A stretch of DNA of 64,000 bases from Escherichia phage nithesis. This document shows positions 1 to 64,000 of this stretch, one piece after another. The notes below the pieces were generated by a model. That model worked only from the letters and a program-made list of their open reading frames with translations. It searched no databases and was not told the origin of the DNA. Each line of letters opens with the position of its first letter. Positions within the stretch are counted from its first letter, which is position 1. Made by a program: the position numbers and the translations under genes. The DNA is taken from sequence record PV252060.1; one strand, written 5' to 3'.

Positions 1-462
1 ACCCTGTACCTTAACACTAGCATCTGAACCTACTACCGTAGTTCCATTGGTTCGTCTTGTTTGTGTTCTCCATTCTCTTGCTGTACCAGCACCTCCTGCA
101 ATAGTTCCTGAGATACGAACACTGAACATTACCTGGGTATTCCTGGTTCTAGCAGGGAACTTAAGATTACCCCCTTCAATCGTTAGTGCTGCTGTACCTC
201 CTGGTGATTTAGTTATTCCTGGTAATGAAAAGTAATTGAACCAGGTCTGGTCATTTACTGCTTGGTTACCAGTCCATGTATACAAGTCCAGAAGGAAAGT
301 ATCTTCTAACTCTGTTGGTGGGATGGGTAGTAGTTCAGGGGGAAGCTCTGAAACGTTATTAGCAGAAACTATTCGTTCCCCATAGCTTCCCACGACCAAC
401 AAACCACCCTTCATTTTGCACACAACATCCTTACCACTTTGGAAAATATCTTTAATAGACAT
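1..462 (-). CDS. hypothetical protein, N-terminal 154 codons; gene runs off the window start; possible tail or virion protein
   Basis: Hand translation from ATG at 462 (MSIKDIFQSGKDVV...) is open to position 1; GAGGT ribosome-binding site 6 nt upstream; divergent from the lysis cassette. Confidence 0.4.
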   Translation of the reverse strand, partial: MSIKDIFQSGKDVVCKMKGGLLVVGSYGERIVSANNVSELPPELLPIPPTELEDTFLLDLYTWTGNQAVNDQTWFNYFSLPGITKSPGGTAALTIEGGNLKFPARTRNTQVMFSVRISGTIAGGAGTAREWRTQTRRTNGTTVVGSDASVKVQG

Positions 463-586
463 AGTTACCTCGTAGTTGATACCAGACACTATGTCTGGAT
501 GTACTTCATCATACTAAGTATTATCTAAGAGTCATCTTATGATACGACCCTATTGGGGTTCCTAACTTCACAACTACGGTAATATT

Positions 587-916
587 ATGAATGAATCGGG
601 TGAACTGCTTCTAGTCAGACTGGAGGAACGATTGAAGACTCTGTTTGAGAACCAGACAAGGGACAGGCAGGACCGTGAGAAACTGGAGGAAACTCTGGTA
701 GAACTACGGGATTCAATCAATGACATAGGCAATAGACTAAAGAATGTGGAGGATAGCTTAGCTAAGAATGAACCTACTATTGAAGAGTTCATCACCATTA
801 AGCATAAAGTTGTTGGTGCTGGAATCTTCGGTAAGTGGGTGTGGGCTGGGGCAGGTGCAATTATTGGTGTATTGGCTGCTGCAAGACGGGAGATATTCGC
901 ATGGTTCGCAGGTTAA
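587..916 (+). CDS. coiled-coil protein with C-terminal transmembrane helix; holin/antiholin candidate
   Basis: ATG at 587; charged helical N-terminus, C-terminal GAGIFGKWVWAGAGAIIGVLAAA hydrophobic segment; first gene of lysis cassette. Confidence 0.4.
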   Translation: MNESGELLLVRLEERLKTLFENQTRDRQDREKLEETLVELRDSINDIGNRLKNVEDSLAKNEPTIEEFITIKHKVVGAGIFGKWVWAGAGAIIGVLAAARREIFAWFAG

Positions 917-1161
917 AAAGAAAGGTAGAGTTAGTACCTAACTGGAAAAGATGTTGGAAGTGGGCATCCATTCAGATTAGTACATTTGGTTTAATTCTGT
1001 TCTCTGCTGTAGATATTATCCAACCAATGCTGACTGGGTTACCCCGTCACATCCTGGAAGATATTCCCCATGGTTCCAATATTGCAATTGCACTGTTTGC
1101 CTTAAACATCATAGGCAGATTGATACGATTCCGTCCAAAGGAAGATTCACATGAAAGCTAA
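901..1161 (+). CDS. putative holin, two predicted transmembrane helices
   Basis: Internal ATG at 901 of the 835..1161 ORF (835 is GTG); hydrophobic segments ISTFGLILFSAVDII and IAIALFALNIIGRLI; directly upstream of endolysin. Confidence 0.4.
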   Translation: MVRRLKRKVELVPNWKRCWKWASIQISTFGLILFSAVDIIQPMLTGLPRHILEDIPHGSNIAIALFALNIIGRLIRFRPKEDSHES

Positions 1162-1786
1162 ACAAAAACTTGCTGCGAAAGGTGGTGCAGTGGGAGGAGT
1201 TGTCGCTGCTATCCTGGGGGCAGTGTTCTATATGGAAGGGGGATATGTAAACAATCCTCGTGACCCAGGTGGGGAAACTAATCATGGTATTACCCATGCA
1301 GTAGCTAAGTCTCACAAAGAAATTCTGGCCACTGAATACGGTTGGGATGGTTCTATGAAAGGTTTATCTAAAGAGATGGCTGCTGAGATATATATTGATG
1401 ACTACGTACTTAAGCCTAACTTCGTATCCTTCGCTGATATATCTCCTGCTGTAACACATAAGCTGGTAGATGCTGGTGTTAACACTGGTGTAACCCGTCC
1501 TGCTAAGTGGTTGCAGTTATCTCTTAATGAAATGTCCCGTAATGGCAAAGACTACCCTAAAATACAGGTTGATGGTAAAGTCGGTACAAGTACTGTTAAT
1601 GCATATAAAGCATTACAGAAAAAACGAGGCAAAGTTGCAGCATGTCAGGTAATGATTAAGTTACTTGATGCCAAACAACTGAACCACTACACCTCATTAA
1701 ACATGCCAGACTTTACGTATGGTTGGGTAGCTAACCGAATAGGCAATGTGCCACTGGAGGCATGTAATGAAGATGCTAATCTCTAA
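1151..1786 (+). CDS. endolysin, GH108-like N-acetylmuramidase with N-terminal SAR-like hydrophobic segment
   Basis: EGGYVNNPRDPGGETNHGIT motif typical of GH108 muramidases; N-terminal GGAVGGVVAAILGAVFY; AAGGAAG ribosome-binding site before ATG. Confidence 0.6.
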   Translation: MKAKQKLAAKGGAVGGVVAAILGAVFYMEGGYVNNPRDPGGETNHGITHAVAKSHKEILATEYGWDGSMKGLSKEMAAEIYIDDYVLKPNFVSFADISPAVTHKLVDAGVNTGVTRPAKWLQLSLNEMSRNGKDYPKIQVDGKVGTSTVNAYKALQKKRGKVAACQVMIKLLDAKQLNHYTSLNMPDFTYGWVANRIGNVPLEACNEDANL

Positions 1787-2273
1787 AGGTTGGCCTTATC
1801 TTCTGGTGGTGGTCCTAGGGACCACCATTTACTTTTGGGGCAATTCCAATGGGCAGTCTACTGTTCAAAAGAAGTGGGATGACCAAAAGGTTGAATATCA
1901 GAAGGCAATGCAAAAATTACAGGACAAATATAATGCTCTCCAAAGAAACCATAGTTATGAAGTCGGGTTACTCACTTCCCGGTTGCAGACGGCTGAGAGT
2001 AATTACGCAAGCGAGCTTGCTCGCGTTAGCAGTGATTACGACAGCCGGATGCAACAGTCTGAAAGACGAGCATCGGTATATAAACGTCAAGCCGAAGCCG
2101 GAACCTTTGAGTGCAGAAGTCTTGCAAGCCATGCAGCCAGACTCGACAACAGTCTTGAAGAAGGCAGACGTTTGGTTGAAGAACTCAGGGCAACTGTTAG
2201 ACTCCGTGACAGCCAACTAATTGAGTTGGGTAAACAGATTCAGGCTGACCGTAAACTTTTTGAACAGGAATAA
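1746..2273 (+). CDS. i-spanin (Rz-like)
   Basis: N-terminal transmembrane segment [16 protein letters not shown] followed by long coiled-coil region; overlaps endolysin 3' end. Confidence 0.5.
1957..2220 (+). CDS. o-spanin (Rz1-like lipoprotein) embedded in another frame of the Rz gene
   Basis: Alternate-frame ORF inside 1746..2273; lipoprotein-like signal [22 protein letters not shown] then Pro-rich mature part; start codon not certain. Confidence 0.45.
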   Translation: MKSGYSLPGCRRLRVITQASLLALAVITTAGCNSLKDEHRYINVKPKPEPLSAEVLQAMQPDSTTVLKKADVWLKNSGQLLDSVTAN

Positions 2274-2275
2274 CT

Positions 2276-4546
2276 ATGGAACACCAAGACACTTTTAAGC
2301 CTTTACCAGACCCAGCTCAATCAGAGAAGTTAACGGACTGGAAAAAAGAACCAAGTATCCAATTACTGAAAGGTGATTTGGAATCAGCTAAACCTGCTCA
2401 CGATGCAATCATGGCTCAGATTCGTGAGTGGAATGACCTGATGGAAGTCAAAGGCAAAGCTAAACCCCCAAAGGTTAAAGGGCGTTCTCAAGTTCAGCCT
2501 AGACTGGTTCGCCGTCAGGCTGAGTGGCGTTATGCACCACTATCTGAACCATTCCTCTCTTCTAATAAACTCTTTAAAGTAACTCCTGTTACTTTTGAAG
2601 ATGAGTTAGCTGCACGACAGAATGAATTAGTTCTTAACTACCAATTCCGTACCCAGCTTAATAAAGTAAAGCTGGTGGATGATTACGTACATAGTGTCGT
2701 AGATGACGGTACTGGTATTGCACGTATTGGCTGGGAACGTAAGACTGTTAAGATTAAAACAGAAACCCCGGTCTTCCAGTTGTATCCAATTGAGAACCAA
2801 GAACAAGCAGATATTCTTCAGCAGGCTTTGCAGCTTCAGGCAGAGAATCCCCGTGAGTATGATGAAACAATGCCGGAAGATATTAAGGAAGCTGTTAACT
2901 ACTTCAATGAAACTGGAGAAGCCACTTATGCAATCCAGACTGGTGTTACTGAGGTAGAGGTAGAGAAAGCATTGGTTAACAGACCTACTGTTGAAATGCT
3001 TAATCCAAATAACGTAGTTATTGACCCAAGCTGTAATGGTGATTTGGATAAAGCTTTGTATGCAGTTATCTCATTTGAGACATGCAAAGCAGACCTCATG
3101 AAGAACAAAGACCGTTATCATAATCTGGATAAGATTGACTGGGAAAGTTCCAGTCCTATGACTGACCCAGACCATGAAAGTAAAACTCCTGGTGACTTCC
3201 AGTTTAAGGATGCACTTCGTAAGAAAGTAATTGCTTATGAATACTGGGGATTTTACGACATCAACGATGATGGCTCACTGGAACCAATTGTAGCTACCTG
3301 GATTGGTTCTACTCTTATTCGCATGGAAAAGAATCCATTCCCGGATGGTAAGTTGCCTTTGGTAGTTGTTCCTTATATGCCTCGTAAACGCGAACTCTAC
3401 GGTGAAGCTGATGCTGAATTGTTAGGAGATAACCAAGCAATTCTTGGTGCAACTATGCGTGGGATGATTGACCTGTTAGGTCGAAGTGCAAATGGGCAAC
3501 GTGGTTATCCTAAGGGGATGTTAGATACCCTAAACCGACGTCGATATGATGATGGTCAAGACTATGAGTATAACCCAATGCAGGGCAATCCTAGTCAGGC
3601 CATTATGGAACATAAGTTCCCTGAGTTACCTCAGTCGGCAATAGTAATGACTCAGATGCAGAACCAGGAAGCTGAAGCACTAACTGGTGTTAAAGCATTC
3701 TCTGGTGGTGTAACTGGTGCAGCTTACGGAGATGTGGCTGCTGGTATTCGTGGTGCACTCGATGCAGCATCCAAACGTGAGATGGCAATCCTTCGTCGGT
3801 TAGCTAAGGGTATGGCAGACATTGGTACTAAGATTTGTGCAATGAATGCTGTGTTCTTATCTGAGAAAGAAGTAGTACGTATTACTAATGAGCAATATGT
3901 AGAAATTAACCGTGAAGACCTTAAAGGTAATTTCGATATTGAAGTTGATATTAATACTGCTGAAATTGATAACCAGAAATCTCAAGATTTGAGCTTCATG
4001 GTTCAAACGTTAGGTAATACAGTTGACCAGACTATTACTTTATCTCTTGTAGCTAAGATTGCAGAACTCAAACGCATGCCTGACCTTGCACATGAATTAC
4101 GTACCTGGAAACCACAACCAGACCCTATGGAAGAACAGCTTAAGCAATTGGCAATTCAGAAAGCACAGCTTGAGAATGAAGAGTTGAAAAGTAAGATTGC
4201 ACTCAATAATGCTAAGGCTAAAGAGGCTATTTCTAGTGGTGATCTTAAAGACCTGGATTATCTGGAACAGGAATCTGGTACTAAACATGCTCGTGATATG
4301 GAAAAACAAAAAGCACAATCTCAAGGAAACCAGAACCTTCAGATAACTAAGGCGTTGACAACACCTACTAAAGAAGGTGAAACTACCCCCAACATATCTG
4401 CTGCTGTCGGATATAACGCTTTGACTAACGGGAACTCTTTACAGGAACGTGACTTAGCTGCACAGCAAGACCCGACTTATTCACTTAGTTCCCAGTATTA
4501 TGACCCTAGCCAAGACCCAGCATCGGCTCTTGGTATGAACTTATAA
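2276..4546 (+). CDS. portal protein (N4 gp59-like)
   Basis: 756 aa, size and position relative to capsid gene match N4-like portal; acidic C-terminus. Confidence 0.6.
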
Positions 4547-4559
4547 GGCAGACCTTCAC

Positions 4560-4904
4560 ATGAGTAAAGAATCAACAATCGCAGGACTGGAACATCGACT
4601 GGAAGTTGCTAAAGGTGCAGTTGCACATGCAGAAGATGTACGTAAACTTCTGGAGAACCCACTGTTCCGTAAAGTAATCCTTCGTCAGTTCTGTGTAGAA
4701 GATTGTGCACGTTACGTGCAGGAGTCTGGTGACCCACTCCTTGAACCTAATAACCGTGCTGATGCATTGAACATGGCTCAGGCTGCTGGTCACTTACGTC
4801 GTTGGCTCGACCTCGCCATTCGTATGGGTGAAAACGAAGCTGACGTTATTCTTCAGGTAGAAGAAGAACTCGATGCAGTTCGTGCTGAACCTGAAGACGA
4901 ATAA
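4560..4904 (+). CDS. hypothetical head-module protein
   Basis: 114-aa ORF in ordered plus-strand array between portal and capsid genes. Confidence 0.4.
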   Translation: MSKESTIAGLEHRLEVAKGAVAHAEDVRKLLENPLFRKVILRQFCVEDCARYVQESGDPLLEPNNRADALNMAQAAGHLRRWLDLAIRMGENEADVILQVEEELDAVRAEPEDE

Positions 4905-4923
4905 TTAACCGGAGATATTTCCT

Positions 4924-6144
4924 ATGACTACGGAAGCTGCAACCACAGCTTCCGACATTCTCGCAATGTCGGATGATGAGATTCTGAATATGGAAGCCCC
5001 AGCAATTGTTGCTGAGGAAGAAACTTCCACTCAGAACAACCCAGAAACCAACGGCGTACAGACTCCTGATGAAGAAGTTGACACCTCTGCTGTTGAAGAC
5101 CTACCAACCGAAGAAACCTCCCCCGAAACTGAACCAGTTGAAGATGATTCAGCAAATTCTTTAACTTCTGATAAAGTTGATGATAAAGTTGTTGACACAG
5201 AAGTTGATAGTAACGGCAAGCCGATTACTAAAGCTGAACCTTCTACTGCTGAACCAGGCCAGGAACAGAAAGAAGAAGGCAAACAGTCTGAAGGTCTGCC
5301 TGCTGACTTCAACTATAAGGAAGGTTATGAGAAGTTGATGGCTCCTTTTAAAGCTAACGGCAAAATGATTACTCCCCGTTCACCGGAGGAGGCCATTAGC
5401 CTGATGCAGATGGGTGCTAACTATACTCGTAAGATGCAAGAACTTCAGCCGTACCGTAAGGTAATGCTGATGCTACAAAACAACGGTTTAATGGATGAGG
5501 AAAAACTTTCTTTCCTGATTGACCTGGATAAGAAGAATCCTGAAGCCATTAAAAAGTTGTTGAAAGACTCTGGTACAGATCCTCTGGACTTTAATCCAGA
5601 AGAGGAGATTAACTACCAGGGTGGCAAACACCGTGTTACAGACACCGAAGCAGATTTTGCAACCGAAATTGACGACTTAAAGTCTACTCAAGAAGGACAA
5701 GCTACATTAGGTGTTATTAGCTCGACATGGGATGCTGCCAGTAAAGATGCTCTTTATCAGAATCGTGGCTTACTCCACACCATTCACGAACAGCGTGAGA
5801 ATGGTATTTATGACACCATTGCTAACGAAGTGAATCGTCTTCAGGTGTTAGGTCAGATTCCGGTAGGTACTCCGTTTATTCAGGCTTATAACTACGTTGG
5901 TAACCTCCTTGCACAACAGGGAGCATTTAACCAAGTGGCTAAGCCTGAACCGGTACAAGCAGTTAAACCAGCAGTTCAGCCGGTAGTGCGTATAGCACAA
6001 CCTAAGCAGACTCTGGCTAACAATGAGCAAGCTAAAGCAGCTTCCCTTAATCGGGCTGCTACACGTAAAGCAACACCTATTGTAAACCCACTCGCTATGA
6101 GTGATGAAGATTTCGCTAAACTCCCAGTACCGGGTAGTCTTTAA
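4924..6144 (+). CDS. acidic protein, scaffolding-protein candidate
   Basis: 406 aa, strongly acidic low-complexity N-terminus, immediately upstream of major capsid gene. Confidence 0.35.
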   Translation: MTTEAATTASDILAMSDDEILNMEAPAIVAEEETSTQNNPETNGVQTPDEEVDTSAVEDLPTEETSPETEPVEDDSANSLTSDKVDDKVVDTEVDSNGKPITKAEPSTAEPGQEQKEEGKQSEGLPADFNYKEGYEKLMAPFKANGKMITPRSPEEAISLMQMGANYTRKMQELQPYRKVMLMLQNNGLMDEEKLSFLIDLDKKNPEAIKKLLKDSGTDPLDFNPEEEINYQGGKHRVTDTEADFATEIDDLKSTQEGQATLGVISSTWDAASKDALYQNRGLLHTIHEQRENGIYDTIANEVNRLQVLGQIPVGTPFIQAYNYVGNLLAQQGAFNQVAKPEPVQAVKPAVQPVVRIAQPKQTLANNEQAKAASLNRAATRKATPIVNPLAMSDEDFAKLPVPGSL

Positions 6145-6160
6145 ACAGGAATGAGATGAT

Positions 6161-7363
6161 ATGTTAAACTATAACGCTCCAATTGACGGTCAGAAATCTA
6201 GCATTGATGGTGCTGGTTCCGACCAGATGAATACCTATTACTGGCTGAAAAAGGCTATTATTCAGTCCCGTAAAGACCAATATTTCATGCCTCTGGCTAA
6301 CACCGTTAACATGCCGAAGAACTACGGTAAGACTGTTAAGGTGTACGAGTACGTTCCTCTGCTTGACGATAAGAACATTAACGATCAGGGTATTGATGCT
6401 AACGGTGCTACCATAGTTAACGGTAACCTGTACGGTTCTTCCAAAGACGTTGGTAACATCACCTCTAAACTGCCTCTGCTGTCAGAGAACGGTGGTCGTG
6501 TTAACCGTGTAGGCTTTACTCGTCTGGCTCGTGAAGGTTCTATTCATAAGTTCGGTTTCTTCTACGAATTTACTCAAGAATCTCTGGACTTTGATTCTGA
6601 CGACCAACTTAAAGAACACCTGTCTCGTGAACTGATGAACGGTGCTGTACAGTTGACTGAAGCTGTTCTCCAGAAAGACCTGCTGGCTGCTGCTGGTACT
6701 GTACTGTATGCAGGTGCTGCTGTTTCTGATGCTACCATCACTGGTGAAGGTTCTACCCCGTCTGTAGTTTCTTATAAGAACCTGATGCGTCTTGACCAGA
6801 TTCTTACTGAGAACCGTACTCCGACCCAGACTACTATCATCACTGGTTCTAAACTGACTGATACCAAAGTACTTGGTGGTACTCGTGTAATGTACGTTGG
6901 TTCTGAACTGGTTCCAGAACTGAAAGCGATGAAAGACCTGTTTGGTAATAAAGCATTCATCGAAGTTCAGCACTATGCTGATGCTGGTACACTGATGAAT
7001 GGTGAAATTGGTTGTATTGATAAGTTCCGTATTATCCAGGTTCCAGAGATGCTGCATTGGGCAGGTGCTGGTGCACAGGTTACTACTAACCCGGGTTACC
7101 GTACCACTATGGTATCTGGTCAGGAGCACTACGACGTATTCCCGATGCTGGTAGTTGGTGATGATTCCTTCTCTACCATTGGCTTCCAGACTGATGGTAA
7201 GTCTGTTAAGTTCACCATCATGACTAAGATGCCTGGTAAAGAAACTGCTGACCGTAATGACCCGTATGGTGAGACTGGCTTCAGTTCTATCAAGTGGTAC
7301 TATGGTATCCTGGTTAAACGCCCAGAACGTCTGGCTCTGATTAAGACTGTTGCTCCTCTGTAA
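6161..7363 (+). CDS. major capsid protein (N4 gp56-like)
   Basis: 400 aa, size and order as in N4-like phages; followed by a stem-loop. Confidence 0.6.
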
Positions 7364-7380
7364 TAGTCCGAAATAAAACA

Positions 7381-7400
7381 AGGGGGACATAAGTCCCCCT
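7381..7400 (+). terminator. stem-loop after capsid gene (weak intrinsic terminator)
   Basis: agggggac-ataa-gtccccct perfect 8-bp stem, short T-containing tail. Confidence 0.4.
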
Positions 7401-7430
7401 CTTAATAAAACTAAATGAACTACAGGAAAT

Positions 7431-8069
7431 ATGAACATGAGCATTAACGATAAACCGACCACTGACGTAGAAGTGAACGTACAGGGCAACGAAGATACCG
7501 TTAACGATATTGCAATGCCTAGCGAACTTGAAGTTCTTAAGCAACGAGCAACGTTGATGAATATCAAGTTCTCTAACAACATTTCCGTTGAGAAGCTTCG
7601 TGAGAAGATTGAAGCTGCACAAGTAAAAGATGAACCAGTAGTAGAAGCTACTGTTAACCCATTGGGTGCTAATCAGGAAGCCGGTGTTAAGAAGATGACC
7701 CTGGGTCAGAAGATTCGTGCAGAACAGACTCGACTGATTCGTGTACGTATTCAGAACCTTGACCCTAAGAAGAAAGACCTCCCGGGTGAGATTATCACCG
7801 TAGCTAACGAATACATGGGTACTGTACGTAAGTTTGTTCCGTTCGGTGAAGTAACCGACAATGGTTATCATATTCCGTACTGTATCTACGAGTTCCTTAA
7901 AGAGCGTAAGTTCATTAACATTACTACCCGTAAAGGTAAGAATGGCTTACCTGACATCCGTGCAACAGAAGCACGAGAGTTCTCCATTGAAGTACTGCCT
8001 CCGTTGACAGAAGCTGAATTAGCTCAACTGGCTCAAGCACAGATTGCTGCTGGTAGCCTTAACGATTAA
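7431..8069 (+). CDS. hypothetical virion protein
   Basis: 212-aa ORF in structural array. Confidence 0.4.
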   Translation: MNMSINDKPTTDVEVNVQGNEDTVNDIAMPSELEVLKQRATLMNIKFSNNISVEKLREKIEAAQVKDEPVVEATVNPLGANQEAGVKKMTLGQKIRAEQTRLIRVRIQNLDPKKKDLPGEIITVANEYMGTVRKFVPFGEVTDNGYHIPYCIYEFLKERKFINITTRKGKNGLPDIRATEAREFSIEVLPPLTEAELAQLAQAQIAAGSLND

Positions 8070-8090
8070 CGTATAAGCTACAGTTCAACA

Positions 8091-8128
8091 CGGCTCACTG
8101 GGGTAACTCCGTGGGCCGTTTCTTTTTG
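8091..8128 (+). terminator. rho-independent terminator
   Basis: cggctcac...gtgggccg stem (one G-U pair) followed by tttcttttt. Confidence 0.5.
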
Positions 8129-8139
8129 AACCAAGAGGA

Positions 8140-8982
8140 ATGATTATGTCTTGTTCTGCTGAGGTAGAAGCTAACCGACTCCTAGAAGAGTTAACTAAGG
8201 GTGATGACTTTACCCTTCCTGATATTGATATGTCTGGCCCTGAATGGGATATCCCTGGTGGTGATGATTCTCCAATCTTTGGTGCCATTACTAAAGTAAC
8301 CAACGAATCTCTTACTACCCGTGAAGTAGGTGGCAGTGGTACGTTTGATGCATTAATGGAATCTGCACATAATCACCTTAAAGCTGAGTTTAAGGCTAAC
8401 CGTATTACAGGTGGTGAATATACCAAAGCATACATTGCTATGATGGAATCATGCATGAGTAATGCTGTTCAGTTCTTACTTGGTCGTGACCAGGCATACT
8501 GGGCTGCTGCATTGGCACAGATTCAGGCTGTTACTGCACGTGTTACACTGGCTACCTCTAAAGCACAGTTTGTACTAGCTAAGATTCAAGCAATATCTGC
8601 TAAGAGTGAATACGCTCTTACTAAGATGAAGATTGCTACTGAGTCTGAAACGTACTGTGCTGCATTGTTTAATGCCGACCAGATGTTACCTCAACAGCTT
8701 AAATTGCTTACTGAGCAGACTGAAGCACAACGTGCACAGACACTGGATACTCGTACTGATGGTGCAGTAGTTAAGGGTTCTGTAGGTAAACAGAAAGAGT
8801 TGTACTCCCAGCAGATTACTTCTTACCAACGTGATGCAGAGGTTAAAGCATCTAAGCTGTTCACTGATGCATGGATTACACAGAAGACTATTGATGAAGG
8901 CTTGAATCCACCTAATGGTTTCACCAACGCAAGTATTGACACCATTCTGACCAAGCTGAAGTCTAACAACGGGCTGAACTAA
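8140..8982 (+). CDS. hypothetical virion protein
   Basis: 280-aa ORF in structural array. Confidence 0.4.
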
Positions 8983-8983
8983 T

Positions 8984-11638
8984 ATGGGTTTATTCAGTGG
9001 GAAGACCAAAGTATACGTAGCATCCTCTGTCTATAACATGGCAGGGGATATACACAAACGTCCCAACTATATGAAGACTGTAGTCATCGGTAACATTGTT
9101 TCCAATACAGGATTCACTATGGCAGACACTATCTCTGATAGTTATCTGAATGGACCGGGTATTCGTATGCGACTGTTCTCTAGCTGGAGTAAGAACCACT
9201 ATGATTCAGAAGTTGGTATGGCTGGCTCTTCATTAGGTGTACTGGCTAAGATTGACCCTACTGTTATAGAGGGTCAAATTACACCACCTGCTGGAGAGTC
9301 CGTCTATGTTCAGGCAGCAGAGATTGGTTTTGCTGACTTTGAACAATGGTGTGACCAGTATCTTTATGAGAATGCCCCAAGTCGAATCATGGAACGATTC
9401 GATATAGACATTGATGAAGATACTAATGAAATTACTATGACCTCCCTGGATGGAGGTTCTACTATTAAATTCACACCTACTAACTTTGAACCAGGTGCTT
9501 TGTATCTCTATGCTGATTACTCGTTTTACAAGTCCCCCTCTATCAATCCACCTGTAGTAGGGCCAACTACTGTCTATGATGATGAGGATGACTTACCCTC
9601 TACTTTGCTATGGACTACTGTATCAAGTGATACAACAGCCAATACAACTAACCTTACTAAGATTATACATACTCATTCTGTTTACTCTGATGGTAGACCG
9701 GATGAAGATAGTACCGTCACGGAACCAAGTGTAGATAACTGGAACTCTTACGTTAAGGTCTACCGTAGAGGGTTTACTGAGAAACCTGATGGTGTGACTG
9801 TGGTTGTATCTGACAGGGTAATGACTCATAAAAAGTTTGGTGAGGTTCAATCCAGTACCACTGTAACTACCAATGTAGTTGATATAGGTGGAGGAGTTAC
9901 TCGTACTGACACAATCACTACAACCACAGAGACACTGGTTCGTAAGTATTCCTCCCAGACTACTCGTACAGATACAGAGATGACTGCTGTTGGTACACCT
10001 AAGATGCTTATCTATAAGCAGAACTCTGGTAACGTTGCACTGGATTCACTGTTTGAGACTGAGGCTACTGACAACCGATTCTACCCATTCATCCCAATCA
10101 GGAATGATAAACGATGGGTAGAGAATGACCCAATATACCCTCACTGTAAGAAAGCTCTTTATAAAGCTACAGGTGGTAAGCTCAATAATGTAGTAACTGA
10201 GCTTAAGAAGAATAAGGATATAGGAGATATCCAATACATTTATGGCACATTCGGTGTATCTCTTAATACCCCAGAAGATACTGCTAAAGAATACATCTAC
10301 CGTTTCTTTCAGATGGCTACTGAAGCATTCCCACCTGACCCAACCTACCCTACATTGGAAGCAGTGATTGCAGGTTATCAGGCAGCTAATGATGCAGTTG
10401 ATGCATACGTAAAATGGTGGAACGAGGGGGTAAATCAGGTAGTTGGAACACCCCCACCACTGCCAGAATACCCTGTCATACCTAAGCGAGAGTTTAGGGT
10501 ACATAGTAATAAGCAGTACAAGTATGACATGACTATTGGCTGGAATTACGTGTCTGAAACTACTCACTCAGGGCAAGCATGGTCTGGTGCTAAGCAGGGG
10601 CAACTTCGATCCAGGTATGCAGGAGATATAACCCTTACCCGTAAGAACATACGTACTGCTAGTAACTCTGGCTCAACTAAGAAGCTGGAGGTTACTACTA
10701 CATTTTACTCTATGCAGGAATACGAACTGCTTTGGCAGGATGGTAATAATACCTACCGTAAACTTAGGGTACTGGGCCTAAACCACAATAACAGGGTATA
10801 TAAAAATAAGTCAGTGCATATTGATGTTGCCGGGGCAATGGGTGATGCAGAGGAGAGTGGATTTATTATTCCACTGCATACTAACATCTATCGTTCAATG
10901 TCACTGGTTCGAAGTACTCAGTTATCCACTGCCTGTTCCTACTTAGTGATGAACTCATATAAGAAGGTTAAGCAGAAGTGGTATCAAACATCTGCTTTTA
11001 AAATTGTGGTTGTTGTAGTTGCTGTCGTTGTATCCGTATTCACTATGGGTGCTGGTGGTGCAGGTATACTTGGAGCATATGGTGCAGTTGGTGCATCACT
11101 TGGCTTTGTTGGATTAGCTGCCGTGATAGTTGGTGCTGTAGCAAACGCTATTGCTGGAATGATTCTGGTATCCATTATTACAAAAGTATCCACTGCACTG
11201 TTCGGTGATAAACTGGGCTTTATTATTGCAGCTATTGCTTCGATGGTAGCTATGAATGTTGGTACTGCATTGTCTACTGGTACATCTCTGTCTACCTTAG
11301 CCAGTGAGATGATGAATGCCCAAAACATCATGCAGCTTACCAGTTCAGTTGGTAATGGTATTAGCCAGTATATTAATGCATCTACGGCTGCTACTATTCA
11401 GAAAGCAGAGAAAGTAATGCAGCAGTACAATACTGATATGATGGCAATCAATAAGCAGTATGAAGAGATGTTTGGTACTGCTGGACAGGGCGTAATTGAC
11501 CCTATGCAATTCGTGTCAATGGAGTCACTGGATTCTTTCTTATCCCGTACACTTATGACTGGTTCGGATATAGCTGACATGTCTTTAAACATGGTTGGCA
11601 GCTTCTCTGACATGACCCTTAATACTGATCTTGTTTAA
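8984..11638 (+). CDS. large virion protein with C-terminal Gly/Ala-rich transmembrane segments; internal/ejection protein candidate
   Basis: 884 aa; C-terminal VVVVAVVVSVFTMGAGGAGILGAYGAVGASLGFVGLAAVIVGAVANAIAGMILVSIIT; upstream of vRNAP. Confidence 0.45.
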   Translation: MGLFSGKTKVYVASSVYNMAGDIHKRPNYMKTVVIGNIVSNTGFTMADTISDSYLNGPGIRMRLFSSWSKNHYDSEVGMAGSSLGVLAKIDPTVIEGQITPPAGESVYVQAAEIGFADFEQWCDQYLYENAPSRIMERFDIDIDEDTNEITMTSLDGGSTIKFTPTNFEPGALYLYADYSFYKSPSINPPVVGPTTVYDDEDDLPSTLLWTTVSSDTTANTTNLTKIIHTHSVYSDGRPDEDSTVTEPSVDNWNSYVKVYRRGFTEKPDGVTVVVSDRVMTHKKFGEVQSSTTVTTNVVDIGGGVTRTDTITTTTETLVRKYSSQTTRTDTEMTAVGTPKMLIYKQNSGNVALDSLFETEATDNRFYPFIPIRNDKRWVENDPIYPHCKKALYKATGGKLNNVVTELKKNKDIGDIQYIYGTFGVSLNTPEDTAKEYIYRFFQMATEAFPPDPTYPTLEAVIAGYQAANDAVDAYVKWWNEGVNQVVGTPPPLPEYPVIPKREFRVHSNKQYKYDMTIGWNYVSETTHSGQAWSGAKQGQLRSRYAGDITLTRKNIRTASNSGSTKKLEVTTTFYSMQEYELLWQDGNNTYRKLRVLGLNHNNRVYKNKSVHIDVAGAMGDAEESGFIIPLHTNIYRSMSLVRSTQLSTACSYLVMNSYKKVKQKWYQTSAFKIVVVVVAVVVSVFTMGAGGAGILGAYGAVGASLGFVGLAAVIVGAVANAIAGMILVSIITKVSTALFGDKLGFIIAAIASMVAMNVGTALSTGTSLSTLASEMMNAQNIMQLTSSVGNGISQYINASTAATIQKAEKVMQQYNTDMMAINKQYEEMFGTAGQGVIDPMQFVSMESLDSFLSRTLMTGSDIADMSLNMVGSFSDMTLNTDLV

Positions 11639-12095
11639 CAGGAGAATCCCCATGGATTTGTCATTCTTAACAGGCAACCAAACCCCACAGCCAGCTGCTA
11701 TGTCTTGGATGTCTAACAACAATCAGAACTTTAATACCCCAGCTATGAACTATAACCCAGGTGCAGCTATTGGTATGGGTACGAATTTGGGAGCATCTTC
11801 CCCTACTACTTTCATGTCTGGTTCAGCTAATCAGTTGGGCCTGAACGTACCCACCTTCCAGTTAGGACTGGGTGCACTTGGTTCATTAGCTAATATCTAT
11901 AGTGGTTTCCAGGCCAATAAGTTAGCCAAAGACCAGTTGAACTTTGCTAAGAGTGTTACTAACACTAACCTGAATAACCAGATTAAGTCTTATAACACTG
12001 CACTGGAAGACCGTGCTCGTAGCCGTGCTGTTGCAGAGAACCGTGACCAGTCTACTGCTGATGCTTATATTGCAGCTAATAAATTAACCCGTTAA
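11631..12095 (+). CDS. hypothetical virion protein
   Basis: 154-aa ORF overlapping the stop of the preceding gene. Confidence 0.35.
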   Translation: MFNRRIPMDLSFLTGNQTPQPAAMSWMSNNNQNFNTPAMNYNPGAAIGMGTNLGASSPTTFMSGSANQLGLNVPTFQLGLGALGSLANIYSGFQANKLAKDQLNFAKSVTNTNLNNQIKSYNTALEDRARSRAVAENRDQSTADAYIAANKLTR

Positions 12096-12107
12096 TAGGA
12101 AACCATC

Positions 12108-14054
12108 ATGGCTCAAATTACATGGCGTAATGTTGATGCACCTAACTTCTCTGGAGTTGGTGACAGCATTCGCACATTTGGCAACATGATTGGTAACGCC
12201 ACCTCCGGCTTAAGTGATGCACTGGGTAATTTCCAGAACGCTGCCAAGCAGGAGGCTGGCAATGCCGTCATGATGAATGCTATGCAGTATCAAGACCCTA
12301 CTGAGTACCGTAATGCTTTAGCATCCGGTGCACTATTTCAGGGGGTTGACCCTTCATTAGTAAGTCAGCGTACCCTCCAAAATCTGGATGAACGAGCAGG
12401 TACTCTTTTGACCCAACAAGGTCAGCAGGGAATTAATGACTACAATGCTTATCGTTTTGGCCGTTTACAGGATACTGACTCTGCATTAGATAATGCATCT
12501 CCAGCTATTCGTTTACTGTCTGAGGCATATCAGTCTGGTGACCAGAACCGTGTTAATGCTGCACTGAGTCAAACCCGTGATGCACTGTCTGCACTACCTG
12601 CTGACCAACAACTGGATTTGTTGAGTCGTCTACAAGGACAAGGTGGTGCTGCTATTAATCAGGCGAGTAATCGCTTTGACCTTAATGTACGTCAACGTAA
12701 TGATGCTGATTCACAAGCTGCATCCGGTATATTGACGGATATTTTCCGTAGTGCTTCTACACCTATGGATGCTCTTACACTGGCAGAGTCTGCTATGCAG
12801 AATGCTTCCCCGGGTGTACGTGCTGCAATCATGCGAGGTGTGAACCAGAGATTCCCAGGTACTTACGCTACGTCTCCTTCTGGTTCTGCTCCTGGAACTG
12901 CTGGTACTCGTTCTGGTTCTCCTTATGATGCAACCTATACCTTTGCTGCTACTGATAAGCCTATTACTGAAATGACATTAGGTGAGGTTACTAATCATCA
13001 GCAAACTATGATTAATAACCCGTCACAAGGTCATTCCCCTGTGGGTGCATTCCAGATTAATAAAGCTACTCTGGAGGACTATGCTCCTAAAGTACTTGGT
13101 TCAGATTGGCGTAATCAGCAAATGACTCCTGAAGTACAGGACAAAATAGCTGAAGCAATCTTTAATGACCGCAAGGGTGGTAACCTTTCCAAGACTTGGG
13201 CTGCATTGCCTGATTTAGGTGTAGGCGGTTATAAGGATATGCCTTGGAGTGAGGCACGTCAGTTAATTGCACAAGCAGAAGTAGGTGCACCCCTTGATCA
13301 GCTACAGACCCAGCAAGTAGTCTCAAACATGGCAGGCAATACGGTTGCTGCTCGTCAGTCTGAAGATAATACTGGAACCATTACTGCTAACTATGCTCGT
13401 GCATTACGTGACAACTCTACCATTGGTGAAGTAGCAGACCGTCTTCTTAAGGATGCTTTTAAAGGTTCTGAGAAAGGATGGATGATTGCACGACTGAATG
13501 ATGTTATGCAGGAATCTGGGCAGTCTCCTGCTGTAGCTGCTGAGATTCTTAAGCAGTCTACTACCAACGTACCGGAAGGTATGATTAGTCGAGCACTTGA
13601 TGCACTTAACCCATTCATCTCCAATGAGGGTGGTGGTGGTATTCGTATTGACGATACCGTTGCCAGAGAACTAGCACGTTCAGTACGACGTGGGGAAGGT
13701 ATTGAAGCTACTGCTCGTGATAATGTTCTTACTCTGGTACAGGGTAATATTGAAAATGCTCAGAACCAGGTAACACAAGCAGAAGCCTTACTTGCTGATA
13801 CCCGTCGTCGTGTAGCTGCTGGACAAAGTGGACTTGCTGCTACTATTCCTGCTCGTGAAGCTGAGTTAGTAAGAGCACGTGCTGCACTTGATGCTGCTGT
13901 TAATACTGTGGTAGCTGACCAGGGAAATCTGGTTCCACAGAACTTCCGTTCTAATGCTTCAGTAGAACGTGAACGTAGTCGTGAAGATGAAGAACGAGCT
14001 AAACGTTATCGAAAATTAGCAGAGGGTTTACCTCCCTATATGCAACCTCGATAA
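12108..14054 (+). CDS. virion protein, function unassigned
   Basis: 648-aa ORF immediately upstream of vRNAP, followed by a terminator. Confidence 0.4.
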   Translation: MAQITWRNVDAPNFSGVGDSIRTFGNMIGNATSGLSDALGNFQNAAKQEAGNAVMMNAMQYQDPTEYRNALASGALFQGVDPSLVSQRTLQNLDERAGTLLTQQGQQGINDYNAYRFGRLQDTDSALDNASPAIRLLSEAYQSGDQNRVNAALSQTRDALSALPADQQLDLLSRLQGQGGAAINQASNRFDLNVRQRNDADSQAASGILTDIFRSASTPMDALTLAESAMQNASPGVRAAIMRGVNQRFPGTYATSPSGSAPGTAGTRSGSPYDATYTFAATDKPITEMTLGEVTNHQQTMINNPSQGHSPVGAFQINKATLEDYAPKVLGSDWRNQQMTPEVQDKIAEAIFNDRKGGNLSKTWAALPDLGVGGYKDMPWSEARQLIAQAEVGAPLDQLQTQQVVSNMAGNTVAARQSEDNTGTITANYARALRDNSTIGEVADRLLKDAFKGSEKGWMIARLNDVMQESGQSPAVAAEILKQSTTNVPEGMISRALDALNPFISNEGGGGIRIDDTVARELARSVRRGEGIEATARDNVLTLVQGNIENAQNQVTQAEALLADTRRRVAAGQSGLAATIPAREAELVRARAALDAAVNTVVADQGNLVPQNFRSNASVERERSREDEERAKRYRKLAEGLPPYMQPR

Positions 14055-14067
14055 AATCTTACATACT

Positions 14068-14095
14068 AATAAAGCCCCATCCGGGGCTTTTCTCT
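14068..14095 (+). terminator. rho-independent terminator
   Basis: aaagcccc-atcc-ggggcttt stem-loop followed by tctctt. Confidence 0.55.
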
Positions 14096-14139
14096 TACAT
14101 TCACTTACTGTACAGTGAATCTTCTTATACGATATAAGT

Positions 14140-17100
14140 TTGAACAGGAATCATGCTATGTCAACATTTGACCGTCTGGCAGGTTTCGCAGACAGCATCA
14201 CTACTGCTAAGCAAGTCGATGTCTCTACTGCAACCTCTCGGAAACAAGCTGAACAAGGGCAAAACCCTTTCCAATTAACTCCTCAGAATGCCTACCAATT
14301 ACAGGCAGGTCGTGCTGGTAACTTAGGTGCTGGTGCATTTGACCTAGGTTCTATTCAGGCAGATTTTACTAATGCCTCTCCTCTTGAAATCATAAACAAA
14401 TATGGCAATGAGCAAGGAATGGACATTCTCAATGCCCGTGTCAATGCAGCTAATGCTGTTCGTCGTGATTTAACTAAGAGTCGTACATATGGTGAAGCAC
14501 TTGGTGATACCCTCTCTGGTGTTGGTCTTGGTGTTGCTAATACCCTTGGGGGCATTGCTGCTCTTGGTACAGGTTTGGTCAATGATAATGCCGGGGCATC
14601 CATTGCTTCCGGTCTTGACTGGTTAAACAAAGGTGTACACAACCTACAGTCTGATGCATTGAATGCTCGTCGTAATGTAGTACAGAACCAGAACGTAATA
14701 TCTGCACAGGAAAATGAGAAACTCTATAAGCAAGATGTTGCTAAAGGAGAAAGTGAACTCGTTGCATCCTTATCTCGTATTGGTCGTGATGCTTATGATT
14801 CTGTTGCTAATACTTTGTCCAATGGCATGGCTGCTACAGATGGACTGGCTGAGGGTGTTGGTTCTCTGTTTACTGGTGGCCCACTTATCCGTGGTGTATC
14901 TGCGCTCGGTAAAGTAATGGTAGGTGGTGATAAAGCTGTTAAGGGTATTACCCTAGCTGCTGAGTTAGGTTCACGTCCTGCACGTACTGCATTAGCTACT
15001 GGTCATGTTGCTGCACCTGCTATAGCAATTGGTGGTATGGAAGCTGGTGGTGCATACCAACAGACTGCTAATGAAATTATGGAAATGCCATTCAGTGAGT
15101 TGGCTGCTAAATCTCCAGTATACCAACAGCATATTAAAGATGGTTTATCTCCTGAAGAAGCACGTCGTCAGACTGCATCTGAAACAGGTATCACTGCTGC
15201 TGGCTTAACTGCTCCGGTTGCTGCTCTTACTGGTCCACTGGTATCCAAGTTTGAACTTAATCCACTTAAAGTAGGTTCATTGGCTGGTGCTGGTTCTAAC
15301 ATGCTGCGTGAGACTGTAGAAGAAGGTATCCAGTCTGGTACAAGTCAGTTTGCACAGAACAAAGCAATTCAGGGTAATGTAGATGCTAATCGTGATTTGC
15401 TTAAAGGTGTGGGTGAACAAACTGGTCTTGGTGCATTGTATGGCTTTGGTTCTGCTGGAGTTGCTCAAGCTCCTGGTGCAACTGTTAAGGCTGCTGGTGC
15501 TGCCGTTGGTCCTGCTGTACGTACTACCCTGGCTGGTGCTTCTCTGGCTGGTAAGGCATTAGTAAAAGCTGCCTCCCCTATTACTAACATTCTGGTTCAA
15601 CGTGGGGAAGAAATAGCCAAACGTAATGAACAAGCATCCCCTGTATCAGATGCTACGGTTAACGCTGCTGCACAAGAAGCTACTGCTCAGGCAGAACAAG
15701 CACAAGCAATTGTTCAGGAAGCAGTAGATGCAATGGATATTTCTCCTGAAGAGAAAGCTGCTGCTACTCAGTATGCTGCTGACTTAACTCAGGCGATGAA
15801 GTTCGACCCAGTAGAACTGGAACAAGCTAGTCCTGCAATCCATGAAGCTGTTTCTGGTTCCACTAACCGTGTTGAAGCTATTCAGAAGATGGCTGACTTG
15901 GTTAATACTGCTGAAGACCCTAATGTTCAAATGGAAGCTGCAATCCAGATGTATGACAACATCATGTCTATGGATAGCTTCATTAACCGTGACCCAGGTG
16001 CATTAGCTAATCTGGAACAAGGTTCTCCTGCTGCTAATATTGTTGACCAGTTCTCTGGTCTGATGGCTAACGTTCAGAATACACCAAAGGTACTTCGTGC
16101 ATTCCGTGCTATTCATTCTATGATTCAGGAACAGGCTGAAGCAGGTAAACTGAAAGCTACTGAGGAAGCCAACCAAGCTCAGGCAAACAATATTGCTATG
16201 GCTGCTGATATGTCTCCAGAAGTACTGGATGCAGATTCAGTGAACATGGTTCTGAAACATGCAAGTGAAGGTAAGATTACACTGGGGAATCGTCAGCGTG
16301 CTGCCCTGCAATCTGCTGCTGCTCTATTGCAAGGAGCACGAGAATTTGACGCTAAAGCAGAAGAACTAGGCTTACGTCCTCAAGACATTGTTAGTAAACA
16401 GATTAAAACCGACGAATCTCGTTCTAATGAAGGCCAGTACTCTGCGTTGCAACATGCTAAACGCATTCGTTCTGCGTACAACTCTGGTAACTTCGATTTG
16501 GCTTCCGCTTATCTCGACGACTTTATGAAGTTCGCCCAGCACATGCAGAATAAGGTCGGAGCGTTGAATGAGCATCTGATTTCTGGGAATGCGGATAAGA
16601 ATAAGTCTGTCCATTATCAGGCTCTTACTCCCTCCCGTGAATGGGTACGTAGTCGTACTGGCCTCGGTATCAATCCGTATGATACCAAGTCTGTTAAGTT
16701 TGCCCAGCAAGTAGGACTGGAAGCCAAGACCGTAGCTGATATTGCTAACGCACTTGCTACGGCTTACCCGGAGCTTAATGTTTCTCATGTGAAAGTTACC
16801 CCATTGGATTCACGTCTGAACAAGCCTGCTGCCCAGGTAGTTAAAGAGTTCCGTCAGGGCAATCTTGATGCTGCTCAATCCCAACAGACCAATGAACCAG
16901 TGAATCAGGTTGATGAAACTCCTGTTACGAAACAGGAACCAGTTACCCCTACTGTACAGACTAAACCCTCTGTTAGTGAAGCTGTTAAAACAGAACCTAC
17001 TATTAAAGAGTCTAAACCACAGACTGTAAAAGAACCTGAGAATCAGTCTGAAAAACAGGATGTCATCGAGAAGTCTACTGAATCTGAAAGGGATACTTAT

Positions 17101-20100
17101 GTGAAAGAGAATACTATTTCACAGGAAACCCTTAATAAGTATGGCGACCGTAAAGAGAGTCCTTGGCTCTTCGCAGATGGTACTGTTGTTGGTTCTAATG
17201 GTGACCATATCAGTCTGTCCGATGTGTTTGGGCATGATGGTTATCGCGATATGTCTATGGACACTGGTGCTGTTCGCTCTACCTTCTACAAAGGAAGTGA
17301 GCAACCATTTGTATCATTGCAACTGTTTGATAATCAGAAGCTGACTGCTGAACAATTCAATACTGTTCAATCATTCGTAGAAGCAAACAATGCACTGATT
17401 CAGATTGGTGTAGATATGTCTGGGCGTAATACCAATAACGTTGAAAAAGAAGAAGTATCACTGGCTCAACTGAAAGCAGACTATACCGTTGGTGGTAAAC
17501 CTCTATCGGAAATGGAAACAGTGTTCCCTGTCTATAACAATGACAAAACACCGAACCAGTTCCTTAAAGCATTTTCTCTGCCAGAAGAACCTAAGTCCCG
17601 TACCATTGGTTCTGAGTCTCCTTTGACTGATGTTAAGAAAGCACTGTCTTCTGCTGCTCGCTTTGAAGCATTCACTCAAAAAGAAAATAACGCTCTCACA
17701 AATGATGTGATTAAGCGTTATCAGGACTTGTTTGATTTTGGTGAAACTTTGAAGACTACTCTGTCTGACCGTCTGGCTAAGTTCCTTGCTAACAAGAACG
17801 TTGGTAAACGTTTTGTAGAAGGTACTGAGGCTAACCGTTGGGTAGGTGGTAAGTTACTTAACATCGTTGAGAAAGATGGTGATACCTTTAAGTTCAATGA
17901 CCAGTTGTTAGAGACTGCTGTACTTGCTGGTCTGCAATGGCGATTAACTGCTACACAGAATGCTGCTGTTAAAGACGTGAAAGACGTAGCTGCTATTACT
18001 GGTGTAGAAGCATCTCTGCTACCAGAAGGCATTTTGGCTGACTTCGAAAATGCTCAGACATTGGTTGAAGCTACTAACTCACTGGCTCAAAAGATTGAAT
18101 CTTATTGGGGTTTAAATCGTAATCCTAATGCACCACTGGGTTATACCAAGGGTATCCCAATGGCAATGGCTACAGAGATTCTGTCTTCTCTCATTGAAAT
18201 GGGTGAAGTTAAAGAGTCCATGCTGGATGTATCTGAGATTGACCCAGAATCTAACAAGACTGTTGGTCTGTATACCATTGAGAAGTTAGATGATAACGAT
18301 GCCATTAACAAATTCCCTACTGCTATTGAAGAAGCTGTTCTCGTAGAACCAGTAGAGAAATTGTACCTGGGTGATGATATTCCTTCCGTGGCTCAAACTC
18401 AGTTACGTAACCCGGCTGTTAAGAATACCCCGGAACAGAAAGCTGCTCTTAAAGCTGAGCAGGCTACTGAGTTCCGTGTACATATGCCGATGGTTAACTT
18501 CTACGAAGCATTAGGTCGCGACAATATTCTGGAATTGATGGGTGCTGGTGCTCTTAATCCAGAATTGTTGAATGTGAATACTGCTAAGTCTCTGGAAGGT
18601 AAAAACCTGTCAGTGTCTATGGCATATGATTCTTTGTTTGGTGTAATCAACCAGATTAAGGAACAAGAGAATGGTCTGGATACACCTATTCACTACGGTT
18701 ACAACATGACCCGTGTAGGTCGTATGCAGATGCTTGGTAAGAACAACCCACAGTCCAGCAAGTTGGTTCGTGAAGCAATTCTGCCAACCTTCTCTACTAT
18801 CGACTTGAGTAATGAAAACAGCCAAACGTTCTCTGATTTCCAGTTAGGTCTGGCTCAGGCATTGGGTATCAAAGTTCATAAAATGTCCCGTGAAGTTATG
18901 TCAGATGAGCTGACTAAAGCTCTGGAAGGTAAACTGAAGCCTGCTGTTGATATGATGGTTGAGTTTGATAAGTCTGGACACTTACCTACCAATGCAGTGG
19001 ATATTCTGAAGACTTCTTTGGGAAGCGATAAATCATTCGTAGCTCTTATGGCTCTTATGGAATATGCCCGTTATCTGAATAGTGATGACCGTGCCAACTT
19101 TAATACCCCACTGTACGTTGAAGCCGATGGTGTAACCAATGGGCCAATCAACGCAATGGTATTAATGACTGGTGGTAAGTTCACATCAGACTGGATTAAG
19201 AATACTGCTAAGGGGGGTTTGTTCTTTGGTAAAGCTGGCAAGACTATGAACGAGCATCATTCGCATGAGGACAGTGTTGACCTGTATGAAGCATCCACTA
19301 ATAATCTACAACAGGCACTGAATGAATTACGCAATACTTACCGTAACAACGTTCCTGTTATGAACCAGATGAATCATCTCCAGAAATTAATGGATTTGTT
19401 CATTAAAGACTTCAATCTTAATGAAGATGGTACTCTGGACCTGAAACGTGGTATTGCTAAAAACCCACTGACTATTACCATCTATGGTTCTGGTGCTCGT
19501 GGTATTGCAGGCAAGATGGTTAGTGCAATTACTGATGTCATCTATGAACGCTTTAGTGACGTTCTGCAAGCTCGTGCTGCTGACCCTAGCATTTCTCCAG
19601 CTATGGCTATGTTTGGTAAGGAGGCTGCGTCTGAGGCCGATGCTCAGGCTATGCTGGATACTTTCCTTACTTCTATGGAAGCACTGACTGGTAATGTTCC
19701 GGTTATGCGTAAAGGGGAGTTGTCTATTCAACAAGTAGAAGGTGCTCTGACTGGTAAGTTAAATCCCCAGAAGTTTACTGTATCTGGGAATGCTCTGAAG
19801 AACTTGCAGGAGAATATGCTCCATCTGTTCGTTGAACCAATGCGTACTGGTATCCGAAATACTGTTGGTGAGGGTTTGATGCATTCTACTGAGAATTTGC
19901 AGAAGGCTACTCAGATTCAATCTCTGGTATTGCAGGATATGTTCCAGCAAGCAGTACAGGCTAAGCTGGCAGAAAAAGAAAAAGACCCAACGTGGAAAAA
20001 GGGTGATTTCTTAACACAGAAAGAACTGAATGAAATCCAGAATAGCTTAGCTCCACTGGCTCCAATGATTGAGACTGGTTCACAAACTTTTTATATTGCA

Positions 20101-28285: not shown

Positions 28286-28765
28286 TTAACTACGTTTAAG
28301 GCCAGCGAACAGTGAAGGCTTAGTAGCAGGTTTCTCTGCTGGTTCTTCAGCCTTAGTCTCTTCCTGCACAACTTCTTCTTGTGCTTCTGGTTCAGCTACT
28401 GCTTCTTCTTCAGGTTCCGGCGTAGAACTCTCGTTCTGACCACCAACTGAGGTCGGGGCATCTACTTTCGGTCCCAGAGGTGCTCCCTCCTTTACAGATT
28501 CGGTAACAACTTGCTCACCAACCTCAGGTTCTGGAGTTGAGTCAACAGGACGATGTTTGGCTTCTTGTGGATTCTTACGAGAACGACGAGTTTTTTTCTC
28601 TACTCCCACGGGTGGAGTATCTTCGTGAACCTCTTCGTTGATACCAACGGAGGCTGTGCCATCTGCATTGATGACAATACTAATGTCACCAGCAAGATTG
28701 ATTTGATCATCGACATATGCCTGTACAGCAGCTTCTACTTCGGACTGGTTCAAAATGATTTGCAT
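28286..28765 (-). CDS. hypothetical acidic Pro/Glu-rich protein
   Basis: 159-aa ORF; low-complexity acidic C-terminal half. Confidence 0.4.
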   Translation of the reverse strand: MQIILNQSEVEAAVQAYVDDQINLAGDISIVINADGTASVGINEEVHEDTPPVGVEKKTRRSRKNPQEAKHRPVDSTPEPEVGEQVVTESVKEGAPLGPKVDAPTSVGGQNESSTPEPEEEAVAEPEAQEEVVQEETKAEEPAEKPATKPSLFAGLKRS

Positions 28766-28766
28766 A

Positions 28767-29321
28767 TTACGCCTTTATTAATTTAATGAGGTTCTGGAAA
28801 GCTGGGAGATTTACACCAGCATGGATTGCACCGATTGCATCTGCTAAGTGCTCATTCTTATTCAGAAGTTTGCCTTTCTTATCAGTGAGCCAGTTGGCTT
28901 CAGGATAAATGGCATGAGCAGCACGAATCATCGTGTCCTTAGATGCTGTTTTATCACCGACCAGTGCAAGTTTGTTTTCAATTGGGGATACTTCAAAGAT
29001 TGGACAACCCAATGCACGAAATGCACCAATTAATCCTACGCATACTCCATAGGATTTCATACCGTTAGCAGACTGAGAGCCTACTGGTACTTCTACGAAT
29101 ACTGCTTTAGCAGATCGTAACCATTCCTCACAACCAAGAAACAAATCGTGAGCGGCTTGTATATCTTTGGAGTTGGTTCGAACTTGTTTGTTGTGGTCAA
29201 CTTCAGTTTGAACCAGTTTAAGTTCGACCTGCTCGAAAACGCCGGACTCAATGTCCAGCATCCCACGAGCTAAACCCCAATTGCGGAGACTAATGTCTGC
29301 ACCGACAATTGGGATTTTCAT
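28767..29321 (-). CDS. RuvC-like Holliday junction resolvase
   Basis: N-terminal IVGADIS, central FVEVPV and C-terminal EHLADAIGAIHAG resemble RuvC-family catalytic motifs; start overlaps SSB stop by 1 nt. Confidence 0.5.
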   Translation of the reverse strand: MKIPIVGADISLRNWGLARGMLDIESGVFEQVELKLVQTEVDHNKQVRTNSKDIQAAHDLFLGCEEWLRSAKAVFVEVPVGSQSANGMKSYGVCVGLIGAFRALGCPIFEVSPIENKLALVGDKTASKDTMIRAAHAIYPEANWLTDKKGKLLNKNEHLADAIGAIHAGVNLPAFQNLIKLIKA

Positions 29322-30124
29322 TAACGTTTACCGAACAGTGATTTACCACCAGCAGGAGTAGTACCCGTGCCAGCACCTGCACCTGGTTTAGGAGGCAAGC
29401 CACCTTTACCATTACCACCAGCAGAACTCTTAGTTTTGTCACGAGTTTTGCCTTTGTTCTTTTCCAGCCATGCTGCATAGAATACAGCCAGTTCTGGGGT
29501 CAGTTCTTTCTCAGCCTTCTCTGCTTCCTGAGCCTCGACGACTGTGACCAGCAGTTCCGGGTGAAACACCTTCTGAATCTCATTTACTTCACGAGTTTCA
29601 CCGGAGTCAACGTAACCGTTGTCACCTTTAACCTGCTTGGATTCCAGAACTTTTTCCAGAGCGAAGGTAACAGTCTGACCTACCAGGTCAACTGGAACCA
29701 TGACAGACTTATTAACTTCTGCTTTAGCATCGAAGTCATAGACTTTGACAATCTTCTCTTCGAAATCAGCTTCAGGCAGTTCAGTACCGGTAGCCATCAG
29801 CATCATGTCGTTAATGACGGTATAGCCAGGCAAGAAGTATTCTTTACCGTTCTTCTCGTAAGTCGGTTTATTACCTTTAGCATTACCAGAAGTGAAGTAC
29901 ACCTGAGCACGGAACTCACCGGCAGGTACGCCATCAGAGTTTTTCAGGTCTTCAACGATTAACTGCATCCAGTCTGCACCAGAGTCAGCTTTACCTACGT
30001 AAGCTACTTTTACAGTACCAGTGTAGATATCGGATTCTTTTGCACCGAAGCCACCACCACCCAGGGAGTCTTTTACAGCTTCAACGTTTTTGGTTTTTTC
30101 TTTCAGATTACTGAACAATGACAT
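29321..30124 (-). CDS. single-stranded DNA-binding protein (N4 gp45-like) candidate
   Basis: 267 aa, Gly-rich N-terminus and Gly/Pro/Lys-rich C-terminal tail; position between primase/ATPase and resolvase as in N4. Confidence 0.45.
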   Translation of the reverse strand: MSLFSNLKEKTKNVEAVKDSLGGGGFGAKESDIYTGTVKVAYVGKADSGADWMQLIVEDLKNSDGVPAGEFRAQVYFTSGNAKGNKPTYEKNGKEYFLPGYTVINDMMLMATGTELPEADFEEKIVKVYDFDAKAEVNKSVMVPVDLVGQTVTFALEKVLESKQVKGDNGYVDSGETREVNEIQKVFHPELLVTVVEAQEAEKAEKELTPELAVFYAAWLEKNKGKTRDKTKSSAGGNGKGGLPPKPGAGAGTGTTPAGGKSLFGKR

Positions 30125-30163
30125 ATGATTTTCCTAATAAGTGATTAACAACCAGGCAAACGC

Positions 30164-30916
30164 TTAAGCGTAATATTCAGCCAGATGGTCTAAGAGTTTC
30201 TGGGCATCATTATCAATGTAAGTCTCGGACTTATCGAACATACCCATTGGGGAACGAAGTCGTTTACCAACAGACTTCTTGGTTGGACGGGTCTGGAATA
30301 CGTGCTTATACCCTAAGTCACGTTCTTCTTCCGTAATTTCTAACATCTTGTTCCCATACTTCTCCAGTTCTTTGATGTCTACACGTTCTGCGTAAACCAC
30401 TGTAGAGAAGTAGGCTTCAAGCCCGTTATTCTTAAGAGAGCCTTTCACTGGGATGAACGTTTTCATCACACCGGCAGCTTCATCAAGTTCGTCTTTAGCA
30501 TGAGCAGTAATAATTACTGGCTTACCAAACTTAACGACTTTTTGTTGCAGCAGTATCTTAAAGAACTGTGCAAAATCTCCCCATGCTTTCTGCGTGTTTG
30601 CAGATGGCAGAACATACTGGGATTCCAGCATATCCATCATGAAGGTTGCTGAGTCAATGATGATGCCATCAACATCGTCTGCCATTTCTCCACCAGGAGA
30701 TGCAACATCAAATGCTTCCCAGATTTGATAAGGGTCTTCAATGTTGTAGGTATTGAACTTATTACGGAAAGGCAGACGTTTACCTGCTTCAGTATTCAGA
30801 TAGAGCCAGCGTTCCTGGTTCCTGATGTTACGTAGTGATGCTGATTTACCACTTGCTGAGAAACCTGCAATCAGGATTAGCTGAGTGTTCATATCATTGG
30901 GAATTACTTCGGACAT
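30164..30916 (-). CDS. P-loop ATPase (RecA/Sak4-like replication or recombination helper candidate)
   Basis: Walker A GFSASGKS at N-terminus; 250 aa. Confidence 0.55.
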   Translation of the reverse strand: MSEVIPNDMNTQLILIAGFSASGKSASLRNIRNQERWLYLNTEAGKRLPFRNKFNTYNIEDPYQIWEAFDVASPGGEMADDVDGIIIDSATFMMDMLESQYVLPSANTQKAWGDFAQFFKILLQQKVVKFGKPVIITAHAKDELDEAAGVMKTFIPVKGSLKNNGLEAYFSTVVYAERVDIKELEKYGNKMLEITEEERDLGYKHVFQTRPTKKSVGKRLRSPMGMFDKSETYIDNDAQKLLDHLAEYYA

Positions 30917-30972
30917 TATTTTTCCTCATTTAATTTAGGAGTCCTTCAAACCAAAGAAAGACTCCTGTTTGC

Positions 30973-33126
30973 TTACTTGCCAGCGAAGCGTTTAGCCACG
31001 GTGACCATTACGGTTGCATTCAATTCATCATCTGGTAATGGATTAGCCAGCTTCTTATTGAATGAGTGGACGGCTTGCTGTACTTGGGCAAAATCCCAAC
31101 CACTGTCAACCAATGCCAGTGCGTACTTAATCATTTGATTATTACGATTACCGGTAGCAATACGACTAGCGAACCAACGCTCCAGATTATCCAACGACTG
31201 TACTTCCTTCATCTGGTTCTGGAACTGCTCGTTCTTACTAGTACGAGGAATAAAGTCACGCACGTCCAACAGATTTGCTTCAAGATTGTAATGATAGGAA
31301 CCAGTCTCACAGGACATCCATTTCTTGGCTCGCTGGTTAGCAGATTCATCCGTTTCGAACGGTAGCCAAGACATAACGTTATTCATGAACTCTTTGTACT
31401 CCTCGGTATCGAGGTGTAACTCATAGTTCATTGGAATAATCAATCGGAATCGGTTCTCTTCATCGGAATGACGCTTAGTGGTATAGGTCATGAACTTATA
31501 TTCCTTCATTAGTTCATGGCACGTATGCAGTGGTACTCCACCATCACAGTCAATAACAATCATGTTAAATCCTGGAATAACGTTCTCTTCAGAACGATGC
31601 CCATTCTTCATGTGATGGTTTACCCAGTGCATACCTGGAGCTTGGGTTAATACATGCAACTGATCGAACGGTACACGCTCACCAATGTAGTCATAAGCAA
31701 AGCTATCACTATATGCCACTATCATCTCATTGATGTCAGTCTCTTTCAGAGTCTCACCACGGAAGAACTCAATACCTTCATTGAAGGTTTTCTTAATGAT
31801 GATGTGCTGTTTGTAGCCCCATGCTGTAGCAAGAGTCATCATCTCATTACGGGCTGCATTGCCACTCTTATAGAAAGGCAATGACTCCAGTAAGTCAGCA
31901 TGTGTCACTTCTTTACCTACAGAGGCAATGTACTTAGCCAGCTTCACATAGGCTTTCTCACGATTGAGAATACCCTGGAATGCTGCCCCGGATTCCTCTA
32001 CAAGCAGAATTGCTTGTTTGAGGTGAGACATCTCAATGAATGAACTCTGGTCAATAAACGCCAGTGCTCCAGCCAGTTTAAGTGCTTTGAAGTAACGGTG
32101 GGAGATTTCAGCTTTACGAATTTCTTCGTGGTCAGCCATAGCTTCTGCTTGTTTCTCACAATCAATCTTGTAAGTAATCAGAGCAATTCCCACAGCATCT
32201 TCCACAACCATCTTAAAGCCGAACAAGTTTGGATCAGCCAGACTATGGAAGTGGTTAGCCCATTTGCCAAGAGACTGTACGTTATCCTGCTTAATCAGGT
32301 TACGGTAGATTTCTTCTGGAGACATTGTTGCATGTGCTCGTTTGTCTAAATGCCCAATAGCAAACAGACAACGACGTGCATACCCTGTATCAAGGAAGTC
32401 ATAGAACTGGTCTTCGGTCTGACCACCATCTAATAGCTTACTTGGTGTACCAAATAGCAACAGGTTAGCTGGAGTTTTACCATCCAGTTCTTCACCACGA
32501 ACACTTTCAGCAGTGTTCTTGGTTAGCTTCTGCTTAACCTTACCCTGGTCATATAACTCCAGGAACAGGGTTAATACATCAGTGTTAGCCAACAGGTTTG
32601 AACCAATCTCATCAATCTGAAGGTTGATTGAACCACACCCAGCCATTAACAGTTTATGTCGTAGCTGTTTAACTGCTGGTGGAGTACCAGAGTCAAACGT
32701 AAACGGATATGCTCCAGCACGTTTATATTCTGCTTCAACTTTATCAAACTCATCATTCTGGTCTGTACCTTGTCGAGCAGCACGTTCGTTAGCAATCTTC
32801 CATAAACGGTCATTTGCAATGACGGGCATGGTGTCTTCCATAAAGCGTTTACGGAAGCCAGTCATGAACCCGTCTTCAATAATATTTACCGAGTGACCTT
32901 TACCGAAGCCAGACGTTGCTAATGCCATAGCGTAAATGTTGACTGGTAAGTCACCACGGTCTTTAGTGACAATGGTTGCACCCATGCAGGATGCCATTTT
33001 AGCCAGGAAGTAGGCTACTTCGACACGGAAGAATCCTCTGTCGTTGTTTTGTGTCTTGTTACACAGCACGTCTACAATTTCTTCAATTGCAGGGTGGTGA
33101 GTGACTCCGGTCAGGTCAATACTCAT
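30973..33126 (-). CDS. DNA primase candidate (archaeo-eukaryotic primase-like C-terminal domain)
   Basis: IVIDCDGG DxD-type motif; size and position as N4 primase; ATG at 33126 gives ATGA overlap with upstream stop (33183 start is alternative). Confidence 0.5.
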   Translation of the reverse strand: MSIDLTGVTHHPAIEEIVDVLCNKTQNNDRGFFRVEVAYFLAKMASCMGATIVTKDRGDLPVNIYAMALATSGFGKGHSVNIIEDGFMTGFRKRFMEDTMPVIANDRLWKIANERAARQGTDQNDEFDKVEAEYKRAGAYPFTFDSGTPPAVKQLRHKLLMAGCGSINLQIDEIGSNLLANTDVLTLFLELYDQGKVKQKLTKNTAESVRGEELDGKTPANLLLFGTPSKLLDGGQTEDQFYDFLDTGYARRCLFAIGHLDKRAHATMSPEEIYRNLIKQDNVQSLGKWANHFHSLADPNLFGFKMVVEDAVGIALITYKIDCEKQAEAMADHEEIRKAEISHRYFKALKLAGALAFIDQSSFIEMSHLKQAILLVEESGAAFQGILNREKAYVKLAKYIASVGKEVTHADLLESLPFYKSGNAARNEMMTLATAWGYKQHIIIKKTFNEGIEFFRGETLKETDINEMIVAYSDSFAYDYIGERVPFDQLHVLTQAPGMHWVNHHMKNGHRSEENVIPGFNMIVIDCDGGVPLHTCHELMKEYKFMTYTTKRHSDEENRFRLIIPMNYELHLDTEEYKEFMNNVMSWLPFETDESANQRAKKWMSCETGSYHYNLEANLLDVRDFIPRTSKNEQFQNQMKEVQSLDNLERWFASRIATGNRNNQMIKYALALVDSGWDFAQVQQAVHSFNKKLANPLPDDELNATVMVTVAKRFAGK

Positions 33127-34103
33127 GATGGAAAATATCTCTCTCTTTGTTTGCAAATGGACGCGACAGGGCAGTATAGACAACGCTTAACCTGCCCCTC
33201 CACGACCTTGATAGCACCCTTGCCACCTTTTTCAGCCATGAAGATACGAGCAGATGCCATATCGTCAAAGTTTTTGGTACTTCTGGCTCCAGGTACATCT
33301 ACCTTAGAAGCATCAGAGAAGTATTTGAACTGTGGCTCTGTTCGCCACAACTCTTCATCAGTACATTCAGGAATTTCCTCTTCAGGAGCATTCCAGTACT
33401 TCTCAATAAGGTGAATCTTCTCTTCTACCCAACGTTCAGTCTTCTCGACAGATAGCAACGGAATATCCTTATGCATAATACGATTAGCAGGATAGTTCGG
33501 ATTGCTATTAGCCATATGCTTCATGAAGTCAGTGAAGATGTAGTTAATACGAATTACATCCTCGGTAATGATGTCGTTGTGAATCCAACGGTACAAGCTG
33601 CCTTGCATCTTGTGTTCATCATCACGGGAACCAGCAACCCAGGAATAGGTTGAGGTAGACTTAAAGTCCTGCAACAGACCTTCTGTTACGATGTCGAACT
33701 TACCACCAATAGTCCAACCCTTAACTACCCTGGTTCCACGCTGTTCAATGTAGATTGGGATAAGGTCAGGGTTAGCATCAAAGTCTGCTTTGGTTGGGTT
33801 AATGACTACTGCATCAATTACTCGCTGAGGATAACCCAGTTTCTTCAATGCAGTTTTATGACCCAGCTTCCAGGCTTTCTCAATAGAATCATGTAAACCA
33901 GTACCCATTGATGTGGAGACGAAATCCATAACATCAATTGACTGGTCACTAAGATCTACACGATGTTTCATGACGATTTGCTTAATAGGCTTAAGCAATG
34001 TAGTAACAGACAAATACTTAGGATTGTCTACGTAATCATACTCGTCATGTAATAGCCATACAGCCAGGGCCAGTGAGACATCATGGTTGTTGGTTATCTT
34101 CAT
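33123..34103 (-). CDS. PD-(D/E)xK-type nuclease with C-terminal Cys cluster (RecB/Cas4-like) candidate
   Basis: 326 aa; C-terminal CLYCPVASIC cysteine cluster; replication-module context. Confidence 0.4.
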   Translation of the reverse strand: MKITNNHDVSLALAVWLLHDEYDYVDNPKYLSVTTLLKPIKQIVMKHRVDLSDQSIDVMDFVSTSMGTGLHDSIEKAWKLGHKTALKKLGYPQRVIDAVVINPTKADFDANPDLIPIYIEQRGTRVVKGWTIGGKFDIVTEGLLQDFKSTSTYSWVAGSRDDEHKMQGSLYRWIHNDIITEDVIRINYIFTDFMKHMANSNPNYPANRIMHKDIPLLSVEKTERWVEEKIHLIEKYWNAPEEEIPECTDEELWRTEPQFKYFSDASKVDVPGARSTKNFDDMASARIFMAEKGGKGAIKVVEGQVKRCLYCPVASICKQRERYFPS

Positions 34104-34570
34104 CAGTAGGTAATCCTGTATTTATGCACCTGGTTCCAGCGAATACCCTCTACCTCATCGAAGTTATAGCTGACTATATTATCTAGCTCACCTTTGTACG
34201 CTACCTCAATGAACTGAAAGTTTGTTGTTATATAAGGCTTCCCATTTCCTGGGTAATGCCAGCATCTCCCAATAGCAGTGGTATCTGTGGCAGGAAATTC
34301 ATCTACTAACTTCTCCTTAGTAAGAATACGATTAGCGTAATGAACTAGCTTTTCAGCGTCATATACTGAAGTGTTTCCTGGTTTACCATTACCCATACGG
34401 GCAGCAGCATTTCGCCATAGAGCTTTAAAGGCACAACCTTCATCGAAGGTCATGCCCAGTGCTTGGATAATATCCTCACACTCCGCTTGATATGGCTCTT
34501 GCTCTTTCCGTTGAGGGTGCTTAACCAGTACTACATACCAGTTATTCAATCCACCGGAGAGCTTAGCCAT
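34103..34570 (-). CDS. hypothetical protein (DUF3310-like candidate)
   Basis: CAFKALWRNAAARMGNGKPGNTSVYDAEKLVHYANRIL resembles the DUF3310 core as I recall it. Confidence 0.3.
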   Translation of the reverse strand: MAKLSGGLNNWYVVLVKHPQRKEQEPYQAECEDIIQALGMTFDEGCAFKALWRNAAARMGNGKPGNTSVYDAEKLVHYANRILTKEKLVDEFPATDTTAIGRCWHYPGNGKPYITTNFQFIEVAYKGELDNIVSYNFDEVEGIRWNQVHKYRITY

Positions 34571-34875
34571 TACTTCTCCTTAGGAATCATGTTTGCCTGG
34601 AACTCTGGTTCAGACATCAGACCCAGGTTGCTAAGAGACAGGTAAACAATGTCTTTCAAGTCAACTGAGGTATCGAAGCGTTGGTCCAGACTAATTTTCA
34701 GGGAGTGATTGGCACGGGCCAAATCTTTATAGGTCACATAAGGTTCATCAGTGAGCAACATTGTGTTCATGGTAAGCAGGGAACCATCATCCACTTTAGG
34801 AAGCTGGAAGACTACCTGTGCTGCTACCATCCAATGATATTTTCTGACTACGGTTTCTTTAGTACTTTTGGTCAT
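34570..34875 (-). CDS. hypothetical protein
   Basis: 101-aa ORF overlapping neighbours by ATGA-type junctions. Confidence 0.35.
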   Translation of the reverse strand: MTKSTKETVVRKYHWMVAAQVVFQLPKVDDGSLLTMNTMLLTDEPYVTYKDLARANHSLKISLDQRFDTSVDLKDIVYLSLSNLGLMSEPEFQANMIPKEK

Positions 34876-37451
34876 GCGAATGCCTTTTGAATTATTTGAT
34901 GAACTTCTTCTGGGGTAGCGTGATTTGGAATTTCAATCTCGTTAGCCCACGTTGGGTAGAACAAGGATAGTTCCCCACCCAAACCAACCTCTGGGTGAGC
35001 AATATCAGGATGGTCTTGCCAGTTAACGGCCTCAACCAGATGCTTGTTCGTGAACTGCAAGGTATCCATGTTGTCACGAATCATGAAGTACTGAGCATCA
35101 TGAATGTGAATACTAGGACGTATATCTAACCTGAACTCACTGGCTCTGACTTTACGCATAAATTCTGAACCAGCACGGTTATTTAGTAGACACCAGCTTT
35201 GCCCTAAAGCATTACCAGCAGTTCTACCTTCTGCTTCTGCTTCATACGGAGTCTTACATGTCCCACGTAAAACCTGAGCCAGTAAAGGAGTACGCACTCT
35301 CAAACCGAATGCGGCAGTAACATAACCAGTTTTGGCAGCCTCGTCTAGTTTAGCCTGAACCCACTGGTCGCTAACTACATAGAGATCGTGATAACGTTTC
35401 TCTGTAGTCTTAGCCTTCTCTTCAGAGAAGCCACAGTTTTTCATTAAGCCCATATAAGTACCACCATAGGTAAGCAAGAAGGTTGGAGCCTTCGAGTCAC
35501 TACGCAATGATTTGTACTTATGCTGAATGGAGTTAATGGATTCTACAGTATCTACTATGTCTGGCATCTGCTCACCAAAGTAAGCATATGCACGGAGACT
35601 GTGACCATCATAGCCATCGGTATACACCTTGAGCTTCTGTGGGTCTTTAGTAGTCAGTGCAGATATTCTGTCTTCCAGCGAGGCGAAATCCAAGCCGCAA
35701 AATATCCAGCCTGGAGGAGCTTCGAAGCATTTCTTAATCTTCTTGGCATATTTAGAGCCGGATGGAATTGTTTGTAGATTTGGCTCTGAAGCCGATAACC
35801 TACCGGAGACTGTGCCTCCCAGATTGAGGTTACCGAACAGGTAGTGCCAGCCGTCCGGTCCCGGTTGGGCATTCCGGAAAGCTGGTATAAAGCTAGTGAT
35901 AATCTTATCCACGAGCTTATAGTCGATAAGTGCATTGAGCAGTTCCTTAACATCTTCACTCTGCGTATGTGTACGCAGTGCTTTAATAGTGTCACCGTCA
36001 GTAGCAGGTTGCTTGCTCTTGGTAAGACCAAGAACCGGTAAGCCAATATAATCAAATAACAGTTTTTGTAATTGTGGACCGGAGTTAGGATTAAACTCGA
36101 TGTCACAATCAGCAAGTGTTACTTGTTTCTTCTTCAGCTTAGCATTCTTATCGTCTACCCATTCCTGACGGAGCATCAGGGTGAAGTTCTTCATGAGCTT
36201 AGACTCACGAATAGTTTTCAGAGCCTGGTTCCTGTCAGTTTCCATCTCCTTAGCTACCTGGTTAACGGTATCCATATTCATGGGCATACCGGTTAACTGC
36301 ATCTGGATGATGTCTTCACAAGCTGGTTTAAAGATGTTGTTGTAAACATCTAGTTGGTCATCTGCAATGAGAGTATCCCAGTGCTTCTCATAGGTGTACC
36401 AGGTACACAAACCATCAATGAGGTTGTAGCGTAACAGTTGCTCATTAGGTATAAGACGGATGTCTTTAATATCATCCTGAGCATAGTTACCAGCATACTC
36501 CTGAGCCTGGTCTTTCAGACTAAGATGATTACCAGCACAACTATTAGTAGCCAGGTAGGTTATTAACTTAGTACAGTCCCAGTTGCGTAGCATGATCTCC
36601 ATGCCATGCAGTAAGCCTTCCGTATCAATCAGGTTATCCATGAATAACTGATAGATAAGCACATACACGTCATAGCTAATGTTGTGATACATCTGCCGTT
36701 GGGTGTACTTAATGAAGAACTCACGTAGAAGATTTCGAACAATATCATTTCTGTTAATACGACCGTAGGGTGCTTCAGTAGCCCCAGGAATTGGCTCGTA
36801 GTCCACATTAAAGGCTATGCCTTGCGTCTTACTCCAACAGAATGTAATTGTTCCTATACCGGCGTTATAGTGCTTTAAACCGAATGCTTCGATGTCTATA
36901 GCCAGTGGCTTATTCATCTCAAGCAGTTGGTCTAACCAGGCTTTAATCTTCTCTGGAGTATCCGGGTAGGCTTCAAACTCAATGATTCCCTGACCTGGTT
37001 CAGCATATTGCCCACGTATGTGGTTAAGTAATGCATCCATACCCTGAGCAATCTTGGACTTCACTACAGGTGGGTCATAAAATACCTGCCTGTAGCTAGG
37101 TGCATAGATAACCTTCTGCTTACCCCATACTGAGTCACAAACATAGCCGAGGTTGGCCTCTGCTTTAGCCTCTTTAGTCAGTATTTTGAAGTAATCGGAA
37201 TCGGTACAGATAATGTACTGAGTCTCTGCATCATCCAGTACTTGTTGTAGTTCCTGCTGTATGAACTCCTTAATCTCCCTTGCGGGAGTCTTCTTCTTGC
37301 CAGGGGCAGAATGAAGTTCAATGAAGATGAAATCTTCCATGCTTAGGTCATTAGGCAGCAGGTAGGTTTTAATCATCTCCTCCCTTCGGATTTGATGACC
37401 GAGGATAGCAATAGGATACTTACCCGTATCTTGAGAGGTGATGTAACGCAT
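34872..37451 (-). CDS. DNA polymerase, family A, with 3'-5' exonuclease domain
   Basis: Exo I DIEAFGL; motif A GLDFASLEDR; motif B RSDSKAPTFLLTYG; motif C IHIHDAQ; 859 aa. Confidence 0.85.
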   Translation of the reverse strand: MRYITSQDTGKYPIAILGHQIRREEMIKTYLLPNDLSMEDFIFIELHSAPGKKKTPAREIKEFIQQELQQVLDDAETQYIICTDSDYFKILTKEAKAEANLGYVCDSVWGKQKVIYAPSYRQVFYDPPVVKSKIAQGMDALLNHIRGQYAEPGQGIIEFEAYPDTPEKIKAWLDQLLEMNKPLAIDIEAFGLKHYNAGIGTITFCWSKTQGIAFNVDYEPIPGATEAPYGRINRNDIVRNLLREFFIKYTQRQMYHNISYDVYVLIYQLFMDNLIDTEGLLHGMEIMLRNWDCTKLITYLATNSCAGNHLSLKDQAQEYAGNYAQDDIKDIRLIPNEQLLRYNLIDGLCTWYTYEKHWDTLIADDQLDVYNNIFKPACEDIIQMQLTGMPMNMDTVNQVAKEMETDRNQALKTIRESKLMKNFTLMLRQEWVDDKNAKLKKKQVTLADCDIEFNPNSGPQLQKLLFDYIGLPVLGLTKSKQPATDGDTIKALRTHTQSEDVKELLNALIDYKLVDKIITSFIPAFRNAQPGPDGWHYLFGNLNLGGTVSGRLSASEPNLQTIPSGSKYAKKIKKCFEAPPGWIFCGLDFASLEDRISALTTKDPQKLKVYTDGYDGHSLRAYAYFGEQMPDIVDTVESINSIQHKYKSLRSDSKAPTFLLTYGGTYMGLMKNCGFSEEKAKTTEKRYHDLYVVSDQWVQAKLDEAAKTGYVTAAFGLRVRTPLLAQVLRGTCKTPYEAEAEGRTAGNALGQSWCLLNNRAGSEFMRKVRASEFRLDIRPSIHIHDAQYFMIRDNMDTLQFTNKHLVEAVNWQDHPDIAHPEVGLGGELSLFYPTWANEIEIPNHATPEEVHQIIQKAFA

Positions 37452-37460
37452 AGCTTTACC

Positions 37461-37991
37461 TTAGAAAATCAGATGGGAAGCTGCATAGTACTCAATAGAA
37501 GGCAGAATCTTCTCATACTGTTTGATTGCCATAGCATCACCAGCAAGTGTCCAGGCTGCTTCACGAGTACGTGGCAGTTCCTTGTACTTGCCAGTCTGGT
37601 CCTGGGCTACCAGGCATTCAGGCAAAGCATCACGTACATCCTGATAAGACATACAACCACGAACCAGACGATATACAGTCTGGTTCACAAGGTGTACTTC
37701 CATAATCAGACGACTGGAGGCTTTCAGATACTTGTCCATTGCAGGCCATAGTTCTGGATTAAGTGTTAATCGTTCACCGTAGGTTGGAGGTCTGGCAGCA
37801 TTAGAACGCTGATAGAACTCTCCCTGATAAAGGAATCCAGCCGATACATCAATACCATTGATACGGTCATTCTTATCAATGATACCGTTTAACACACTAT
37901 CAAGACGAACCAGTTCTGCTAAGAACAGGTGTTTGACTATCTCACTGCTATTGGCAACTTGACTAATAGTCGCTGAACCAATCTGAGGCAT
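37461..37991 (-). CDS. hypothetical protein
   Basis: 176-aa ORF between helicase and polymerase. Confidence 0.4.
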   Translation of the reverse strand: MPQIGSATISQVANSSEIVKHLFLAELVRLDSVLNGIIDKNDRINGIDVSAGFLYQGEFYQRSNAARPPTYGERLTLNPELWPAMDKYLKASSRLIMEVHLVNQTVYRLVRGCMSYQDVRDALPECLVAQDQTGKYKELPRTREAAWTLAGDAMAIKQYEKILPSIEYYAASHLIF

Positions 37992-38001
37992 ATACCCTCC
38001 C

Positions 38002-39312
38002 TTAGAAAGTTAGACCACCATACTTACTGGCAAGATTTCCATAGAACACTACTCGCTTACGGGCACGAGACACAGCGACGTAAAGCAGACGAGCAACCAT
38101 ATCAGGTTGGCGACAGCTTGAGAGGTCATCTGCATCAATGAAGATTGTGTCGTAAGTAGAGCCTTGTGATTTATGGACAGTACATGCATGAGTAGCACGT
38201 AAGTCTGGAATGGTTTCTTTAAGACGAAAGTAAGGTTCCCAGTTCTTCTCTTTACCTAGCCACTTAACCAAACGGTTGAAGTATTCCGGGTCAGTAGGTA
38301 CTGGAACTTCGCTTACAATACCACCATAACCAAGGTCCAGAGTACTATCACGAACTTCCAGTTCCAGATCACCTGTAACCTTAATCATGCGAGTACTGCT
38401 ATCCTGGTCGATGAGTTTTACGTCTTGCTCGATAGACAGACGGTCATCCACCCCCAAGCGAACAGCAGAGTTAGATACTAGCTGTTCACCAATGGAGTAC
38501 TCGCCCACGTAGCCATTAGCTTCACGAATGTAGTTATTGTAATTAATAACCTGGTCATTTGTGTAAGCAACAATACGGCTATTGGTAGGCTGAGTGAAGT
38601 GACTGAGAACCAGTTTCTCCATCTCTTCTCCCTGTACCCAGTCAATAATGCCTGGAATACATTTAATGGGCAGGAATCCTGTCTTACCTTCTACCGTATC
38701 ACGCAATTGCTGGTGCAATGCTTTGAGTTCCGGTGCATCGGTACGCATCTGTTCAGTCAGATAGTGTGTTGGGATATTACCTGCATATACAGGAGACTTA
38801 TTCTCTTTAACAGGTAGAAGCTGAGAAGCATCTCCTACGAATACCAGTTTGCACTGGTGAGTACCTTCACGAGCATACTTAAGTAACTGACGGTCAATCA
38901 TGGATGCTTCGTCTACGAAGATGATTTTGTTCTTCTTAATATTGAATGATTTAGAAGGTACGACATTAGCCTCACCAGTCTTAAAGTCATTCTTAACAAT
39001 CAATCCCTGGAAGGAATGATAGGTAGATGTTGGACGTCCAGTAGCCTGAGCCAGAACTTCAGCAGCTTTGTTCGTGGTCGCAGTCATAACAACTTCGTTA
39101 TACAGGGGCTTGGTTCCCATCAGGGAGCAAGTTTCCATATATGCAGGCATAGTGTCATCAATGAGGTGCGACATCAGGAATGTCTTGCCAGTTCCCCCTG
39201 GGCCACTAATATTGAATTCGGTAGCATTAGGGTCGAGCAGGAAGTCGAAGAACTCCTTCGCAACCGCTTCTTGCCCCTTGTTCAGCGGGGCTTTGGTAGG
39301 TTTGGAAAACAT
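38002..39312 (-). CDS. Dda/RecD-like superfamily 1 DNA helicase
   Basis: Walker A GPGGTGKT near N-terminus; 436 aa. Confidence 0.65.
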   Translation of the reverse strand: MFSKPTKAPLNKGQEAVAKEFFDFLLDPNATEFNISGPGGTGKTFLMSHLIDDTMPAYMETCSLMGTKPLYNEVVMTATTNKAAEVLAQATGRPTSTYHSFQGLIVKNDFKTGEANVVPSKSFNIKKNKIIFVDEASMIDRQLLKYAREGTHQCKLVFVGDASQLLPVKENKSPVYAGNIPTHYLTEQMRTDAPELKALHQQLRDTVEGKTGFLPIKCIPGIIDWVQGEEMEKLVLSHFTQPTNSRIVAYTNDQVINYNNYIREANGYVGEYSIGEQLVSNSAVRLGVDDRLSIEQDVKLIDQDSSTRMIKVTGDLELEVRDSTLDLGYGGIVSEVPVPTDPEYFNRLVKWLGKEKNWEPYFRLKETIPDLRATHACTVHKSQGSTYDTIFIDADDLSSCRQPDMVARLLYVAVSRARKRVVFYGNLASKYGGLTF

Positions 39313-39345
39313 TAAAATCTCCAGTAAAAAACCCTCCGTAGAGGG

Positions 39346-39813
39346 TTAGATGTAAGGGGTTAAATCCGGGGGAGTGTAGTCTTTCCCTTTCATAACTTTC
39401 TTATTCTCGTTGAAGACAGGTTCTCCATCTTCAAACTTAGAATAGTTTGAGCGATTGACTTCAGCCAATGCTCCAGGGACATTCATCCCAAGGAAAGTAC
39501 CGACGCCAGTTGCTGTAACAATCTGGTCTGCCAGTGAATCCAGCAAAGCTAAGCGATTGTTATTAGCTGGGAAGATAGCCATGTGGTTTGTTTTCATCAG
39601 CAGAGATAATTTACCCAAAGCAGCCTGTGCATCGGCTAACACTTGCATACTATCCTCACTGGATGGGGTTAACTCATCTAACATTTCACATACTTCTTCC
39701 AGATGGCAACCAATCTGGGTACTAATGTTCTTACTTGTCGGATTTGGTACTGCTTTCCGGAACCAGGCTTCCGTATTTACCAGCGTACAAACGGATGAAC
39801 TTGTCATGCTCAC
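39346..39813 (-). CDS. hypothetical protein
   Basis: 155-aa ORF; true start may be the internal Met near 39687 to avoid overlap. Confidence 0.35.
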   Translation of the reverse strand: MSMTSSSVCTLVNTEAWFRKAVPNPTSKNISTQIGCHLEEVCEMLDELTPSSEDSMQVLADAQAALGKLSLLMKTNHMAIFPANNNRLALLDSLADQIVTATGVGTFLGMNVPGALAEVNRSNYSKFEDGEPVFNENKKVMKGKDYTPPDLTPYI

Positions 39814-40126
39814 TCTCTTGGTTAAGGTGGCGATTGTTATATGCCTCCAGAATCAAGTCTCTTACATATGAGCGAATCTCATAAGCAGGACCAACTTGTT
39901 CTGACAGCCAATCAGCCACATGGGTTGGTAAAGGACGTAATACGTTTTCCATGAACGTCCGACGTGTGTCGGCTGGTTCAATGTTTAGAGAACGCAATCG
40001 CAAAGTAACCGTAGTGGGGTGAACCCCCAACGTCTTAGCGATAGTTGCGAGGGACATACCAACAGCATTCATACGAATGATGTCTTCATCAGTTGCTTTG
40101 CGATTACTTCTGAATACTTTAGACAT
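39731..40126 (-). CDS. helix-turn-helix DNA-binding protein
   Basis: MSLATIAKTLGVHPTTVTLRL helix-turn-helix-like segment. Confidence 0.4.
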   Translation of the reverse strand: MSKVFRSNRKATDEDIIRMNAVGMSLATIAKTLGVHPTTVTLRLRSLNIEPADTRRTFMENVLRPLPTHVADWLSEQVGPAYEIRSYVRDLILEAYNNRHLNQESEHDKFIRLYAGKYGSLVPESSTKSDK

Positions 40127-40188
40127 AGCTTATTTCCTCTTCAAAGATAGCCTCACTTTATTATAAGTGAGGCTATTTGAACAGGCTA

Positions 40189-42234
40189 TTACTTAGCAGC
40201 TTTGACCAGCTTGGTAGCTAACTTAGCTTCTTCTTCAGTCAGACCCATTGCAGTGAATGACTTCTTAGCATGACGCTTATAGTCTTGCAGAGCATGACCT
40301 TTCTGATAGTCGGAGTACGTCGTATCGTTAAGGATGCTACGTAGATTATCAGCATATTTACCAGATGGAGCTACTTTAGTGGCAGTAGCTGGTCGGTAAA
40401 CCTTAGCTTTCTTCACTGATTTAGTTTTTGGTGCAGGAATGCGAGTACTACGGATAGTAGCAATAGCGTCTACTACATCGCTACCTACTTCGAATGCACC
40501 CCAAGGCTTACGAGCTTTACTACGCAGTTCTACCAGAAGATCAGCAGCAGCTAACTTATCTTCTGGTGTTGTTGCATGAAGGAACTCTTTAACCAGTTCC
40601 TGAATCTGTTCTTTCACAGTAGGAGCCTTCTTATTAACAGGTTTAAGGTCAGTAGCCTTCACTGGTTCAGCAGCTACAGCTTCATTCAGTGACTCTTCCA
40701 TGTTCAGTGCTTCTTTACTAGCAACTGTACGGAATTGTTCTACAGAACCAGATGTGAGATTGGTGTATTTGAGGTTAGTACCATAATGACCACCAACCAT
40801 AATAAGTGTGGTAGGTGAACTATGGTTCCCAACGATGGCATCATTAAGCAGCTTCTTACCTACTTCTGTTTTAGACAGGTAGATACCATTGTTAACGTTA
40901 TTACGCTCTTCTTCCGGTAACTCAGCAATAATATGATATGCAGATACACGCATCTTATTAGTGTTGTACTGAGGAACAGCAAATACATCTTCCGGTGCTA
41001 CTTTACCGAGAATAGTTACGTTACCACCGAAGCTACGGATATAGCTCATGGATGCTACATGCAGACCATTTGAGCAGTCCTGACGACGGTCAGGGTCTAC
41101 CAGGTCTTCACGTACCTGCACTTTACAGCCTACCCATTGACGAATATTACCTGAGTGACAGTCAACGAATACACGCTTACCACCATTTACCTCTTTATAC
41201 TTCAGACGCTTCAGGAACAGGATTGAACCATCATCAGCAATAGGCAGTTCAGCAGTTTCCATGAATTTCATCAGGTCTTCCACTGAGTGCAGACGGTCTT
41301 TAATAACCGGAGCCAGACGCTCAAGGAACTTAGTAAAACCCTTGTAGTCTTTCAGCTTGGCAGACTGACGTAAGTGACGATGCAGGTTCTCAACTCCAGG
41401 GATAACCCCATTGTTGGTAACAGCAACAACCACTTCATCTTCCTTCATTTCGGTGTGGAAGTTAGCGTCATCGGTACTAATAGCACCTAATGCAGCTAAC
41501 TTCTCGGAGGCAGCAGCCAGTTTGTCCTGGTTCGTAACTTTAACCACTTCCACATGAGGAGGTGGCACTTCCCCCCTGTTAGTAAATACAACGTATACGC
41601 CTTTGATGTGCTGAGCTTGTTTAGCAAACTCATTCATCTCATCATCGGATACTGCACGAACTGCAACAGGCCATTCTTGTTTGAGCATGGTGTTGGTATG
41701 TTCATGACCCCAACACAGTACGTCGTTAATAAAACGAACCAGTGCAGGATGGTTATGGTCCTTATCCCAGCCAGTAACCCACATCAGATTGTCACGTCTG
41801 TCGTAGAAACCGTCAGATACTGTTACTTCCGGTTCATTAGCCTGTACAGCCAGGAAGGTATCCATGGCTTTAGACACTAGTGTCTTAGTAGGATTGCCTA
41901 ACTTGATATCTGAGACGATATGTGCAGGTGGAACACCTGTACCATCCTGGAAGAACTCTTTCAGTTTAGCTTTAGCTACCTTGAAAAAACGGACGAATCC
42001 GTTAGTGTTCTTCTCTGCTTCCAGATATTCAGTACGCAGGTTTACTTCTGGTGCGATGTTTACTTCTATCTGGTCTTTGGTAGTTCCCAGACCTTTGGTT
42101 TGTGCTTCAGATACAATGCGAGCAACCCGTGGGTCGCTCTGAGGATATACAACCGTGGAGCCATCAGGCTTCCACAGTGTAAGGTTACGACTGTCAACTG
42201 CCAGTGCGATGATAGAAATCAGTTCGATTTTCAT
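40189..42234 (-). CDS. rIIB-like protein candidate
   Basis: 681-aa ORF immediately downstream of rIIA-like gene; assignment by gene order only. Confidence 0.35.
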   Translation of the reverse strand: MKIELISIIALAVDSRNLTLWKPDGSTVVYPQSDPRVARIVSEAQTKGLGTTKDQIEVNIAPEVNLRTEYLEAEKNTNGFVRFFKVAKAKLKEFFQDGTGVPPAHIVSDIKLGNPTKTLVSKAMDTFLAVQANEPEVTVSDGFYDRRDNLMWVTGWDKDHNHPALVRFINDVLCWGHEHTNTMLKQEWPVAVRAVSDDEMNEFAKQAQHIKGVYVVFTNRGEVPPPHVEVVKVTNQDKLAAASEKLAALGAISTDDANFHTEMKEDEVVVAVTNNGVIPGVENLHRHLRQSAKLKDYKGFTKFLERLAPVIKDRLHSVEDLMKFMETAELPIADDGSILFLKRLKYKEVNGGKRVFVDCHSGNIRQWVGCKVQVREDLVDPDRRQDCSNGLHVASMSYIRSFGGNVTILGKVAPEDVFAVPQYNTNKMRVSAYHIIAELPEEERNNVNNGIYLSKTEVGKKLLNDAIVGNHSSPTTLIMVGGHYGTNLKYTNLTSGSVEQFRTVASKEALNMEESLNEAVAAEPVKATDLKPVNKKAPTVKEQIQELVKEFLHATTPEDKLAAADLLVELRSKARKPWGAFEVGSDVVDAIATIRSTRIPAPKTKSVKKAKVYRPATATKVAPSGKYADNLRSILNDTTYSDYQKGHALQDYKRHAKKSFTAMGLTEEEAKLATKLVKAAK

Positions 42235-42238
42235 CAGA

Positions 42239-44806
42239 TTAGTTACCTTTCAGTTTATTTAGACGATTACGGTAGAGGGACTTAAACCCAGGAATATCCT
42301 CTGGATTCTTCTTGAGATGTTTAACCAAACTACCTAAGTCCAGTGTCTGTAGAATGTCATTTTTATTCCAGCTATAACTGAATAATTCTTTGTAACCGTT
42401 AAGTATTTTAAAGTACTTATGGTTACGGGGATTAACCATCTTTGCATACGGCTCTAAGTCATTCACTGACTTAATACAACCCATTTCAACAAGTTTTTCT
42501 TTGTTGTCGTGTGGCCGATTTCGTAGAAAGTCATACGCCCATTCATATTCTGGTTTAAAAATCAGATTCTGTAATGGTTTGAATGTTAGACCCAGTATGT
42601 CGAGGATTTCCCAATATTCCCTGTCATCCAGTCCCACGTATTCAAGAATACCAATACGGTGTTCAGTAACATATTTCTTGAAGCCTTTACTGGTAATAAC
42701 TGACATCAATTCACTAAAGCGAACATCATCAATGTGGATAGCACCACGTCGTTTAGCCTTGTTAGCTTCGATTTGATTGCGACAGACAACTGTCTCTGCT
42801 TTCATCTCATCGGACAATTCATACCATTTCCACATGGTTCCTATTTGAGCAGTTACAGGACTACCAGAACCAACCTGATTGGCTAGCACGTAGTACTTAG
42901 GTTGCTCCACTTCGACGAAACCGTACTTCTTATGGCGACTTGAGTCAGCAAAACCCTTGTCAATGAATGGTTTAGATACCAAATCACCGCTCTTATCCCG
43001 TACAGGGGTAGTACCAAGAACTGCATTCAATGAAATCAGAGCATTGGTTTTACCCCCTGCTTTGGTTTTATTGGCAGCTATTGTCTTAGCACGTTTCTCA
43101 GCAGCTAACTTAGCCTGCTCTCTACGGAAGTTAGTCGGTTTGTCCCACTCATTATATTGAGTAAGGTCAATTACTCTATAACCCATAGCAGTGAACTTAG
43201 CTACAGCTTCCTCTGCTGCACCCTTCTTAGGACCAACAACGTGAACAAAAGCTGTACGCTCCAGGTCACCTCGGTTGTACTCAGGGAAGTATGAGAAAGA
43301 GTCTGCACAATCAGATAAACGTCGGGTAACTACAACGTTCTTGGTAGTGAATATGCCAATACTCTGATGAGAGTTATGGAATATCCTAAAGTAGTCAGCG
43401 AGTTTACCCTTCTCCAAGTCAACACTGTTACCCTGGTTCACTATGTAACCAGACCACTTAATACCAGTAGCTTTTAAAGCAGCAAGCTGAGGTAAGTGCA
43501 GATGTCGATAAACTAATTCATGGAATTGGGAGTGTGTACCTTCTTCACGAGTATCCTTAAGAGCACGCATAGCCTTACCATAAAGTTTCTTAAGACCTGC
43601 ATATTCAGGACGAGCTAACAATGCTTTATTGGATAAATTACGCCAATGCTTGATGTGATGCTTACGTTGCTTAGCCCATAAACTAGAGGACATATAACGT
43701 TGAACGATTCTGTCTGTAACAGCAAGCATAAAAGAAGGATAGGTCCAGAAGCAAGTAGAGGATTTAGAGGCGTATTCTTCAATCTGCTTAATAGCTTCAG
43801 GAATCTTAGCCTTAATCTCTTTCTCCATACGGTCTACTAAATCTACACATAGAGTAGTAATACCATCGTCGGTTAACTTCTGGTTAGACAGCGTTTCTCG
43901 ACTAGGAGCAATAGCCAGAGTATCCGGTGCAGCCTGAACTACTAAATTAGATGCTCCAATAATATTCATGAAGTTGAGGATAAGACCTACAGCCTCTTCA
44001 CTAGCCGGGCTGGATACAATTGGGTACATTACGTTACCGTAACGAACGAATATGTTGCTGTTACCCATATAGCCTTTATACCAGCTATCAGACATATCAT
44101 ATGAACCAGGTTCAAATGACATGCCTAATGTATTCAGTAGAGTGTAGTCACCCTGCTGAATGCTATTACCTGCTTCTGTTTTAACAAGTTTAGGGATACT
44201 AAGCTTAGCTTTAATCTCACCATTGAACACGATTGATGTGATGTAATGCACGAAGGTATTTACGTCATGTTTACCCAACTGGAATTTAACTTCCAGTCCA
44301 GATTCCTCAGTGGGAATATTAGTAACAATAGGAACAATACCAGGCTTACCATCATTCTCAATCGCAGCTTTAGCTACGTTATATACCGACATCTTCCCTT
44401 GGTTCCATGAAGTAACCTGGAAGCTATCTGTATAAGCGAATGGGGATTTACATCCCAGACCAAAGCCACCAGTAACACTACTGTTGGACTTTTTAGTAGA
44501 TGTACCATAGACACCATAAATGGAACCAATGAGTTCATCTGGGATACCGTTACCGTAGTCACGAAAGGTAATAAAGTTGTTTGTATCAATAGTGATACGA
44601 ATAGGGGTATCAGTCTTACCTGCTTCAATATGAGCATCCCAACTGTTACAGATAGTCTCACGGACTACTGCCAGAGTAGGATTGTTATACAAGGAAGTAC
44701 TTAATACATGGAAGAATGCCGGGTCATCAGAGATGCCAAAGGCAATTGTTTCTTTGCCACCCAGTGTCGCTGAGGTAGCTATTTCATTGGTATCTGCAAC
44801 TAACAT
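42239..44806 (-). CDS. rIIA-like protein with N-terminal GHKL ATPase-type motifs
   Basis: ETICNSWDAH (N-box), RDYGNGI (DxGxG), TGGFGLGCKS (G-rich) in order near N-terminus; 855 aa. Confidence 0.55.
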   Translation of the reverse strand: MLVADTNEIATSATLGGKETIAFGISDDPAFFHVLSTSLYNNPTLAVVRETICNSWDAHIEAGKTDTPIRITIDTNNFITFRDYGNGIPDELIGSIYGVYGTSTKKSNSSVTGGFGLGCKSPFAYTDSFQVTSWNQGKMSVYNVAKAAIENDGKPGIVPIVTNIPTEESGLEVKFQLGKHDVNTFVHYITSIVFNGEIKAKLSIPKLVKTEAGNSIQQGDYTLLNTLGMSFEPGSYDMSDSWYKGYMGNSNIFVRYGNVMYPIVSSPASEEAVGLILNFMNIIGASNLVVQAAPDTLAIAPSRETLSNQKLTDDGITTLCVDLVDRMEKEIKAKIPEAIKQIEEYASKSSTCFWTYPSFMLAVTDRIVQRYMSSSLWAKQRKHHIKHWRNLSNKALLARPEYAGLKKLYGKAMRALKDTREEGTHSQFHELVYRHLHLPQLAALKATGIKWSGYIVNQGNSVDLEKGKLADYFRIFHNSHQSIGIFTTKNVVVTRRLSDCADSFSYFPEYNRGDLERTAFVHVVGPKKGAAEEAVAKFTAMGYRVIDLTQYNEWDKPTNFRREQAKLAAEKRAKTIAANKTKAGGKTNALISLNAVLGTTPVRDKSGDLVSKPFIDKGFADSSRHKKYGFVEVEQPKYYVLANQVGSGSPVTAQIGTMWKWYELSDEMKAETVVCRNQIEANKAKRRGAIHIDDVRFSELMSVITSKGFKKYVTEHRIGILEYVGLDDREYWEILDILGLTFKPLQNLIFKPEYEWAYDFLRNRPHDNKEKLVEMGCIKSVNDLEPYAKMVNPRNHKYFKILNGYKELFSYSWNKNDILQTLDLGSLVKHLKKNPEDIPGFKSLYRNRLNKLKGN

Positions 44807-44833
44807 TTATTTACTCTCCAGATTAAATGTTGC

Positions 44834-45082
44834 TTACATTAGAACTTGTTTACACTTATCAAAAATAGCTTTACGAAGTTCAGCTTCTTCCCGTGGTTCA
44901 TCATTAGGATGGTGACCCACTGGACTGTTTTGAAAAGCATTCATTAGGAATAAGACCTGATACTCGGTTAAGCCATTAATCTGAATGCTATACGTTTTCT
45001 CTGAGGTGATATTTACATTAGCCATTACGTTTACCTGCCATTGCTTGTAATACAAACACAGCCATATCTGATGCCATGTCAT
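44834..45082 (-). CDS. hypothetical protein
   Basis: 82-aa ORF in minus-strand array. Confidence 0.3.
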   Translation of the reverse strand: MTWHQIWLCLYYKQWQVNVMANVNITSEKTYSIQINGLTEYQVLFLMNAFQNSPVGHHPNDEPREEAELRKAIFDKCKQVLM

Positions 45083-45392
45083 CCGTTATATCGTTGACCG
45101 TTCCATATGGTAATGGGCCATTCTCTTCCCAGTTATCTAATGTGTTTTGTACTTCAGCTAAACCAGCCTGAATCATTTCCCTATTTGGCTCCAGCCATAA
45201 TTTACGTTCCTCTGCTAATGCAGCAATACACACACAAAGGGAGGCTATATTAGCTGGACAAGCAGCAATATCACCCGTAACAGCAATCTCACTAAGTGGG
45301 ACAGCCTTACCGGTTTTACTATGAATTACTTCAGGGTTAATCATGAATTTGCTCCAGGTTATGGGCAGGAATAGGGAAGCATGGATAGTCAC
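45018..45392 (-). CDS. hypothetical protein
   Basis: 124-aa ORF; start uncertain. Confidence 0.3.
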   Translation of the reverse strand: MTIHASLFLPITWSKFMINPEVIHSKTGKAVPLSEIAVTGDIAACPANIASLCVCIAALAEERKLWLEPNREMIQAGLAEVQNTLDNWEENGPLPYGTVNDITDDMASDMAVFVLQAMAGKRNG

Positions 45393-45549
45393 CGGTAGGG
45401 TCCAGTGTTACTGATACATGCAGTGTATTGGTCATTTGGGTTAGCATCTGAGCAGCATTGAAATCATCCTGGATACAGGCATATACAATGTCACCCTTCT
45501 CACCCTCACACATTATTGGGGTGTCTTTAATGCGGTATTTAGCAGGCAT
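45337..45549 (-). CDS. hypothetical protein
   Basis: 70-aa ORF. Confidence 0.3.
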   Translation of the reverse strand: MPAKYRIKDTPIMCEGEKGDIVYACIQDDFNAAQMLTQMTNTLHVSVTLDPTGDYPCFPIPAHNLEQIHD

Positions 45550-45578
45550 ATGCCCTCCTGAAAGAGTTAATTGAAACC

Positions 45579-45605
45579 AAAAAAAGACCTCCCGGAGGAG
45601 GTCTT
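45579..45605 (-). terminator. rho-independent terminator
   Basis: Minus sense agacctcc-tccg-ggaggtct followed by ttttttt. Confidence 0.5.
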
Positions 45606-45609
45606 AGGT

Positions 45610-45846
45610 TTACTTACGATTTCCACCAAAGAAGCGTATCACACGTTCCTTTGCTTCATCCTGCTCTTTAATAGCTACATAGTCTCGTGCATAGTAATAA
45701 GCACACCATAAGCCAATACTACATGCAGAGAAGCGAGCCACTACGAAGAACATCTCTTCTAGGCTCTGAGCATTATGTAATGAAAATACAAATTCCAGAA
45801 CCAGGATGATACTTACAATCATTGCCTGGATAGCTAGTTTTTTCAT
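45610..45846 (-). CDS. small membrane protein
   Basis: Two hydrophobic segments (IVSIILVLEFVF, CSIGLWCAYYYA). Confidence 0.4.
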   Translation of the reverse strand: MKKLAIQAMIVSIILVLEFVFSLHNAQSLEEMFFVVARFSACSIGLWCAYYYARDYVAIKEQDEAKERVIRFFGGNRK

Positions 45847-46787
45847 TCAGTAATAGTCTCACCTGGGATTAATTTACGGAACTGGATAAAGTGGAGTAAG
45901 TTGCCTGAGTACAGATTTCCTTCTTTATCCATGGATGTAACACCTTGTTCCCAAGTAACTGAGTTCATGTTATTCACATACTTCTCACTAAGGTTCATAG
46001 GAGTAGCCTGATGTTCTGTTGGAGAAGCATGAATAGGTTGGTCTTCCACTAACTTAGCAAATAAGCTAAGGTCTTCTTCGATAGTAGATGGGCGTCCCTC
46101 AAAATTGTTATAGGAAGCACGGGCACAGCGTGCAGCACTTACTTTAAGAAGTAGTCCATGCACTTCTGCATCACTTGGTTCATCGCGTGTAATTCGATTA
46201 CGTTTGCAGAAATTGTAAGCCCCAACACGGTCAATATGAGCAATATATGGCAAATGCCATTGCCCATACGATAATGTCCTTGGTGTACTTTCTTCGTGTG
46301 CCTTACGCATGGCCTGAGCCAGTAAACGGATTTCCGGCTGGGCATCCTCATGGTCACGTAAACCATAGAAATTAGCCCAGCTAGTTGAAGTTACTACTAC
46401 ACGGATATGTGTGAAGGGTTCCAGAATACGGTTAACAATCTGCTTGTGTACTTGCCCACGACGCAGCTGTTCTGCATACACAGCAGCAGCAGATGCAGCG
46501 TTATCCCAGATAAACTTAGCATCCTCAATCTCCATAGGAGTGAGTTCTTCCTCTGCTTGCATGCCTTTCTGGTTCTTGCCCCAGTGACTTGGCATCACTG
46601 GTTCATTACGAACCTGTTCGATAAGTTTAGAGGTAGGAATAGCACGACTACTTGAAGCATTACGGTTGAATACACGGTGAGTCATAAACTCACTGTGAAT
46701 GAATCGGGGATAAACCAATTCAAAGGTTGTGATACGAGTTCCTGTTTCTGGATGAACGGAATCTGCAATTACTGATGCCTTAATCAT
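45843..46787 (-). CDS. flavin-dependent thymidylate synthase (ThyX-like) candidate
   Basis: HRVFNRNASSSR resembles the ThyX RHR...S signature (first Arg replaced by Thr); 314 aa. Confidence 0.5.
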   Translation of the reverse strand: MIKASVIADSVHPETGTRITTFELVYPRFIHSEFMTHRVFNRNASSSRAIPTSKLIEQVRNEPVMPSHWGKNQKGMQAEEELTPMEIEDAKFIWDNAASAAAVYAEQLRRGQVHKQIVNRILEPFTHIRVVVTSTSWANFYGLRDHEDAQPEIRLLAQAMRKAHEESTPRTLSYGQWHLPYIAHIDRVGAYNFCKRNRITRDEPSDAEVHGLLLKVSAARCARASYNNFEGRPSTIEEDLSLFAKLVEDQPIHASPTEHQATPMNLSEKYVNNMNSVTWEQGVTSMDKEGNLYSGNLLHFIQFRKLIPGETITE

Positions 46788-47230
46788 TAGAATGACCTTA
46801 GATAGTTGGTGATACCACTTCTCGTTTCTGTGATTCTCTTAACCTGAACATATACCAGCTTAAACTCACTACGAGGTAGTTCCTGTAATACTGCCACACC
46901 TTCAGTAAGAGCCACAGAACACGCTATGGCGGTTTCTTCTTTAAAGGAGTACAAGTCTTCATACATGAGGGCTTCATACTCTTTACGGAGCATACAGAGA
47001 GCATTTCTTGCCTTATCACTTACTTCTTGTGAACCAGCAGTCATAGCTAAGCTGTATATGATAAAGACTTGTTCAAAAACAAAGTCCAGTAATCTATCAG
47101 GGTTGTTAGTCCCCATAAATAATTTTGTTATGCAGGAACGAGCTTTACGGTTGAGTTCATACTCATCCTCTATGCCTTTATTATAAAGAACAGGATTTCG
47201 TTCCCTTTTTCTTAGAAATGGGATACGCAT
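46787..47230 (-). CDS. hypothetical protein
   Basis: 147-aa ORF. Confidence 0.4.
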   Translation of the reverse strand: MRIPFLRKRERNPVLYNKGIEDEYELNRKARSCITKLFMGTNNPDRLLDFVFEQVFIIYSLAMTAGSQEVSDKARNALCMLRKEYEALMYEDLYSFKEETAIACSVALTEGVAVLQELPRSEFKLVYVQVKRITETRSGITNYLRSF

Positions 47231-47613
47231 TAGTATTTACTACCTCTTCTATACCAGGGGTAGTGATGGGTAGTGCTCTTACCTTTGAACACATCCTTGG
47301 TACGGGGATTCTTTTGTATTTGGGCCAGATAAAGATGCATTTCGTCATAACATGGACTAAGCCAGAACTTATCTATGATTCGGTCTACCTTAGATTTCAG
47401 ATGTGGTTCTGGGGGAATGTATGGATGAAAAGATCTGCTAGTAGTCCATCCTTTTTGAACAAGAACCTGCATTGCTGCATAAACATCAGGACCAATTCCA
47501 TTATCTTCTACTAGGTCATGGATAGTTTTACCCAAAGTGAGCATTGCAGTTTGTTCTAGTTTACTTAAGTCCAGCCCATACAAGATAGACTTACCATTTC
47601 GTCTGTTTGTCAT
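47230..47613 (-). CDS. hypothetical protein
   Basis: 127-aa ORF. Confidence 0.4.
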   Translation of the reverse strand: MTNRRNGKSILYGLDLSKLEQTAMLTLGKTIHDLVEDNGIGPDVYAAMQVLVQKGWTTSRSFHPYIPPEPHLKSKVDRIIDKFWLSPCYDEMHLYLAQIQKNPRTKDVFKGKSTTHHYPWYRRGSKY

Positions 47614-47625
47614 AAGAGTACCTGT

Positions 47626-47655
47626 AAATAAAAAAGCCCACTGGTTAGGTGGGCT
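47626..47655 (-). terminator. rho-independent terminator
   Basis: Minus sense agcccac-ctaacca-gtgggct followed by tttttattt. Confidence 0.5.
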
Positions 47656-47730
47656 TGGGTTAGGAGATGGATAAGCAATGAGCTGGAAGCAACTTCCACA
47701 AGCACCACTATGTAATGATGCTTAGATTAG

Positions 47731-48027
47731 TTACTCTGCTTTACTGCTCGTTTGAGACACGTTGTATTGGTTACCACTACCAACGTTAACGATTGTAGTC
47801 TGAGACTGTCCTTTATTAGACAGTGACCAAATCAGTGCTACTACCCAGAATACTAGTGACCAGCCTAATACGATATTAAGCACACCAATGCCCCACTTAG
47901 AGGCATGGCCTCGTGCAAAAGCAATGATAGTAGGGATAAGGTATACAGCTAATATGAATAAGAAAACAAGGATTGCTGCTAAAGATTCCATGATGGTTCC
48001 TATGTGGGGTTGAGTTAGTTTCTTCAC
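47731..48027 (-). CDS. superinfection-immunity (T4 Imm-like) membrane protein
   Basis: AFARGHASKWGIGVLNIVLGWSLVFWVVALIWSLS resembles the Imm-family core; two transmembrane helices. Confidence 0.5.
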   Translation of the reverse strand: MKKLTQPHIGTIMESLAAILVFLFILAVYLIPTIIAFARGHASKWGIGVLNIVLGWSLVFWVVALIWSLSNKGQSQTTIVNVGSGNQYNVSQTSSKAE

Positions 48028-48064
48028 AAATAGCCCAACTATGTTGGGCTATTTAGGCAGCTAC

Positions 48065-48274
48065 TTACTCAGCATCTTTGCTTGTAGGAGCAAGAGCTTT
48101 TTTCAAGTAATTACGTACTGAACGATAAGTTTCTTTGGTTTCCATAGCACCATCATTTACGAATGTGATGCGTGCACAATCAGACAGTGGAACAGATTCC
48201 ACTGCAATCACGTTTGCAGCATTAATGGTTACACGTACATTTGAGGTTGCATTAGTTACTTGAAATACTGACAT
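48065..48274 (-). CDS. hypothetical protein
   Basis: 69-aa ORF. Confidence 0.3.
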   Translation of the reverse strand: MSVFQVTNATSNVRVTINAANVIAVESVPLSDCARITFVNDGAMETKETYRSVRNYLKKALAPTSKDAE

Positions 48275-48283
48275 GTTGTTTCC

Positions 48284-48790
48284 TTATTTACTGCTTCTTG
48301 CAGCTACTGGTTTGTTTTCCTGATTCTGATACTTGCCATTGTAATTAGCAGGTTCTTGAACCAGATGAAATAATACTTGAGCTATCCCAGCACCAGCCGG
48401 GATATGCAATTTCTTGCGACCATTATAGACCAGTTCAAGAGTCAAATACCCTTTCCATCCCGGTTCTATTACGGTATTGAACACAGATAATGCACGTCTT
48501 GCCCACGTAGACTTATCGTGAACGATGGCTACGCAGGATGGTGACATGTTGAACTTCTCAATTGCTGAAGCCAATGTGAACTTACCGAGATGGCGTGATA
48601 CTTGATCTCCATCAACGACCTTCACCATTGGAATCAACCCAAATAAGCGATAAAAGGTGATATCTTGTTTGATACGAATATCGTAACCAGCTTCACCTAA
48701 TCCATAGCTTACACCGTGTTCGGATACCTTATGGTCTGGAACATCCAGCAATTGGGATGAACGATAGAGAGAATTACCATTAACAACCAT
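48284..48790 (-). CDS. dCTP deaminase / dUTPase-fold protein
   Basis: IEPGWKGYLTLEL resembles the dCTP-deaminase/dUTPase motif; 168 aa. Confidence 0.5.
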   Translation of the reverse strand: MVVNGNSLYRSSQLLDVPDHKVSEHGVSYGLGEAGYDIRIKQDITFYRLFGLIPMVKVVDGDQVSRHLGKFTLASAIEKFNMSPSCVAIVHDKSTWARRALSVFNTVIEPGWKGYLTLELVYNGRKKLHIPAGAGIAQVLFHLVQEPANYNGKYQNQENKPVAARSSK

Positions 48791-49965
48791 TATTTCATTC
48801 CTTTAGGGATATGAACTACCTCCCCAAAAGGTACGGTAGCATTGGGATTATTCAGAACACACCAGATGATTGGAATATCAAATGGCAATTCTTCCATAGG
48901 GCGAACATACATATCAGAGAATATGATTGCAGCGGTTGGCTTATTCTTAATAATCCACTCGCGTACTGGTTCAAGGTTTGTACCACCACGACCGGTAATC
49001 TTAATCTCTTCAAAAGTATCTTCTTCAGTGATGTCTATTTCTTCCTGGATAATATCGTCGAAGGTAATTAGGGACATCTTCTTAGGATTGAACTGGCTCT
49101 TAACGTAAGCAACCTCTGAGTTAAAACGCAGAGAGTCAGCACTACTAATAGAACCAGATACATCCTCAAAGTAGGCTAAGTGACGTAGACGTCCTTCATC
49201 ATCTTCCAAGGAAGGTAGATAAATATCTGTGTAACGACGGTTAGGTCTGGCCCACGTATAGTGAGTGTCATCAATGTCGGTAAAGAAGTTCATGAGAACT
49301 TCCTGCCATGGAACCACTGGTTTAAGGAATTGGGTAATAACCTCTTCCATACGTCCAGCACCTTTACCGGGCATCTGTCCACCGGCCATTTTCTGGCTTT
49401 GCATTGAACGTACTACGTTGTTGACGACAGCACCCTGGGACTGCCCCGAAGTGGGGGATTTCATGTCGCCAGCAAGACCTGCTCCAGCACCCCCTGACGG
49501 CTTCTGCCTTTTCTGGGGGTTCTTCATCAGGTCATCGTAGATGTCTTCTTCGACCCATCCCTTATATTTATGGTCTTTGCAAATACCTTCATTGATACCA
49601 GTGAACTTGTAACCATCTTCTTCTAACTGAAGGTTAATGAAGTGGTCACATGCCTGGTTCCAGATTTCCGGGTCACGGCTTCCACGACGAATGTCATGTA
49701 GATATGCCACATGCCAGAGTTCGTGCATTAATACTGTTTCTCTTGCATCTGGACACATCCAGATAAAGAAATCAGGATTGAAATGGAGTTCTATCCCATC
49801 AGTACATGCAGTGGGACAATCCTCACGTTTCCATGAGAATTTAAGACTACAAAGTAATGAACCAAAGAACGCAGCAGACTTGCCTAGGAAAGCCTGAGCC
49901 TGAATACGGTCATACTCACGCATGAGTTGTTCATCACTAAGTGTGTGCTGAGGAAATTGGTTCAT
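48790..49965 (-). CDS. vWA-domain protein with HExxH metallopeptidase-like motif (partner of MoxR ATPase)
   Basis: HELWH motif; C-terminal region compatible with vWA fold; ATG at 49965 avoids overlap (table start 50046). Confidence 0.45.
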   Translation of the reverse strand: MNQFPQHTLSDEQLMREYDRIQAQAFLGKSAAFFGSLLCSLKFSWKREDCPTACTDGIELHFNPDFFIWMCPDARETVLMHELWHVAYLHDIRRGSRDPEIWNQACDHFINLQLEEDGYKFTGINEGICKDHKYKGWVEEDIYDDLMKNPQKRQKPSGGAGAGLAGDMKSPTSGQSQGAVVNNVVRSMQSQKMAGGQMPGKGAGRMEEVITQFLKPVVPWQEVLMNFFTDIDDTHYTWARPNRRYTDIYLPSLEDDEGRLRHLAYFEDVSGSISSADSLRFNSEVAYVKSQFNPKKMSLITFDDIIQEEIDITEEDTFEEIKITGRGGTNLEPVREWIIKNKPTAAIIFSDMYVRPMEELPFDIPIIWCVLNNPNATVPFGEVVHIPKGMK

Positions 49966-49969
49966 TGTT

Positions 49970-51022
49970 TTATCCGTGAATGTAGCGAGAGATATTAGCA
50001 GCAGCCTTACGCCATTCAGGAGTAGCCTGAAGATCTGGTAATGCATTGCCTACTGTACGGAAGTACAGAATCTTATGGGTGAACGTTCTAAAACGTTCAA
50101 TGTACTGAAGAACATCAACAAAGTTCTCTTCAGTAGTCTTGTTAGCCAAATGGTTAACAGTAGCCCAACACAGGTTGTTATCATCAGGTAGTGCACAGCC
50201 CAGAGGGTCTTTGACTACCTTCTCAATCGTAATTATACGATTGTATACCTGAGTAAACTGAACAAATTCTGTAGCCTTACCAGCAGTAACGTGTCCTGCA
50301 TAGTAGATAGAATCTTCATCAGGAAGAGCACCTTCTGGTAAGTTCTTGAGGTCTTTGTTAACAAAGTCCCAGGTACGAGGGCAACAGAACGTTTTGTTCT
50401 TATGTGCTGGGTCGAAGTCATGCAGATAACCAGGGTTAGCATGTAAGAATGCAACCAGACGTTCATCCCATTGCTGAGGAATCATTACGTCTTCAACAAA
50501 GATGTCGAAGTTAAGTTCCATTTCAAAGTGAACCACACGAGACTGCATTGCAGTACCTAATGGGTTAACAATGGCACGGTCAGTAGCTTTATTACCTGCA
50601 CAGACAATCATCACATTAGGATGAAGTTTTTTCTGACCAGTCATACGGTCTAGAATCAGTTTATATGCAGCAGCTACTACTTCTTTCTTAGCTGAGTTGA
50701 ACTCATCAAGGAATAAGAGCCAGCCATTATACCCTTCTGGTAATTCATCTCCCTCAATTGGGAATAAGTCAGCGAATGGAATAAACTCTGCACGGTCACC
50801 ATTACGGAATGGTAAACCAGACAGGTCTTCCGGGGCAGAAGTAGACAGACGATGGTCTATCAGTTTCATACCAAATTCTTCTGCAATAGAACGAATGATT
50901 GCAGATTTACCCATACCAGGTGATGAAGTCAGGAACGGTACGTTACCTGCTTTCAAAGCACGGATAATAAAGTTACGAGCTTGACGTGAATTACATACGG
51001 TCAAGGAGTCGATGCTTGTCAT
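49970..51022 (-). CDS. MoxR-like AAA+ ATPase
   Basis: Walker A SPGMGKSA; 350 aa; immediately upstream of vWA/HExxH gene. Confidence 0.55.
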   Translation of the reverse strand: MTSIDSLTVCNSRQARNFIIRALKAGNVPFLTSSPGMGKSAIIRSIAEEFGMKLIDHRLSTSAPEDLSGLPFRNGDRAEFIPFADLFPIEGDELPEGYNGWLLFLDEFNSAKKEVVAAAYKLILDRMTGQKKLHPNVMIVCAGNKATDRAIVNPLGTAMQSRVVHFEMELNFDIFVEDVMIPQQWDERLVAFLHANPGYLHDFDPAHKNKTFCCPRTWDFVNKDLKNLPEGALPDEDSIYYAGHVTAGKATEFVQFTQVYNRIITIEKVVKDPLGCALPDDNNLCWATVNHLANKTTEENFVDVLQYIERFRTFTHKILYFRTVGNALPDLQATPEWRKAAANISRYIHG

Positions 51023-51056
51023 TTACTTACTCTCCTAAAGCTAATGGAATTACTGA

Positions 51057-51386
51057 TTAAGATTTGGTGCAGGGATATGCCTTGTGTACTGAGTACACAA
51101 CAATTTGAGATGTATTCTTCATCTTGAGGATTGCAGAATCATAAATAACTACTTTGGCAATCTTAGGCAGAATGACAGAATACTTAATACCTTCAGGAAC
51201 ACAGTTATTTGTACTCTCGATGTAAGAGATCATACTGCCCATGAAGAATCCTTGTCCGAACGCATCACGAGTGTCATCCAGATAGGCCTGAGCACCTTCC
51301 AGAATTGGTTCTGGTTCAATTGCTTGTGCATTTGGAACCAAAGCTATCAGTGCAGCTACTGCAATACCTTTAAGTAAAGTTTTCAT
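51057..51386 (-). CDS. secreted or periplasmic protein
   Basis: N-terminal signal peptide MKTLLKGIAVAALIALVPNAQA. Confidence 0.4.
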   Translation of the reverse strand: MKTLLKGIAVAALIALVPNAQAIEPEPILEGAQAYLDDTRDAFGQGFFMGSMISYIESTNNCVPEGIKYSVILPKIAKVVIYDSAILKMKNTSQIVVYSVHKAYPCTKS

Positions 51387-51572
51387 TTAGTTACCTTTCA
51401 TTTCATTGAGTTTAAGTACACCGATAGGGGTTAATGACCACCCAAGACCAGTATTGAACTGCACTAAGCCCAGTTTCTTAAGAGACTGTGCGGTTTTGTT
51501 ATTACGGTTGCTGGTGGCAGAACCACCTTGAACCATACGAAGGAAAATAATCTGAGACTGGGTTAATTTCAC
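51387..51572 (-). CDS. hypothetical small protein
   Basis: 61-aa ORF. Confidence 0.3.
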   Translation of the reverse strand: MKLTQSQIIFLRMVQGGSATSNRNNKTAQSLKKLGLVQFNTGLGWSLTPIGVLKLNEMKGN

Positions 51573-51829
51573 TCTTCTTCCTCTTCTTCGGGTAATACGG
51601 ATAGATCAACCCCTAAATGTTTTAGGCGTTTCTCTAAGTCATCTATCTTCTTTTGATAAAATGCTACTAATTTAGGGTATATGCTTGCACGAGCTTGTAT
51701 TCCTAAATCCGTATCACAGAAGGTTACTTTAATCATGTGAGGAGCTTTCTTCAGACTAGCCAATTGCTGCCGGTTGTCGTTGTACTCTTCATACAATTTT
51801 TCAACTAAACGTAGGTTGTGAATATTCAT
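51569..51829 (-). CDS. hypothetical small protein
   Basis: 86-aa ORF, coupled overlap with neighbours. Confidence 0.3.
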   Translation of the reverse strand: MNIHNLRLVEKLYEEYNDNRQQLASLKKAPHMIKVTFCDTDLGIQARASIYPKLVAFYQKKIDDLEKRLKHLGVDLSVLPEEEEEE

Positions 51830-52047
51830 TTCTTCTCCGGTATGAACTGCATTATACAGTTTTGATTACGAGGGATATTCAATTCACATTCATACTTGAG
51901 GGTTTGTGTTACAGAGTTTGGGGTAGAACCAAAGTAGGTATTAGAAATAGCTACAAATCCTGCACCTATTAGACCACCTAGCAAGAATGAGAAAAATGCA
52001 ATCTCTTTATACATTTCCTGGCTCCAGATGTAGAAAACCCCAGTCAA
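51826..52047 (-). CDS. small membrane protein
   Basis: Hydrophobic segment FFSFLLGGLIGAGFVAI. Confidence 0.3.
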   Translation of the reverse strand: MTGVFYIWSQEMYKEIAFFSFLLGGLIGAGFVAISNTYFGSTPNSVTQTLKYECELNIPRNQNCIMQFIPEKK

Positions 52048-52075
52048 TGCTGGGGTTTATCTATCAGTTTATGCT

Positions 52076-52336
52076 TTATAGGCCATGTGGTCGGCATAGA
52101 CTACCCGAACCAAACGAACGGTGTCCAAGTCGGCCCAGGATTAGATTGCTTACTTCAGCAGCAGCACGGCTGAATGCTTTAAAGTCAAAGACTACGACAC
52201 CAAAGAGTGGGGCTGCAATAGCAGCTACCATGATTGGCGTCAGGTCAACCAGTGACATACCCAAGATTAAGTGAGCAGCGTAGGCAATAATACCCATTCC
52301 AAAACCACAACCATATCCAATAGCAATTTTACGCAT
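52076..52336 (-). CDS. small membrane protein
   Basis: Two hydrophobic segments; 86 aa. Confidence 0.3.
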   Translation of the reverse strand: MRKIAIGYGCGFGMGIIAYAAHLILGMSLVDLTPIMVAAIAAPLFGVVVFDFKAFSRAAAEVSNLILGRLGHRSFGSGSLCRPHGL

Positions 52337-52393
52337 AGTTACCTTCTTAGTTAGTAAGTTAATTAGTATTCATATAACAGACAAACAATAGTC

Positions 52394-52443
52394 AAAAAAA
52401 AAAAAAAAAAAAAAAAAAAAGACCTCCCTTCAATATGGAGGTC
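52394..52443 (-). terminator. hairpin followed by 27-nt homopolymeric T tract (A27 on plus strand)
   Basis: Stem gacctcc/ggaggtc with 9-nt loop at 52421-52443, then 27 consecutive A at 52394-52420. Confidence 0.5.
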
Positions 52444-52493
52444 AAACTTGAGGGTTTCATTTCAGGGTTTATAACCCCAAACAAAGAATACCC

Positions 52494-53327
52494 TTATTCT
52501 GCAACAGTAACAGGGATGGTTACATCGACAGTACCGTTGGTAACTACTACAGAAGTAGCATCACCAGCAGCTACTGGTTTAACTGTCAGGACATTGCCAG
52601 AAATGGTAGCTGTAGCACGTCCAGATTCTGGAGCAGTCTTGATAGACAAAGTACCGGAAGAGGAACCAACAGGCATAGCAACAATTGTTACAGTCTTGCC
52701 AGCAACAGTATCGGCAGCAACAGACAGAGCCAGTGAATCAGGAGTAGCTACCAGAGAGCTTGCTTCGTAGTAGCCTACAGCCAGCAGTGACTCATCTTCT
52801 ACAGTGGTTACATTAGCATCTGTAACAATCACTTTATAAGTACCAGCAGAAGCAGCTGTTACGTCATTAAGGGTCAATGTTGCAGTAGCAGCAGATGGGT
52901 TAGTACTGGAACTAATATCAGCGAATGCTGCACCAGCAGTATTTGCTTTGAATTGCCATTTATAAGTAAATGGTGCTTTACCACCTGCTACATCAACATG
53001 CCAGTTAATATCTTCACCTTCAATAGTGGAGACTACACGAGGCAGTTTGGTAGCAATGGTCAGTCGTGGAGTAGCTTTCATATCAATAGAGATAGACTGC
53101 ATATCCACGATGTTGTTAGGCCAGAAGCCTTCTTCAGCAGGGTTTTTAGCAGAGCGTTTATATAGCAGATCACGAACACTATGAAAGATAACTAAGCTAT
53201 CTGGGTAAGTGGCATCTGGGTGTACAAAAGTACCTACTTCTACGGAACCACCTGGGATAGAACCACTGGCATCCAGTACAGTTGCAACATTAGTGGTTTT
53301 GTTAAAACCTACTTTCAAAGTTGGCAT
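52494..53327 (-). CDS. Ig-like domain protein, capsid decoration candidate (N4 gp17-like by position)
   Basis: Thr/Val/Ser-rich beta-type repeats; directly downstream of RNAP II genes; ATG at 53327 with GAGGAAA ribosome-binding site. Confidence 0.45.
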   Translation of the reverse strand: MPTLKVGFNKTTNVATVLDASGSIPGGSVEVGTFVHPDATYPDSLVIFHSVRDLLYKRSAKNPAEEGFWPNNIVDMQSISIDMKATPRLTIATKLPRVVSTIEGEDINWHVDVAGGKAPFTYKWQFKANTAGAAFADISSSTNPSAATATLTLNDVTAASAGTYKVIVTDANVTTVEDESLLAVGYYEASSLVATPDSLALSVAADTVAGKTVTIVAMPVGSSSGTLSIKTAPESGRATATISGNVLTVKPVAAGDATSVVVTNGTVDVTIPVTVAE

Positions 53328-53401
53328 ATCAATTTCCTCATAAGTAAATAGCAGGATTAGTATACATGACATGTAAAAAAATAAACCCTCCGTTAAGAGG
53401 G

Positions 53402-53617
53402 TTAGTTGTTTACACAGTAGATAGCAAAAGCTATCCATCCTGCCATTACAAAGCAGCCAAGTGAGTATGCTCCATAGTAGCAGTAAGCAAACTTAGACTT
53501 GTGGGCATGAACTATTGTAGACAGAACCAGTACAGATAAAACTATCAGTATTAGCTGAAAGATTACTTCAAAAGGGATTAGCATAGTTTTTACCTCCAAG
53601 CAAAAAATAGGCCTCAC
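53402..53617 (-). CDS. small membrane protein
   Basis: Two hydrophobic helices; 71 aa. Confidence 0.3.
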   Translation of the reverse strand: MRPIFCLEVKTMLIPFEVIFQLILIVLSVLVLSTIVHAHKSKFAYCYYGAYSLGCFVMAGWIAFAIYCVNN

Positions 53618-53634
53618 TCCCGAAGGAATGAGGC
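53601..53634 (-). terminator. rho-independent terminator
   Basis: 9-bp stem with cgaa-type loop followed by tattttttg in minus sense. Confidence 0.5.
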
Positions 53635-53641
53635 TAGTTTA

Positions 53642-54859
53642 TTAACTTAATGCATAGTCAGTTTCAAGAATGTCCTGCCAGAGGCTGTCATCCAGCTTAC
53701 CAGCAGAGAACTCTTGTCCTAGTACCTGTGACAGAATGAAGCCTAGCAGGTCACTCTTAGCAATGTCAGACAGAATCTGATTGTACTGACGACGCAAGTC
53801 GTTGCCATAGTTAGGATGACAACGGAAGCAGTCATGTACAGTCATTACAGGGAAAGGTTTCTTAGGCATAGTATTGAGCATAGCTAAGATTACATCTGTA
53901 TCTACCAATGCAATGGTTTCTGAGTCCAGATAATCAAGGATACGCGTAGACAGGAAGCCTGATTTCTCATAACTAGACCACAGTGTATTAACCATTCCAT
54001 AGTTATCATCAGAACCCACCATATAATCGCCAGTTCCTTCACAGAGGGATTTAATATAGTTCACCTGGTTCATGTCGAAGTTACAACGACGCAGCATCTC
54101 ACGTACCACCATCCCATCAATAGAGTGAGTGATGTTAGCAGAGAGCATACGAGTCTTCTCTTCAGTACCCTGAACCATACGAGTGATGTCGAATGGTTTA
54201 CCTAAGAAGTTAACGGTCTGTACTTCTGGAACCATGACCTTAATGACAGCATGGAAGTTGTCAGGCAGTATCCATACATAACGGTTGGCATCCGGGTTAC
54301 CACATTGTAATAAGAACTTGTTAAGTGCCCAAGGACCACTAGCAACAGTTTCCATTACATTCTCAAAAGTCTTGAGACGAATACCTTCACCGAATACTTC
54401 TTTAGGCTTAGCTTCTGAGCCGTAGAATGCAGTCATAACTGCCTGCTTAGTGTCACTACGTTTAATACGAGATGCTTCACCAAGGATGTCCAGCATCTTG
54501 TGATAGATAACTGTATAAGCATCACGACGTAATGGCTTACCATTCTCTCCCATGTAGTTAACTACGTTACACAGTTCAGCAGCAGAGCGGTCACCAGTTA
54601 GGCAGGCCAGTAACTGCAAGCCGGATGATGTAGCATCCAGAGCTACGGCATAACCGATAGGCTTACCTGCTTTCATATCTTTCCATGCGTTTACACCAGC
54701 AAAGAACAGAGCAGAATCTTCAGCTTCATCTACCAGATTAAGCAGGTTAGCTTCGTTTTCATCGAACCAGGCAATACGCTCATCCCATGTCTTCTTATCT
54801 AAGCCATAGTTATTAGCGATATCTACTTTCAGGTATTCACGAGCGGTTAACAGTTGCAT
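53642..54859 (-). CDS. phage RNA polymerase II, catalytic C-terminal-type subunit (T7-like; N4 gp16-like)
   Basis: DATSSGLQLLA resembles T7 RNAP DGSCSGIQHFSA; MTVHDCF resembles T7 motif C HDSF; 405 aa. Confidence 0.7.
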   Translation of the reverse strand: MQLLTAREYLKVDIANNYGLDKKTWDERIAWFDENEANLLNLVDEAEDSALFFAGVNAWKDMKAGKPIGYAVALDATSSGLQLLACLTGDRSAAELCNVVNYMGENGKPLRRDAYTVIYHKMLDILGEASRIKRSDTKQAVMTAFYGSEAKPKEVFGEGIRLKTFENVMETVASGPWALNKFLLQCGNPDANRYVWILPDNFHAVIKVMVPEVQTVNFLGKPFDITRMVQGTEEKTRMLSANITHSIDGMVVREMLRRCNFDMNQVNYIKSLCEGTGDYMVGSDDNYGMVNTLWSSYEKSGFLSTRILDYLDSETIALVDTDVILAMLNTMPKKPFPVMTVHDCFRCHPNYGNDLRRQYNQILSDIAKSDLLGFILSQVLGQEFSAGKLDDSLWQDILETDYALS

Positions 54860-55066
54860 TTTATGTTCCTTTTGCTTCTTGGCTCCCCACTATGGAGAGC
54901 CTGCTTATTGGATGATTAGGCAGTTACTACGTCAGCAGTTAGTTTATAAATAATGGTTTTACTTTCAGGGTTTTGAAGCTTGTAAAGCTTCTCAAAGTAT
55001 AAGCACTTCACATATGTACCTGAGTAAACACATTCTTCATTAACCCATAGCTCATAAGAGCCAATG

Positions 55067-55885
55067 TTAGTCTTCATTTACTAACTCCTTATCAGCGAAT
55101 TCCAGTACAGCTTTGTTGTAGCTGGTTCCCTGAAAATTTATGTGGTAGCCACAGGCATATGTACGCCCACGTTTGTCGTATTTGTGAGCCAGGGAGAAGT
55201 TATTGCCTTCTTTGGTCACTAACTCCATTACTTCTTTAGCTGTACGGCTGTATTTCTCAAAGGCTTTAACACGTTTCTCATAGTCCTGACGGGTTTCCCC
55301 CTCTTTGGGTTTATCCATATTAGGACGTGAGTCTTTTACATAGTTAGCAACGTCCCAGTTAATGCAGAGACGTTGATTGTTCATGCGGTTGATGTGGTCA
55401 AGACAGACGTCCATCTCATGATGGTTCTTCTTGAGGATGATGCTACCTCTGCTTTCGTAGTAACCAGTATCACGGTTACACAGAACAGGCTTAGGAGCAC
55501 TTACGATAGGCAATGGATACTGGAATGCTTCCAGTTCCATCTGTACATCTTCACTAATCTCATAGATAACACCGAACATGTCGATGGTAGGGTCATAATT
55601 GAAGCAGTCATTTTCTGCCATCTTATACAGACAGTCAGCAATGTACTGAGCATCATCTGAGTGACTCATTAGGGAGCCAATCATAGTCTGGATGTTGGCA
55701 CGTTTATGTAGGGCAATCTGCACCATTGCATCAATGAGCAGCTTATAATCAATTTCTAAATAGGCAGCGAATGCCTTAAAGTCAATTTCTTCGGAGTCCT
55801 CGAATTCCTTCCTCATGCGAGGTAGTAATTGATTTTTGTTGAAAAGGATTTCAAGTTGCTTCTGATGTTCGATTGACGAATACAT
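55067..55885 (-). CDS. phage RNA polymerase II, N-terminal-type subunit (N4 gp15-like)
   Basis: 272-aa ORF upstream of the catalytic subunit; size matches N4 heterodimeric RNAP II. Confidence 0.55.
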   Translation of the reverse strand: MYSSIEHQKQLEILFNKNQLLPRMRKEFEDSEEIDFKAFAAYLEIDYKLLIDAMVQIALHKRANIQTMIGSLMSHSDDAQYIADCLYKMAENDCFNYDPTIDMFGVIYEISEDVQMELEAFQYPLPIVSAPKPVLCNRDTGYYESRGSIILKKNHHEMDVCLDHINRMNNQRLCINWDVANYVKDSRPNMDKPKEGETRQDYEKRVKAFEKYSRTAKEVMELVTKEGNNFSLAHKYDKRGRTYACGYHINFQGTSYNKAVLEFADKELVNED

Positions 55886-55938
55886 CGCTTATTCTCCTAA
55901 ATGTGATTAATAACCAAAAGCTGCGGAGCAGCTATTAC

Positions 55939-56214
55939 CTAACGCTTAGTCCAAAAGGTAATACGAATACTATTTTCATTACCTATGTAGTCGATACGTA
56001 CATGCAAACCATTACCATTAAACTCATTACTTTTCTTCTGATAAGGCCAGACTAGGCTAGTCATAGGTATTTTAATGAAACCAGATATGTGACCCAGCTT
56101 AGTACGGCTCTTTAACTCGTTCTGTAATGCACAATAGATGTCATGCCGTGTGAGTGCTCTGGCTCTGACTTGAGCAGACCATAATTCTTCATATGTCATG
56201 AGAATGTTCCCCAA
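55939..56214 (-). CDS. hypothetical early protein
   Basis: 91-aa ORF. Confidence 0.3.
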   Translation of the reverse strand: MGNILMTYEELWSAQVRARALTRHDIYCALQNELKSRTKLGHISGFIKIPMTSLVWPYQKKSNEFNGNGLHVRIDYIGNENSIRITFWTKR

Positions 56215-56579
56215 TAGATATAGGCATCTCCCAGAATAGGCTTCCAGGCTTCGTCGAACATGACATTACCCGTAGCATTAGTGAACATAGGAGCAATTTC
56301 TTCATCCTTATAGCCAGCTAATCCACAACCAATACGTGTTACTTTAAAGTCCCACTCTGGGTGTGCTGCTGCATATCCCAAGAACACTTTTACGAACATA
56401 TCAATAGCCTCTAAAGGCATTGTTTTAATGTTCTGGTCTTTAGTGGGTATTGCATAGCTACATCCATAGTGACCAGCACCCATACCCCAACGAGCACCAT
56501 GCTTCTTATATGCAACTTTCGCTGCACCAGCACCGTGACGTCCTGCTAAATTACTCCCAAATACGAAGATTTCTTTCAT
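56196..56579 (-). CDS. hypothetical protein with Gly-rich nucleotide-binding-like motif
   Basis: FVFGSNLAGRHGAGAAKVA at N-terminus. Confidence 0.4.
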   Translation of the reverse strand: MKEIFVFGSNLAGRHGAGAAKVAYKKHGARWGMGAGHYGCSYAIPTKDQNIKTMPLEAIDMFVKVFLGYAAAHPEWDFKVTRIGCGLAGYKDEEIAPMFTNATGNVMFDEAWKPILGDAYIYWGTFS

Positions 56580-56770
56580 TTGTATAGCTTCCTTAAGCCC
56601 ATATAGGCTTCTTTTTCAGTCATATTAAATTCAGGTCGGCCTGCAATATAGAGATCTAGCTCTTTTAAGGCTAACTCATGATCACGTTGTTCTTTCTTTG
56701 TTCGGCAATGACCACATTTACCATCCCACTGGGATACATGGCCTTTACCACATTTGCATTGTTTGTTCAT
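56576..56770 (-). CDS. small zinc-ribbon protein
   Basis: CKCGKGH...CGHC cysteine pairs. Confidence 0.35.
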   Translation of the reverse strand: MNKQCKCGKGHVSQWDGKCGHCRTKKEQRDHELALKELDLYIAGRPEFNMTEKEAYMGLRKLYK

Positions 56771-57030
56771 TTAAAAGTACTCCATGGTATGGATTCTAAG
56801 TAATTAATTTTGTAAATAATCTTACTTCTTATTTCTCCTCCAACATCTTGTACATGGATTAGGTTTAACCTTTGCGCTTGAGTTATAGTAGCTGCAAGAG
56901 TTCTCCCCATAATATTTGATATTTCTATGAAAGATTTATTAGATTCTACTAGTATCTTTAAATTAGTATTATCTAAATTACTCCACTCTTTAGAGTGGTT
57001 TGCTGGCTTATCCATTAGGATTCTCCACAA
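56767..57030 (-). CDS. hypothetical protein, possible helix-turn-helix
   Basis: 87-aa ORF. Confidence 0.3.
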   Translation of the reverse strand: MWRILMDKPANHSKEWSNLDNTNLKILVESNKSFIEISNIMGRTLAATITQAQRLNLIHVQDVGGEIRSKIIYKINYLESIPWSTFK

Positions 57031-57388
57031 AATAGTTATACATAGCCTTTACTAGCTTCTCTTTAATAACCTCACCATGACATGGTTTTGGATAACAGAA
57101 GCACTGTAAGGCCAGTCCTTTCTCGTCAATGGCTTTATTACCCAGACGATTAAGTTCATCCAGTACAACTGGATTCTTTCTCATAATTTGTTCATTAAGC
57201 CATACTCGATATTTGGCTATAACCTGTTCTCTTGAACCGTCTTTACCAATAATGAATGGATTGCCTAATGGTGAACCACGTCCGATATATTCACCGGATT
57301 TACCGTGATGTTTATTAACAATGATGATTGGACGTGCAGATACACCAAGTAAAGCATTGGTATCGTCACCTAATGACATAATCTTCAT
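57008..57388 (-). CDS. DUF4326-like protein
   Basis: YIGRGSPLGNPF ... CFCYPKPCHG pattern. Confidence 0.45.
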   Translation of the reverse strand: MKIMSLGDDTNALLGVSARPIIIVNKHHGKSGEYIGRGSPLGNPFIIGKDGSREQVIAKYRVWLNEQIMRKNPVVLDELNRLGNKAIDEKGLALQCFCYPKPCHGEVIKEKLVKAMYNYFVENPNG

Positions 57389-57391
57389 GGT

Positions 57392-57700
57392 TTAAGTACC
57401 TGAAATGCGAACACAGGACGTTTTACTACGCCACTGGTTCATTGCTAATTCACTGGTTTCAGAGCCATCATGTAAGTCATAAATAAATGAGATTACATAG
57501 TCTGGTTCTTCCGGGAAGTTCTCTGTAGAGAATGGTAGACCAGACTCCTTAAGAATAGGAACCAGAGGAGATTCAGCATTACAGTATAGAGTAAACTCTT
57601 CATTGAATGCTTGGCTTGTCTGAGATACATAATCTATATTACGCATCATCTTATCTACATCAGTAAATGTAGAATCATGAATTACTAAAATAGTTTTCAT
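57392..57700 (-). CDS. hypothetical early protein
   Basis: 102-aa ORF. Confidence 0.3.
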   Translation of the reverse strand: MKTILVIHDSTFTDVDKMMRNIDYVSQTSQAFNEEFTLYCNAESPLVPILKESGLPFSTENFPEEPDYVISFIYDLHDGSETSELAMNQWRSKTSCVRISGT

Positions 57701-57888
57701 ACTGGCTCCTTGCCTGTAAATGCTACTACTTTTCCTGACATATTCCGTATGGTTACCTGTGCTGAGTTAACATCAGCAAATTGCTCTGCAACCCAGTTAA
57801 GCATTTCAGGGTCACTATTTAATTGTTTTTTGATTACAGTTTTGCTATCTGCTGTTACTAAAGTGATTTCATAATTTTCAATATTCAT
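57697..57888 (-). CDS. hypothetical early protein
   Basis: 63-aa ORF, coupled overlaps. Confidence 0.3.
   Translation of the reverse strand: MNIENYEITLVTADSKTVIKKQLNSDPEMLNWVAEQFADVNSAQVTIRNMSGKVVAFTGKEPV

Positions 57889-64000: not shown

Follow-up and report, generated by a model that had tools for sequence, protein, structure and literature searches.

The window analysed here, 64,000 nucleotides of Escherichia phage nithesis (PV252060.1), is Gamaleyavirus DNA; the phage is G7C-like and falls within the N4 group (Schitoviridae). Five genes lie on its + strand between positions 587 and 2273: a gp63-like membrane protein gene (587-916), a gp62-like two-helix protein gene (901-1161), an endolysin gene (1151-1786), and an Rz-like i-spanin gene (1767-2273) that wholly contains an Rz1-like o-spanin gene (1933-2220) in the +1 frame. 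Neighboring genes overlap by 11-20 nt, and the portal gene follows directly downstream. The original prediction had placed a lysis cassette at 901-2273. Its motifs, gene order and embedded reading frame were all found where it located them and its downstream boundary stands, but the cassette starts at 587, because the additional membrane-protein gene at 587-916 had been omitted. The window proteins are 55-79% identical to gp63, gp62, gp61, gp60, and gp60a of N4. The region 587-2273 very probably constitutes the late lysis cassette, five genes in all, of a coliphage of the N4 type (Gamaleyavirus), with the roles of the individual proteins assigned by orthology to N4. Scanning for sigma-70 promoters yielded no + strand site upstream of 587, with fewer matches in total than expected from shuffled sequence, and we do not claim a promoter for the cassette.

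The same organization is present in close relatives. The segment 560-2300 shows 95-96.5% nucleotide identity to St11Ph5, Bp4, pSb-1, and other phages, and the Gamaleyavirus records of G7C (HQ259105), St11Ph5 (MG208881), vB_EcoP_ShWW44 (PQ900156), and Bp4 contain the same five ORFs at the same positions, with only point differences from the window cassette. Annotations as holin, N-acetylmuramidase, and Rz-like spanin are already carried by the records of relatives. In G7C the genes are labeled gp63, gp62, gp61, gp60, and gp60', the last of which is annotated as embedded, and an embedded Rz1-like gene is annotated in St11Ph5 as well. Ahead of the cassette, a divergently oriented hypothetical gene is present as in Bp4, whereas G7C and St11Ph5 have a same-strand tail-fibre gene at this place. 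Since close relatives are annotated alike, the cassette is not new, but the already known, standard lysis cluster of a G7C/N4-like E. coli phage.

The first gene (587-916) encodes a predicted pinholin of 109 aa with 68% identity to N4 gp63. The N-terminal part of the protein is cytoplasmic and coiled-coil, its only membrane helix lies at the C-terminus (residues ~80-98, from hydropathy), and it contains the same conserved PTIEEFITIKHK motif ('LIN domain') as N4 gp63. In the membrane helix, only conservative substitutions separate the two proteins. The size of ~110 aa, the coiled coil, PTIEEFITIKHK, the C-terminal helix, and the position of the gene upstream of the endolysin are those of the N4 gp63 type, and on these sequence features we regard the product as a homolog of gp63, the lysis-timing pinholin of N4. 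The protein matches phrog_5211 (E = 3e-50), which is listed with 'unknown function' in PHROGs. Across the 76 loci surveyed, the gp63 motif occurs upstream of the endolysin in 31. The window protein differs from N4 gp63 in lacking the internal Met17 alternative start and in having Asn at the position of S62, for which the S62F substitution leads to rapid lysis in N4.

The second gene (901-1161) overlaps the stop codon of the first by 16 nt and is preceded by a GGGAG Shine-Dalgarno sequence 8 nt upstream. Its product of 86 aa, 64% identical to N4 gp62, has two hydrophobic helices at residues 22-40 and 59-77 (KD 19-aa peaks), basic or charged ends, and a predicted N-in/C-in topology. The matches to DUF7940 (PF25612, 51.8 bits with a cut-off of 27) and to phrog_1356 (holin, E = 3.7e-30) agree with a class II holin of the gp62 type: the protein is small, with two membrane helices and charged termini, and scores above the family cut-off. 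The two-helix holin candidate of the original prediction therefore keeps its place in a holin family (DUF7940/phrog_1356), but it corresponds to gp62, which in N4 is late and non-essential and not the trigger of lysis. The reading frame is open back to 835, and a longer form of 108 aa initiated there is possible; the start codon would be GTG, compared with ATG at the same codon of N4. For N4 gp62, a 109-aa form and dual starts have been described (Awuah et al., bioRxiv 10.1101/2025.11.12.688109, 2025 preprint).

The endolysin (1151-1786, 211 aa, 69% identical to N4 gp61) contains a GH108 domain (PF05838, residues 24-113, 71.0 bits with a cut-off of 21.2) followed by PG_binding_3 (PF09374, residues 117-196, 31.8 bits with a cut-off of 24.6), in line with the GH108 muramidase that had been proposed from the motif. 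The closest solved structures are TtsA and Sen1395 of Salmonella (PDB 6V40, 6V3Z), both of which are muramidases (PMC6996933). The match to 6v3z covers residues 23-197 (E = 1.2e-26) and that to 6v40 has E = 6.3e-20, the two together spanning residues 19-197; 7dnp, 2ikb, and 2is5 match in addition. Homology to these solved muramidases and to the N4 proteins points unambiguously to a muramidase fold. The two Salmonella proteins share both domains with the endolysin, a catalytic flap with the EGGY Glu and then a peptidoglycan-binding helical domain, yet they serve toxin secretion, whereas the window enzyme is assigned to phage lysis. The motif region EGGYVNNPRDPGGETNHGIT occupies residues 29-48, immediately after KGGAVGGVVAAILGAVFYM, and contains the EGGY...D.GG.T motif, of which E29-G-G-Y...D38-P-G-G-E-T43 is invariant in 8 diverged homologs. 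In the alignments to 6v3z and 6v40, E29 falls on their EGGY Glu. For TtsA, E14 is named as catalytic (PMC6996933) and, from the tag offset in the crystallized chain, appears to be this same Glu. In the N4 preprint, Stojkovic and Rothman-Denes (2007) are cited for the muramidase activity of gp61 (Awuah et al., 2025), and the window enzyme would likewise be an N-acetylmuramidase active on peptidoglycan. The NCBIfam model NF040573 (holin-associated N-acetylmuramidase) gave a weak match of 57 bits, far under its equivalog cut-off of 240, and was rejected as a name for the endolysin. In the 'UNVERIFIED' Jgk1 record, no intact endolysin ORF was found by motif search.

The match to TtsA/Sen1395 starts only at residues 19-23, which leaves the basic, SAR-like N-terminus of the endolysin outside. 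The predicted SAR segment, GGAVGGVVAAILGAVFYM (1181-1234, residues 11-28), consists of Gly or Ala at 9 of its 18 residues and reaches a KD19 peak of 1.78. It is preceded by K2, K4, K6, and K10, and directly adjoined by the catalytic-motif Glu29 (codon 1235-1237). Such a weakly hydrophobic, Gly/Ala-rich N-terminal helix with a basic flank is characteristic of SAR sequences. A19, I21, and E29 do not vary among 8 diverged homologs, and each of the 76 related endolysins in the survey, which comprise 62 distinct N-terminal sequences, has a hydrophobic segment at this position. This conservation, together with the experimental demonstration that the homologous segment of N4 gp61 is a SAR, bears out the SAR-type N-terminus that had been suggested. 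Initiation is at ATG in the window and GTG in N4, and the window protein has four extra residues before the SAR core.

The i-spanin gene (1767-2273) overlaps the endolysin stop codon by 20 nt and has a GGAGG sequence 6 nt upstream of its start. Its product (168 aa, 55% identical to N4 gp60) belongs to the Rz-like spanin family phrog_6197 (E = 8.5e-77) and has the layout of a type II membrane protein: one membrane helix at the N-terminus (residues ~8-26, from hydropathy) and a long helical periplasmic part. The o-spanin ORF inside it has two ATG starts, at 1933 and 1957, and ends at 2220. The former is preceded by an AGGA Shine-Dalgarno sequence at 8 nt and is the start used in St11Ph5 (gp60.1), and the latter is an alternative start shared with N4. 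A rule-based check of the lipoprotein signal located the lipobox T-A-G-C at 2041-2052 (Cys codon 2050-2052), behind n-region Arg residues and a hydrophobic core with a KD of 1.91 over the 12 residues before the Cys. The signal peptide of the N4 protein reads MKSLLILLLTSTIVGC, and that of the window differs. As the +2 residue is Asn and no Asp is present there, the lipoprotein is predicted to be sorted to the outer membrane. No match to the embedded product was found in Pfam, PHROGs, or NCBIfam, and it is for this reason assigned by its features and by the 79% identity of its 56-aa mature part to N4 gp60a. The Rz-like gene with an embedded lipobox ORF was thus recovered as originally described. 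The frame, the lipobox, and a mature length of 54-59 aa recur in N4 and in relatives infecting Achromobacter, Pseudomonas, Erwinia, and Xanthomonas. A lipobox ORF lies downstream in 30 of the 31 loci with the gp63 motif (embedded in 28), and the embedded arrangement is present in 45 surveyed loci.

The gene structures, membrane and lipobox features, family membership, and N4 orthology described above are properties of the window itself. For the roles of the proteins, the order in which they act, and the activity of the enzyme we rely on N4, whose gp60-63 cassette lyses E. coli (Awuah et al., 2025). The gene order gp63-gp62-gp61-gp60/gp60a, the overlaps, and the position directly upstream of the portal gene are the same in both phages, as are the SAR segment beside the EGGY Glu, the tail-anchored gp63 with its motif, and the 56-aa mature lipoprotein embedded in the +1 frame, even though N4 belongs to a different genus (Enquatrovirus). 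N4 gp61 complements defects in lambda R and phage 21 R, acting as a SAR endolysin that is tethered to the membrane uncleaved and released upon depolarization, and causes gradual rounding of cells independent of holin (Awuah et al., 2025). N4 gp63 is the pinholin and lysis timer, which complements the phage 21 pinholin and not lambda S, is lethal by itself, carries rapid-lysis mutations, and is conditionally essential (Awuah et al., 2025). N4 gp62 is a late, non-essential large-hole holin whose lethal holes can be triggered by depolarization, and gp60/gp60a form an embedded spanin pair that together complement lambda Rz/Rz1 (Awuah et al., 2025).

These experiments weigh heavily against the view that the two-helix protein at 901-1161 is the sole or primary holin and that the gene at 587-916 is unrelated to lysis. 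Such a view could draw on the PHROGs labels, holin for phrog_1356 but 'unknown function' for the gp63 family phrog_5211, on several records that call the gp63 homolog a 'tail length tape-measure protein' or 'tail needle protein', and on the absence of lysis inhibition in G7C-like phages, in which lysis could be timed differently than in N4. A tape-measure role is, however, impossible for a tail-anchored membrane protein of 109 aa. The product of 587-916 is 68% identical to a protein that complements a pinholin defect, kills cells alone, and is the site of rapid-lysis mutations, with conservative changes in the helix and an unaltered PTIEEFITIKHK, and in N4 it is gp62 that can be deleted, gp63 being conditionally essential. 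Moreover, Pseudomonas phage Meara carries a gp63-like gene directly upstream of its endolysin without having a gp62 homolog. We therefore consider it very unlikely that the two-helix protein takes the primary role, and favor the gp63-like protein as the predicted pinholin.

For the endolysin, the basic n-region, the hydrophobic core, and the small L-G-A residues before V25 fit a cleavable Sec signal peptide or a permanent membrane anchor as well as a SAR segment, and the KD19 peak of 1.78 is not below that of the other membrane helices of the cassette. Against both of these readings, about half of the segment is Gly or Ala and it adjoins the catalytic Glu, so that cleavage would leave only ~4 residues before it. 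The conservation in 76 homologs also argues against them, as does the behavior of the N4 gp61 segment, which works with a pinholin, rounds cells gradually without holin, and gives rapid lysis when a negative charge is introduced, for example by G12E (Awuah et al., 2025). A non-SAR segment is in our view highly improbable, and a SAR segment is the reading that we retain. Scarcely credible is the proposal that the embedded lipobox ORF is an unexpressed chance frame, with the i-spanin acting alone or with another partner. The lack of a database family, the weak Shine-Dalgarno sequence before ATG 1957, and the missing annotation in some public records (e.g. Bp4 RefSeq) would be in keeping with it; an AGGA sequence nonetheless lies 8 nt ahead of ATG 1933, and the product resembles gp60a, which is needed with gp60 to complement lambda RzRz1. 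Of 20,000 synonymous re-encodings of the i-spanin protein, 0.27% contained an ORF of 123 aa or more in an alternative frame, and 0.57% an embedded ORF with a lipoprotein-type signal. Synonymous change at identical i-spanin codons is suppressed within the overlap, at 0.19 inside and 0.52 outside in the comparison with N4, and 0.01 and 0.12, respectively, with St11Ph5. This rarity, the retention of the ORF across subfamilies and host genera, and the suppressed synonymous change argue that the embedded lipoprotein frame did not arise by chance, and we interpret it as the o-spanin.

By analogy with N4, the GH108 muramidase would be exported via Sec and tethered to the inner membrane, uncleaved, by the weakly hydrophobic Gly/Ala-rich SAR helix beside its catalytic Glu. 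The tail-anchored gp63-like pinholin would build up and then depolarize the membrane, upon which the SAR helix would be freed and the enzyme, working with the pinholin as N4 gp61 does, would degrade peptidoglycan around the whole cell. The gp62-like two-helix protein would form a second, later large-hole holin, a backup or modulator and not the primary trigger. The i-spanin and the embedded lipoprotein, anchored in the outer membrane, would constitute a periplasm-spanning complex that, after loss of the wall, fuses or disrupts the outer membrane. Regulation and the relative weight of gp63 and gp62 may differ in the window phage, as G7C, the type of Gamaleyavirus, does not show lysis inhibition (Awuah et al., 2025).

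The principle of a membrane-tethered endolysin freed by depolarization is that of phage 21 and P1 (S21/R21, P1 Lyz), and a +1-frame embedded spanin pair with an outer-membrane lipoprotein partner is likewise found in lambda Rz/Rz1. The N4 orthologs of the window proteins cross-complement phage 21 and lambda mutants. Nevertheless, the components differ. The window enzyme combines a GH108 muramidase with PG_binding_3, whereas those of phage 21 and P1 have the T4-lysozyme-type (GH24) fold, and the predicted pinholin is a single-helix, C-terminally anchored protein, in contrast to the two-helix S21. The window cassette also has a second, large-hole holin beyond the pinholin, unlike the phage 21 and P1 systems. 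In the mature o-spanin the lipidated Cys is the only one, which makes intermolecular disulfides in the style of lambda Rz1 impossible.

Two adjacent hairpins are located on the + strand at the endolysin/i-spanin junction (1769-1829), with a terminator-like match. In the first (1769-1803), the stem begins right after the i-spanin ATG and the endolysin stop codon lies in the loop. In the second (1805-1829), which is terminator-like in appearance, a stem of 11 pairs precedes a T-rich tail. Folding of the junction gave z = -3.87, with none of 200 shuffles folding as well, and N4 and other relatives have hairpins of different sequence at this place. Because a MAFFT alignment of the DNA placed N4 one codon off, compensatory pairs were identified with the codons registered by protein alignment. 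We did not adopt the second hairpin as a real terminator; similar hairpins occur inside the SAR-coding segment, both in the window (1204-1225) and in N4. The JWAlpha record even has a 'terminator' annotated near the 5' end of the endolysin gene. Given these similar hairpins and the JWAlpha annotation, hairpins with T-rich tails may be a by-product of the Gly/Ala/Val/Phe/Leu-rich codons of membrane helices, and those at the junction may be such a coding by-product too. That the pair forms a conserved cis-regulatory element is a tentative idea which we hold to be rather unlikely. If true, it could serve for translational coupling, as a leaky attenuator, or in both ways, fixing the dosage of spanin relative to endolysin, and compensatory substitutions would preserve it, to the point of determining amino-acid changes in the membrane helix of the i-spanin.

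Dozens of near-identical genomes have the cassette annotated, and the N4 orthologs have been dissected experimentally; the value of the locus as a discovery is small, and the positionally conserved hairpin pair at the endolysin/spanin junction is its sole loose end. The locus is of practical use for annotation hygiene, as many public records mislabel the gp63-type pinholin as 'tail length tape-measure' or 'tail needle', and some omit or shorten the spanin genes. For the biology of these phages, the interest of the G7C-type cassette is that it is near-orthologous to that of N4. As lysis inhibition is seen in N4 and reportedly absent in G7C-type phages, the two provide a natural comparison to locate the determinants of lysis inhibition, and, as a minor and tentative idea, the Asn naturally present in gp63 at the position of N4 S62 may help explain why such inhibition is missing in G7C-type phages.

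Five close-packed genes on the + strand lie directly 5' of the portal gene (2276-4546; 756 aa; SU10_portal match, E = 2e-150), as seen in the ORF listing and by direct reading of bases 1-3000. Successive cassette genes overlap by 16, 11 and 20 nt, and Shine-Dalgarno sequences are found 5' of the starts at 901, 1151, 1767 and 1933. The cassette is known already from the annotation of near-identical genomes, and its counterpart in phage N4 has been characterized experimentally. The original prediction had described lysis genes at 901-2273, and all the elements it quoted were found at their coordinates in the ORF listing and by direct reading. The genes in this interval are present, but the cassette starts at 587, with a predicted pinholin gene (587-916) that had been omitted. 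With this one omission, the observation is confirmed and its interpretation supported.

Alignment of the window proteins to those of N4 (NC_008720) gave identities of 68% for gp63, 64% for gp62, 69% for gp61 (endolysin), 55% for gp60 (i-spanin), 79% for gp60a (mature o-spanin) and 71% for the portal protein gp59. The N4 gp60-63 cluster suffices to lyse E. coli rapidly (Awuah et al., bioRxiv 10.1101/2025.11.12.688109).

The endolysin gene (1151-1786, + strand) encodes a 211-aa protein with the hydrophobic N-terminus MKAKQKLAAKGGAVGGVVAAILGAVFYM, followed by EGGYVNNPRDPGGETNHGIT at residues 29-48. It was predicted to be a GH108 muramidase, which is borne out by Pfam matches to GH108 (71 bits, cut-off 21.2) and PG_binding_3 (31.8 bits, cut-off 24.6), by a PHROGs match to phrog_315 (endolysin), and by homology to the solved structures of Sen1395 and TtsA (6v3z, E = 1.2e-26, residues 23-197; 6v40, E = 6.3e-20). 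The latter are muramidases with a catalytic flap and a peptidoglycan-binding helical domain (PMC6996933), and these structure matches remove the concern that the endolysin might lack a muramidase fold. The proposed SAR-like N-terminus likewise holds: the hydrophobic segment directly adjoins the catalytic Glu29, and it aligns residue for residue with the SAR core of N4, with N4 G12 corresponding to G15 in the window. N4 gp61 was established in earlier work as a membrane-associated N-acetylmuramidase; it acts like a SAR endolysin and complements endolysin-defective lysogens of lambda (a large-hole holin system) as well as hybrid-21 (a pinholin system), and spontaneous rapid-lysis mutants of N4 introduce a negative charge into its SAR segment (10.1101/2025.11.12.688109).

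The gene at 587-916 (+ strand) encodes a 109-aa protein with an N-terminal coiled coil and a single C-terminal hydrophobic helix, for which phrog_5211 (function unknown) was the sole family match. The motif PTIEEFITIKHK is identical in this protein and N4 gp63, and the membrane helices differ by conservative I/L/V/A substitutions only. N4 gp63 is C-terminally anchored, kills cells and is conditionally essential; it complements the pinholin of phage 21 but fails to complement lambda S, and its rapid-lysis mutations cluster at S62F, T65I, I70T/N, T71A and I72L (10.1101/2025.11.12.688109). S62, an Asn in the window, is the sole exception among these positions, and the internal alternative start Met17 of N4 gp63 is absent from the window homolog. 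By orthology, the 587-916 product is predicted to be the pinholin that would trigger the SAR endolysin. Records in GenBank and RefSeq often name gp63 homologs "tail length tape-measure protein," "tail needle protein" or "hypothetical." The product, a tail-anchored membrane protein of 109 aa with a demonstrated pinholin as ortholog, cannot be a tape-measure or tail needle protein. We regard these labels as propagated mis-annotation.

The two-helix protein encoded at 901-1161 (+ strand; 86 aa) has hydrophobic helices at residues 22-40 and 59-77, a basic N-terminus and a charged C-terminus. Its designation as a holin agrees with membership of DUF7940 (51.8 bits, cut-off 27) and phrog_1356 (holin), but its homology points to the accessory, late-acting type, as in N4 the two-helix holin gp62 triggers late and its loss is tolerated (10.1101/2025.11.12.688109). 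In Pseudomonas phage Meara (locus L009, 1612-2537) the gp63-like gene lies directly 5' of the endolysin gene with no gp62 homolog between them, which supports an accessory role and fits the dispensability of gp62. For N4 gp62 a 109-aa long form with lambda-like dual starts has been described (10.1101/2025.11.12.688109). A 108-aa long form is possible in the window too, since the frame is open for 22 codons 5' of ATG 901 (835-900), up to a GTG at 835, directly 3' of a stop codon, where N4 has an ATG. Conservation of 835-900 is not independent evidence for this form, because these bases also encode, in a different frame, the highly conserved gp63 helix.

The i-spanin gene (1767-2273, + strand) encodes 168 aa, with a single N-terminal helix followed by a long polar helical domain, and matches phrog_6197 ("Rz-like spanin," E = 8.5e-77). 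In its +1 frame, an ORF running from 1933 or 1957 to 2220 (+ strand) encodes a precursor of 95 or 87 aa with a lipobox (Cys codon 2050-2052) leading into NSLK, so that the predicted Rz-like gene with an embedded lipobox ORF is indeed present. The embedded product had no match in Pfam, PHROGs or NCBIfam. N4 gp60/gp60a fully complement lambda Rz/Rz1 (10.1101/2025.11.12.688109). With Asn at +2, the o-spanin carries no inner-membrane retention signal, and the lipidated Cys is the only Cys of the mature protein. Lambda Rz1 is known to form disulfide-linked dimers; with its sole Cys lipidated, such dimers are impossible for this o-spanin subunit.

The chance occurrence of such a frame was assessed with 20,000 synonymous re-encodings of the i-spanin protein, in which codons were picked according to local usage. 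An alternative-frame ATG ORF at least as long as the one observed (123 codons) appeared in 0.27% of the re-encodings, and an embedded ORF combining a lipoprotein-type signal with at least 25 aa of mature sequence arose in 0.57%; this null is conservative, because with the protein held constant two thirds of every overlapping codon stay as they are. Two independent lines point the same way. The frame, the lipobox and a mature part of 54-59 aa are also found in N4, 3HA13, G7C and St11Ph5, as well as in Achromobacter phages Axy13 and JWAlpha, Pseudomonas phage Meara, Erwinia phage Fifi051 and Xanthomonas phage RiverRider. In addition, at codons with the same i-spanin residue in both phages, synonymous differences are less frequent within the overlap than in the rest of the gene (0.01 and 0.12 against St11Ph5, 0.02 and 0.09 against G7C, 0.19 and 0.52 against N4), as predicted for two overlapping coding constraints.

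To gauge breadth, 80 related IMG/VR loci were fetched by means of an alignment of eight endolysins and scanned by script, with rule-based calls rather than trained-predictor output. Of the 80, 76 have an intact endolysin ORF that includes the catalytic motif, with 62 distinct N-terminal sequences. All 76 have a hydrophobic segment immediately N-terminal to the catalytic Glu (best 16-aa Kyte-Doolittle mean: minimum 1.64, median 2.28; median Gly/Ala/Ser/Thr share 0.5). A lipobox ORF lies 3' of the endolysin in 63 of the 76 loci; where an i-spanin was also callable, the lipobox ORF was embedded in 45, overlapping in 1 and separate in 2. The gp63 motif occurs 5' of the endolysin in 31 loci, 30 of which have a lipobox ORF, embedded in 28.

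A megablast search of GenBank phages with 560-2300 returned 87 records. The best matches, full length at 95-96.5% identity, were St11Ph5, vB_EcoP_ShWW44, Bp4, PD38, pSb-1, ECBP1 and EC1-UPM, which belong to Gamaleyavirus (Schitoviridae, Enquatrovirinae), the G7C-like sister genus of N4. The records of these phages already carry a holin, an N-acetylmuramidase or endolysin, and an Rz-like spanin, and an embedded Rz1-like gene is annotated at exactly the same position in G7C (gp60', "embedded within ORF60"), St11Ph5 (gp60.1) and ShWW44. The Bp4 RefSeq record NC_024142 (L012, 4786-5273) has a 225-nt "Rz-like spanin" CDS only, with no embedded o-spanin annotated. The homologous region of the window and G7C holds a full-length i-spanin gene with the embedded gene, and the short CDS is probably an annotation or sequence problem of that record. 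In the "UNVERIFIED" Jgk1 record (L005), a motif and ORF search of the locus found no intact endolysin ORF, and a tblastn match covers endolysin residues 26-211 at 85% identity; a frameshift or sequencing error could account for this.

Divergent from the cassette, a minus-strand gene starts at ATG 462 (with a GAGG Shine-Dalgarno 5' of it) or GTG 489 and extends beyond the window on the left. Its counterpart is Bp4 orf14 (hypothetical, 217 aa; 95% DNA identity), and one record labels its homolog "tail needle knob." G7C and St11Ph5, in contrast, have a same-strand tail-fiber gene at this place.

Two adjacent stable hairpins (+ strand) are found at the endolysin/i-spanin junction. The first (1769-1803) has the endolysin stop codon in its loop and a stem that starts 2 nt 3' of the i-spanin ATG; the second (1805-1829), within the i-spanin membrane-helix codons, is terminator-like, with a stem of 11 pairs, a loop of 3 nt and then TACTTTTGG. 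Folding of 1767-1845 gave z = -3.87 (0/200 shuffles as stable), and N4 has hairpins of other sequence at matching positions (L003 5412-5478, minus strand; z = -4.25). A terminator scan selects the second hairpin in both. Compared in protein-based codon register, the second stem shows four both-sided pair changes between window and N4 (T-A/G-C, G-C/A-T, T-A/C-G, C-G/T-A) with none broken, and two in Jgk1. The junction fold ranks in the best 5% of own-locus windows in 14 of 31 gp63-positive loci versus 6 of the remaining 45. In other relatives a hairpin starts 39-42 nt 3' of the i-spanin ATG, and the register is not always the same. Hairpins of the terminator type are present within or near the SAR-coding segment too (window 1204-1225; N4 L003 6026-6042, minus strand), and the JWAlpha record (L008 2011-2036) annotates a "putative transcriptional terminator" close to the 5' end of its endolysin gene. 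Their repeated presence in or near SAR-coding segments calls for caution in any functional reading: such hairpins may be a functionless by-product of GCN/GGN/GTN-rich membrane-helix codons followed by TTY or CTN. A regulatory role of the junction hairpins, through translational coupling of spanin and endolysin or through transcription attenuation, seems to us rather unlikely.

The mechanism suggested by orthology, our own data being the sequence features, would start late in infection with export of the muramidase, which its SAR helix would hold at the inner membrane in inactive form. The gp63-like pinholin would build up and then dissipate the membrane potential, whereupon the SAR helix would exit the bilayer and the enzyme would break down the wall around the whole cell. 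The gp62-like holin, which could form large holes later, may serve as a backup or modulator, and the i-spanin and the outer-membrane lipoprotein o-spanin would then disrupt the outer membrane.

Follow-up and report, generated by a model that had tools for sequence, protein, structure and literature searches.

A predicted N4-type virion RNA polymerase with an optional folded module in linker 1 in a G7C-like Gamaleyavirus

Packaging into the virion and ejection from it have been demonstrated for the virion RNA polymerase (vRNAP) of phage N4, gp50 (PMC13434306), and the structure of the full-length N4 enzyme was reported in 2026 (PMC13434306, PMC13492108). The NTD of N4 vRNAP inserts into membranes and is required for genome injection, and in the 2026 cryo-EM work its CTD emerged as an autoinhibitory module of which an HExxH subdomain is part (PMC13434306, PMC13492108); the autoinhibitory and encapsidation roles of the CTD in N4 are documented in PMC13434306, PMC13492108, and PMC5512222. 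A preliminary description of the present locus called the terminal domains poorly understood, a view that is now partly outdated, as the 2026 cryo-EM papers describe the CTD and assign roles to the NTD (PMC13434306, PMC13492108). From a comparative perspective, Iyer, Burroughs, Anand, de Souza and Aravind (2017) classed N4-like vRNAPs as polyvalent proteins (PMC5512222), and reported a fused zincin-like MPTase in all of them and fusions to ART, lysozyme, or PBECR domains in some (PMC5512222).

Here we compare with these systems a giant ORF of Escherichia phage nithesis, located in a window of 64,000 nucleotides, which is the whole stretch of DNA that was analysed. The ORF almost certainly encodes a virion-encapsidated single-subunit DNA-dependent RNA polymerase, orthologous to gp50, with an optional folded module in linker 1.

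The giant ORF and its genomic setting

The ORF listing contains one ORF only at 14140..24912 on the plus strand, with 3590 codons counting from a TTG, and its translation is not interrupted by any internal stop; as stops account for about 3 of 64 codons, a frame of such length is impossible by chance. The single giant ORF of the preliminary description was thus found again, and its figure of 3590 amino acids holds as a codon count from the TTG, but the protein probably has 3584. The first in-frame ATG lies at 14158, with an AGGA 5' of it at 14146-14149, and the protein that begins there opens with MSTFDRLAGFADS, which is the N-terminus of N4 and G7C gp50. Because of this AGGA and the shared N-terminus, ATG 14158 is probably the true start, so that the vRNAP coding sequence, placed by homology and the ORF listing, would extend over 14158..24912 (+) and comprise 3584 amino acids and the stop. 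We regarded minus-strand ORFs within the gene, such as those at 24340..24864 and 16372..16788, as shadow ORFs.

In phmmer searches against PDB sequences, E=0 was obtained both for full-length N4 gp50 (9PNR, 9PNQ, 11GP, and others) and for every mini-vRNAP crystal structure, including 2PO4, 3C2P, and 3Q0A, and the match to N4 gp50 reached 5083 bits in two stretches, amino acids 1-991 and 1132-3583. Four vRNAP-specific families, PF21867, PF21624, PF21894, and PF21769, were the sole Pfam matches of the protein (E 1e-26 to 1e-101), and the matches to vRNAP_dom_2, vRNAP_plug, N4_RNAP_helical, and vRNAP_dom were all far above the gathering score. PHROG 2206, 'virion RNA polymerase', matched from end to end, over amino acids 25-3583. 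A MAFFT alignment with N4 gp50 was colinear, with 67.6% amino acid identity over 3463 columns, and G7C gp50 was likewise colinear, with 90% amino acid identity. The preliminary description had proposed an N4-type vRNAP that could be checked by domain prediction and by alignment to N4 gp50 and its mini-vRNAP; both analyses were run and both bear the proposal out, as similarity to the vRNAP central domain is evident from phmmer and from Pfam.

At the DNA level, the gene is about 92-94% identical over its whole length to those of HK2, ShWW44, PD205, ECBP1, St11Ph5, and Bp4, and 88.7% identical to that of vB_EcoP_G7C. The relatives with whole-length nucleotide matches belong to Schitoviridae, Enquatrovirinae, Gamaleyavirus. 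Annotated vRNAP genes matching at the nucleotide level, with up to about 94% identity, were found in at least 50 phage records, and some 56 phage records carry the gene at 80% nucleotide identity or more. Judged by these sequence comparisons, the gene is of an already known kind, near-identical to annotated database entries, and the phage is a G7C-like Gamaleyavirus (Schitoviridae) rather than N4 itself. The assignment of the replicon as N4-like consequently stands by homology and gene order, and G7C-like Gamaleyavirus is the more precise name.

The gene lies at the end of the structural module, as had been noted before: homologues of the portal, the major head protein, gp53, gp52, and gp51 are encoded 5' of it on the plus strand, and PHROG matches were found for the three upstream ORFs, the gp53, gp52, and gp51 homologues. 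The minus strand encodes SSB, rIIB, rIIA, and two RNAPII subunits, in the N4 order claimed for these genes. The order gp53-gp52-gp51-gp50 followed by a convergent terminator is the same as in the G7C and N4 annotation.

Intrinsic terminators had been proposed on both flanks, and strongly folding hairpins were identified at both. Between the gp51 homologue and the vRNAP gene, fold and sequence point to an intrinsic-terminator hairpin at 14071..14090 (+), with a GCCCC/GGGGC stem, a folding energy of -13.1 kcal/mol, and a z-score of -4.8 against shuffles, and a U-rich tract, UUUUCUCUU, follows it. Downstream, a bidirectional terminator hairpin at 24918..24941, predicted from its fold on both strands, lies where late (plus) and middle (minus) transcription converge. 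Its folding energies are -19.9 kcal/mol on the plus strand and -20.5 on the minus strand (z -5.5 and -6.1), the better U-run is that of the minus strand, and the sign of the GC skew flips at this site, where the late plus-strand genes meet the minus-strand genes. The G7C annotation has terminators at the homologous places, on both strands in the case of the downstream site. Speculatively, the upstream terminator may cut read-through into the vRNAP gene, and a low read-through might suit a protein needed in only about 4 copies per virion.

Domain order and the linker 1 module

Domain limits were mapped from N4 by way of the two 2026 cryo-EM papers (PMC13434306, PMC13492108). The NTD comprises amino acids 1-901 (14158..16860, +), equivalent to N4 1-906, and is 60.5% identical to the N4 NTD. 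It is followed by linker 1, amino acids 902 to about 1128 (16861 to about 17541, +), of which residues 902-975 (16861..17082, +) form a low-complexity part rich in P/T/E/K/Q that aligns with the N4 linker, residues 907-1006, and has the highest dN/dS of the gene, 0.33, in the comparison of this phage with G7C. The Pol (mini-vRNAP) domain, amino acids about 1129-2205 (17542..20772, +), was delimited with Pfam and phmmer, shares 71.7% identity with N4 Pol, and has a dN/dS of 0.128 against G7C. A short linker 2 separates it from the CTD, amino acids 2217-3584 (20806..24909, +), which is 70.1% identical to the N4 CTD.

The single-subunit RNAP motifs expected in the central domain are present: R1522 of TxxGR, D1657 of motif A, R1764, K1768, and Y1776 of motif B, and D2049 of motif C are identical to N4, as is the local sequence around each of them. 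In mini-vRNAP numbering, R424, D559, R666, K670, Y678, and D951 correspond, in this order, to these residues. The mini-vRNAP numbering of the T/DxxGR, A, B, and C motifs, which goes back to Kazmierczak et al. 2002, agrees with the sequence of N4. Also conserved are W1228, the equivalent of N4 W129, which reads -11G of the promoter hairpin, and the Pol-CTD clasp D2113-R2364, whose N4 counterpart is the D2012-R2279 salt bridge. The HExxH of the C1 subdomain, shared with N4, reads HELVH (amino acids 2318-2322, nucleotides 21109-21123), and it is the sole evidence of a metallopeptidase, no Pfam peptidase model matching the protein.

The alignment with N4 gp50 breaks only in linker 1, where this phage has about 118-138 extra residues. 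Alignments, an AlphaFold2 model, and dN/dS values delimit here an optional folded accessory module of about 128 amino acids, residues 985-1112 (17110..17493, +), held in a cassette of about 440 nucleotides at about 17064-17505 (+). The cassette is defined by an indel relative to PW8, whose vRNAP (3452 amino acids) has some 45 nucleotides in place of window positions 17064-17505; the two genes are 94% identical at the nucleotide level overall and about 97% in the cassette flanks, so that the difference is a clean indel of the cassette type. A tblastn search with the module segment yielded 28 phage records, all of them Gamaleyavirus vRNAPs with 90-96% identity, and when these are set against the approximately 56 records of the gene, roughly half of the genus is without the module. 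AN24P2 may lack it as well, as no more than 96% of the gene is covered by its match and none of the module matches comes from it. In G7C and Shigella phage B2, another insert of about 136 amino acids, unrelated to the module, lies just upstream of it; inserts in linker 1 thus number none in N4 and PW8, one in this phage, and two in G7C and B2. We found no earlier description of indels in the g50 linker of G7C-like phages in bioRxiv 10.1101/542787.

With an alignment of 19 sequences, AlphaFold2 predicted a compact alpha/beta structure for the module (pLDDT 95, pTM 0.89). Its dN/dS against G7C, 0.059, is below the value for Pol and far below that of the low-complexity linker, and the module is under strong purifying selection. 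It carries the motif SPWLxADG...GDH...TGAxR...QxLTxxQ, in which S1001, P1002, L1004, G1008, D1016, H1017, R1040, and Q1066 do not vary among family members. In an exhaustive phmmer search, 21 of 1.84 billion representatives matched the module, and two other homologue searches gave one match each, a 277-aa vRNAP fragment and a 166-aa solo protein. Homologues reach down to about 24-36% identity and occur in unrelated proteins, including relaxases, among them a TrwC relaxase, and MTase-helicase proteins; the module is also found in giant proteins with SLT, SNF2-like helicase or MTase, ddrB-ParB, LPD22, LPD38, and LPD39 domains. A second, divergent vRNAP (P0015, with Pfam N4_RNAP_helical) has the module at the same place, before the polymerase. 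The solo 166-aa homologue (P0012) is encoded on a phage-like contig, where it adjoins a ParB_N protein and a Prok-Ub/E2/JAB cluster, a neighbourhood that gives no clear functional clue.

Searches with family models left the module without a name. The isolated module matched nothing in Pfam at E<=10 and no family in PHROG or NCBIfam, the 19 family members gave no consistent Pfam match at E<=1, and no Pfam family covered the module region in 10 full-length homologues (7 at E<=0.01, 3 at E<=0.001). A module profile returned only noise from PDB sequences (E>=0.05), and a likeness of the module to gelsolin is faint. Of the named polyvalent-protein domains (LPD1-40, DarA-N, YodL, ArdA, and others), none for which Pfam has a model corresponds to the module. 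On the strength of its homologues, we regard the module as a member of an unannotated domain family that also occurs in the polyvalent proteins injected by phages and conjugative elements.

We tentatively favour, at somewhat less than even confidence, a passenger role for the module: right when infection begins, it would enter the cell with the polymerase as an accessory domain and act in those first moments. A wider version is more doubtful: linker 1 of Enquatrovirinae vRNAPs could be a cassette site for folded passengers, and the module an undescribed family, possibly with a new fold, that is delivered into recipients on polyvalent proteins and, during the opening seconds of invasion, serves against host defence or for docking on a host structure.

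The main rival explanation, which we consider possible but rather unlikely, gives the module no activity of its own and sees in it a structural 'bead' or a spacer by which linker length, capsid packing, or threading through the channel is adjusted. Such a role would agree with N4, in which linker 1 is a flexible tether of about 100 residues in a beads-on-a-string chain (PMC13434306), and with the zero, one, or two inserts that linker 1 accepts among relatives. However, the eight invariant residues, D, H, R, and Q among them, are kept across unrelated proteins in spite of the low overall identity, the module is more constrained than the polymerase core, and a solo version exists, all of which speak against a mere spacer.

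With very low probability, the cassette could be selfish DNA (an intein or a homing element) that splicing removes from the mature protein or that has no bearing on it. The presence or absence of the cassette among near-identical genes and the homing-endonuclease insertions that G7C-like phages have in the polymerase genes g16 and g39 (bioRxiv 10.1101/542787) would fit this explanation. The cassette is in frame, though, has no match to endonuclease or Hint/intein families and no intein-like junction residues, and encodes a compact 128-aa alpha/beta domain that recurs as a normal domain inside many unrelated proteins and is under strong purifying selection. We rejected the selfish-DNA reading on these grounds.

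Predicted hairpin promoters and mode of action

The N4 P1 template sequence has been given as ...GTCCATAAGTTGCGAAGCAACGTGTAACGTGTA... (PMC13434306). The literal N4 P1 hairpin core, TTGCGAAGCAA, is absent from the window, and a relaxed pattern, GCGRAGC, gave 5 matches in the window, 3 of which lie on the plus strand at 55.9-61.6 kb, the plus strand being the template for the early genes of the minus strand. Each of these three matches forms the middle of a hairpin whose stem has 6 bp and whose loop is GGA, and each hairpin, immediately 5' of its ORF, is a predicted vRNAP promoter. The first, AGCTGC-GGA-GCAGCT at 55919..55933 (+), is 5' of the homologue of the RNAPII small subunit (gp15), which is encoded on the minus strand; the second, AGACGC-GGA-GCGTCT at 60745..60759 (+), is 5' of a gp2-like ORF (60228..60701, -); and the third, ACATGC-GGA-GCATGT at 61558..61572 (+), is 5' of a gp1-like ORF (61192..61515, -). 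The latter two ORFs were assigned to G7C gp2 and gp1, respectively, by length and position. The three hairpins share the 5' flank CCA(T/A)AA, and the flanks of the hairpin at 61558-61572, TCCATAA...GTGTAACGTGTA, are almost identical to those of N4 P1, whereas the promoter loops are GGA in this phage and GAA in N4 P1. The genes gp1, gp2, and gp15 belong to the early-gene set reported as transcribed by N4 vRNAP. The enzyme and its predicted template signals are thus both encoded by this phage.

The idea that the ORF encodes an ejection protein that is degenerate or solely structural, its polymerase activity lost, is as good as discarded; we found nothing in its favour, and the catalytic and promoter-recognition residues are all identical to N4, the dN/dS of the Pol domain is low (0.128), and the predicted cognate hairpin promoters are still present.

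For the mode of action of the polymerase, the present analysis contributes homology, domain order, the catalytic and promoter-reading residues, synteny, and the hairpin promoters, and for packaging, ejection, autoinhibition, and transcription we draw on the experiments with N4. By analogy, a few copies of vRNAP would be encapsidated via the CTD. At adsorption, the 'beads-on-a-string' chain would thread through the tail/gp52/gp51 channel of about 30-35 Å (PMC13434306, PMC13492108), and the NTD would go into the membrane. The CTD would hold the motif-B loop in the active site, which would keep the enzyme autoinhibited until it has engaged the promoter and released the CTD. The promoters would be single-stranded hairpins, extruded by gyrase from the supercoiled genome end, and transcription of the early genes gp1, gp2, gp15, and gp16 would help to pull the DNA in and start the cascade.

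Comparison with known systems

As a vRNAP, the gene adds nothing new, being another G7C-like orthologue of a very well-studied phage enzyme; the gains are a firm identification of the replicon, a corrected start codon, and a domain map. The optional linker 1 module is a modest, testable lead and not a discovery. If it is indeed an injected accessory or anti-defence domain, this phage and PW8 would be a near-isogenic pair and thus a ready natural test, and such pairs could reveal the roles of polyvalent passenger domains and how far vRNAP ejection tolerates folded cargo.

N4 gp50 (YP_950528; PDB 2PO4, 3C2P, 9PNR, 9PNQ) has the same order of NTD, linker 1, Pol, linker 2, and CTD, and shares with this protein the catalytic residues, the W129 equivalent, the HExxH, the D-R clasp, the flanking genes, and the type of hairpin promoter. 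It differs in lacking the linker 1 module of about 128 amino acids, and its linker (907-1006) has been described as purely low-complexity. The Gamaleyavirus vRNAPs (G7C gp50, AEL79661; ECBP1, HK2, ShWW44, Bp4, pSb-1) are 88.7-94.4% identical at the nucleotide level over 98-100% of the gene.

The likeness to polyvalent proteins is at the level of a motif for the HExxH (HELVH) present in this vRNAP, and those polyvalent proteins that have LPD22, LPD38, LPD39, SLT, ddrB-ParB, MTase, or TrwC domains share the module itself. With T7-like single-subunit RNAPs, the enzyme has in common the right-hand fold and the T/DxxGR, A, B, and C motifs, as is the case for N4 mini-vRNAP (PMC13492108), but it has no Pfam RNA_pol match and is about four times larger; and unlike the T7-like enzymes, it would, by analogy with N4, be packaged in the virion and use single-stranded DNA hairpins as promoters.

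Optional inserts in linker 1

The vRNAP of phage G7C carries a second insert in linker 1, the low-complexity stretch rich in P, T, E, K and Q, with its folded module, that lies between the NTD and the Pol domain. This insert (G7C vRNAP aa 965-1100, about 136 aa) is unrelated to the linker module, was found in no phage other than G7C and Shigella phage B2 (OM858838 28202-28522), with 75.7% identity, and gave one weak HTH match against PHROG (E 0.03). Its occurrence in these two phages suggests that linker 1 is a hot spot at which inserts may be present or absent.

A solo homologue of the linker module, 166 aa long, is encoded on the phage-like metagenome contig ERZ23491061 scaffold_4375 (7294-7794), adjoining a 585-aa ParB_N/HTH_ParB protein, and a Prok-Ub/Prok-E2/JAB/ThiF cluster, a DNA polymerase III beta clamp and a PolB exonuclease are encoded nearby.

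In several database records, the vRNAP gene carries the wrong label, either 'DNA polymerase' or 'gram positive anchor domain protein', and the phages concerned are HK2 (PP514361), PD205 (ON922919), U1G (MZ394712) and ECBP1 (JX415535). The second label probably stems from the P/T/E/K-rich linker.

Noncoding elements flanking the vRNAP gene

A strong terminator hairpin (window 14071-14090) separates the gp51 homologue from the vRNAP start, and no sigma-70-like promoter was detected in the 60-nt gap. The hairpin may attenuate expression of vRNAP, a protein of which each virion requires just a few copies.

At 25398-25420, a second hairpin resembles a bidirectional terminator. Few ORFs lie between the convergent terminator and the gp47-like genes; in this stretch, ARAGORN predicted on the minus strand a tRNA-Ile with anticodon AAT (26093-26167) and, adjoining it, a tRNA-like gene (26173-26248) whose anticodon loop is abnormal in having two bases.

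Early promoters and the end of the window

Three N4-type vRNAP hairpin promoters, all with a GGA loop and a 6-bp stem, were predicted on the plus strand, which serves as the template. One (55919-55933) is upstream of the gp15 homologue, and the others (60745-60759 and 61558-61572) are upstream of the ORFs corresponding by length and position to G7C gp2 and gp1, respectively. The flanks of the last are nearly identical to those of the N4 promoter P1.

Past the gp1 homologue and this left-most vRNAP promoter, further minus-strand ORFs occupy 61600-64000, whereas G7C has its genome end and terminal repeat at this point. Because the ORFs continue where the G7C genome ends, the window probably derives either from an assembly that is circularly permuted or was opened at a different position, or from a phage that carries additional early genes.

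Follow-up and report, generated by a model that had tools for sequence, protein, structure and literature searches.

A T4 Imm-like (PF14373) gene in a G7C-like N4-like podovirus and its candidate role in excluding later phages

The founding member of the PF14373 (Imm_superinfect) family, and the sole one studied experimentally, is Imm of phage T4. T4 Imm is an early inner-membrane protein that stops the translocation of secondary T-even genomes and leaves adsorption unaffected (PMC6832632; PMC7677548; bioRxiv 10.64898/2026.03.06.709160). The T4 tape-measure protein gp29 co-purifies with T4 Imm, with the helical-bundle domain of gp29 forming the contact resolved by cryo-EM, and exclusion is reduced by the Imm substitutions R33A and W50A (bioRxiv 10.64898/2026.03.06.709160). 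[quoted passage not shown] HK97 gp15 has been proposed to act via the tape-measure protein, and the colicin immunity proteins prevent a helical bundle from inserting into the membrane (bioRxiv 10.64898/2026.03.06.709160). These analogues are mostly expressed from prophages or plasmids, whereas the gene considered here comes from a strictly lytic phage. Among other virulent phages, an imm homologue is part of the core genome of AP22-like Acinetobacter phages (PMC5795418). According to a preprint, N4 itself has no characterized superinfection exclusion system; the RefSeq record of N4 labels gp18 (7668-7982) as 'superinfection exclusion; similar to P22 gp17', an unrelated candidate exclusion gene.

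The closest described counterpart of the gene analyzed here is gp27.1 of phage G7C (AEL79635.1), an orthologue with 95% identity over 82 aa that occupies the same site between gp27 and gp28/gp29, is bounded by the same flanking hairpins and terminator, and differs by a few substitutions in the first transmembrane segment and in the last four residues. It is annotated as "putative membrane immunity protein" and carries the RefSeq name "immunity to superinfection". Further Gamaleyavirus orthologues are present in Bp4 (orf62), St11Ph5, IME11 and Moo19. The gene is thus not novel, since it was already annotated in the public genomes of G7C, Bp4, St11Ph5, IME11 and related phages. The 64-kb window analyzed here (the whole stretch of DNA under study, from a genome of ~72 kb) is by its sequence that of a Gamaleyavirus (Schitoviridae), a G7C-like N4-like podovirus, and the 3 kb around the gene are 90-94% identical to many Escherichia Gamaleyavirus phages, e.g. 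ShWW44, Bp4 and PD38. The features of the locus, in the direction in which the minus strand is read and in window coordinates, are as follows.

48065 to 48274, minus strand: upstream neighbour, homologue of N4 gp27, 69 aa (phrog_7594 at 1.8e-31; synteny with G7C and N4).
48028 to 48054, minus strand: upstream hairpin following the stop codon of the gp27 homologue, with a stem of ~12-13 bp and a 3-nt loop (-18.1 kcal/mol, z = -4.27).
47992 to 48027, minus strand: 5' leader, probably untranslated, equivalent to codons 1-12 of the earlier GTG-based count.
47998 to 48001, minus strand: Shine-Dalgarno sequence AGGA, 6 nt upstream of the ATG, read from the sequence.
47731 to 47991, minus strand: imm-like coding sequence, orthologue of G7C gp27.1, 86 aa plus stop from the most likely start (ORF and translation, PF14373, phrog_1039, identity to T4 Imm, dN/dS).
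47700 to 47723, minus strand: hairpin directly 3' of the imm stop codon (fold of 47615-47735; its counterpart by alignment in the N4 gp27-gp28 spacer is the first hairpin).
47685 to 47697, minus strand: small 3' UTR hairpin, GGAAG-TTG-CTTCC (fold; N4 counterpart GGAAATTCC).
47624 to 47656, minus strand: intrinsic terminator with an 8-bp GC-rich stem, a 7-nt loop and a U-tract (terminator scan; -12.4 kcal/mol).
47230 to 47613, minus strand: downstream neighbour, gp28-like gene, 127 aa (phrog_12812; C-terminal motif common to N4 gp28).

The original prediction, made from the DNA sequence without database searches, had described a 98-aa, two-helix membrane protein resembling T4 Imm and had proposed a Pfam/HMM search as a check. 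That search is clearly positive with both PF14373 and phrog_1039. The product scores 61.1 bits on PF14373 against a gathering cut-off of 27.9 bits, with the alignment spanning profile positions 1-42 of 42 (E = 9.3e-17), and its match to phrog_1039 ('immunity to superinfection') has a value of 9.3e-34. For comparison, T4 Imm itself (NP_049660.1, 83 aa, from NC_000866) attains 58.2 bits on PF14373. PADLOC and NCBIfam models gave no match to the Imm-like protein. On these profile matches, the 86-aa product is assigned to the T4 Imm (PF14373) family.

The minus-strand ORF at 47731..48027 is present as described, runs to 98 aa when counted from a GTG and includes the peptide AFARGHASKWGIGVLNIVLGWSLVFWVVALIWSLS; the ORF stands, and it is the length of the protein that requires revision, to a probable 86 aa counted from the ATG at 47991. 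All eight Gamaleyavirus genomes compared carry the segment ATAGGAACCATCATG, which includes the AGGA, without any change. The GTG, at 48025-48027, directly adjoins the upstream hairpin (48028-48054), and ECBP1 has GAG in place of this codon. Most Imm homologues, T4 Imm included, begin with ME, and G7C gp27.1 is annotated with a length of 86 aa. A start at the ATG at 47991 is therefore the most likely, given the conserved AGGA, the GTG abutting the hairpin, its replacement by GAG in ECBP1, the ME starts of homologues and the G7C annotation. The GTG start and its 98-aa product were rejected on account of the adjoining hairpin, the GAG of ECBP1 and the ME with which most homologues begin.

The two-helix membrane character proposed at the outset is borne out by hydropathy, which gives two hydrophobic stretches at residues ~3-26 and 33-58 (86-aa numbering), separated by a basic loop with R27 and K32. 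Along the protein, an N-terminal transmembrane helix is followed by the loop RGHASKW, then by a second hydrophobic core that includes the LGWS motif, and finally by a variable polar tail. An AlphaFold2 model computed from a 25-sequence alignment places helices at 2-26 and 34-63 and leaves the tail disordered; its mean pLDDT is a modest 66. The acidic N-terminus and the basic loop form a positive-inside pattern consistent with a periplasmic N-terminus, the orientation given for T4 Imm (bioRxiv 10.64898/2026.03.06.709160), and we infer that the protein is located in the cytoplasmic membrane. A sequence-profile search of the PDB returned no true match and no deposited structure for members of PF14373; its only hits, the de novo designed helical protein 8erw and PsaM, were rejected as spurious hydrophobic matches.

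Compared with T4 Imm by BLASTP, the protein shows 29% identity over 69 aa, in a colinear alignment that begins at residue 1 of both sequences. Across the Gamaleyavirus proteins, their relatives and T4 Imm, the invariant columns are Y17, P20, R27, G28, S31, I35, W49 and W55. Of the two T4 residues reported to matter for exclusion, R33 aligns with the invariant R27 and W50 aligns with W44, which is at least 90% conserved. The two proteins are alike in size (83 versus 86 aa) and in having two hydrophobic blocks followed by a polar tail, and in both phages, which are virulent coliphages, the gene stands alone amid genes for nucleotide metabolism and replication. They differ in that their identity amounts to only 29% and in that the phage studied here is a podovirus that has no detectable gp29 target and lacks the partner gene sp (Spackle).

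Within the genus, imm is found in essentially all Gamaleyavirus records, and at least 80% of the protein is covered in 56 phage records. Over codons 1-62 in eight Gamaleyavirus genomes, mean dS is 0.245 and mean dN 0.030; the ratio of ~0.12 indicates that the core of imm is under purifying selection. The C-terminal tail is variable and comes in two types, the shorter of which gives a protein of 80 aa. In Bp4 the orthologue (orf62; 1250-1453 of the Bp4 locus) is 67 aa long through a frameshift after the SNKG motif, with the remaining tail codons recognizable downstream. This points to a polar tail that can be dispensed with, or else to a sequencing error in the Bp4 record.

N4 has no member of the imm family, either genome-wide (family HMM against six-frame ORFs, best E 0.22) or in its gp27-gp28 spacer. 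That spacer measures 113 nt and consists of a hairpin, a small GGAA..TTCC hairpin, the motif CATTGCTTA and a terminator. MAFFT pairs the N4 spacer over its whole length with the sequence that follows imm, both in the window and in G7C. Relative to N4, the Gamaleyavirus lineage therefore carries an extra cassette of ~330 bp, which precedes the ancestral 3' UTR and comprises the upstream hairpin, the ribosome-binding site and imm. The cassette has its own ribosome-binding site, and the terminator is held in common with the ancestral spacer. Such a cassette-like insertion would be typical of accessory competition genes.

The flanking intrinsic terminator included in the original prediction is real: it lies at 47624-47656, ~75 nt past the imm stop codon, corresponds by homology to the N4 terminator in the gp27-gp28 spacer, and is also annotated in SP5M. 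The hairpin directly 3' of imm (47700..47723) is still formed in IME11 with GAAGTATCCC...GGGTACTTC instead of AAGCATCA..TGGTGCTT; this compensatory-type replacement of the sequence, with the fold retained, suggests that the structure of the hairpin matters. The upstream hairpin (48028..48054) is annotated as a stem_loop in G7C and is kept in eight genomes with changes in the loop and at the top of the stem; it is likely to be a weak or leaky terminator, or else an RNA-stability element. No promoter of imm's own was identified in 47992-48027, where a sigma-70 scan has no bearing on recognition by N4 RNAPII.

On the minus strand, the order of genes is gp24-like ATPase, gp25-like VWA protein, dCTP deaminase, gp27 homologue, imm, gp28-like gene, gp29 homologue and ThyX. 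By synteny with N4, this block corresponds to the DNA-metabolism or "middle" genes, and imm would accordingly be expressed with middle-gene timing. The gp28-like gene that follows imm in the window is missing from G7C and present in SP5M, IME11, ECBP1 and Bp4, where its counterpart, orf61, carries a note of similarity to N4 gp28; the C-terminus of the 127-aa product, KGKSTTHHYPWYRRGSKY, matches KSKSTPHMFPWYHRNRRY of the 80-aa N4 gp28. Further upstream, the longest gp25-like (VWA) and gp24-like (ATPase) ORFs, at 48790-50046 and 49970-51022 on the minus strand, overlap by 77 nt, so that the true start of gp25 is probably further downstream. In G7C, an HNH homing endonuclease gene (gp24.1) sits between gp24 and gp25; it is not present in the window. 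Elsewhere in the window, two adjacent tRNA genes (26093-26248, minus strand) occupy a stretch with few ORFs that follows the gene for the virion RNA polymerase; they score 64.8 and 40.7 bits, both above the Rfam tRNA gathering score; according to ARAGORN, one is a tRNA-Ile with anticodon AAT and the second has an irregular anticodon loop.

Outside the genus, the distribution of the family was assessed in two ways. A word-indexed search yielded close relatives only, 84 homologues mostly on contigs of ~72 kb, and the breadth of the family was taken from an exhaustive HMMER search, which returned 12,952 representatives (at 50% identity) with E <= 1e-3, 1,146 of them with E <= 1e-10, ranging in length from 57 to 348 aa. 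Among phages, virulent members of several families carry homologues as standalone genes, T-even relatives and AP22-like Acinetobacter myoviruses among them, and homologues also occur in several genomes of ~45-48 kb, namely Sf11, KFSST1 and TanjaMuster_Bas81. The longer PF14373 proteins are fusions to Zn-ribbon/UPF0547, SHOCT, TPM plus LemA or DUF4429 domains, or contain the Imm module twice, and chromosomal relatives were found in Nocardioides, Georgenia and Naasia and in metagenome-assembled genomes (MAGs) of Alphaproteobacteria, Chloroflexia and Phycisphaerae. By this distribution, the Imm module is both widespread and mobile. At the bacterial loci examined, no gene besides Imm is common with the window, and the genes neighbouring the Nocardioides relative gave no informative context. 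The closest cellular relative examined is a 156-aa protein of a Pseudomonadota MAG (JAKPHK010000114.1, 5944-6414, plus strand), in which an Imm module (64% identity over 55 aa) is joined to a C-terminal Zn-ribbon (UPF0547). A phage-type tyrosine integrase is encoded ~2.3 kb upstream of it, so that this gene is probably located on an integrated element. Given the huge size of PF14373, its fusions and its presence in chromosomes of Actinomycetota and other phyla, membership in the family alone does not prove a role in exclusion.

Taken together, the homology to T4 Imm, the shared architecture, the conservation of the functional residues and the genomic setting lead us to propose that the protein blocks the genome entry of later phages at the cytoplasmic membrane, a role that we regard as probable. 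Under this proposal, the first infecting phage would make the Imm-like protein a few minutes after infection, the protein would insert into the cytoplasmic membrane, and the genome of a later-arriving phage would be stopped from crossing that membrane. The block would operate through binding of the protein with which the incoming virion inserts into the membrane and opens a conduit for DNA, as is the mechanism reported for T4 Imm. The protein bound would not be the same as in T4, since no gp29-like tape-measure protein is detectable in the 64-kb window or in N4 (phmmer with full-length T4 gp29 and with its residues 205-518 against six-frame ORFs, best E 0.71). A corresponding search with T4 Sp found no homologue of Spackle (sp, gp61.3) in the window or in N4 (phmmer, six-frame ORFs, no E < 8).

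In N4, the conduit for DNA comprises gp52 as the outer-membrane complex and gp51 as the periplasmic tunnel, the C-terminus of gp51 and the N-terminal domain of gp50 form the probable inner-membrane complex, and gp53, which contains a hydrophobic knot, plugs the tail (PMC13434306). Homologues of gp50, gp51, gp52 and gp53 are all encoded in the window, at 8984-24912. For self-exclusion, we infer that the most likely target would be the inner-membrane part of this N4-type ejectosome, to which the gp51 homologue would contribute its C-terminus and the virion RNA polymerase (vRNAP) its N-terminal domain. The gp53 homologue (8984-11638, plus strand, 884 aa, phrog_2220) contains a Gly/Ala/Val-rich hydrophobic block of ~100 residues (666-765). 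This block was considered as a membrane-inserting target and set aside, as it is not an obvious inner-membrane element and the N4 counterpart plugs the tail tube (PMC13434306). N4 has homologous ejection proteins yet lacks imm, so that an ejectosome of the N4 type does not depend on imm as a partner. The literature searched contains no experiment on any Imm homologue of N4-like phages.

The absence of a tape-measure protein can also be read in another way, in which imm serves against phages of other families, excluding those that bear tape-measure proteins (T-even-like phages and other myoviruses of the same gut hosts) and not sister Gamaleyaviruses. The sole target demonstrated for the family is a tape-measure protein, which this phage does not have, and the nearest relatives outside the genus belong to myoviruses. 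The closest of these, at 59-64% identity over the core, is the 'superinfection immunity protein' of AP22-like Acinetobacter myoviruses, followed at 43-46% over the core by Imm of JS98-like and Klebsiella T4-like phages. All are encoded by small standalone genes of virulent phages, and they differ from the protein described here in their tails and in belonging to contractile-tailed virions with tape-measure proteins; the literature searched contains no experimental test of any of them. The cassette-like insertion that is missing from N4 would likewise be consistent with horizontal acquisition. Identity to T4 Imm, however, is low, the periplasm-facing loop reads LGWSLVFW here versus FNWSIIGW in T4, and the classical role of Imm is self-exclusion. 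We consider exclusion directed at other families unlikely, if still worth entertaining.

A second reading places the benefit in the envelope of the infected cell. The protein would shield the infected membrane from secondary adsorption, stabilize lysis inhibition and provide resistance to 'secondary traumatization', with no block of DNA entry being required. T4 imm mutants show defects of this kind (PMC6832632), lysis inhibition linked to superinfection has been described in N4 (in a preprint), and the window encodes genes that resemble rIIA and rIIB by position and size, at 42239-44806 and 40189-42234. The T4 phenotypes, however, accompany the translocation block and may follow from it (PMC6832632; bioRxiv 10.64898/2026.03.06.709160), and N4, in which lysis inhibition is documented, lacks imm. 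This makes envelope protection as the primary function improbable.

It is also conceivable, at a very low probability, that the product is a generic small membrane module unrelated to competition among phages, which might serve as a membrane anchor, regulate a membrane protein of the host or act in the manner of a holin or antiholin, as the very large size of PF14373, its occurrence in many bacterial chromosomes and fusions, the resemblance to holins ascribed to T4 Imm (PMC6832632) and the lack of a match to any defence-system model would allow. Against this stand the standalone size and architecture of T4 Imm, the retention of both functional residues, and the location of the closest examined bacterial relative near a phage-type integrase, which fits an accessory gene of a mobile element. 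The position of the gene argues in the same direction: imm is flanked by the gp27 and gp28/gp29 homologues within the DNA-metabolism block, which also contains dCTP deaminase and ThyX, and is far from the lysis cassette expected near 1151-2273 (plus strand) by synteny with N4, whose lysis genes gp60-63 occupy the opposite genome arm. In that region of the window, the ORF at 1151-1786 (plus strand) encodes a 211-aa product with an N-terminal Gly/Ala-rich hydrophobic segment, LAAKGGAVGGVVAAILGAVF, and is by position a candidate homologue of the N4 gp61 SAR-endolysin. That the ORF arose by chance between two hairpins is ruled out, with next to no probability left to it, by the Pfam match (E = 9.3e-17), a dN/dS of ~0.12, the conserved ribosome-binding site and the 84 close homologues.

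A block of genome entry thus remains the reading that we favour, and under it the imm gene of G7C-like phages is an obvious candidate exclusion gene for N4-like phages. An Imm homologue held under purifying selection in a phage that has no tape-measure protein offers a test case for what this family recognizes, and raises the question of whether its members recognize tape-measure proteins only or any membrane-inserting ejection protein. If exclusion were instead directed at phages of other families, it would mean that Imm modules move between phage families with their target specificity retained. The answer would be of relevance to phage cocktails that combine N4-like and T-even phages.

Follow-up and report, generated by a model that had tools for sequence, protein, structure and literature searches.

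Why a lytic phage should carry a MoxR-type AAA+ ATPase together with a protein that combines an HExxH motif and a vWA domain is the question raised by two adjacent genes of Escherichia phage nithesis (PV252060.1). The window analysed here is a stretch of 64,000 nucleotides of this genome. The pair is already present in the literature as gp24/gp25 of phage N4, an identification that was missing from a sequence-only reading of the window. N4-like phages have a published set of 14 core genes to which both genes belong, and in N4 both are described as middle transcripts (PMC4193335, PMC2784036). That reading called the function in a lytic phage unclear, which is still correct: we found neither a functional study of N4 gp24 or gp25 nor any experiment on them in the literature that could be searched, and the literature searched, CRISPRi-ART included, yielded no functional data for DUF2201, DUF3150 or MoxR in phages. 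N4's own record for the two genes gives only similarity to a Streptomyces coelicolor protein pair, without a function. Here we propose, with moderate confidence, that gp24 and gp25 constitute a two-component machine of the MoxR/vWA type that remodels, and probably cleaves, a target bound at the MIDAS of gp25.

The source phage is a G7C/IME11-like Gamaleyavirus, within the N4-like family Schitoviridae, and the gene-pair region shows 92-94% nucleotide identity to Gamaleyaviruses. In this Gamaleyavirus the two genes are orthologous to N4 gp24 (the ATPase, annotated in N4 as putative AAA ATPase) and gp25 (the vWA protein, annotated as vWFA superfamily), at about 61% amino-acid identity: 60.8% between the gp25 proteins and 61% between the nithesis ATPase and N4-group ATPases. 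Both ORFs were confirmed where the sequence-only reading had placed them, adjacent and co-oriented on the minus strand, as were the SPGMGKSA and HELWH motifs it had named. The features of the locus, in window positions, are the following.

47634 to 53403, minus strand: stretch bounded by terminator-like hairpins (53403-53384 and 47656-47634)
51036 to 51031, minus strand: Shine-Dalgarno AGGAGA, 8 nt 5' of the ATPase ATG, read from the sequence
51022 to 49970, minus strand: MoxR-like AAA+ ATPase, 350 aa, N4 gp24 orthologue (ORF, Pfam, PHROG, model fold)
50923 to 50900, minus strand: Walker A (P-loop) SPGMGKSA, residues 34-41, with G38, K39 and S40 invariant in the alignment
50810 to 50857, minus strand: conserved DHRLSTSAPEDLSGLP segment in the beta2-beta3 interval, candidate helix-2-insert/pore-loop region
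50699 to 50719, minus strand: Walker B LLFLDEF (D106, E107), from the alignment
50537 to 50602, minus strand: from CAGN (N144, putative sensor 1) to AMQSR (R162, putative arginine finger)
50369 to 50383, minus strand: CPRTW motif with invariant R216, candidate sensor 2 in the lid
49965 to 48790, minus strand: 391-aa protein with N-terminal DUF2201_N HExxH (zincin-like) domain and C-terminal MIDAS vWA domain, N4 gp25 orthologue
49725 to 49711, minus strand: HELWH, residues 81-85, HExxH putative metal-binding/catalytic motif, from the alignment
49633 to 49662, minus strand: WNQACDHFIN helix with N103, A105, D107 and N111 invariant in the alignment
49231 to 49248, minus strand: RPNRRY motif, R243/R244 invariant in the alignment, just N-terminal to the vWA domain, at low model confidence
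48910 to 49164, minus strand: a further feature inside the gp25 gene

No further terminator-like hairpin was found on the minus strand between the two that bound the stretch. Its gene content comprises a Hoc-like decoration gene, small ORFs, the ATPase, the vWA protein and dCTP deaminase, as well as a 69-aa ORF and a superinfection-immunity gene, and it corresponds to the N4 middle-gene region. Synteny with N4 extends over RNAPII subunits, decoration protein, small genes, gp24, gp25, dCTP deaminase, thymidylate synthase and rIIA/B, with a ThyX gene near the pair in the nithesis window and in N4 alike; the two loci differ only by sequence divergence and a slightly tighter gene junction in nithesis. 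The longest ORF of the second gene (50046 to 48790, 418 aa) reaches 77 nt into the ATPase gene. Judging from the sequence, its true start is likely the ATG at 49965, 4 nt past the ATPase stop codon, which gives 391 aa, the length annotated for IME11_48. The start of the dCTP deaminase gene in turn overlaps the vWA-gene stop as TAATG.

The assignment of gp24 to the MoxR-type AAA+ proteins was supported by domain and structure searches (Pfam, Foldseek), which also supported the vWA fold of its partner. Pfam AAA (PF00004) matched the ATPase with 27 bits against a cut-off of 21.2, and PHROG 1297 'ATPase' matched it with an E-value of 1e-133. Its AlphaFold model (pLDDT 85.6, with residues 64-81 below 50) has NorQ and CbbQ as nearest folds: Foldseek ranks 1-7 and later ranks include NorQD/NorQ (9qhg, 9qh4, 9qhd), CbbQ2 (6l1q) and cso-CbbQ (5c3c), interleaved with dynein and midasin, at E-values of 4e-7 to 2e-5 and TM-scores normalised to the target of 0.58-0.65. 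Sequence and profile searches of the PDB returned only midasin AAA domains, weakly (E 2.7e-4), and NCBIfam gave no match for either protein. The family amounts to 2,689 clusters at E<=1e-30 in a representative library, the closest 150 of which were listed. Among 39 diverse family members AAA_5 was matched by 29, AAA_3 by 12 and bpMoxR by four (E<=0.01). The nithesis ATPase itself falls short of the Pfam gathering thresholds both for AAA_5, with 17 bits where 22 are needed, and for bpMoxR (14.2 vs 27 bits), and has no Pfam match to AAA_3; it therefore represents a divergent MoxR-like branch rather than a canonical MoxR. The records of the homologues of Synechocystis plasmid pSYSA and cyanophage MinM2 say 'MoxR family ATPase'.

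The AAA+ motifs of the ATPase are intact and conserved in divergent homologues. Of 39 such homologues every one has E107 and 90% or more have K39, and N144, R162 and R216 are invariant; by their position in alignment and model these three would act as sensor 1, arginine finger and sensor 2, respectively. Two homologues contain inteins within these motifs, the metagenomic P0373 exactly at Walker A and P0304 at Walker B, as would fit motifs of an active site that is strongly constrained. Between strands 52-58 and 100-106 lies a conserved segment of about 40 residues, part of which (64-81) is modelled with low confidence. It contains the DHRLSTSAPEDLSGLP segment, in which D56, H57, R58, T61, S62, P64, D66, G69 and P71 are invariant and which aligns with the equivalent part of midasin AAA domains. 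The model furthermore has a short strand (131-133) preceding strand 137-144. Compared with NorQ, CbbQ and RavA, the nithesis ATPase has an extra conserved C-terminal helical region (residues ~220-350).

The partner protein, gp25, combines two domains. DUF2201_N (PF13203) matched with an E-value of 5.3e-57 (193.9 bits against a cut-off of 23.2) and the VWA-like DUF2201 with 2.2e-34 (Pfam), in agreement with the vWA-like C-terminus that had been read from the letters. Like the PF00004 and PHROG 1297 matches of gp24, these scores lie well outside chance expectation. H81, E82 and H85 of the HExxH motif are invariant even in the Asteriusvirus, Vequintavirus, cyanophage and archaeal-MAG homologues. 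D107 and E140 (49551-49537) are both invariant among gp25 homologues; on the basis of the alignment D107 is the candidate third zinc ligand, with E140 as alternative. DUF2201_N is regarded as a putative zincin metallopeptidase domain that probably has peptidase activity. The vWA domain has a Rossmann-like fold and is minimal, about 125 aa, and a finger of the NorD kind was not recognised in it. Its MIDAS residues D268, S270, S272, T329 and D351 are invariant in 30 N4-like and ten further homologues, four of which are very distant. Model confidence is low at residues 158-164 and 214-256; the RPNRRY motif may contact the ATPase. PDB sequence and profile searches with gp25 gave nothing significant and no solved relative. 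The vWA domain of CLCA1 is among its top Foldseek matches, and the CLCA family likewise has an HExxH protease and a MIDAS vWA domain in a single polypeptide. CLCA proteins are, however, eukaryotic, secreted and self-cleaving and have no AAA+ partner, which makes them an analogy to gp25 only, with no sequence relationship shown.

The two genes travel together. Eight genome loci were retrieved; in the seven of sufficient length the ATPase gene lies directly upstream of the vWA gene, and the eighth is a fragment of 357 bp. A scan of genome contigs yielded mainly N4-like phage contigs and few independent loci of cellular origin, and cellular and plasmid context was obtained from PLSDB. The pair also occurs in jumbo phages, Vequintaviruses and one cyanophage, and is adjacent or nearby in Asteriusvirus A4, MinM2, pMBR02, pRK1-1, pREL1, pSYSA and a Rhodovastum plasmid. 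In some phages homing endonucleases are inserted beside or inside these genes. According to PLSDB 103 plasmids carry the pair, 30 of which are conjugative and 29 mobilizable. The carriers include plasmids of Burkholderia, Cupriavidus, Rhodococcus, Rhodovastum and Synechocystis, often with a DUF3150-like third gene. Homology between the plasmid-cassette ATPase and gp24 spans the whole protein (pMBR02, E 2e-33; pSYSA, hhalign probability 99.9%), and the partner in the cassette likewise consists of DUF2201_N and DUF2201. In the proteobacterial plasmids examined, pMBR02, pRK1-1 and the Rhodovastum plasmid, and in cyanophage MinM2 the third gene encodes about 300 aa; tblastn found no copy of it in the nithesis window.

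NorQ/NorD suggest how such a pair could work: the vWA protein inserts a finger into the pore of the ATPase and takes hold of the target at its MIDAS, and the ATPase acts on a linker of NorD and remodels it (PMC9976466, PMC13036017). By analogy with this and other MoxR/vWA pairs, gp24 would form a hexameric, ATP-hydrolysing AAA+ ring on which a single gp25 docks via its small vWA domain. The MIDAS metal would then capture an acidic residue on the target protein, and ATP-driven movement would pass via the vWA domain and the linker, such that the target is remodelled. Remodelling would position or activate the HExxH zincin-like domain, with cleavage of the target or its partner as the probable outcome. 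The analogy has its limits: where NorQ/NorD, CbbQ/CbbO and RavA/ViaA have a target-specific docking domain, gp25 has the zincin-like N-terminal domain, and its minimal vWA domain is unlike those of these chaperone pairs. In addition, NorQ/NorD-type pairs adjoin their client metalloenzyme whereas gp24/gp25 is a module of mobile elements. Another counterpart is the MoxR/metallopeptidase-vWA pair that Iyer et al. (2021) described from jumbo phages of group 2.2, which consists of homologous proteins with the same architecture. Between Asteriusvirus A4 and nithesis the ATPases match with an E-value of 2e-25 and the vWA proteins share ~26% identity, with HExxH and MIDAS conserved. The jumbo-phage ATPase has large insertions (441 aa) and, unlike the jumbo phages, nithesis is a 72-kb podovirus with the pair in a middle-gene operon that contains nucleotide-metabolism genes. 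The architecture of the pair has been described before and public records already annotate both genes; at the level of sequence the finding is unremarkable.

Because the cassette occurs on plasmids, which have no virions, a target common to mobile elements, such as a host or DNA-bound protein, is weakly favoured over a virion protein. A possible rival reading gives the pair a role in mobile-element establishment or counter-defence, in which the MIDAS recognises a host protein involved in defence or stress, or bound to DNA, that the ATPase-driven zincin removes or cleaves, to the benefit of phages and incoming plasmids alike. Lytic phages of several families share the pair with the 103 plasmids, and some contexts point the same way: in pMBR02 type IV secretion genes follow immediately downstream of it, the Rhodovastum copy has genes for toprim, zeta-toxin and ParB nearby, and in Vequintavirus I29 both genes are among many small genes near the record start. 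Plasmid contexts are nevertheless varied and not clearly leading-region, and the N4-like gp24/gp25 are middle rather than early genes (PMC4193335). MoxR-vWA pairs with peptidase effectors are known from conflict systems (PMC7159879), where the vWA protein can carry peptidase effectors, occasionally a metallopeptidase (Kaur et al. 2020). These systems reside in cellular defence islands and have a VMAP/beta-propeller third component, whereas gp24/gp25 is phage-borne, has no such component and reaches 14 of the 27 bits needed for bpMoxR. The neighbours of gp25 are dCTP deaminase and small ORFs, and the sole bpX6 trace, in the 69-aa ORF, is sub-threshold. The PADLOC defence models gave noise-level matches only (DolB, IetA), and identity of the pair with a known defence system was rejected.

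Alternatively, the pair could be a virion-assembly chaperone and protease that folds, assembles or trims structural or ejection proteins, which we regard as rather doubtful for nithesis. Iyer et al. proposed a virion role for the homologous group 2.2 jumbo-phage pair, taking as their analogue the MoxR/vWA pair that Acidianus two-tailed virus requires to develop its tails (PMC7824862). Genes annotated as structural lie on either side of the pair in Asteriusvirus A4, in nithesis a Hoc-like decoration gene lies within the same terminator-bounded stretch, and roseophages have a second structural module beside their gp24/gp25 homologues (PMC4193335). A canonical prohead protease was not seen among ten late-region proteins. 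Against this stand the ATPase and DUF2201 cassettes of virion-less plasmids, among them the non-mobilizable pSYSA and the linear pREL1, and the absence of gp24/gp25 from the listed N4-like virion proteins (PMC4193335). Virion-protein processing is not mentioned in the Schitoviridae structural papers checked, nor did we find processing of virion or host proteins reported for N4-like infections.

It is unlikely that the pair is a non-proteolytic chaperone for assembly or cofactor insertion comparable to NorQD, CbbQO or the chelatases, with a replication or nucleotide enzyme as client and an HExxH domain that serves metal binding or docking only. The characterised MoxR/vWA pairs do mostly mature metalloenzymes, and the pair, which has dCTP deaminase as a translationally linked neighbour, lies near ThyX in nithesis as well as in N4, while Asteriusvirus A4 has a thymidylate synthase gene four genes downstream. 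Yet the HExxH glutamate is invariant in very distant homologues, which argues for catalysis beyond metal binding, and the plasmid cassettes have no nucleotide-metabolism neighbours. Very improbable is, finally, that the database labels are correct and the pair comprises a clamp-loader-like replication ATPase and an HNH endonuclease, since the matches of the ATPase to PHROG 168 'clamp loader' (E 1.5e-5) and to clamp-loader structures in the Foldseek list (E about 5e-6) are weaker than those to its best structural and Pfam neighbours, MoxR, AAA_5 and AAA_3. As for gp25, called 'HNH endonuclease' by PHROG 1314 and many RefSeq records, Pfam recognises DUF2201_N and a vWA-like domain in it, which bear the HExxH and MIDAS motifs, and its sub-fragments did not match any HNH family at E<=10; the label probably stems from the homing endonucleases inserted at these genes in some phages.

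For the biology of N4-like phages the pair, in the favoured reading a MoxR/vWA-type machine acting on a MIDAS-bound target, matters in several ways. N4 is a classic model phage. The pair is among only 14 genes common to all N4-like phages, and it is the sole obvious ATP-dependent remodelling or protease module seen in the nithesis genome. We tentatively suggest, as a doubtful but specific possibility, that gp24/gp25 is the phage form of a mobile-element cassette: an ATP-powered, MIDAS-targeted protease that clears a host or DNA-bound protein for the establishment of foreign DNA. If true, such a role would differ from the virion-assembly role proposed so far. Knowing what the pair acts on would close a gap in the picture of how N4 infects its host, with capsid assembly or scaffolding and host takeover as candidate processes, and would assign a role to a cassette that hundreds of phages and roughly a hundred plasmids carry.

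The adjacent, co-oriented genes that the sequence-only reading had picked out by their SPGMGKSA and HELWH motifs are borne out by the positions of the ORFs and motifs:

51022-49970, minus strand: ATPase ORF, 350 aa, with an AGGAGA ribosome-binding site 8 nt upstream
ATPase residues 34-41, minus strand: SPGMGKSA, read in the sequence
50046-48790, minus strand: longest form of the partner ORF, 418 aa, which would share 77 nt with the ATPase gene
ATG at 49965, minus strand: chosen start of the partner ORF, 391 aa, 4 nt past the ATPase stop codon
Partner residues 81-85 (391-aa numbering), minus strand: HELWH, read in the sequence
53403-53384 and 47656-47634, minus strand: terminator-like hairpins, with no others on this strand between the two

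The gene pair is therefore real as noted, but the likely partner start was taken to be 49965 rather than 50046, in view of the spacing to the ATPase stop codon and the 391-aa product annotated in IME11. The partner stop codon overlaps the dCTP deaminase start (TAATG). The 4-kb region around the pair shows 92-94% nucleotide identity to Gamaleyavirus Escherichia phages (G7C, IME11, St11Ph5, Bp4 and others), a genus of the N4-like family Schitoviridae, and the pair and its neighbours all lie on the minus strand. In IME11, an annotated relative, the RNAPII subunits and a Hoc-like decoration protein come first; small ORFs, the ATPase, the VWA-like protein and dCTP deaminase follow, and after further small ORFs come ThyX, rIIA, rIIB and the helicase. 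Sigma-70-like promoter matches are depleted between 47500 and 53700 (4 observed versus 14.5 +/- 4.3 in shuffles), which fits a phage with its own RNA polymerase.

Various neighbours on the same strand were also inspected. For the Hoc-like Ig-domain decoration gene, the longest ORF (52494-53438) contains the strong terminator-like hairpin 53403-53384 inside its 5' extension, hence the true start of the gene is probably further downstream; the IME11 homologue has 277 aa. Just 5' of the ATPase gene, a 109-aa protein (51057-51386) has an N-terminal signal-peptide-like sequence and is labelled Tai4 (type VI amidase immunity) in some related phage records; a Pfam search with it gave no match. Two genes past the vWA gene, at the position of N4 gp27, a 69-aa ORF (48065-48274) shows a sub-threshold Pfam match to bpX6 (E 0.0046, 17 bits versus a cut-off of 27). 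This domain belongs to MoxR-vWA-beta-propeller ternary systems, which makes its context curious; the match is probably due to chance. The terminator-bounded stretch that holds the pair ends with a small membrane protein (47731-48027) assigned by Pfam to the superinfection-immunity family (Imm_superinfect, E 9e-17).

Pfam searches recovered AAA in the ATPase and both DUF2201_N ("putative metallopeptidase domain", 5e-57) and DUF2201 ("VWA-like domain", 2e-34) in the partner, in agreement with the proposed HELWH protein with a vWA-like C-terminus. Among 30 partner homologues H81, E82, H85, R93, N103, A105, D107, N111, E140, R243 and R244 are invariant from the N-terminal part to the linker, as are D268, S270, G271, S272, G328, T329 and D351 in the C-terminal part, and this holds upon addition of Asteriusvirus, Vequintavirus, cyanophage MinM2 and an archaeal-MAG contig. 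The set covers the complete HExxH and the complete MIDAS motif (DxSxS...T...D); judging from the alignment, D107 and E140, both invariant, are candidate third ligands. In the structural model (pLDDT 78), a helical domain at the N-terminus is joined through a low-confidence linker to a small C-terminal domain of alpha/beta type.

The label "HNH endonuclease", given to this family as PHROG 1314 and repeated in many RefSeq phage records, was rejected since the partner has no detectable HNH domain; it looks like a propagated mis-annotation of a DUF2201_N/vWA family. In several N4-like phages an inserted HNH homing endonuclease splits the ATPase gene in two, and this may be the source of the wrong label on the neighbouring family:

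Split ATPase genes: phages U1G, PW8, Bp4, Pollock and VCO139; comparison locus L006, 4149-5981, in which the two pieces lie about 860 nt apart

The ATPase matches Pfam AAA (PF00004) over threshold, AAA_5 and bpMoxR under threshold, and PHROG 1297 ("ATPase", 1e-133), with no match in NCBIfam. Residues invariant among 30 N4-like homologues include G38-K39-S40, D106-E107, N144, R162 and R216, and the DHRLSTSAPEDLSGLP segment between strands beta2 and beta3 is strongly conserved; E107, N144, R162 and R216 are still invariant in 39 more divergent homologues (33-49% identity). Its AlphaFold model (pLDDT 85.6, pTM 0.83, low confidence at residues 64-81) combines the alpha/beta core of AAA+ proteins with a long helical region at the C-terminus. 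Foldseek against PDB ranks NorQ/NorQD, CbbQ2 and cso-CbbQ, all MoxR-family, and dynein and midasin AAA modules on top, followed by clamp loaders and Lon; by sequence, midasin is the only PDB match. Of the 39 homologues, 29 match AAA_5, 12 match AAA_3, the canonical MoxR domain, and four match bpMoxR. The Synechocystis pSYSA homologue (RefSeq "MoxR family ATPase") aligns to the N4-like profile with an hhalign probability of 99.9%. We conclude that it is a divergent MoxR-like AAA+ ATPase: fold neighbours and homologue profiles sustain the MoxR-type assignment, but by profile score it is no canonical member. The family is large: when 1.84 billion representative proteins were searched with a profile, 2,689 clusters were retrieved at E<=1e-30. 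Two metagenomic homologues (P0304 and P0373) carry intein-like insertions with LAGLIDADG/Hom_end domains, one within Walker B (GWFLF/C...GN/CDELN, slashes at the boundaries), the other within Walker A (GIGK/A...HN/SSLAQ), as expected of essential active-site motifs.

The pair, real and correctly interpreted by the sequence-only reading, had been known before as N4 gp24/gp25, and descriptions of its architecture exist too. N4 gp25 is 60.8% identical to the partner (tblastn), and the N4 record has gp24, gp25 and dCTP deaminase in the order of the window, annotated "similar to S. coel. protein 1/2". Published comparative genomics counts gp24 (unknown) and gp25 (vWFA domain) in the 14-gene core of N4-like phages and gives both as middle transcripts of N4 (PMC4193335; also PMC2784036; PMC10783043); the searchable literature yielded no experimental work on their function. 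Homology to the Asteriusvirus A4 pair, of the jumbo-phage type described by Iyer et al. 2021, was confirmed (ATPase E 2e-25). The phage collection holds 700 records with a gp25 and 812 with a gp24 relative, including Schitoviridae, Vequintavirinae, Asteriusvirus, RaK2-like jumbo phages, Campylobacter phages and a cyanophage. In each of the seven genome-collection loci that extend far enough, the vWA gene directly follows the ATPase gene; in Vequintavirus I29 a distance of 3.7 kb separates the two, which are divergently oriented. Acinetobacter baumannii "plasmid" pRBH2-3 (75 kb, circular) encodes an N4-like RNA polymerase, the ATPase and the vWA protein, and is apparently the genome of an N4-like phage, in a carrier state or deposited under the wrong label. 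Two very long bacterial contigs, from a Roseococcus MAG (297 kb) and a Mesorhizobium yinganensis isolate (727 kb), contain N4-like blocks with ATPase, vWA, dcd and ThyX, the former additionally with RNAP1/2 and part of the helicase; these would fit N4-like proviruses, as have been reported (PMC10654107), or an assembly chimera.

Among MoxR/vWA pairs, NorQ/NorD has been studied best: a single vWA protein is seated on the NorQ hexamer and inserts a finger into its pore, acidic client residues are bound at the MIDAS site, and a linker in NorD is remodelled through ATP hydrolysis (PMC9976466, PMC13036017). By analogy, gp24 would be the motor ring to which the gp25 vWA domain couples; a target would be captured at the MIDAS site and acted upon by the N-terminal HExxH domain, most likely a peptidase, on its partly disordered linker. 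Ring formation, gp24-gp25 contact and proteolysis are what we infer from this analogy; that the catalytic Glu and every MIDAS residue stay invariant between very distant homologues supports real catalysis and real metal-dependent binding.

Relatives of gp25 were found on 103 PLSDB plasmids (30 conjugative, 29 mobilizable); 28 of these are from Rhodococcus and 27 from Burkholderia, with Paraburkholderia, Cupriavidus, Synechocystis and others next. The module has two genes in Rhodococcus pREL1 and Synechocystis pSYSA, while pMBR02 of Burkholderia, pRK1-1 of Cupriavidus and a Rhodovastum plasmid encode a further protein, about 300 aa long, between the ATPase and the VWA-like protein:

Three-gene modules: L013 4888-8158, L014 4946-8176, L018 4928-8152 and L012 1629-6086, comparison loci from Burkholderia, Rhodovastum and Cupriavidus plasmids and cyanophage MinM2

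The ATPase of pMBR02 aligns with the phage enzyme along its entire length (E 2e-33). Homology of the pMBR02 and Rhodovastum middle proteins to the DUF3150 protein encoded between MoxR and VWA in MinM2 was confirmed, and the middle gene of pRK1-1 carries a DUF3150 domain annotation in its record. MinM2 has other small genes scattered within the module, whereas in the plasmids the middle gene lies directly between the other two; a tblastn search of the window gave no DUF3150-like gene. The pMBR02 cassette abuts type IV secretion genes directly downstream, and the Rhodovastum cassette is near toprim, zeta-toxin and ParB genes.

Since plasmids make no virions, their cassettes argue for a possible need common to mobile elements, such as the removal or cleavage of a host protein or of one bound to DNA, which we tentatively rate slightly above virion assembly. 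The latter, proposed in print before, draws some support from context: in Asteriusvirus the pair is flanked by structural genes, its operon in the window includes a decoration gene, ten late proteins examined include no canonical prohead protease, and N4 has no identified scaffolding protein. The pair could also be a chaperone that inserts cofactors into nucleotide-metabolism enzymes, but the conserved catalytic Glu and the settings on plasmids make this less likely. The link of the pair to plasmid cassettes with a DUF3150-like third gene was not found in the searchable literature; it is the one addition of this analysis, and it bears on function.

Follow-up and report, generated by a model that had tools for sequence, protein, structure and literature searches.

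A long T-tract at the conserved, probable intrinsic terminator of the gp17-like decoration gene in a Gamaleyavirus genome

Genes and sequence elements at the locus

The window analysed here is a stretch of 64,000 nucleotides of phage DNA. Judged by its sequence, it is a Gamaleyavirus, an N4-like podovirus of the G7C/Bp4/IME11 type (Schitoviridae, Enquatrovirinae). The best phage matches are to Gamaleyavirus genomes at 87-93% identity, and the phage collection contains no closer record. Alignments to Bp4 and PD38 stop at ~61658, which is the physical end of those two records, so the window record appears to be circularly permuted and to run across the genome terminus. Just inside this terminus lies a run of seven G (61620-61626, plus strand); the phage SP5M has the corresponding C7 run at positions 25-31 of its own record.

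All genes around the tract are encoded on the minus strand. The first in transcript order is the gene for the large subunit of RNAPII (53642-54859; PHROG 2051, 5e-175; Pfam RNA_pol), and it is followed by a 60-aa hydrophobic ORF on the same strand and then by a gp17-like, Ig-domain head-decoration gene (52494-53327). For the 277-aa product of the latter, the PHROG match is 2973 ('Hoc-like head decoration', 1.7e-98) and the Pfam match a weak one to Ig_3 (2e-6, under the gathering score); its ortholog in Bp4 and G7C is annotated as 'similar to N4 32 kDa virion protein gp17'. The start codon is in fact the ATG at 53327, with GAGGAAATTGAT before it, and this yields the same 834-nt coding sequence as in the relatives; the mechanically called ORF of 314 aa for the Ig-like gene is over-extended. 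Further downstream are an 86-aa hydrophobic ORF with ~2 transmembrane segments (52076-52336, minus strand; PHROG 26763) and a 62-aa ORF with a single one (51826-52014, minus strand), the latter resembling the membrane protein G7C gp17.1 / N4 gp19. Both contain hydrophobic 19-residue windows (KD 2.3). The sequence-only reading had placed the tract between an Ig-like gene and downstream membrane-protein genes, and these matches agree with it. A plus-strand ORF that starts within the hairpin described below (52435-52770) is a mechanical antisense ORF within the decoration gene.

Between the decoration gene and the 86-aa ORF, positions 52394-52420 of the plus strand form an uninterrupted run of 27 A (T27, or U27, in the minus sense). 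As first noticed from the letters, this run directly abuts a 7-bp hairpin, located at 52421-52443 on the minus strand. On the plus strand it consists of GACCTCC (52421-52427), a 9-nt loop CTTCAATAT (52428-52436) and GGAGGTC (52437-52443). In transcript sense it reads GACCUCC-AUAUUGAAG-GGAGGUC, with the U27 following without any spacer; written as sense-strand DNA, the letters are GACCTCC(A) TATTGAA (G)GGAGGTC, with a stem of 7 bp and a loop of 9 nt. Five of the seven pairs are G-C. The predicted energy is -10.7 kcal/mol, and an equally good fold was obtained in only 3 of 200 shuffles. The gp17-like gene, also on the minus strand, ends with a TAA that lies about 50-51 nt before the hairpin. A bidirectional terminator was considered and rejected, as the plus strand has no T-run after the hairpin.

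A second conserved stem-loop is predicted at 52452-52493 (minus strand), between the stop codon of the decoration gene and the terminator. Its inner stem is UUUGGGGUU-AUA-AACCCUGAA (52473-52481 / 52461-52469) and its outer stem GGGU/ACCC. No compensatory changes were seen in it among the 24 sequences, and the structure is a prediction only. Phage N4 carries the module GGGGTTAACGACCC in the matching position. The second stem-loop and the terminator travel together as one module, even where a sie gene is inserted upstream. Such a P22-sie-like superinfection-exclusion gene precedes the module in N4, Moo19, IME11, ShWW44, PE007 and PGN829.1 and is absent from the window; in St11Ph5 the annotation under the match points to the same insertion.

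On the other side of the tract, a leader of 57 nt (52337-52393, minus strand) runs as GACUAUUG...AAGAAGGUAACU and carries a Shine-Dalgarno sequence (AAGAAGG), followed by the AUG of the 86-aa ORF. The initial 'GACT' of this leader is the left boundary of an inserted cassette. The cassette consists of the 86-aa ORF and its own terminator (52032-52055, minus strand; CCCCAG-CATTGA-CTGGGG, then UUUUCU), and its insertion point, in the window and ~10 relatives, is 4 nt past the T-run. Its carriers are the window, Uz-1, Bp4, PD38, IME11, E20, KKP3715, CU10EC, K57alpha1.2 and one Logan contig; in relatives that lack it, the 62-aa ORF directly follows the terminator. By sequence comparison, this intergenic region (52032-52393 in the window; L007, L025, L026, L043, L046 and L176 among the loci compared) is a hot spot of cassette exchange.

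Two further terminators lie upstream on the minus strand and serve as controls below. One follows the RNAPII large subunit gene (53602-53634) and has a 10-bp stem, CTA and T6; the other (53375-53403) consists of AACCCTC-TTAAC-GGAGGGTT followed by TA and T7. Still further upstream are three hairpins, each having a loop of 3 nt and lying upstream of minus-strand genes, in which the template strand bears the heptamer GCGGAGC (55919-55933, 60743-60761 and ~61556-61574; heptamer at 55923, 60749 and 61562 in plus-strand coordinates). On their sequence, these three match the N4 vRNAP early promoters P1-P3 as described (PMC4496689). One of them is directly upstream of the RNAPII small subunit gene. 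Their positions place the last of them ~3.5 kb upstream of the T27 element, and the two control terminators come in between.

The arms GACCTCC/GGAGGTC occur as an inverted repeat at one other place in the window (0 expected by chance). This is a second terminator with an identical stem, a 4-nt loop and T7 (45579-45603, minus strand), of which SP5M has a counterpart, also with T7. Elsewhere, endonuclease genes interrupt genes in two relatives. In the Logan assembly ERR775480 (L048, 3308-4643) the ortholog of window positions 49970-51022 is split by an HNH/NUMOD4 gene, leaving 231 aa of a 350-aa AAA-ATPase-like protein, and in SP5M an HNH endonuclease splits the DNA polymerase gene.

The hairpin and T-run in related phages

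The homologous site was gathered from 40 loci in GenBank phages, IMG/VR, metagenome contigs and Logan assemblies, and a hairpin followed by a T-run is present at all 40. In these relatives the element has the pattern GACCTCCC, a 7-nt loop, GGGAGGTC, the T-run and then G, and the consensus stem (GACCTCCC/GGGAGGTC) comprises 8-9 bp. It is already annotated in some records, as a 'terminator' in PhAPEC5, PhAPEC7 ('determined with ARNold') and SP5M and as a 'stem_loop' in G7C. The Moovirus Moo19 has an identical stem with T7. N4 itself has an analogous module between gp18 (sie) and gp19 (membrane protein), made up of a small stem-loop, GCCCTCC-TAT-GGAGGGC and T6 in that order.

Across the 24 unique sequences, each stem pair is kept in 96-100% while the loop varies freely. 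Changes of A to G opposite U, compatible with G-U pairing, occur in the stems of E20, KKP3715 and CU10EC, and HK2, which is outside the alignment, shows a compensatory double change (C to T together with G to A). The only broken stem pair among the 24 is that of the window, where a C to A change at 52436 abolishes the pair closing the loop. The hairpin of the window is consequently ~5 kcal/mol weaker than the consensus of the relatives (-10.7 against -15.9 kcal/mol).

The length of the T-run is nearly constant. The comparison with related genomes proposed at the outset gave T7 at 35 of the 40 loci, T8 at two (Mimir124 and a Logan contig from ERR775480) and T6 at two (Uz-1 and Bp4), and a long tract is seen only in the window and in SP5M (MT682708.1; L174 and L175). 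SP5M has T14 at positions 9467-9480 of its record with an intact stem, and this is the sole A/T run longer than 7 in its complete genome of 72,896 bp. The ancestral length of the tract is T7. The flanks of the run are collinear base for base with those of the relatives on both sides, and the element of the window is orthologous to the terminator of Gamaleyavirus and N4 phages, which follows gp17 or the sie gene gp18. Both share position, strand and the stem GACCTCC(C)/(G)GGAGGTC, as well as the flanks, namely the upstream stem-loop and the downstream 'GACT...'. The element of the window differs in having T27 rather than T7 (T6 in N4) and in the loss of the loop-closing C-G pair.

In the nearest Logan contigs, which share 98.2% identity with the window over a stretch of 4.2 kb and 97.0-97.7% over 5-7 kb, the run is T7 and the stem intact. 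Both derived features of the window, T27 and the C to A change, are therefore recent. Of the hits to a 19-mer anchor in metagenomes, only L010, L017 and L018 were homologous, most of the others being unrelated and due to chance. Exact look-ups of the 314-aa, 277-aa, 86-aa and 350-aa products gave zero matches, while look-ups that began from the RNAPII large subunit and from another 86-aa protein gave only contigs of 91-99% identity, all of which have T7 or T8 where they cover the site. The hairpin variant specific to the window is absent from IMG/VR and GTDB genomes and has no match in complete E. coli genomes, and the combination of at least 10 A with GACCTCCC does not occur in IMG/VR.

Length and origin of the T-tract

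The 27-nt run, identified as the U-tract of the terminator (52394-52420, minus strand) by a run-length scan and by the tract lengths in relatives, is the sole homopolymer of at least 8 in the whole 64 kb. Counts of A/T runs in the window fall from 59 of length 5 to 19 of length 6 and four of length 7, and the next is the run of 27. The expected number of runs of at least 27 is 2e-10 if positions are independent and identically distributed, and ~1e-12 by extrapolating the decay of the observed run lengths. As a feature of the sequence the A27 run is real and far beyond chance.

One possible origin is an artefact of sequencing or assembly, in which the true tract would be ~7 nt or indeterminate and the 27-mer would come from base-calling, polishing or assembly. 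T27 is unique among the 41 loci, no other run in the window exceeds 7, and the searches yielded no other assembly of this strain to confirm its length. In a sample from IMG/VR, moreover, A/T runs of at least 27 are rare and often at contig ends, where artefacts or poly(A) tails typically sit. The run in the window is internal, however, and both of its flanks are exactly collinear with the relatives. The assembly is otherwise clean of indels, with an intact 10.8-kb vRNAP ORF and neighbouring genes of the same lengths as in relatives, and SP5M provides an independent T14 at the same site as its sole long run. Common sequencing errors leave a long homopolymer too short or off by a few bases and are not known to lengthen one from 7 to 27. 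Because the flanks are collinear, the assembly is indel-clean and the T14 of SP5M is independent, an artefact seems unlikely, although the exact figure of 27 should be taken as approximate. An origin as a poly(A) tail or the remnant of a retro-insertion was likewise rejected, as the run is T in transcript sense and its flanks are collinear with the relatives.

The sequence-only reading had described the tract as prone to slippage, and this part of its proposal fits the lengths of 6, 7, 8, 14 and 27 observed at the site in relatives and window. A/T homopolymers are slipped on very readily by T7-type RNA polymerases, and by E. coli RNA polymerase from ~7 T (PMC6260861). At the DNA level, growth from T7 to T27 is most likely due to replication slippage after the run had passed a stability threshold. 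The same lineage also gained the C to A change and so lost its loop-closing pair. The tract is expected to be heterogeneous in length in the phage population.

The occurrence of T14 in SP5M and T27 in the window at one and the same terminator suggests, from the sequence comparison, a propensity specific to this site, the cause of which may perhaps be a perfect T7 adjoining a stable hairpin. The two neighbouring control terminators have T4-T7 in 15 relatives and were never found expanded. However, each genome has few T7 runs, and the chance that two expansions hit the same one is roughly p = 0.3, so the coincidence is not statistically compelling. Among the internal runs in the IMG/VR sample, 3 of 31 directly follow a GC-rich hairpin: L067 (T36), L062 (T44) and L124 (T43). 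One or two others are preceded, at a distance of a few bases, by a strong hairpin. The three resemble the window in having a hairpin and an over-long T-run within a viral contig; they are unrelated contigs, not orthologous to the window, and may include artefacts. These observations suggest that overgrowth of terminator T-tracts recurs sporadically.

Probable role in termination, and alternative roles of the tract

The element was proposed from the letters to be an intrinsic terminator in the minus sense, and its position, orientation, hairpin directly followed by U's, orthologous annotated hairpins with T7, and conserved stem with free loop all bear this out. What is found at the site is a GC-rich hairpin of conserved structure with an adjoining U-tract, downstream of a gene in the sense direction. 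With the canonical rho-independent terminator it shares the hairpin directly followed by U's, the single direction of action and the position downstream of a stop codon. It differs in its U-tract, which is three times the functional length, intrinsic terminators using 7-9 nt (PMC3993855), and in that the polymerase may be a T7-like phage enzyme rather than that of the host.

We infer that termination takes place at the U-tract. The terminator would close the gp17-like gene in the left, minus-strand block of early/middle genes. RNA polymerase (the T7-like RNA polymerases of the phage and/or the host enzyme) would pause on the weak rU:dA hybrid while the hairpin forms, and the transcript would be released inside the first ~7-9 U. 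The remaining ~18-20 T would be surplus to the mechanism, and as termination needs only the first ~7-9 U, T27 would have little regulatory meaning. Polymerases that read through may slip on the run, which would give the cassette of the 86-aa membrane protein leaders of variable U-length; since the tract is intergenic, such slippage would cause no frameshift. It is a matter of speculation that the perfect U-run partly offsets the weakened hairpin. The T14 of SP5M accompanies an intact stem, and no link between a weak hairpin and a long U-run is therefore established.

Taken as a whole, the element is quite probably the conserved intrinsic terminator of the gp17-like gene, with a T-tract that has grown from 7 to 27 in one lineage by slippage and is not a programmed switch.

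A different role would be that of a contingency tract or rheostat under selection, in which slippage tunes read-through from the decoration gene into the membrane-protein cassette. Homopolymeric loci of this kind include sabA of Helicobacter, the poly-A of vlp in Mycoplasma and the poly-C of fim in Bordetella. Contingency tracts sit inside an ORF, within a promoter or beside one, and across strains they are kept long and variable. The window resembles them in having a long, slippage-prone mononucleotide run beside a gene for a surface or membrane protein, but differs in that the tract follows a terminator and is short (7) in nearly all relatives. The spread of lengths at this one site is in keeping with such a role, as is the tendency of polymerases to slip on such runs (PMC6260861), and the tract is directly upstream of a horizontally mobile cassette encoding a small membrane protein. 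Yet the run is exactly T7 in 35 of 40 relatives, the nearest included, so that no long or variable tract is conserved among close relatives, and those with the same cassette keep T6-T7 (Uz-1, Bp4, PD38, IME11, E20 and Logan SRR25701170). The tract is outside any ORF, a scan at threshold found no sigma-70-like -35/-10 pair across it or in the leader, and the stretch of the signal on which termination depends does not include U's beyond ~9 (PMC3993855). The length-variable regulatory switch put forward in the sequence-only reading thus finds no support here, given T7 even in relatives 97-98% identical and a site that is neither an ORF nor a promoter spacer, and we consider a selected rheostat highly improbable.

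The tract could also act in initiation, as a new or strengthened, easily melted dA:dT entry site for the ssDNA-dependent middle polymerase (N4-type RNAPII with its ssDNA-binding cofactor) or as an UP-element-like enhancer of promoter activity for the cassette. The minimal promoter of N4 RNAPII extends from -7 to +2, has a very high AT content and depends on a melted template (PMC4496689), and the enzyme prefers to start at T (PMC9163698). Just before the next gene, the T-run with its G is strictly conserved, and no other promoter is evident there. The tract region is of course AT-rich, but trivially so, and the conserved state is a T7 attached to a hairpin, for which the role as a terminator already accounts. 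Middle promoters of LUZ7, moreover, are hairpins with loops of 3-4 nt rather than T-runs (PMC9163698). This role is very improbable. Two other kinds of promoter were rejected. A sigma-70 promoter or UP-element lacks a promoter-like pair at or after the tract at the threshold of the scan. In N4 vRNAP early promoters a 5-7 bp stem carries a loop of 3 nt, and the template strand has a GC-rich heptamer with its centre at -11 (PMC4496689); the hairpin next to the tract has a loop of 9 nt (7 in relatives) and no GCGGAGC heptamer.

A slippage hot spot that is exploited as a reversible, heritable rheostat (7 to 14 to 27), and that may also serve as an RNAPII entry site, has a very slim probability. 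If it were true, expansion of the T-tract would alter read-through by T7-like RNA polymerases into the exchanged small-membrane-protein cassette, and the membrane proteins of the cassette would possibly have functions in host interaction or exclusion.

Under the preferred reading, a terminator whose tract has overgrown by slippage, T27 is a new allele of a known and already annotated element, and its annotation as a regulatory switch should be avoided. Length heterogeneity, trouble in read mapping and assembly, and noise in strain typing are likely to arise from this site in Gamaleyavirus genomes. No description of terminators for N4-type RNA polymerases was found in the literature retrieved. 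If the tract is real, T7, T8, T14 and T27, the last with a weakened stem, form a natural allelic series that could be used to test the trade-off between U-tract length and hairpin strength for these polymerases.
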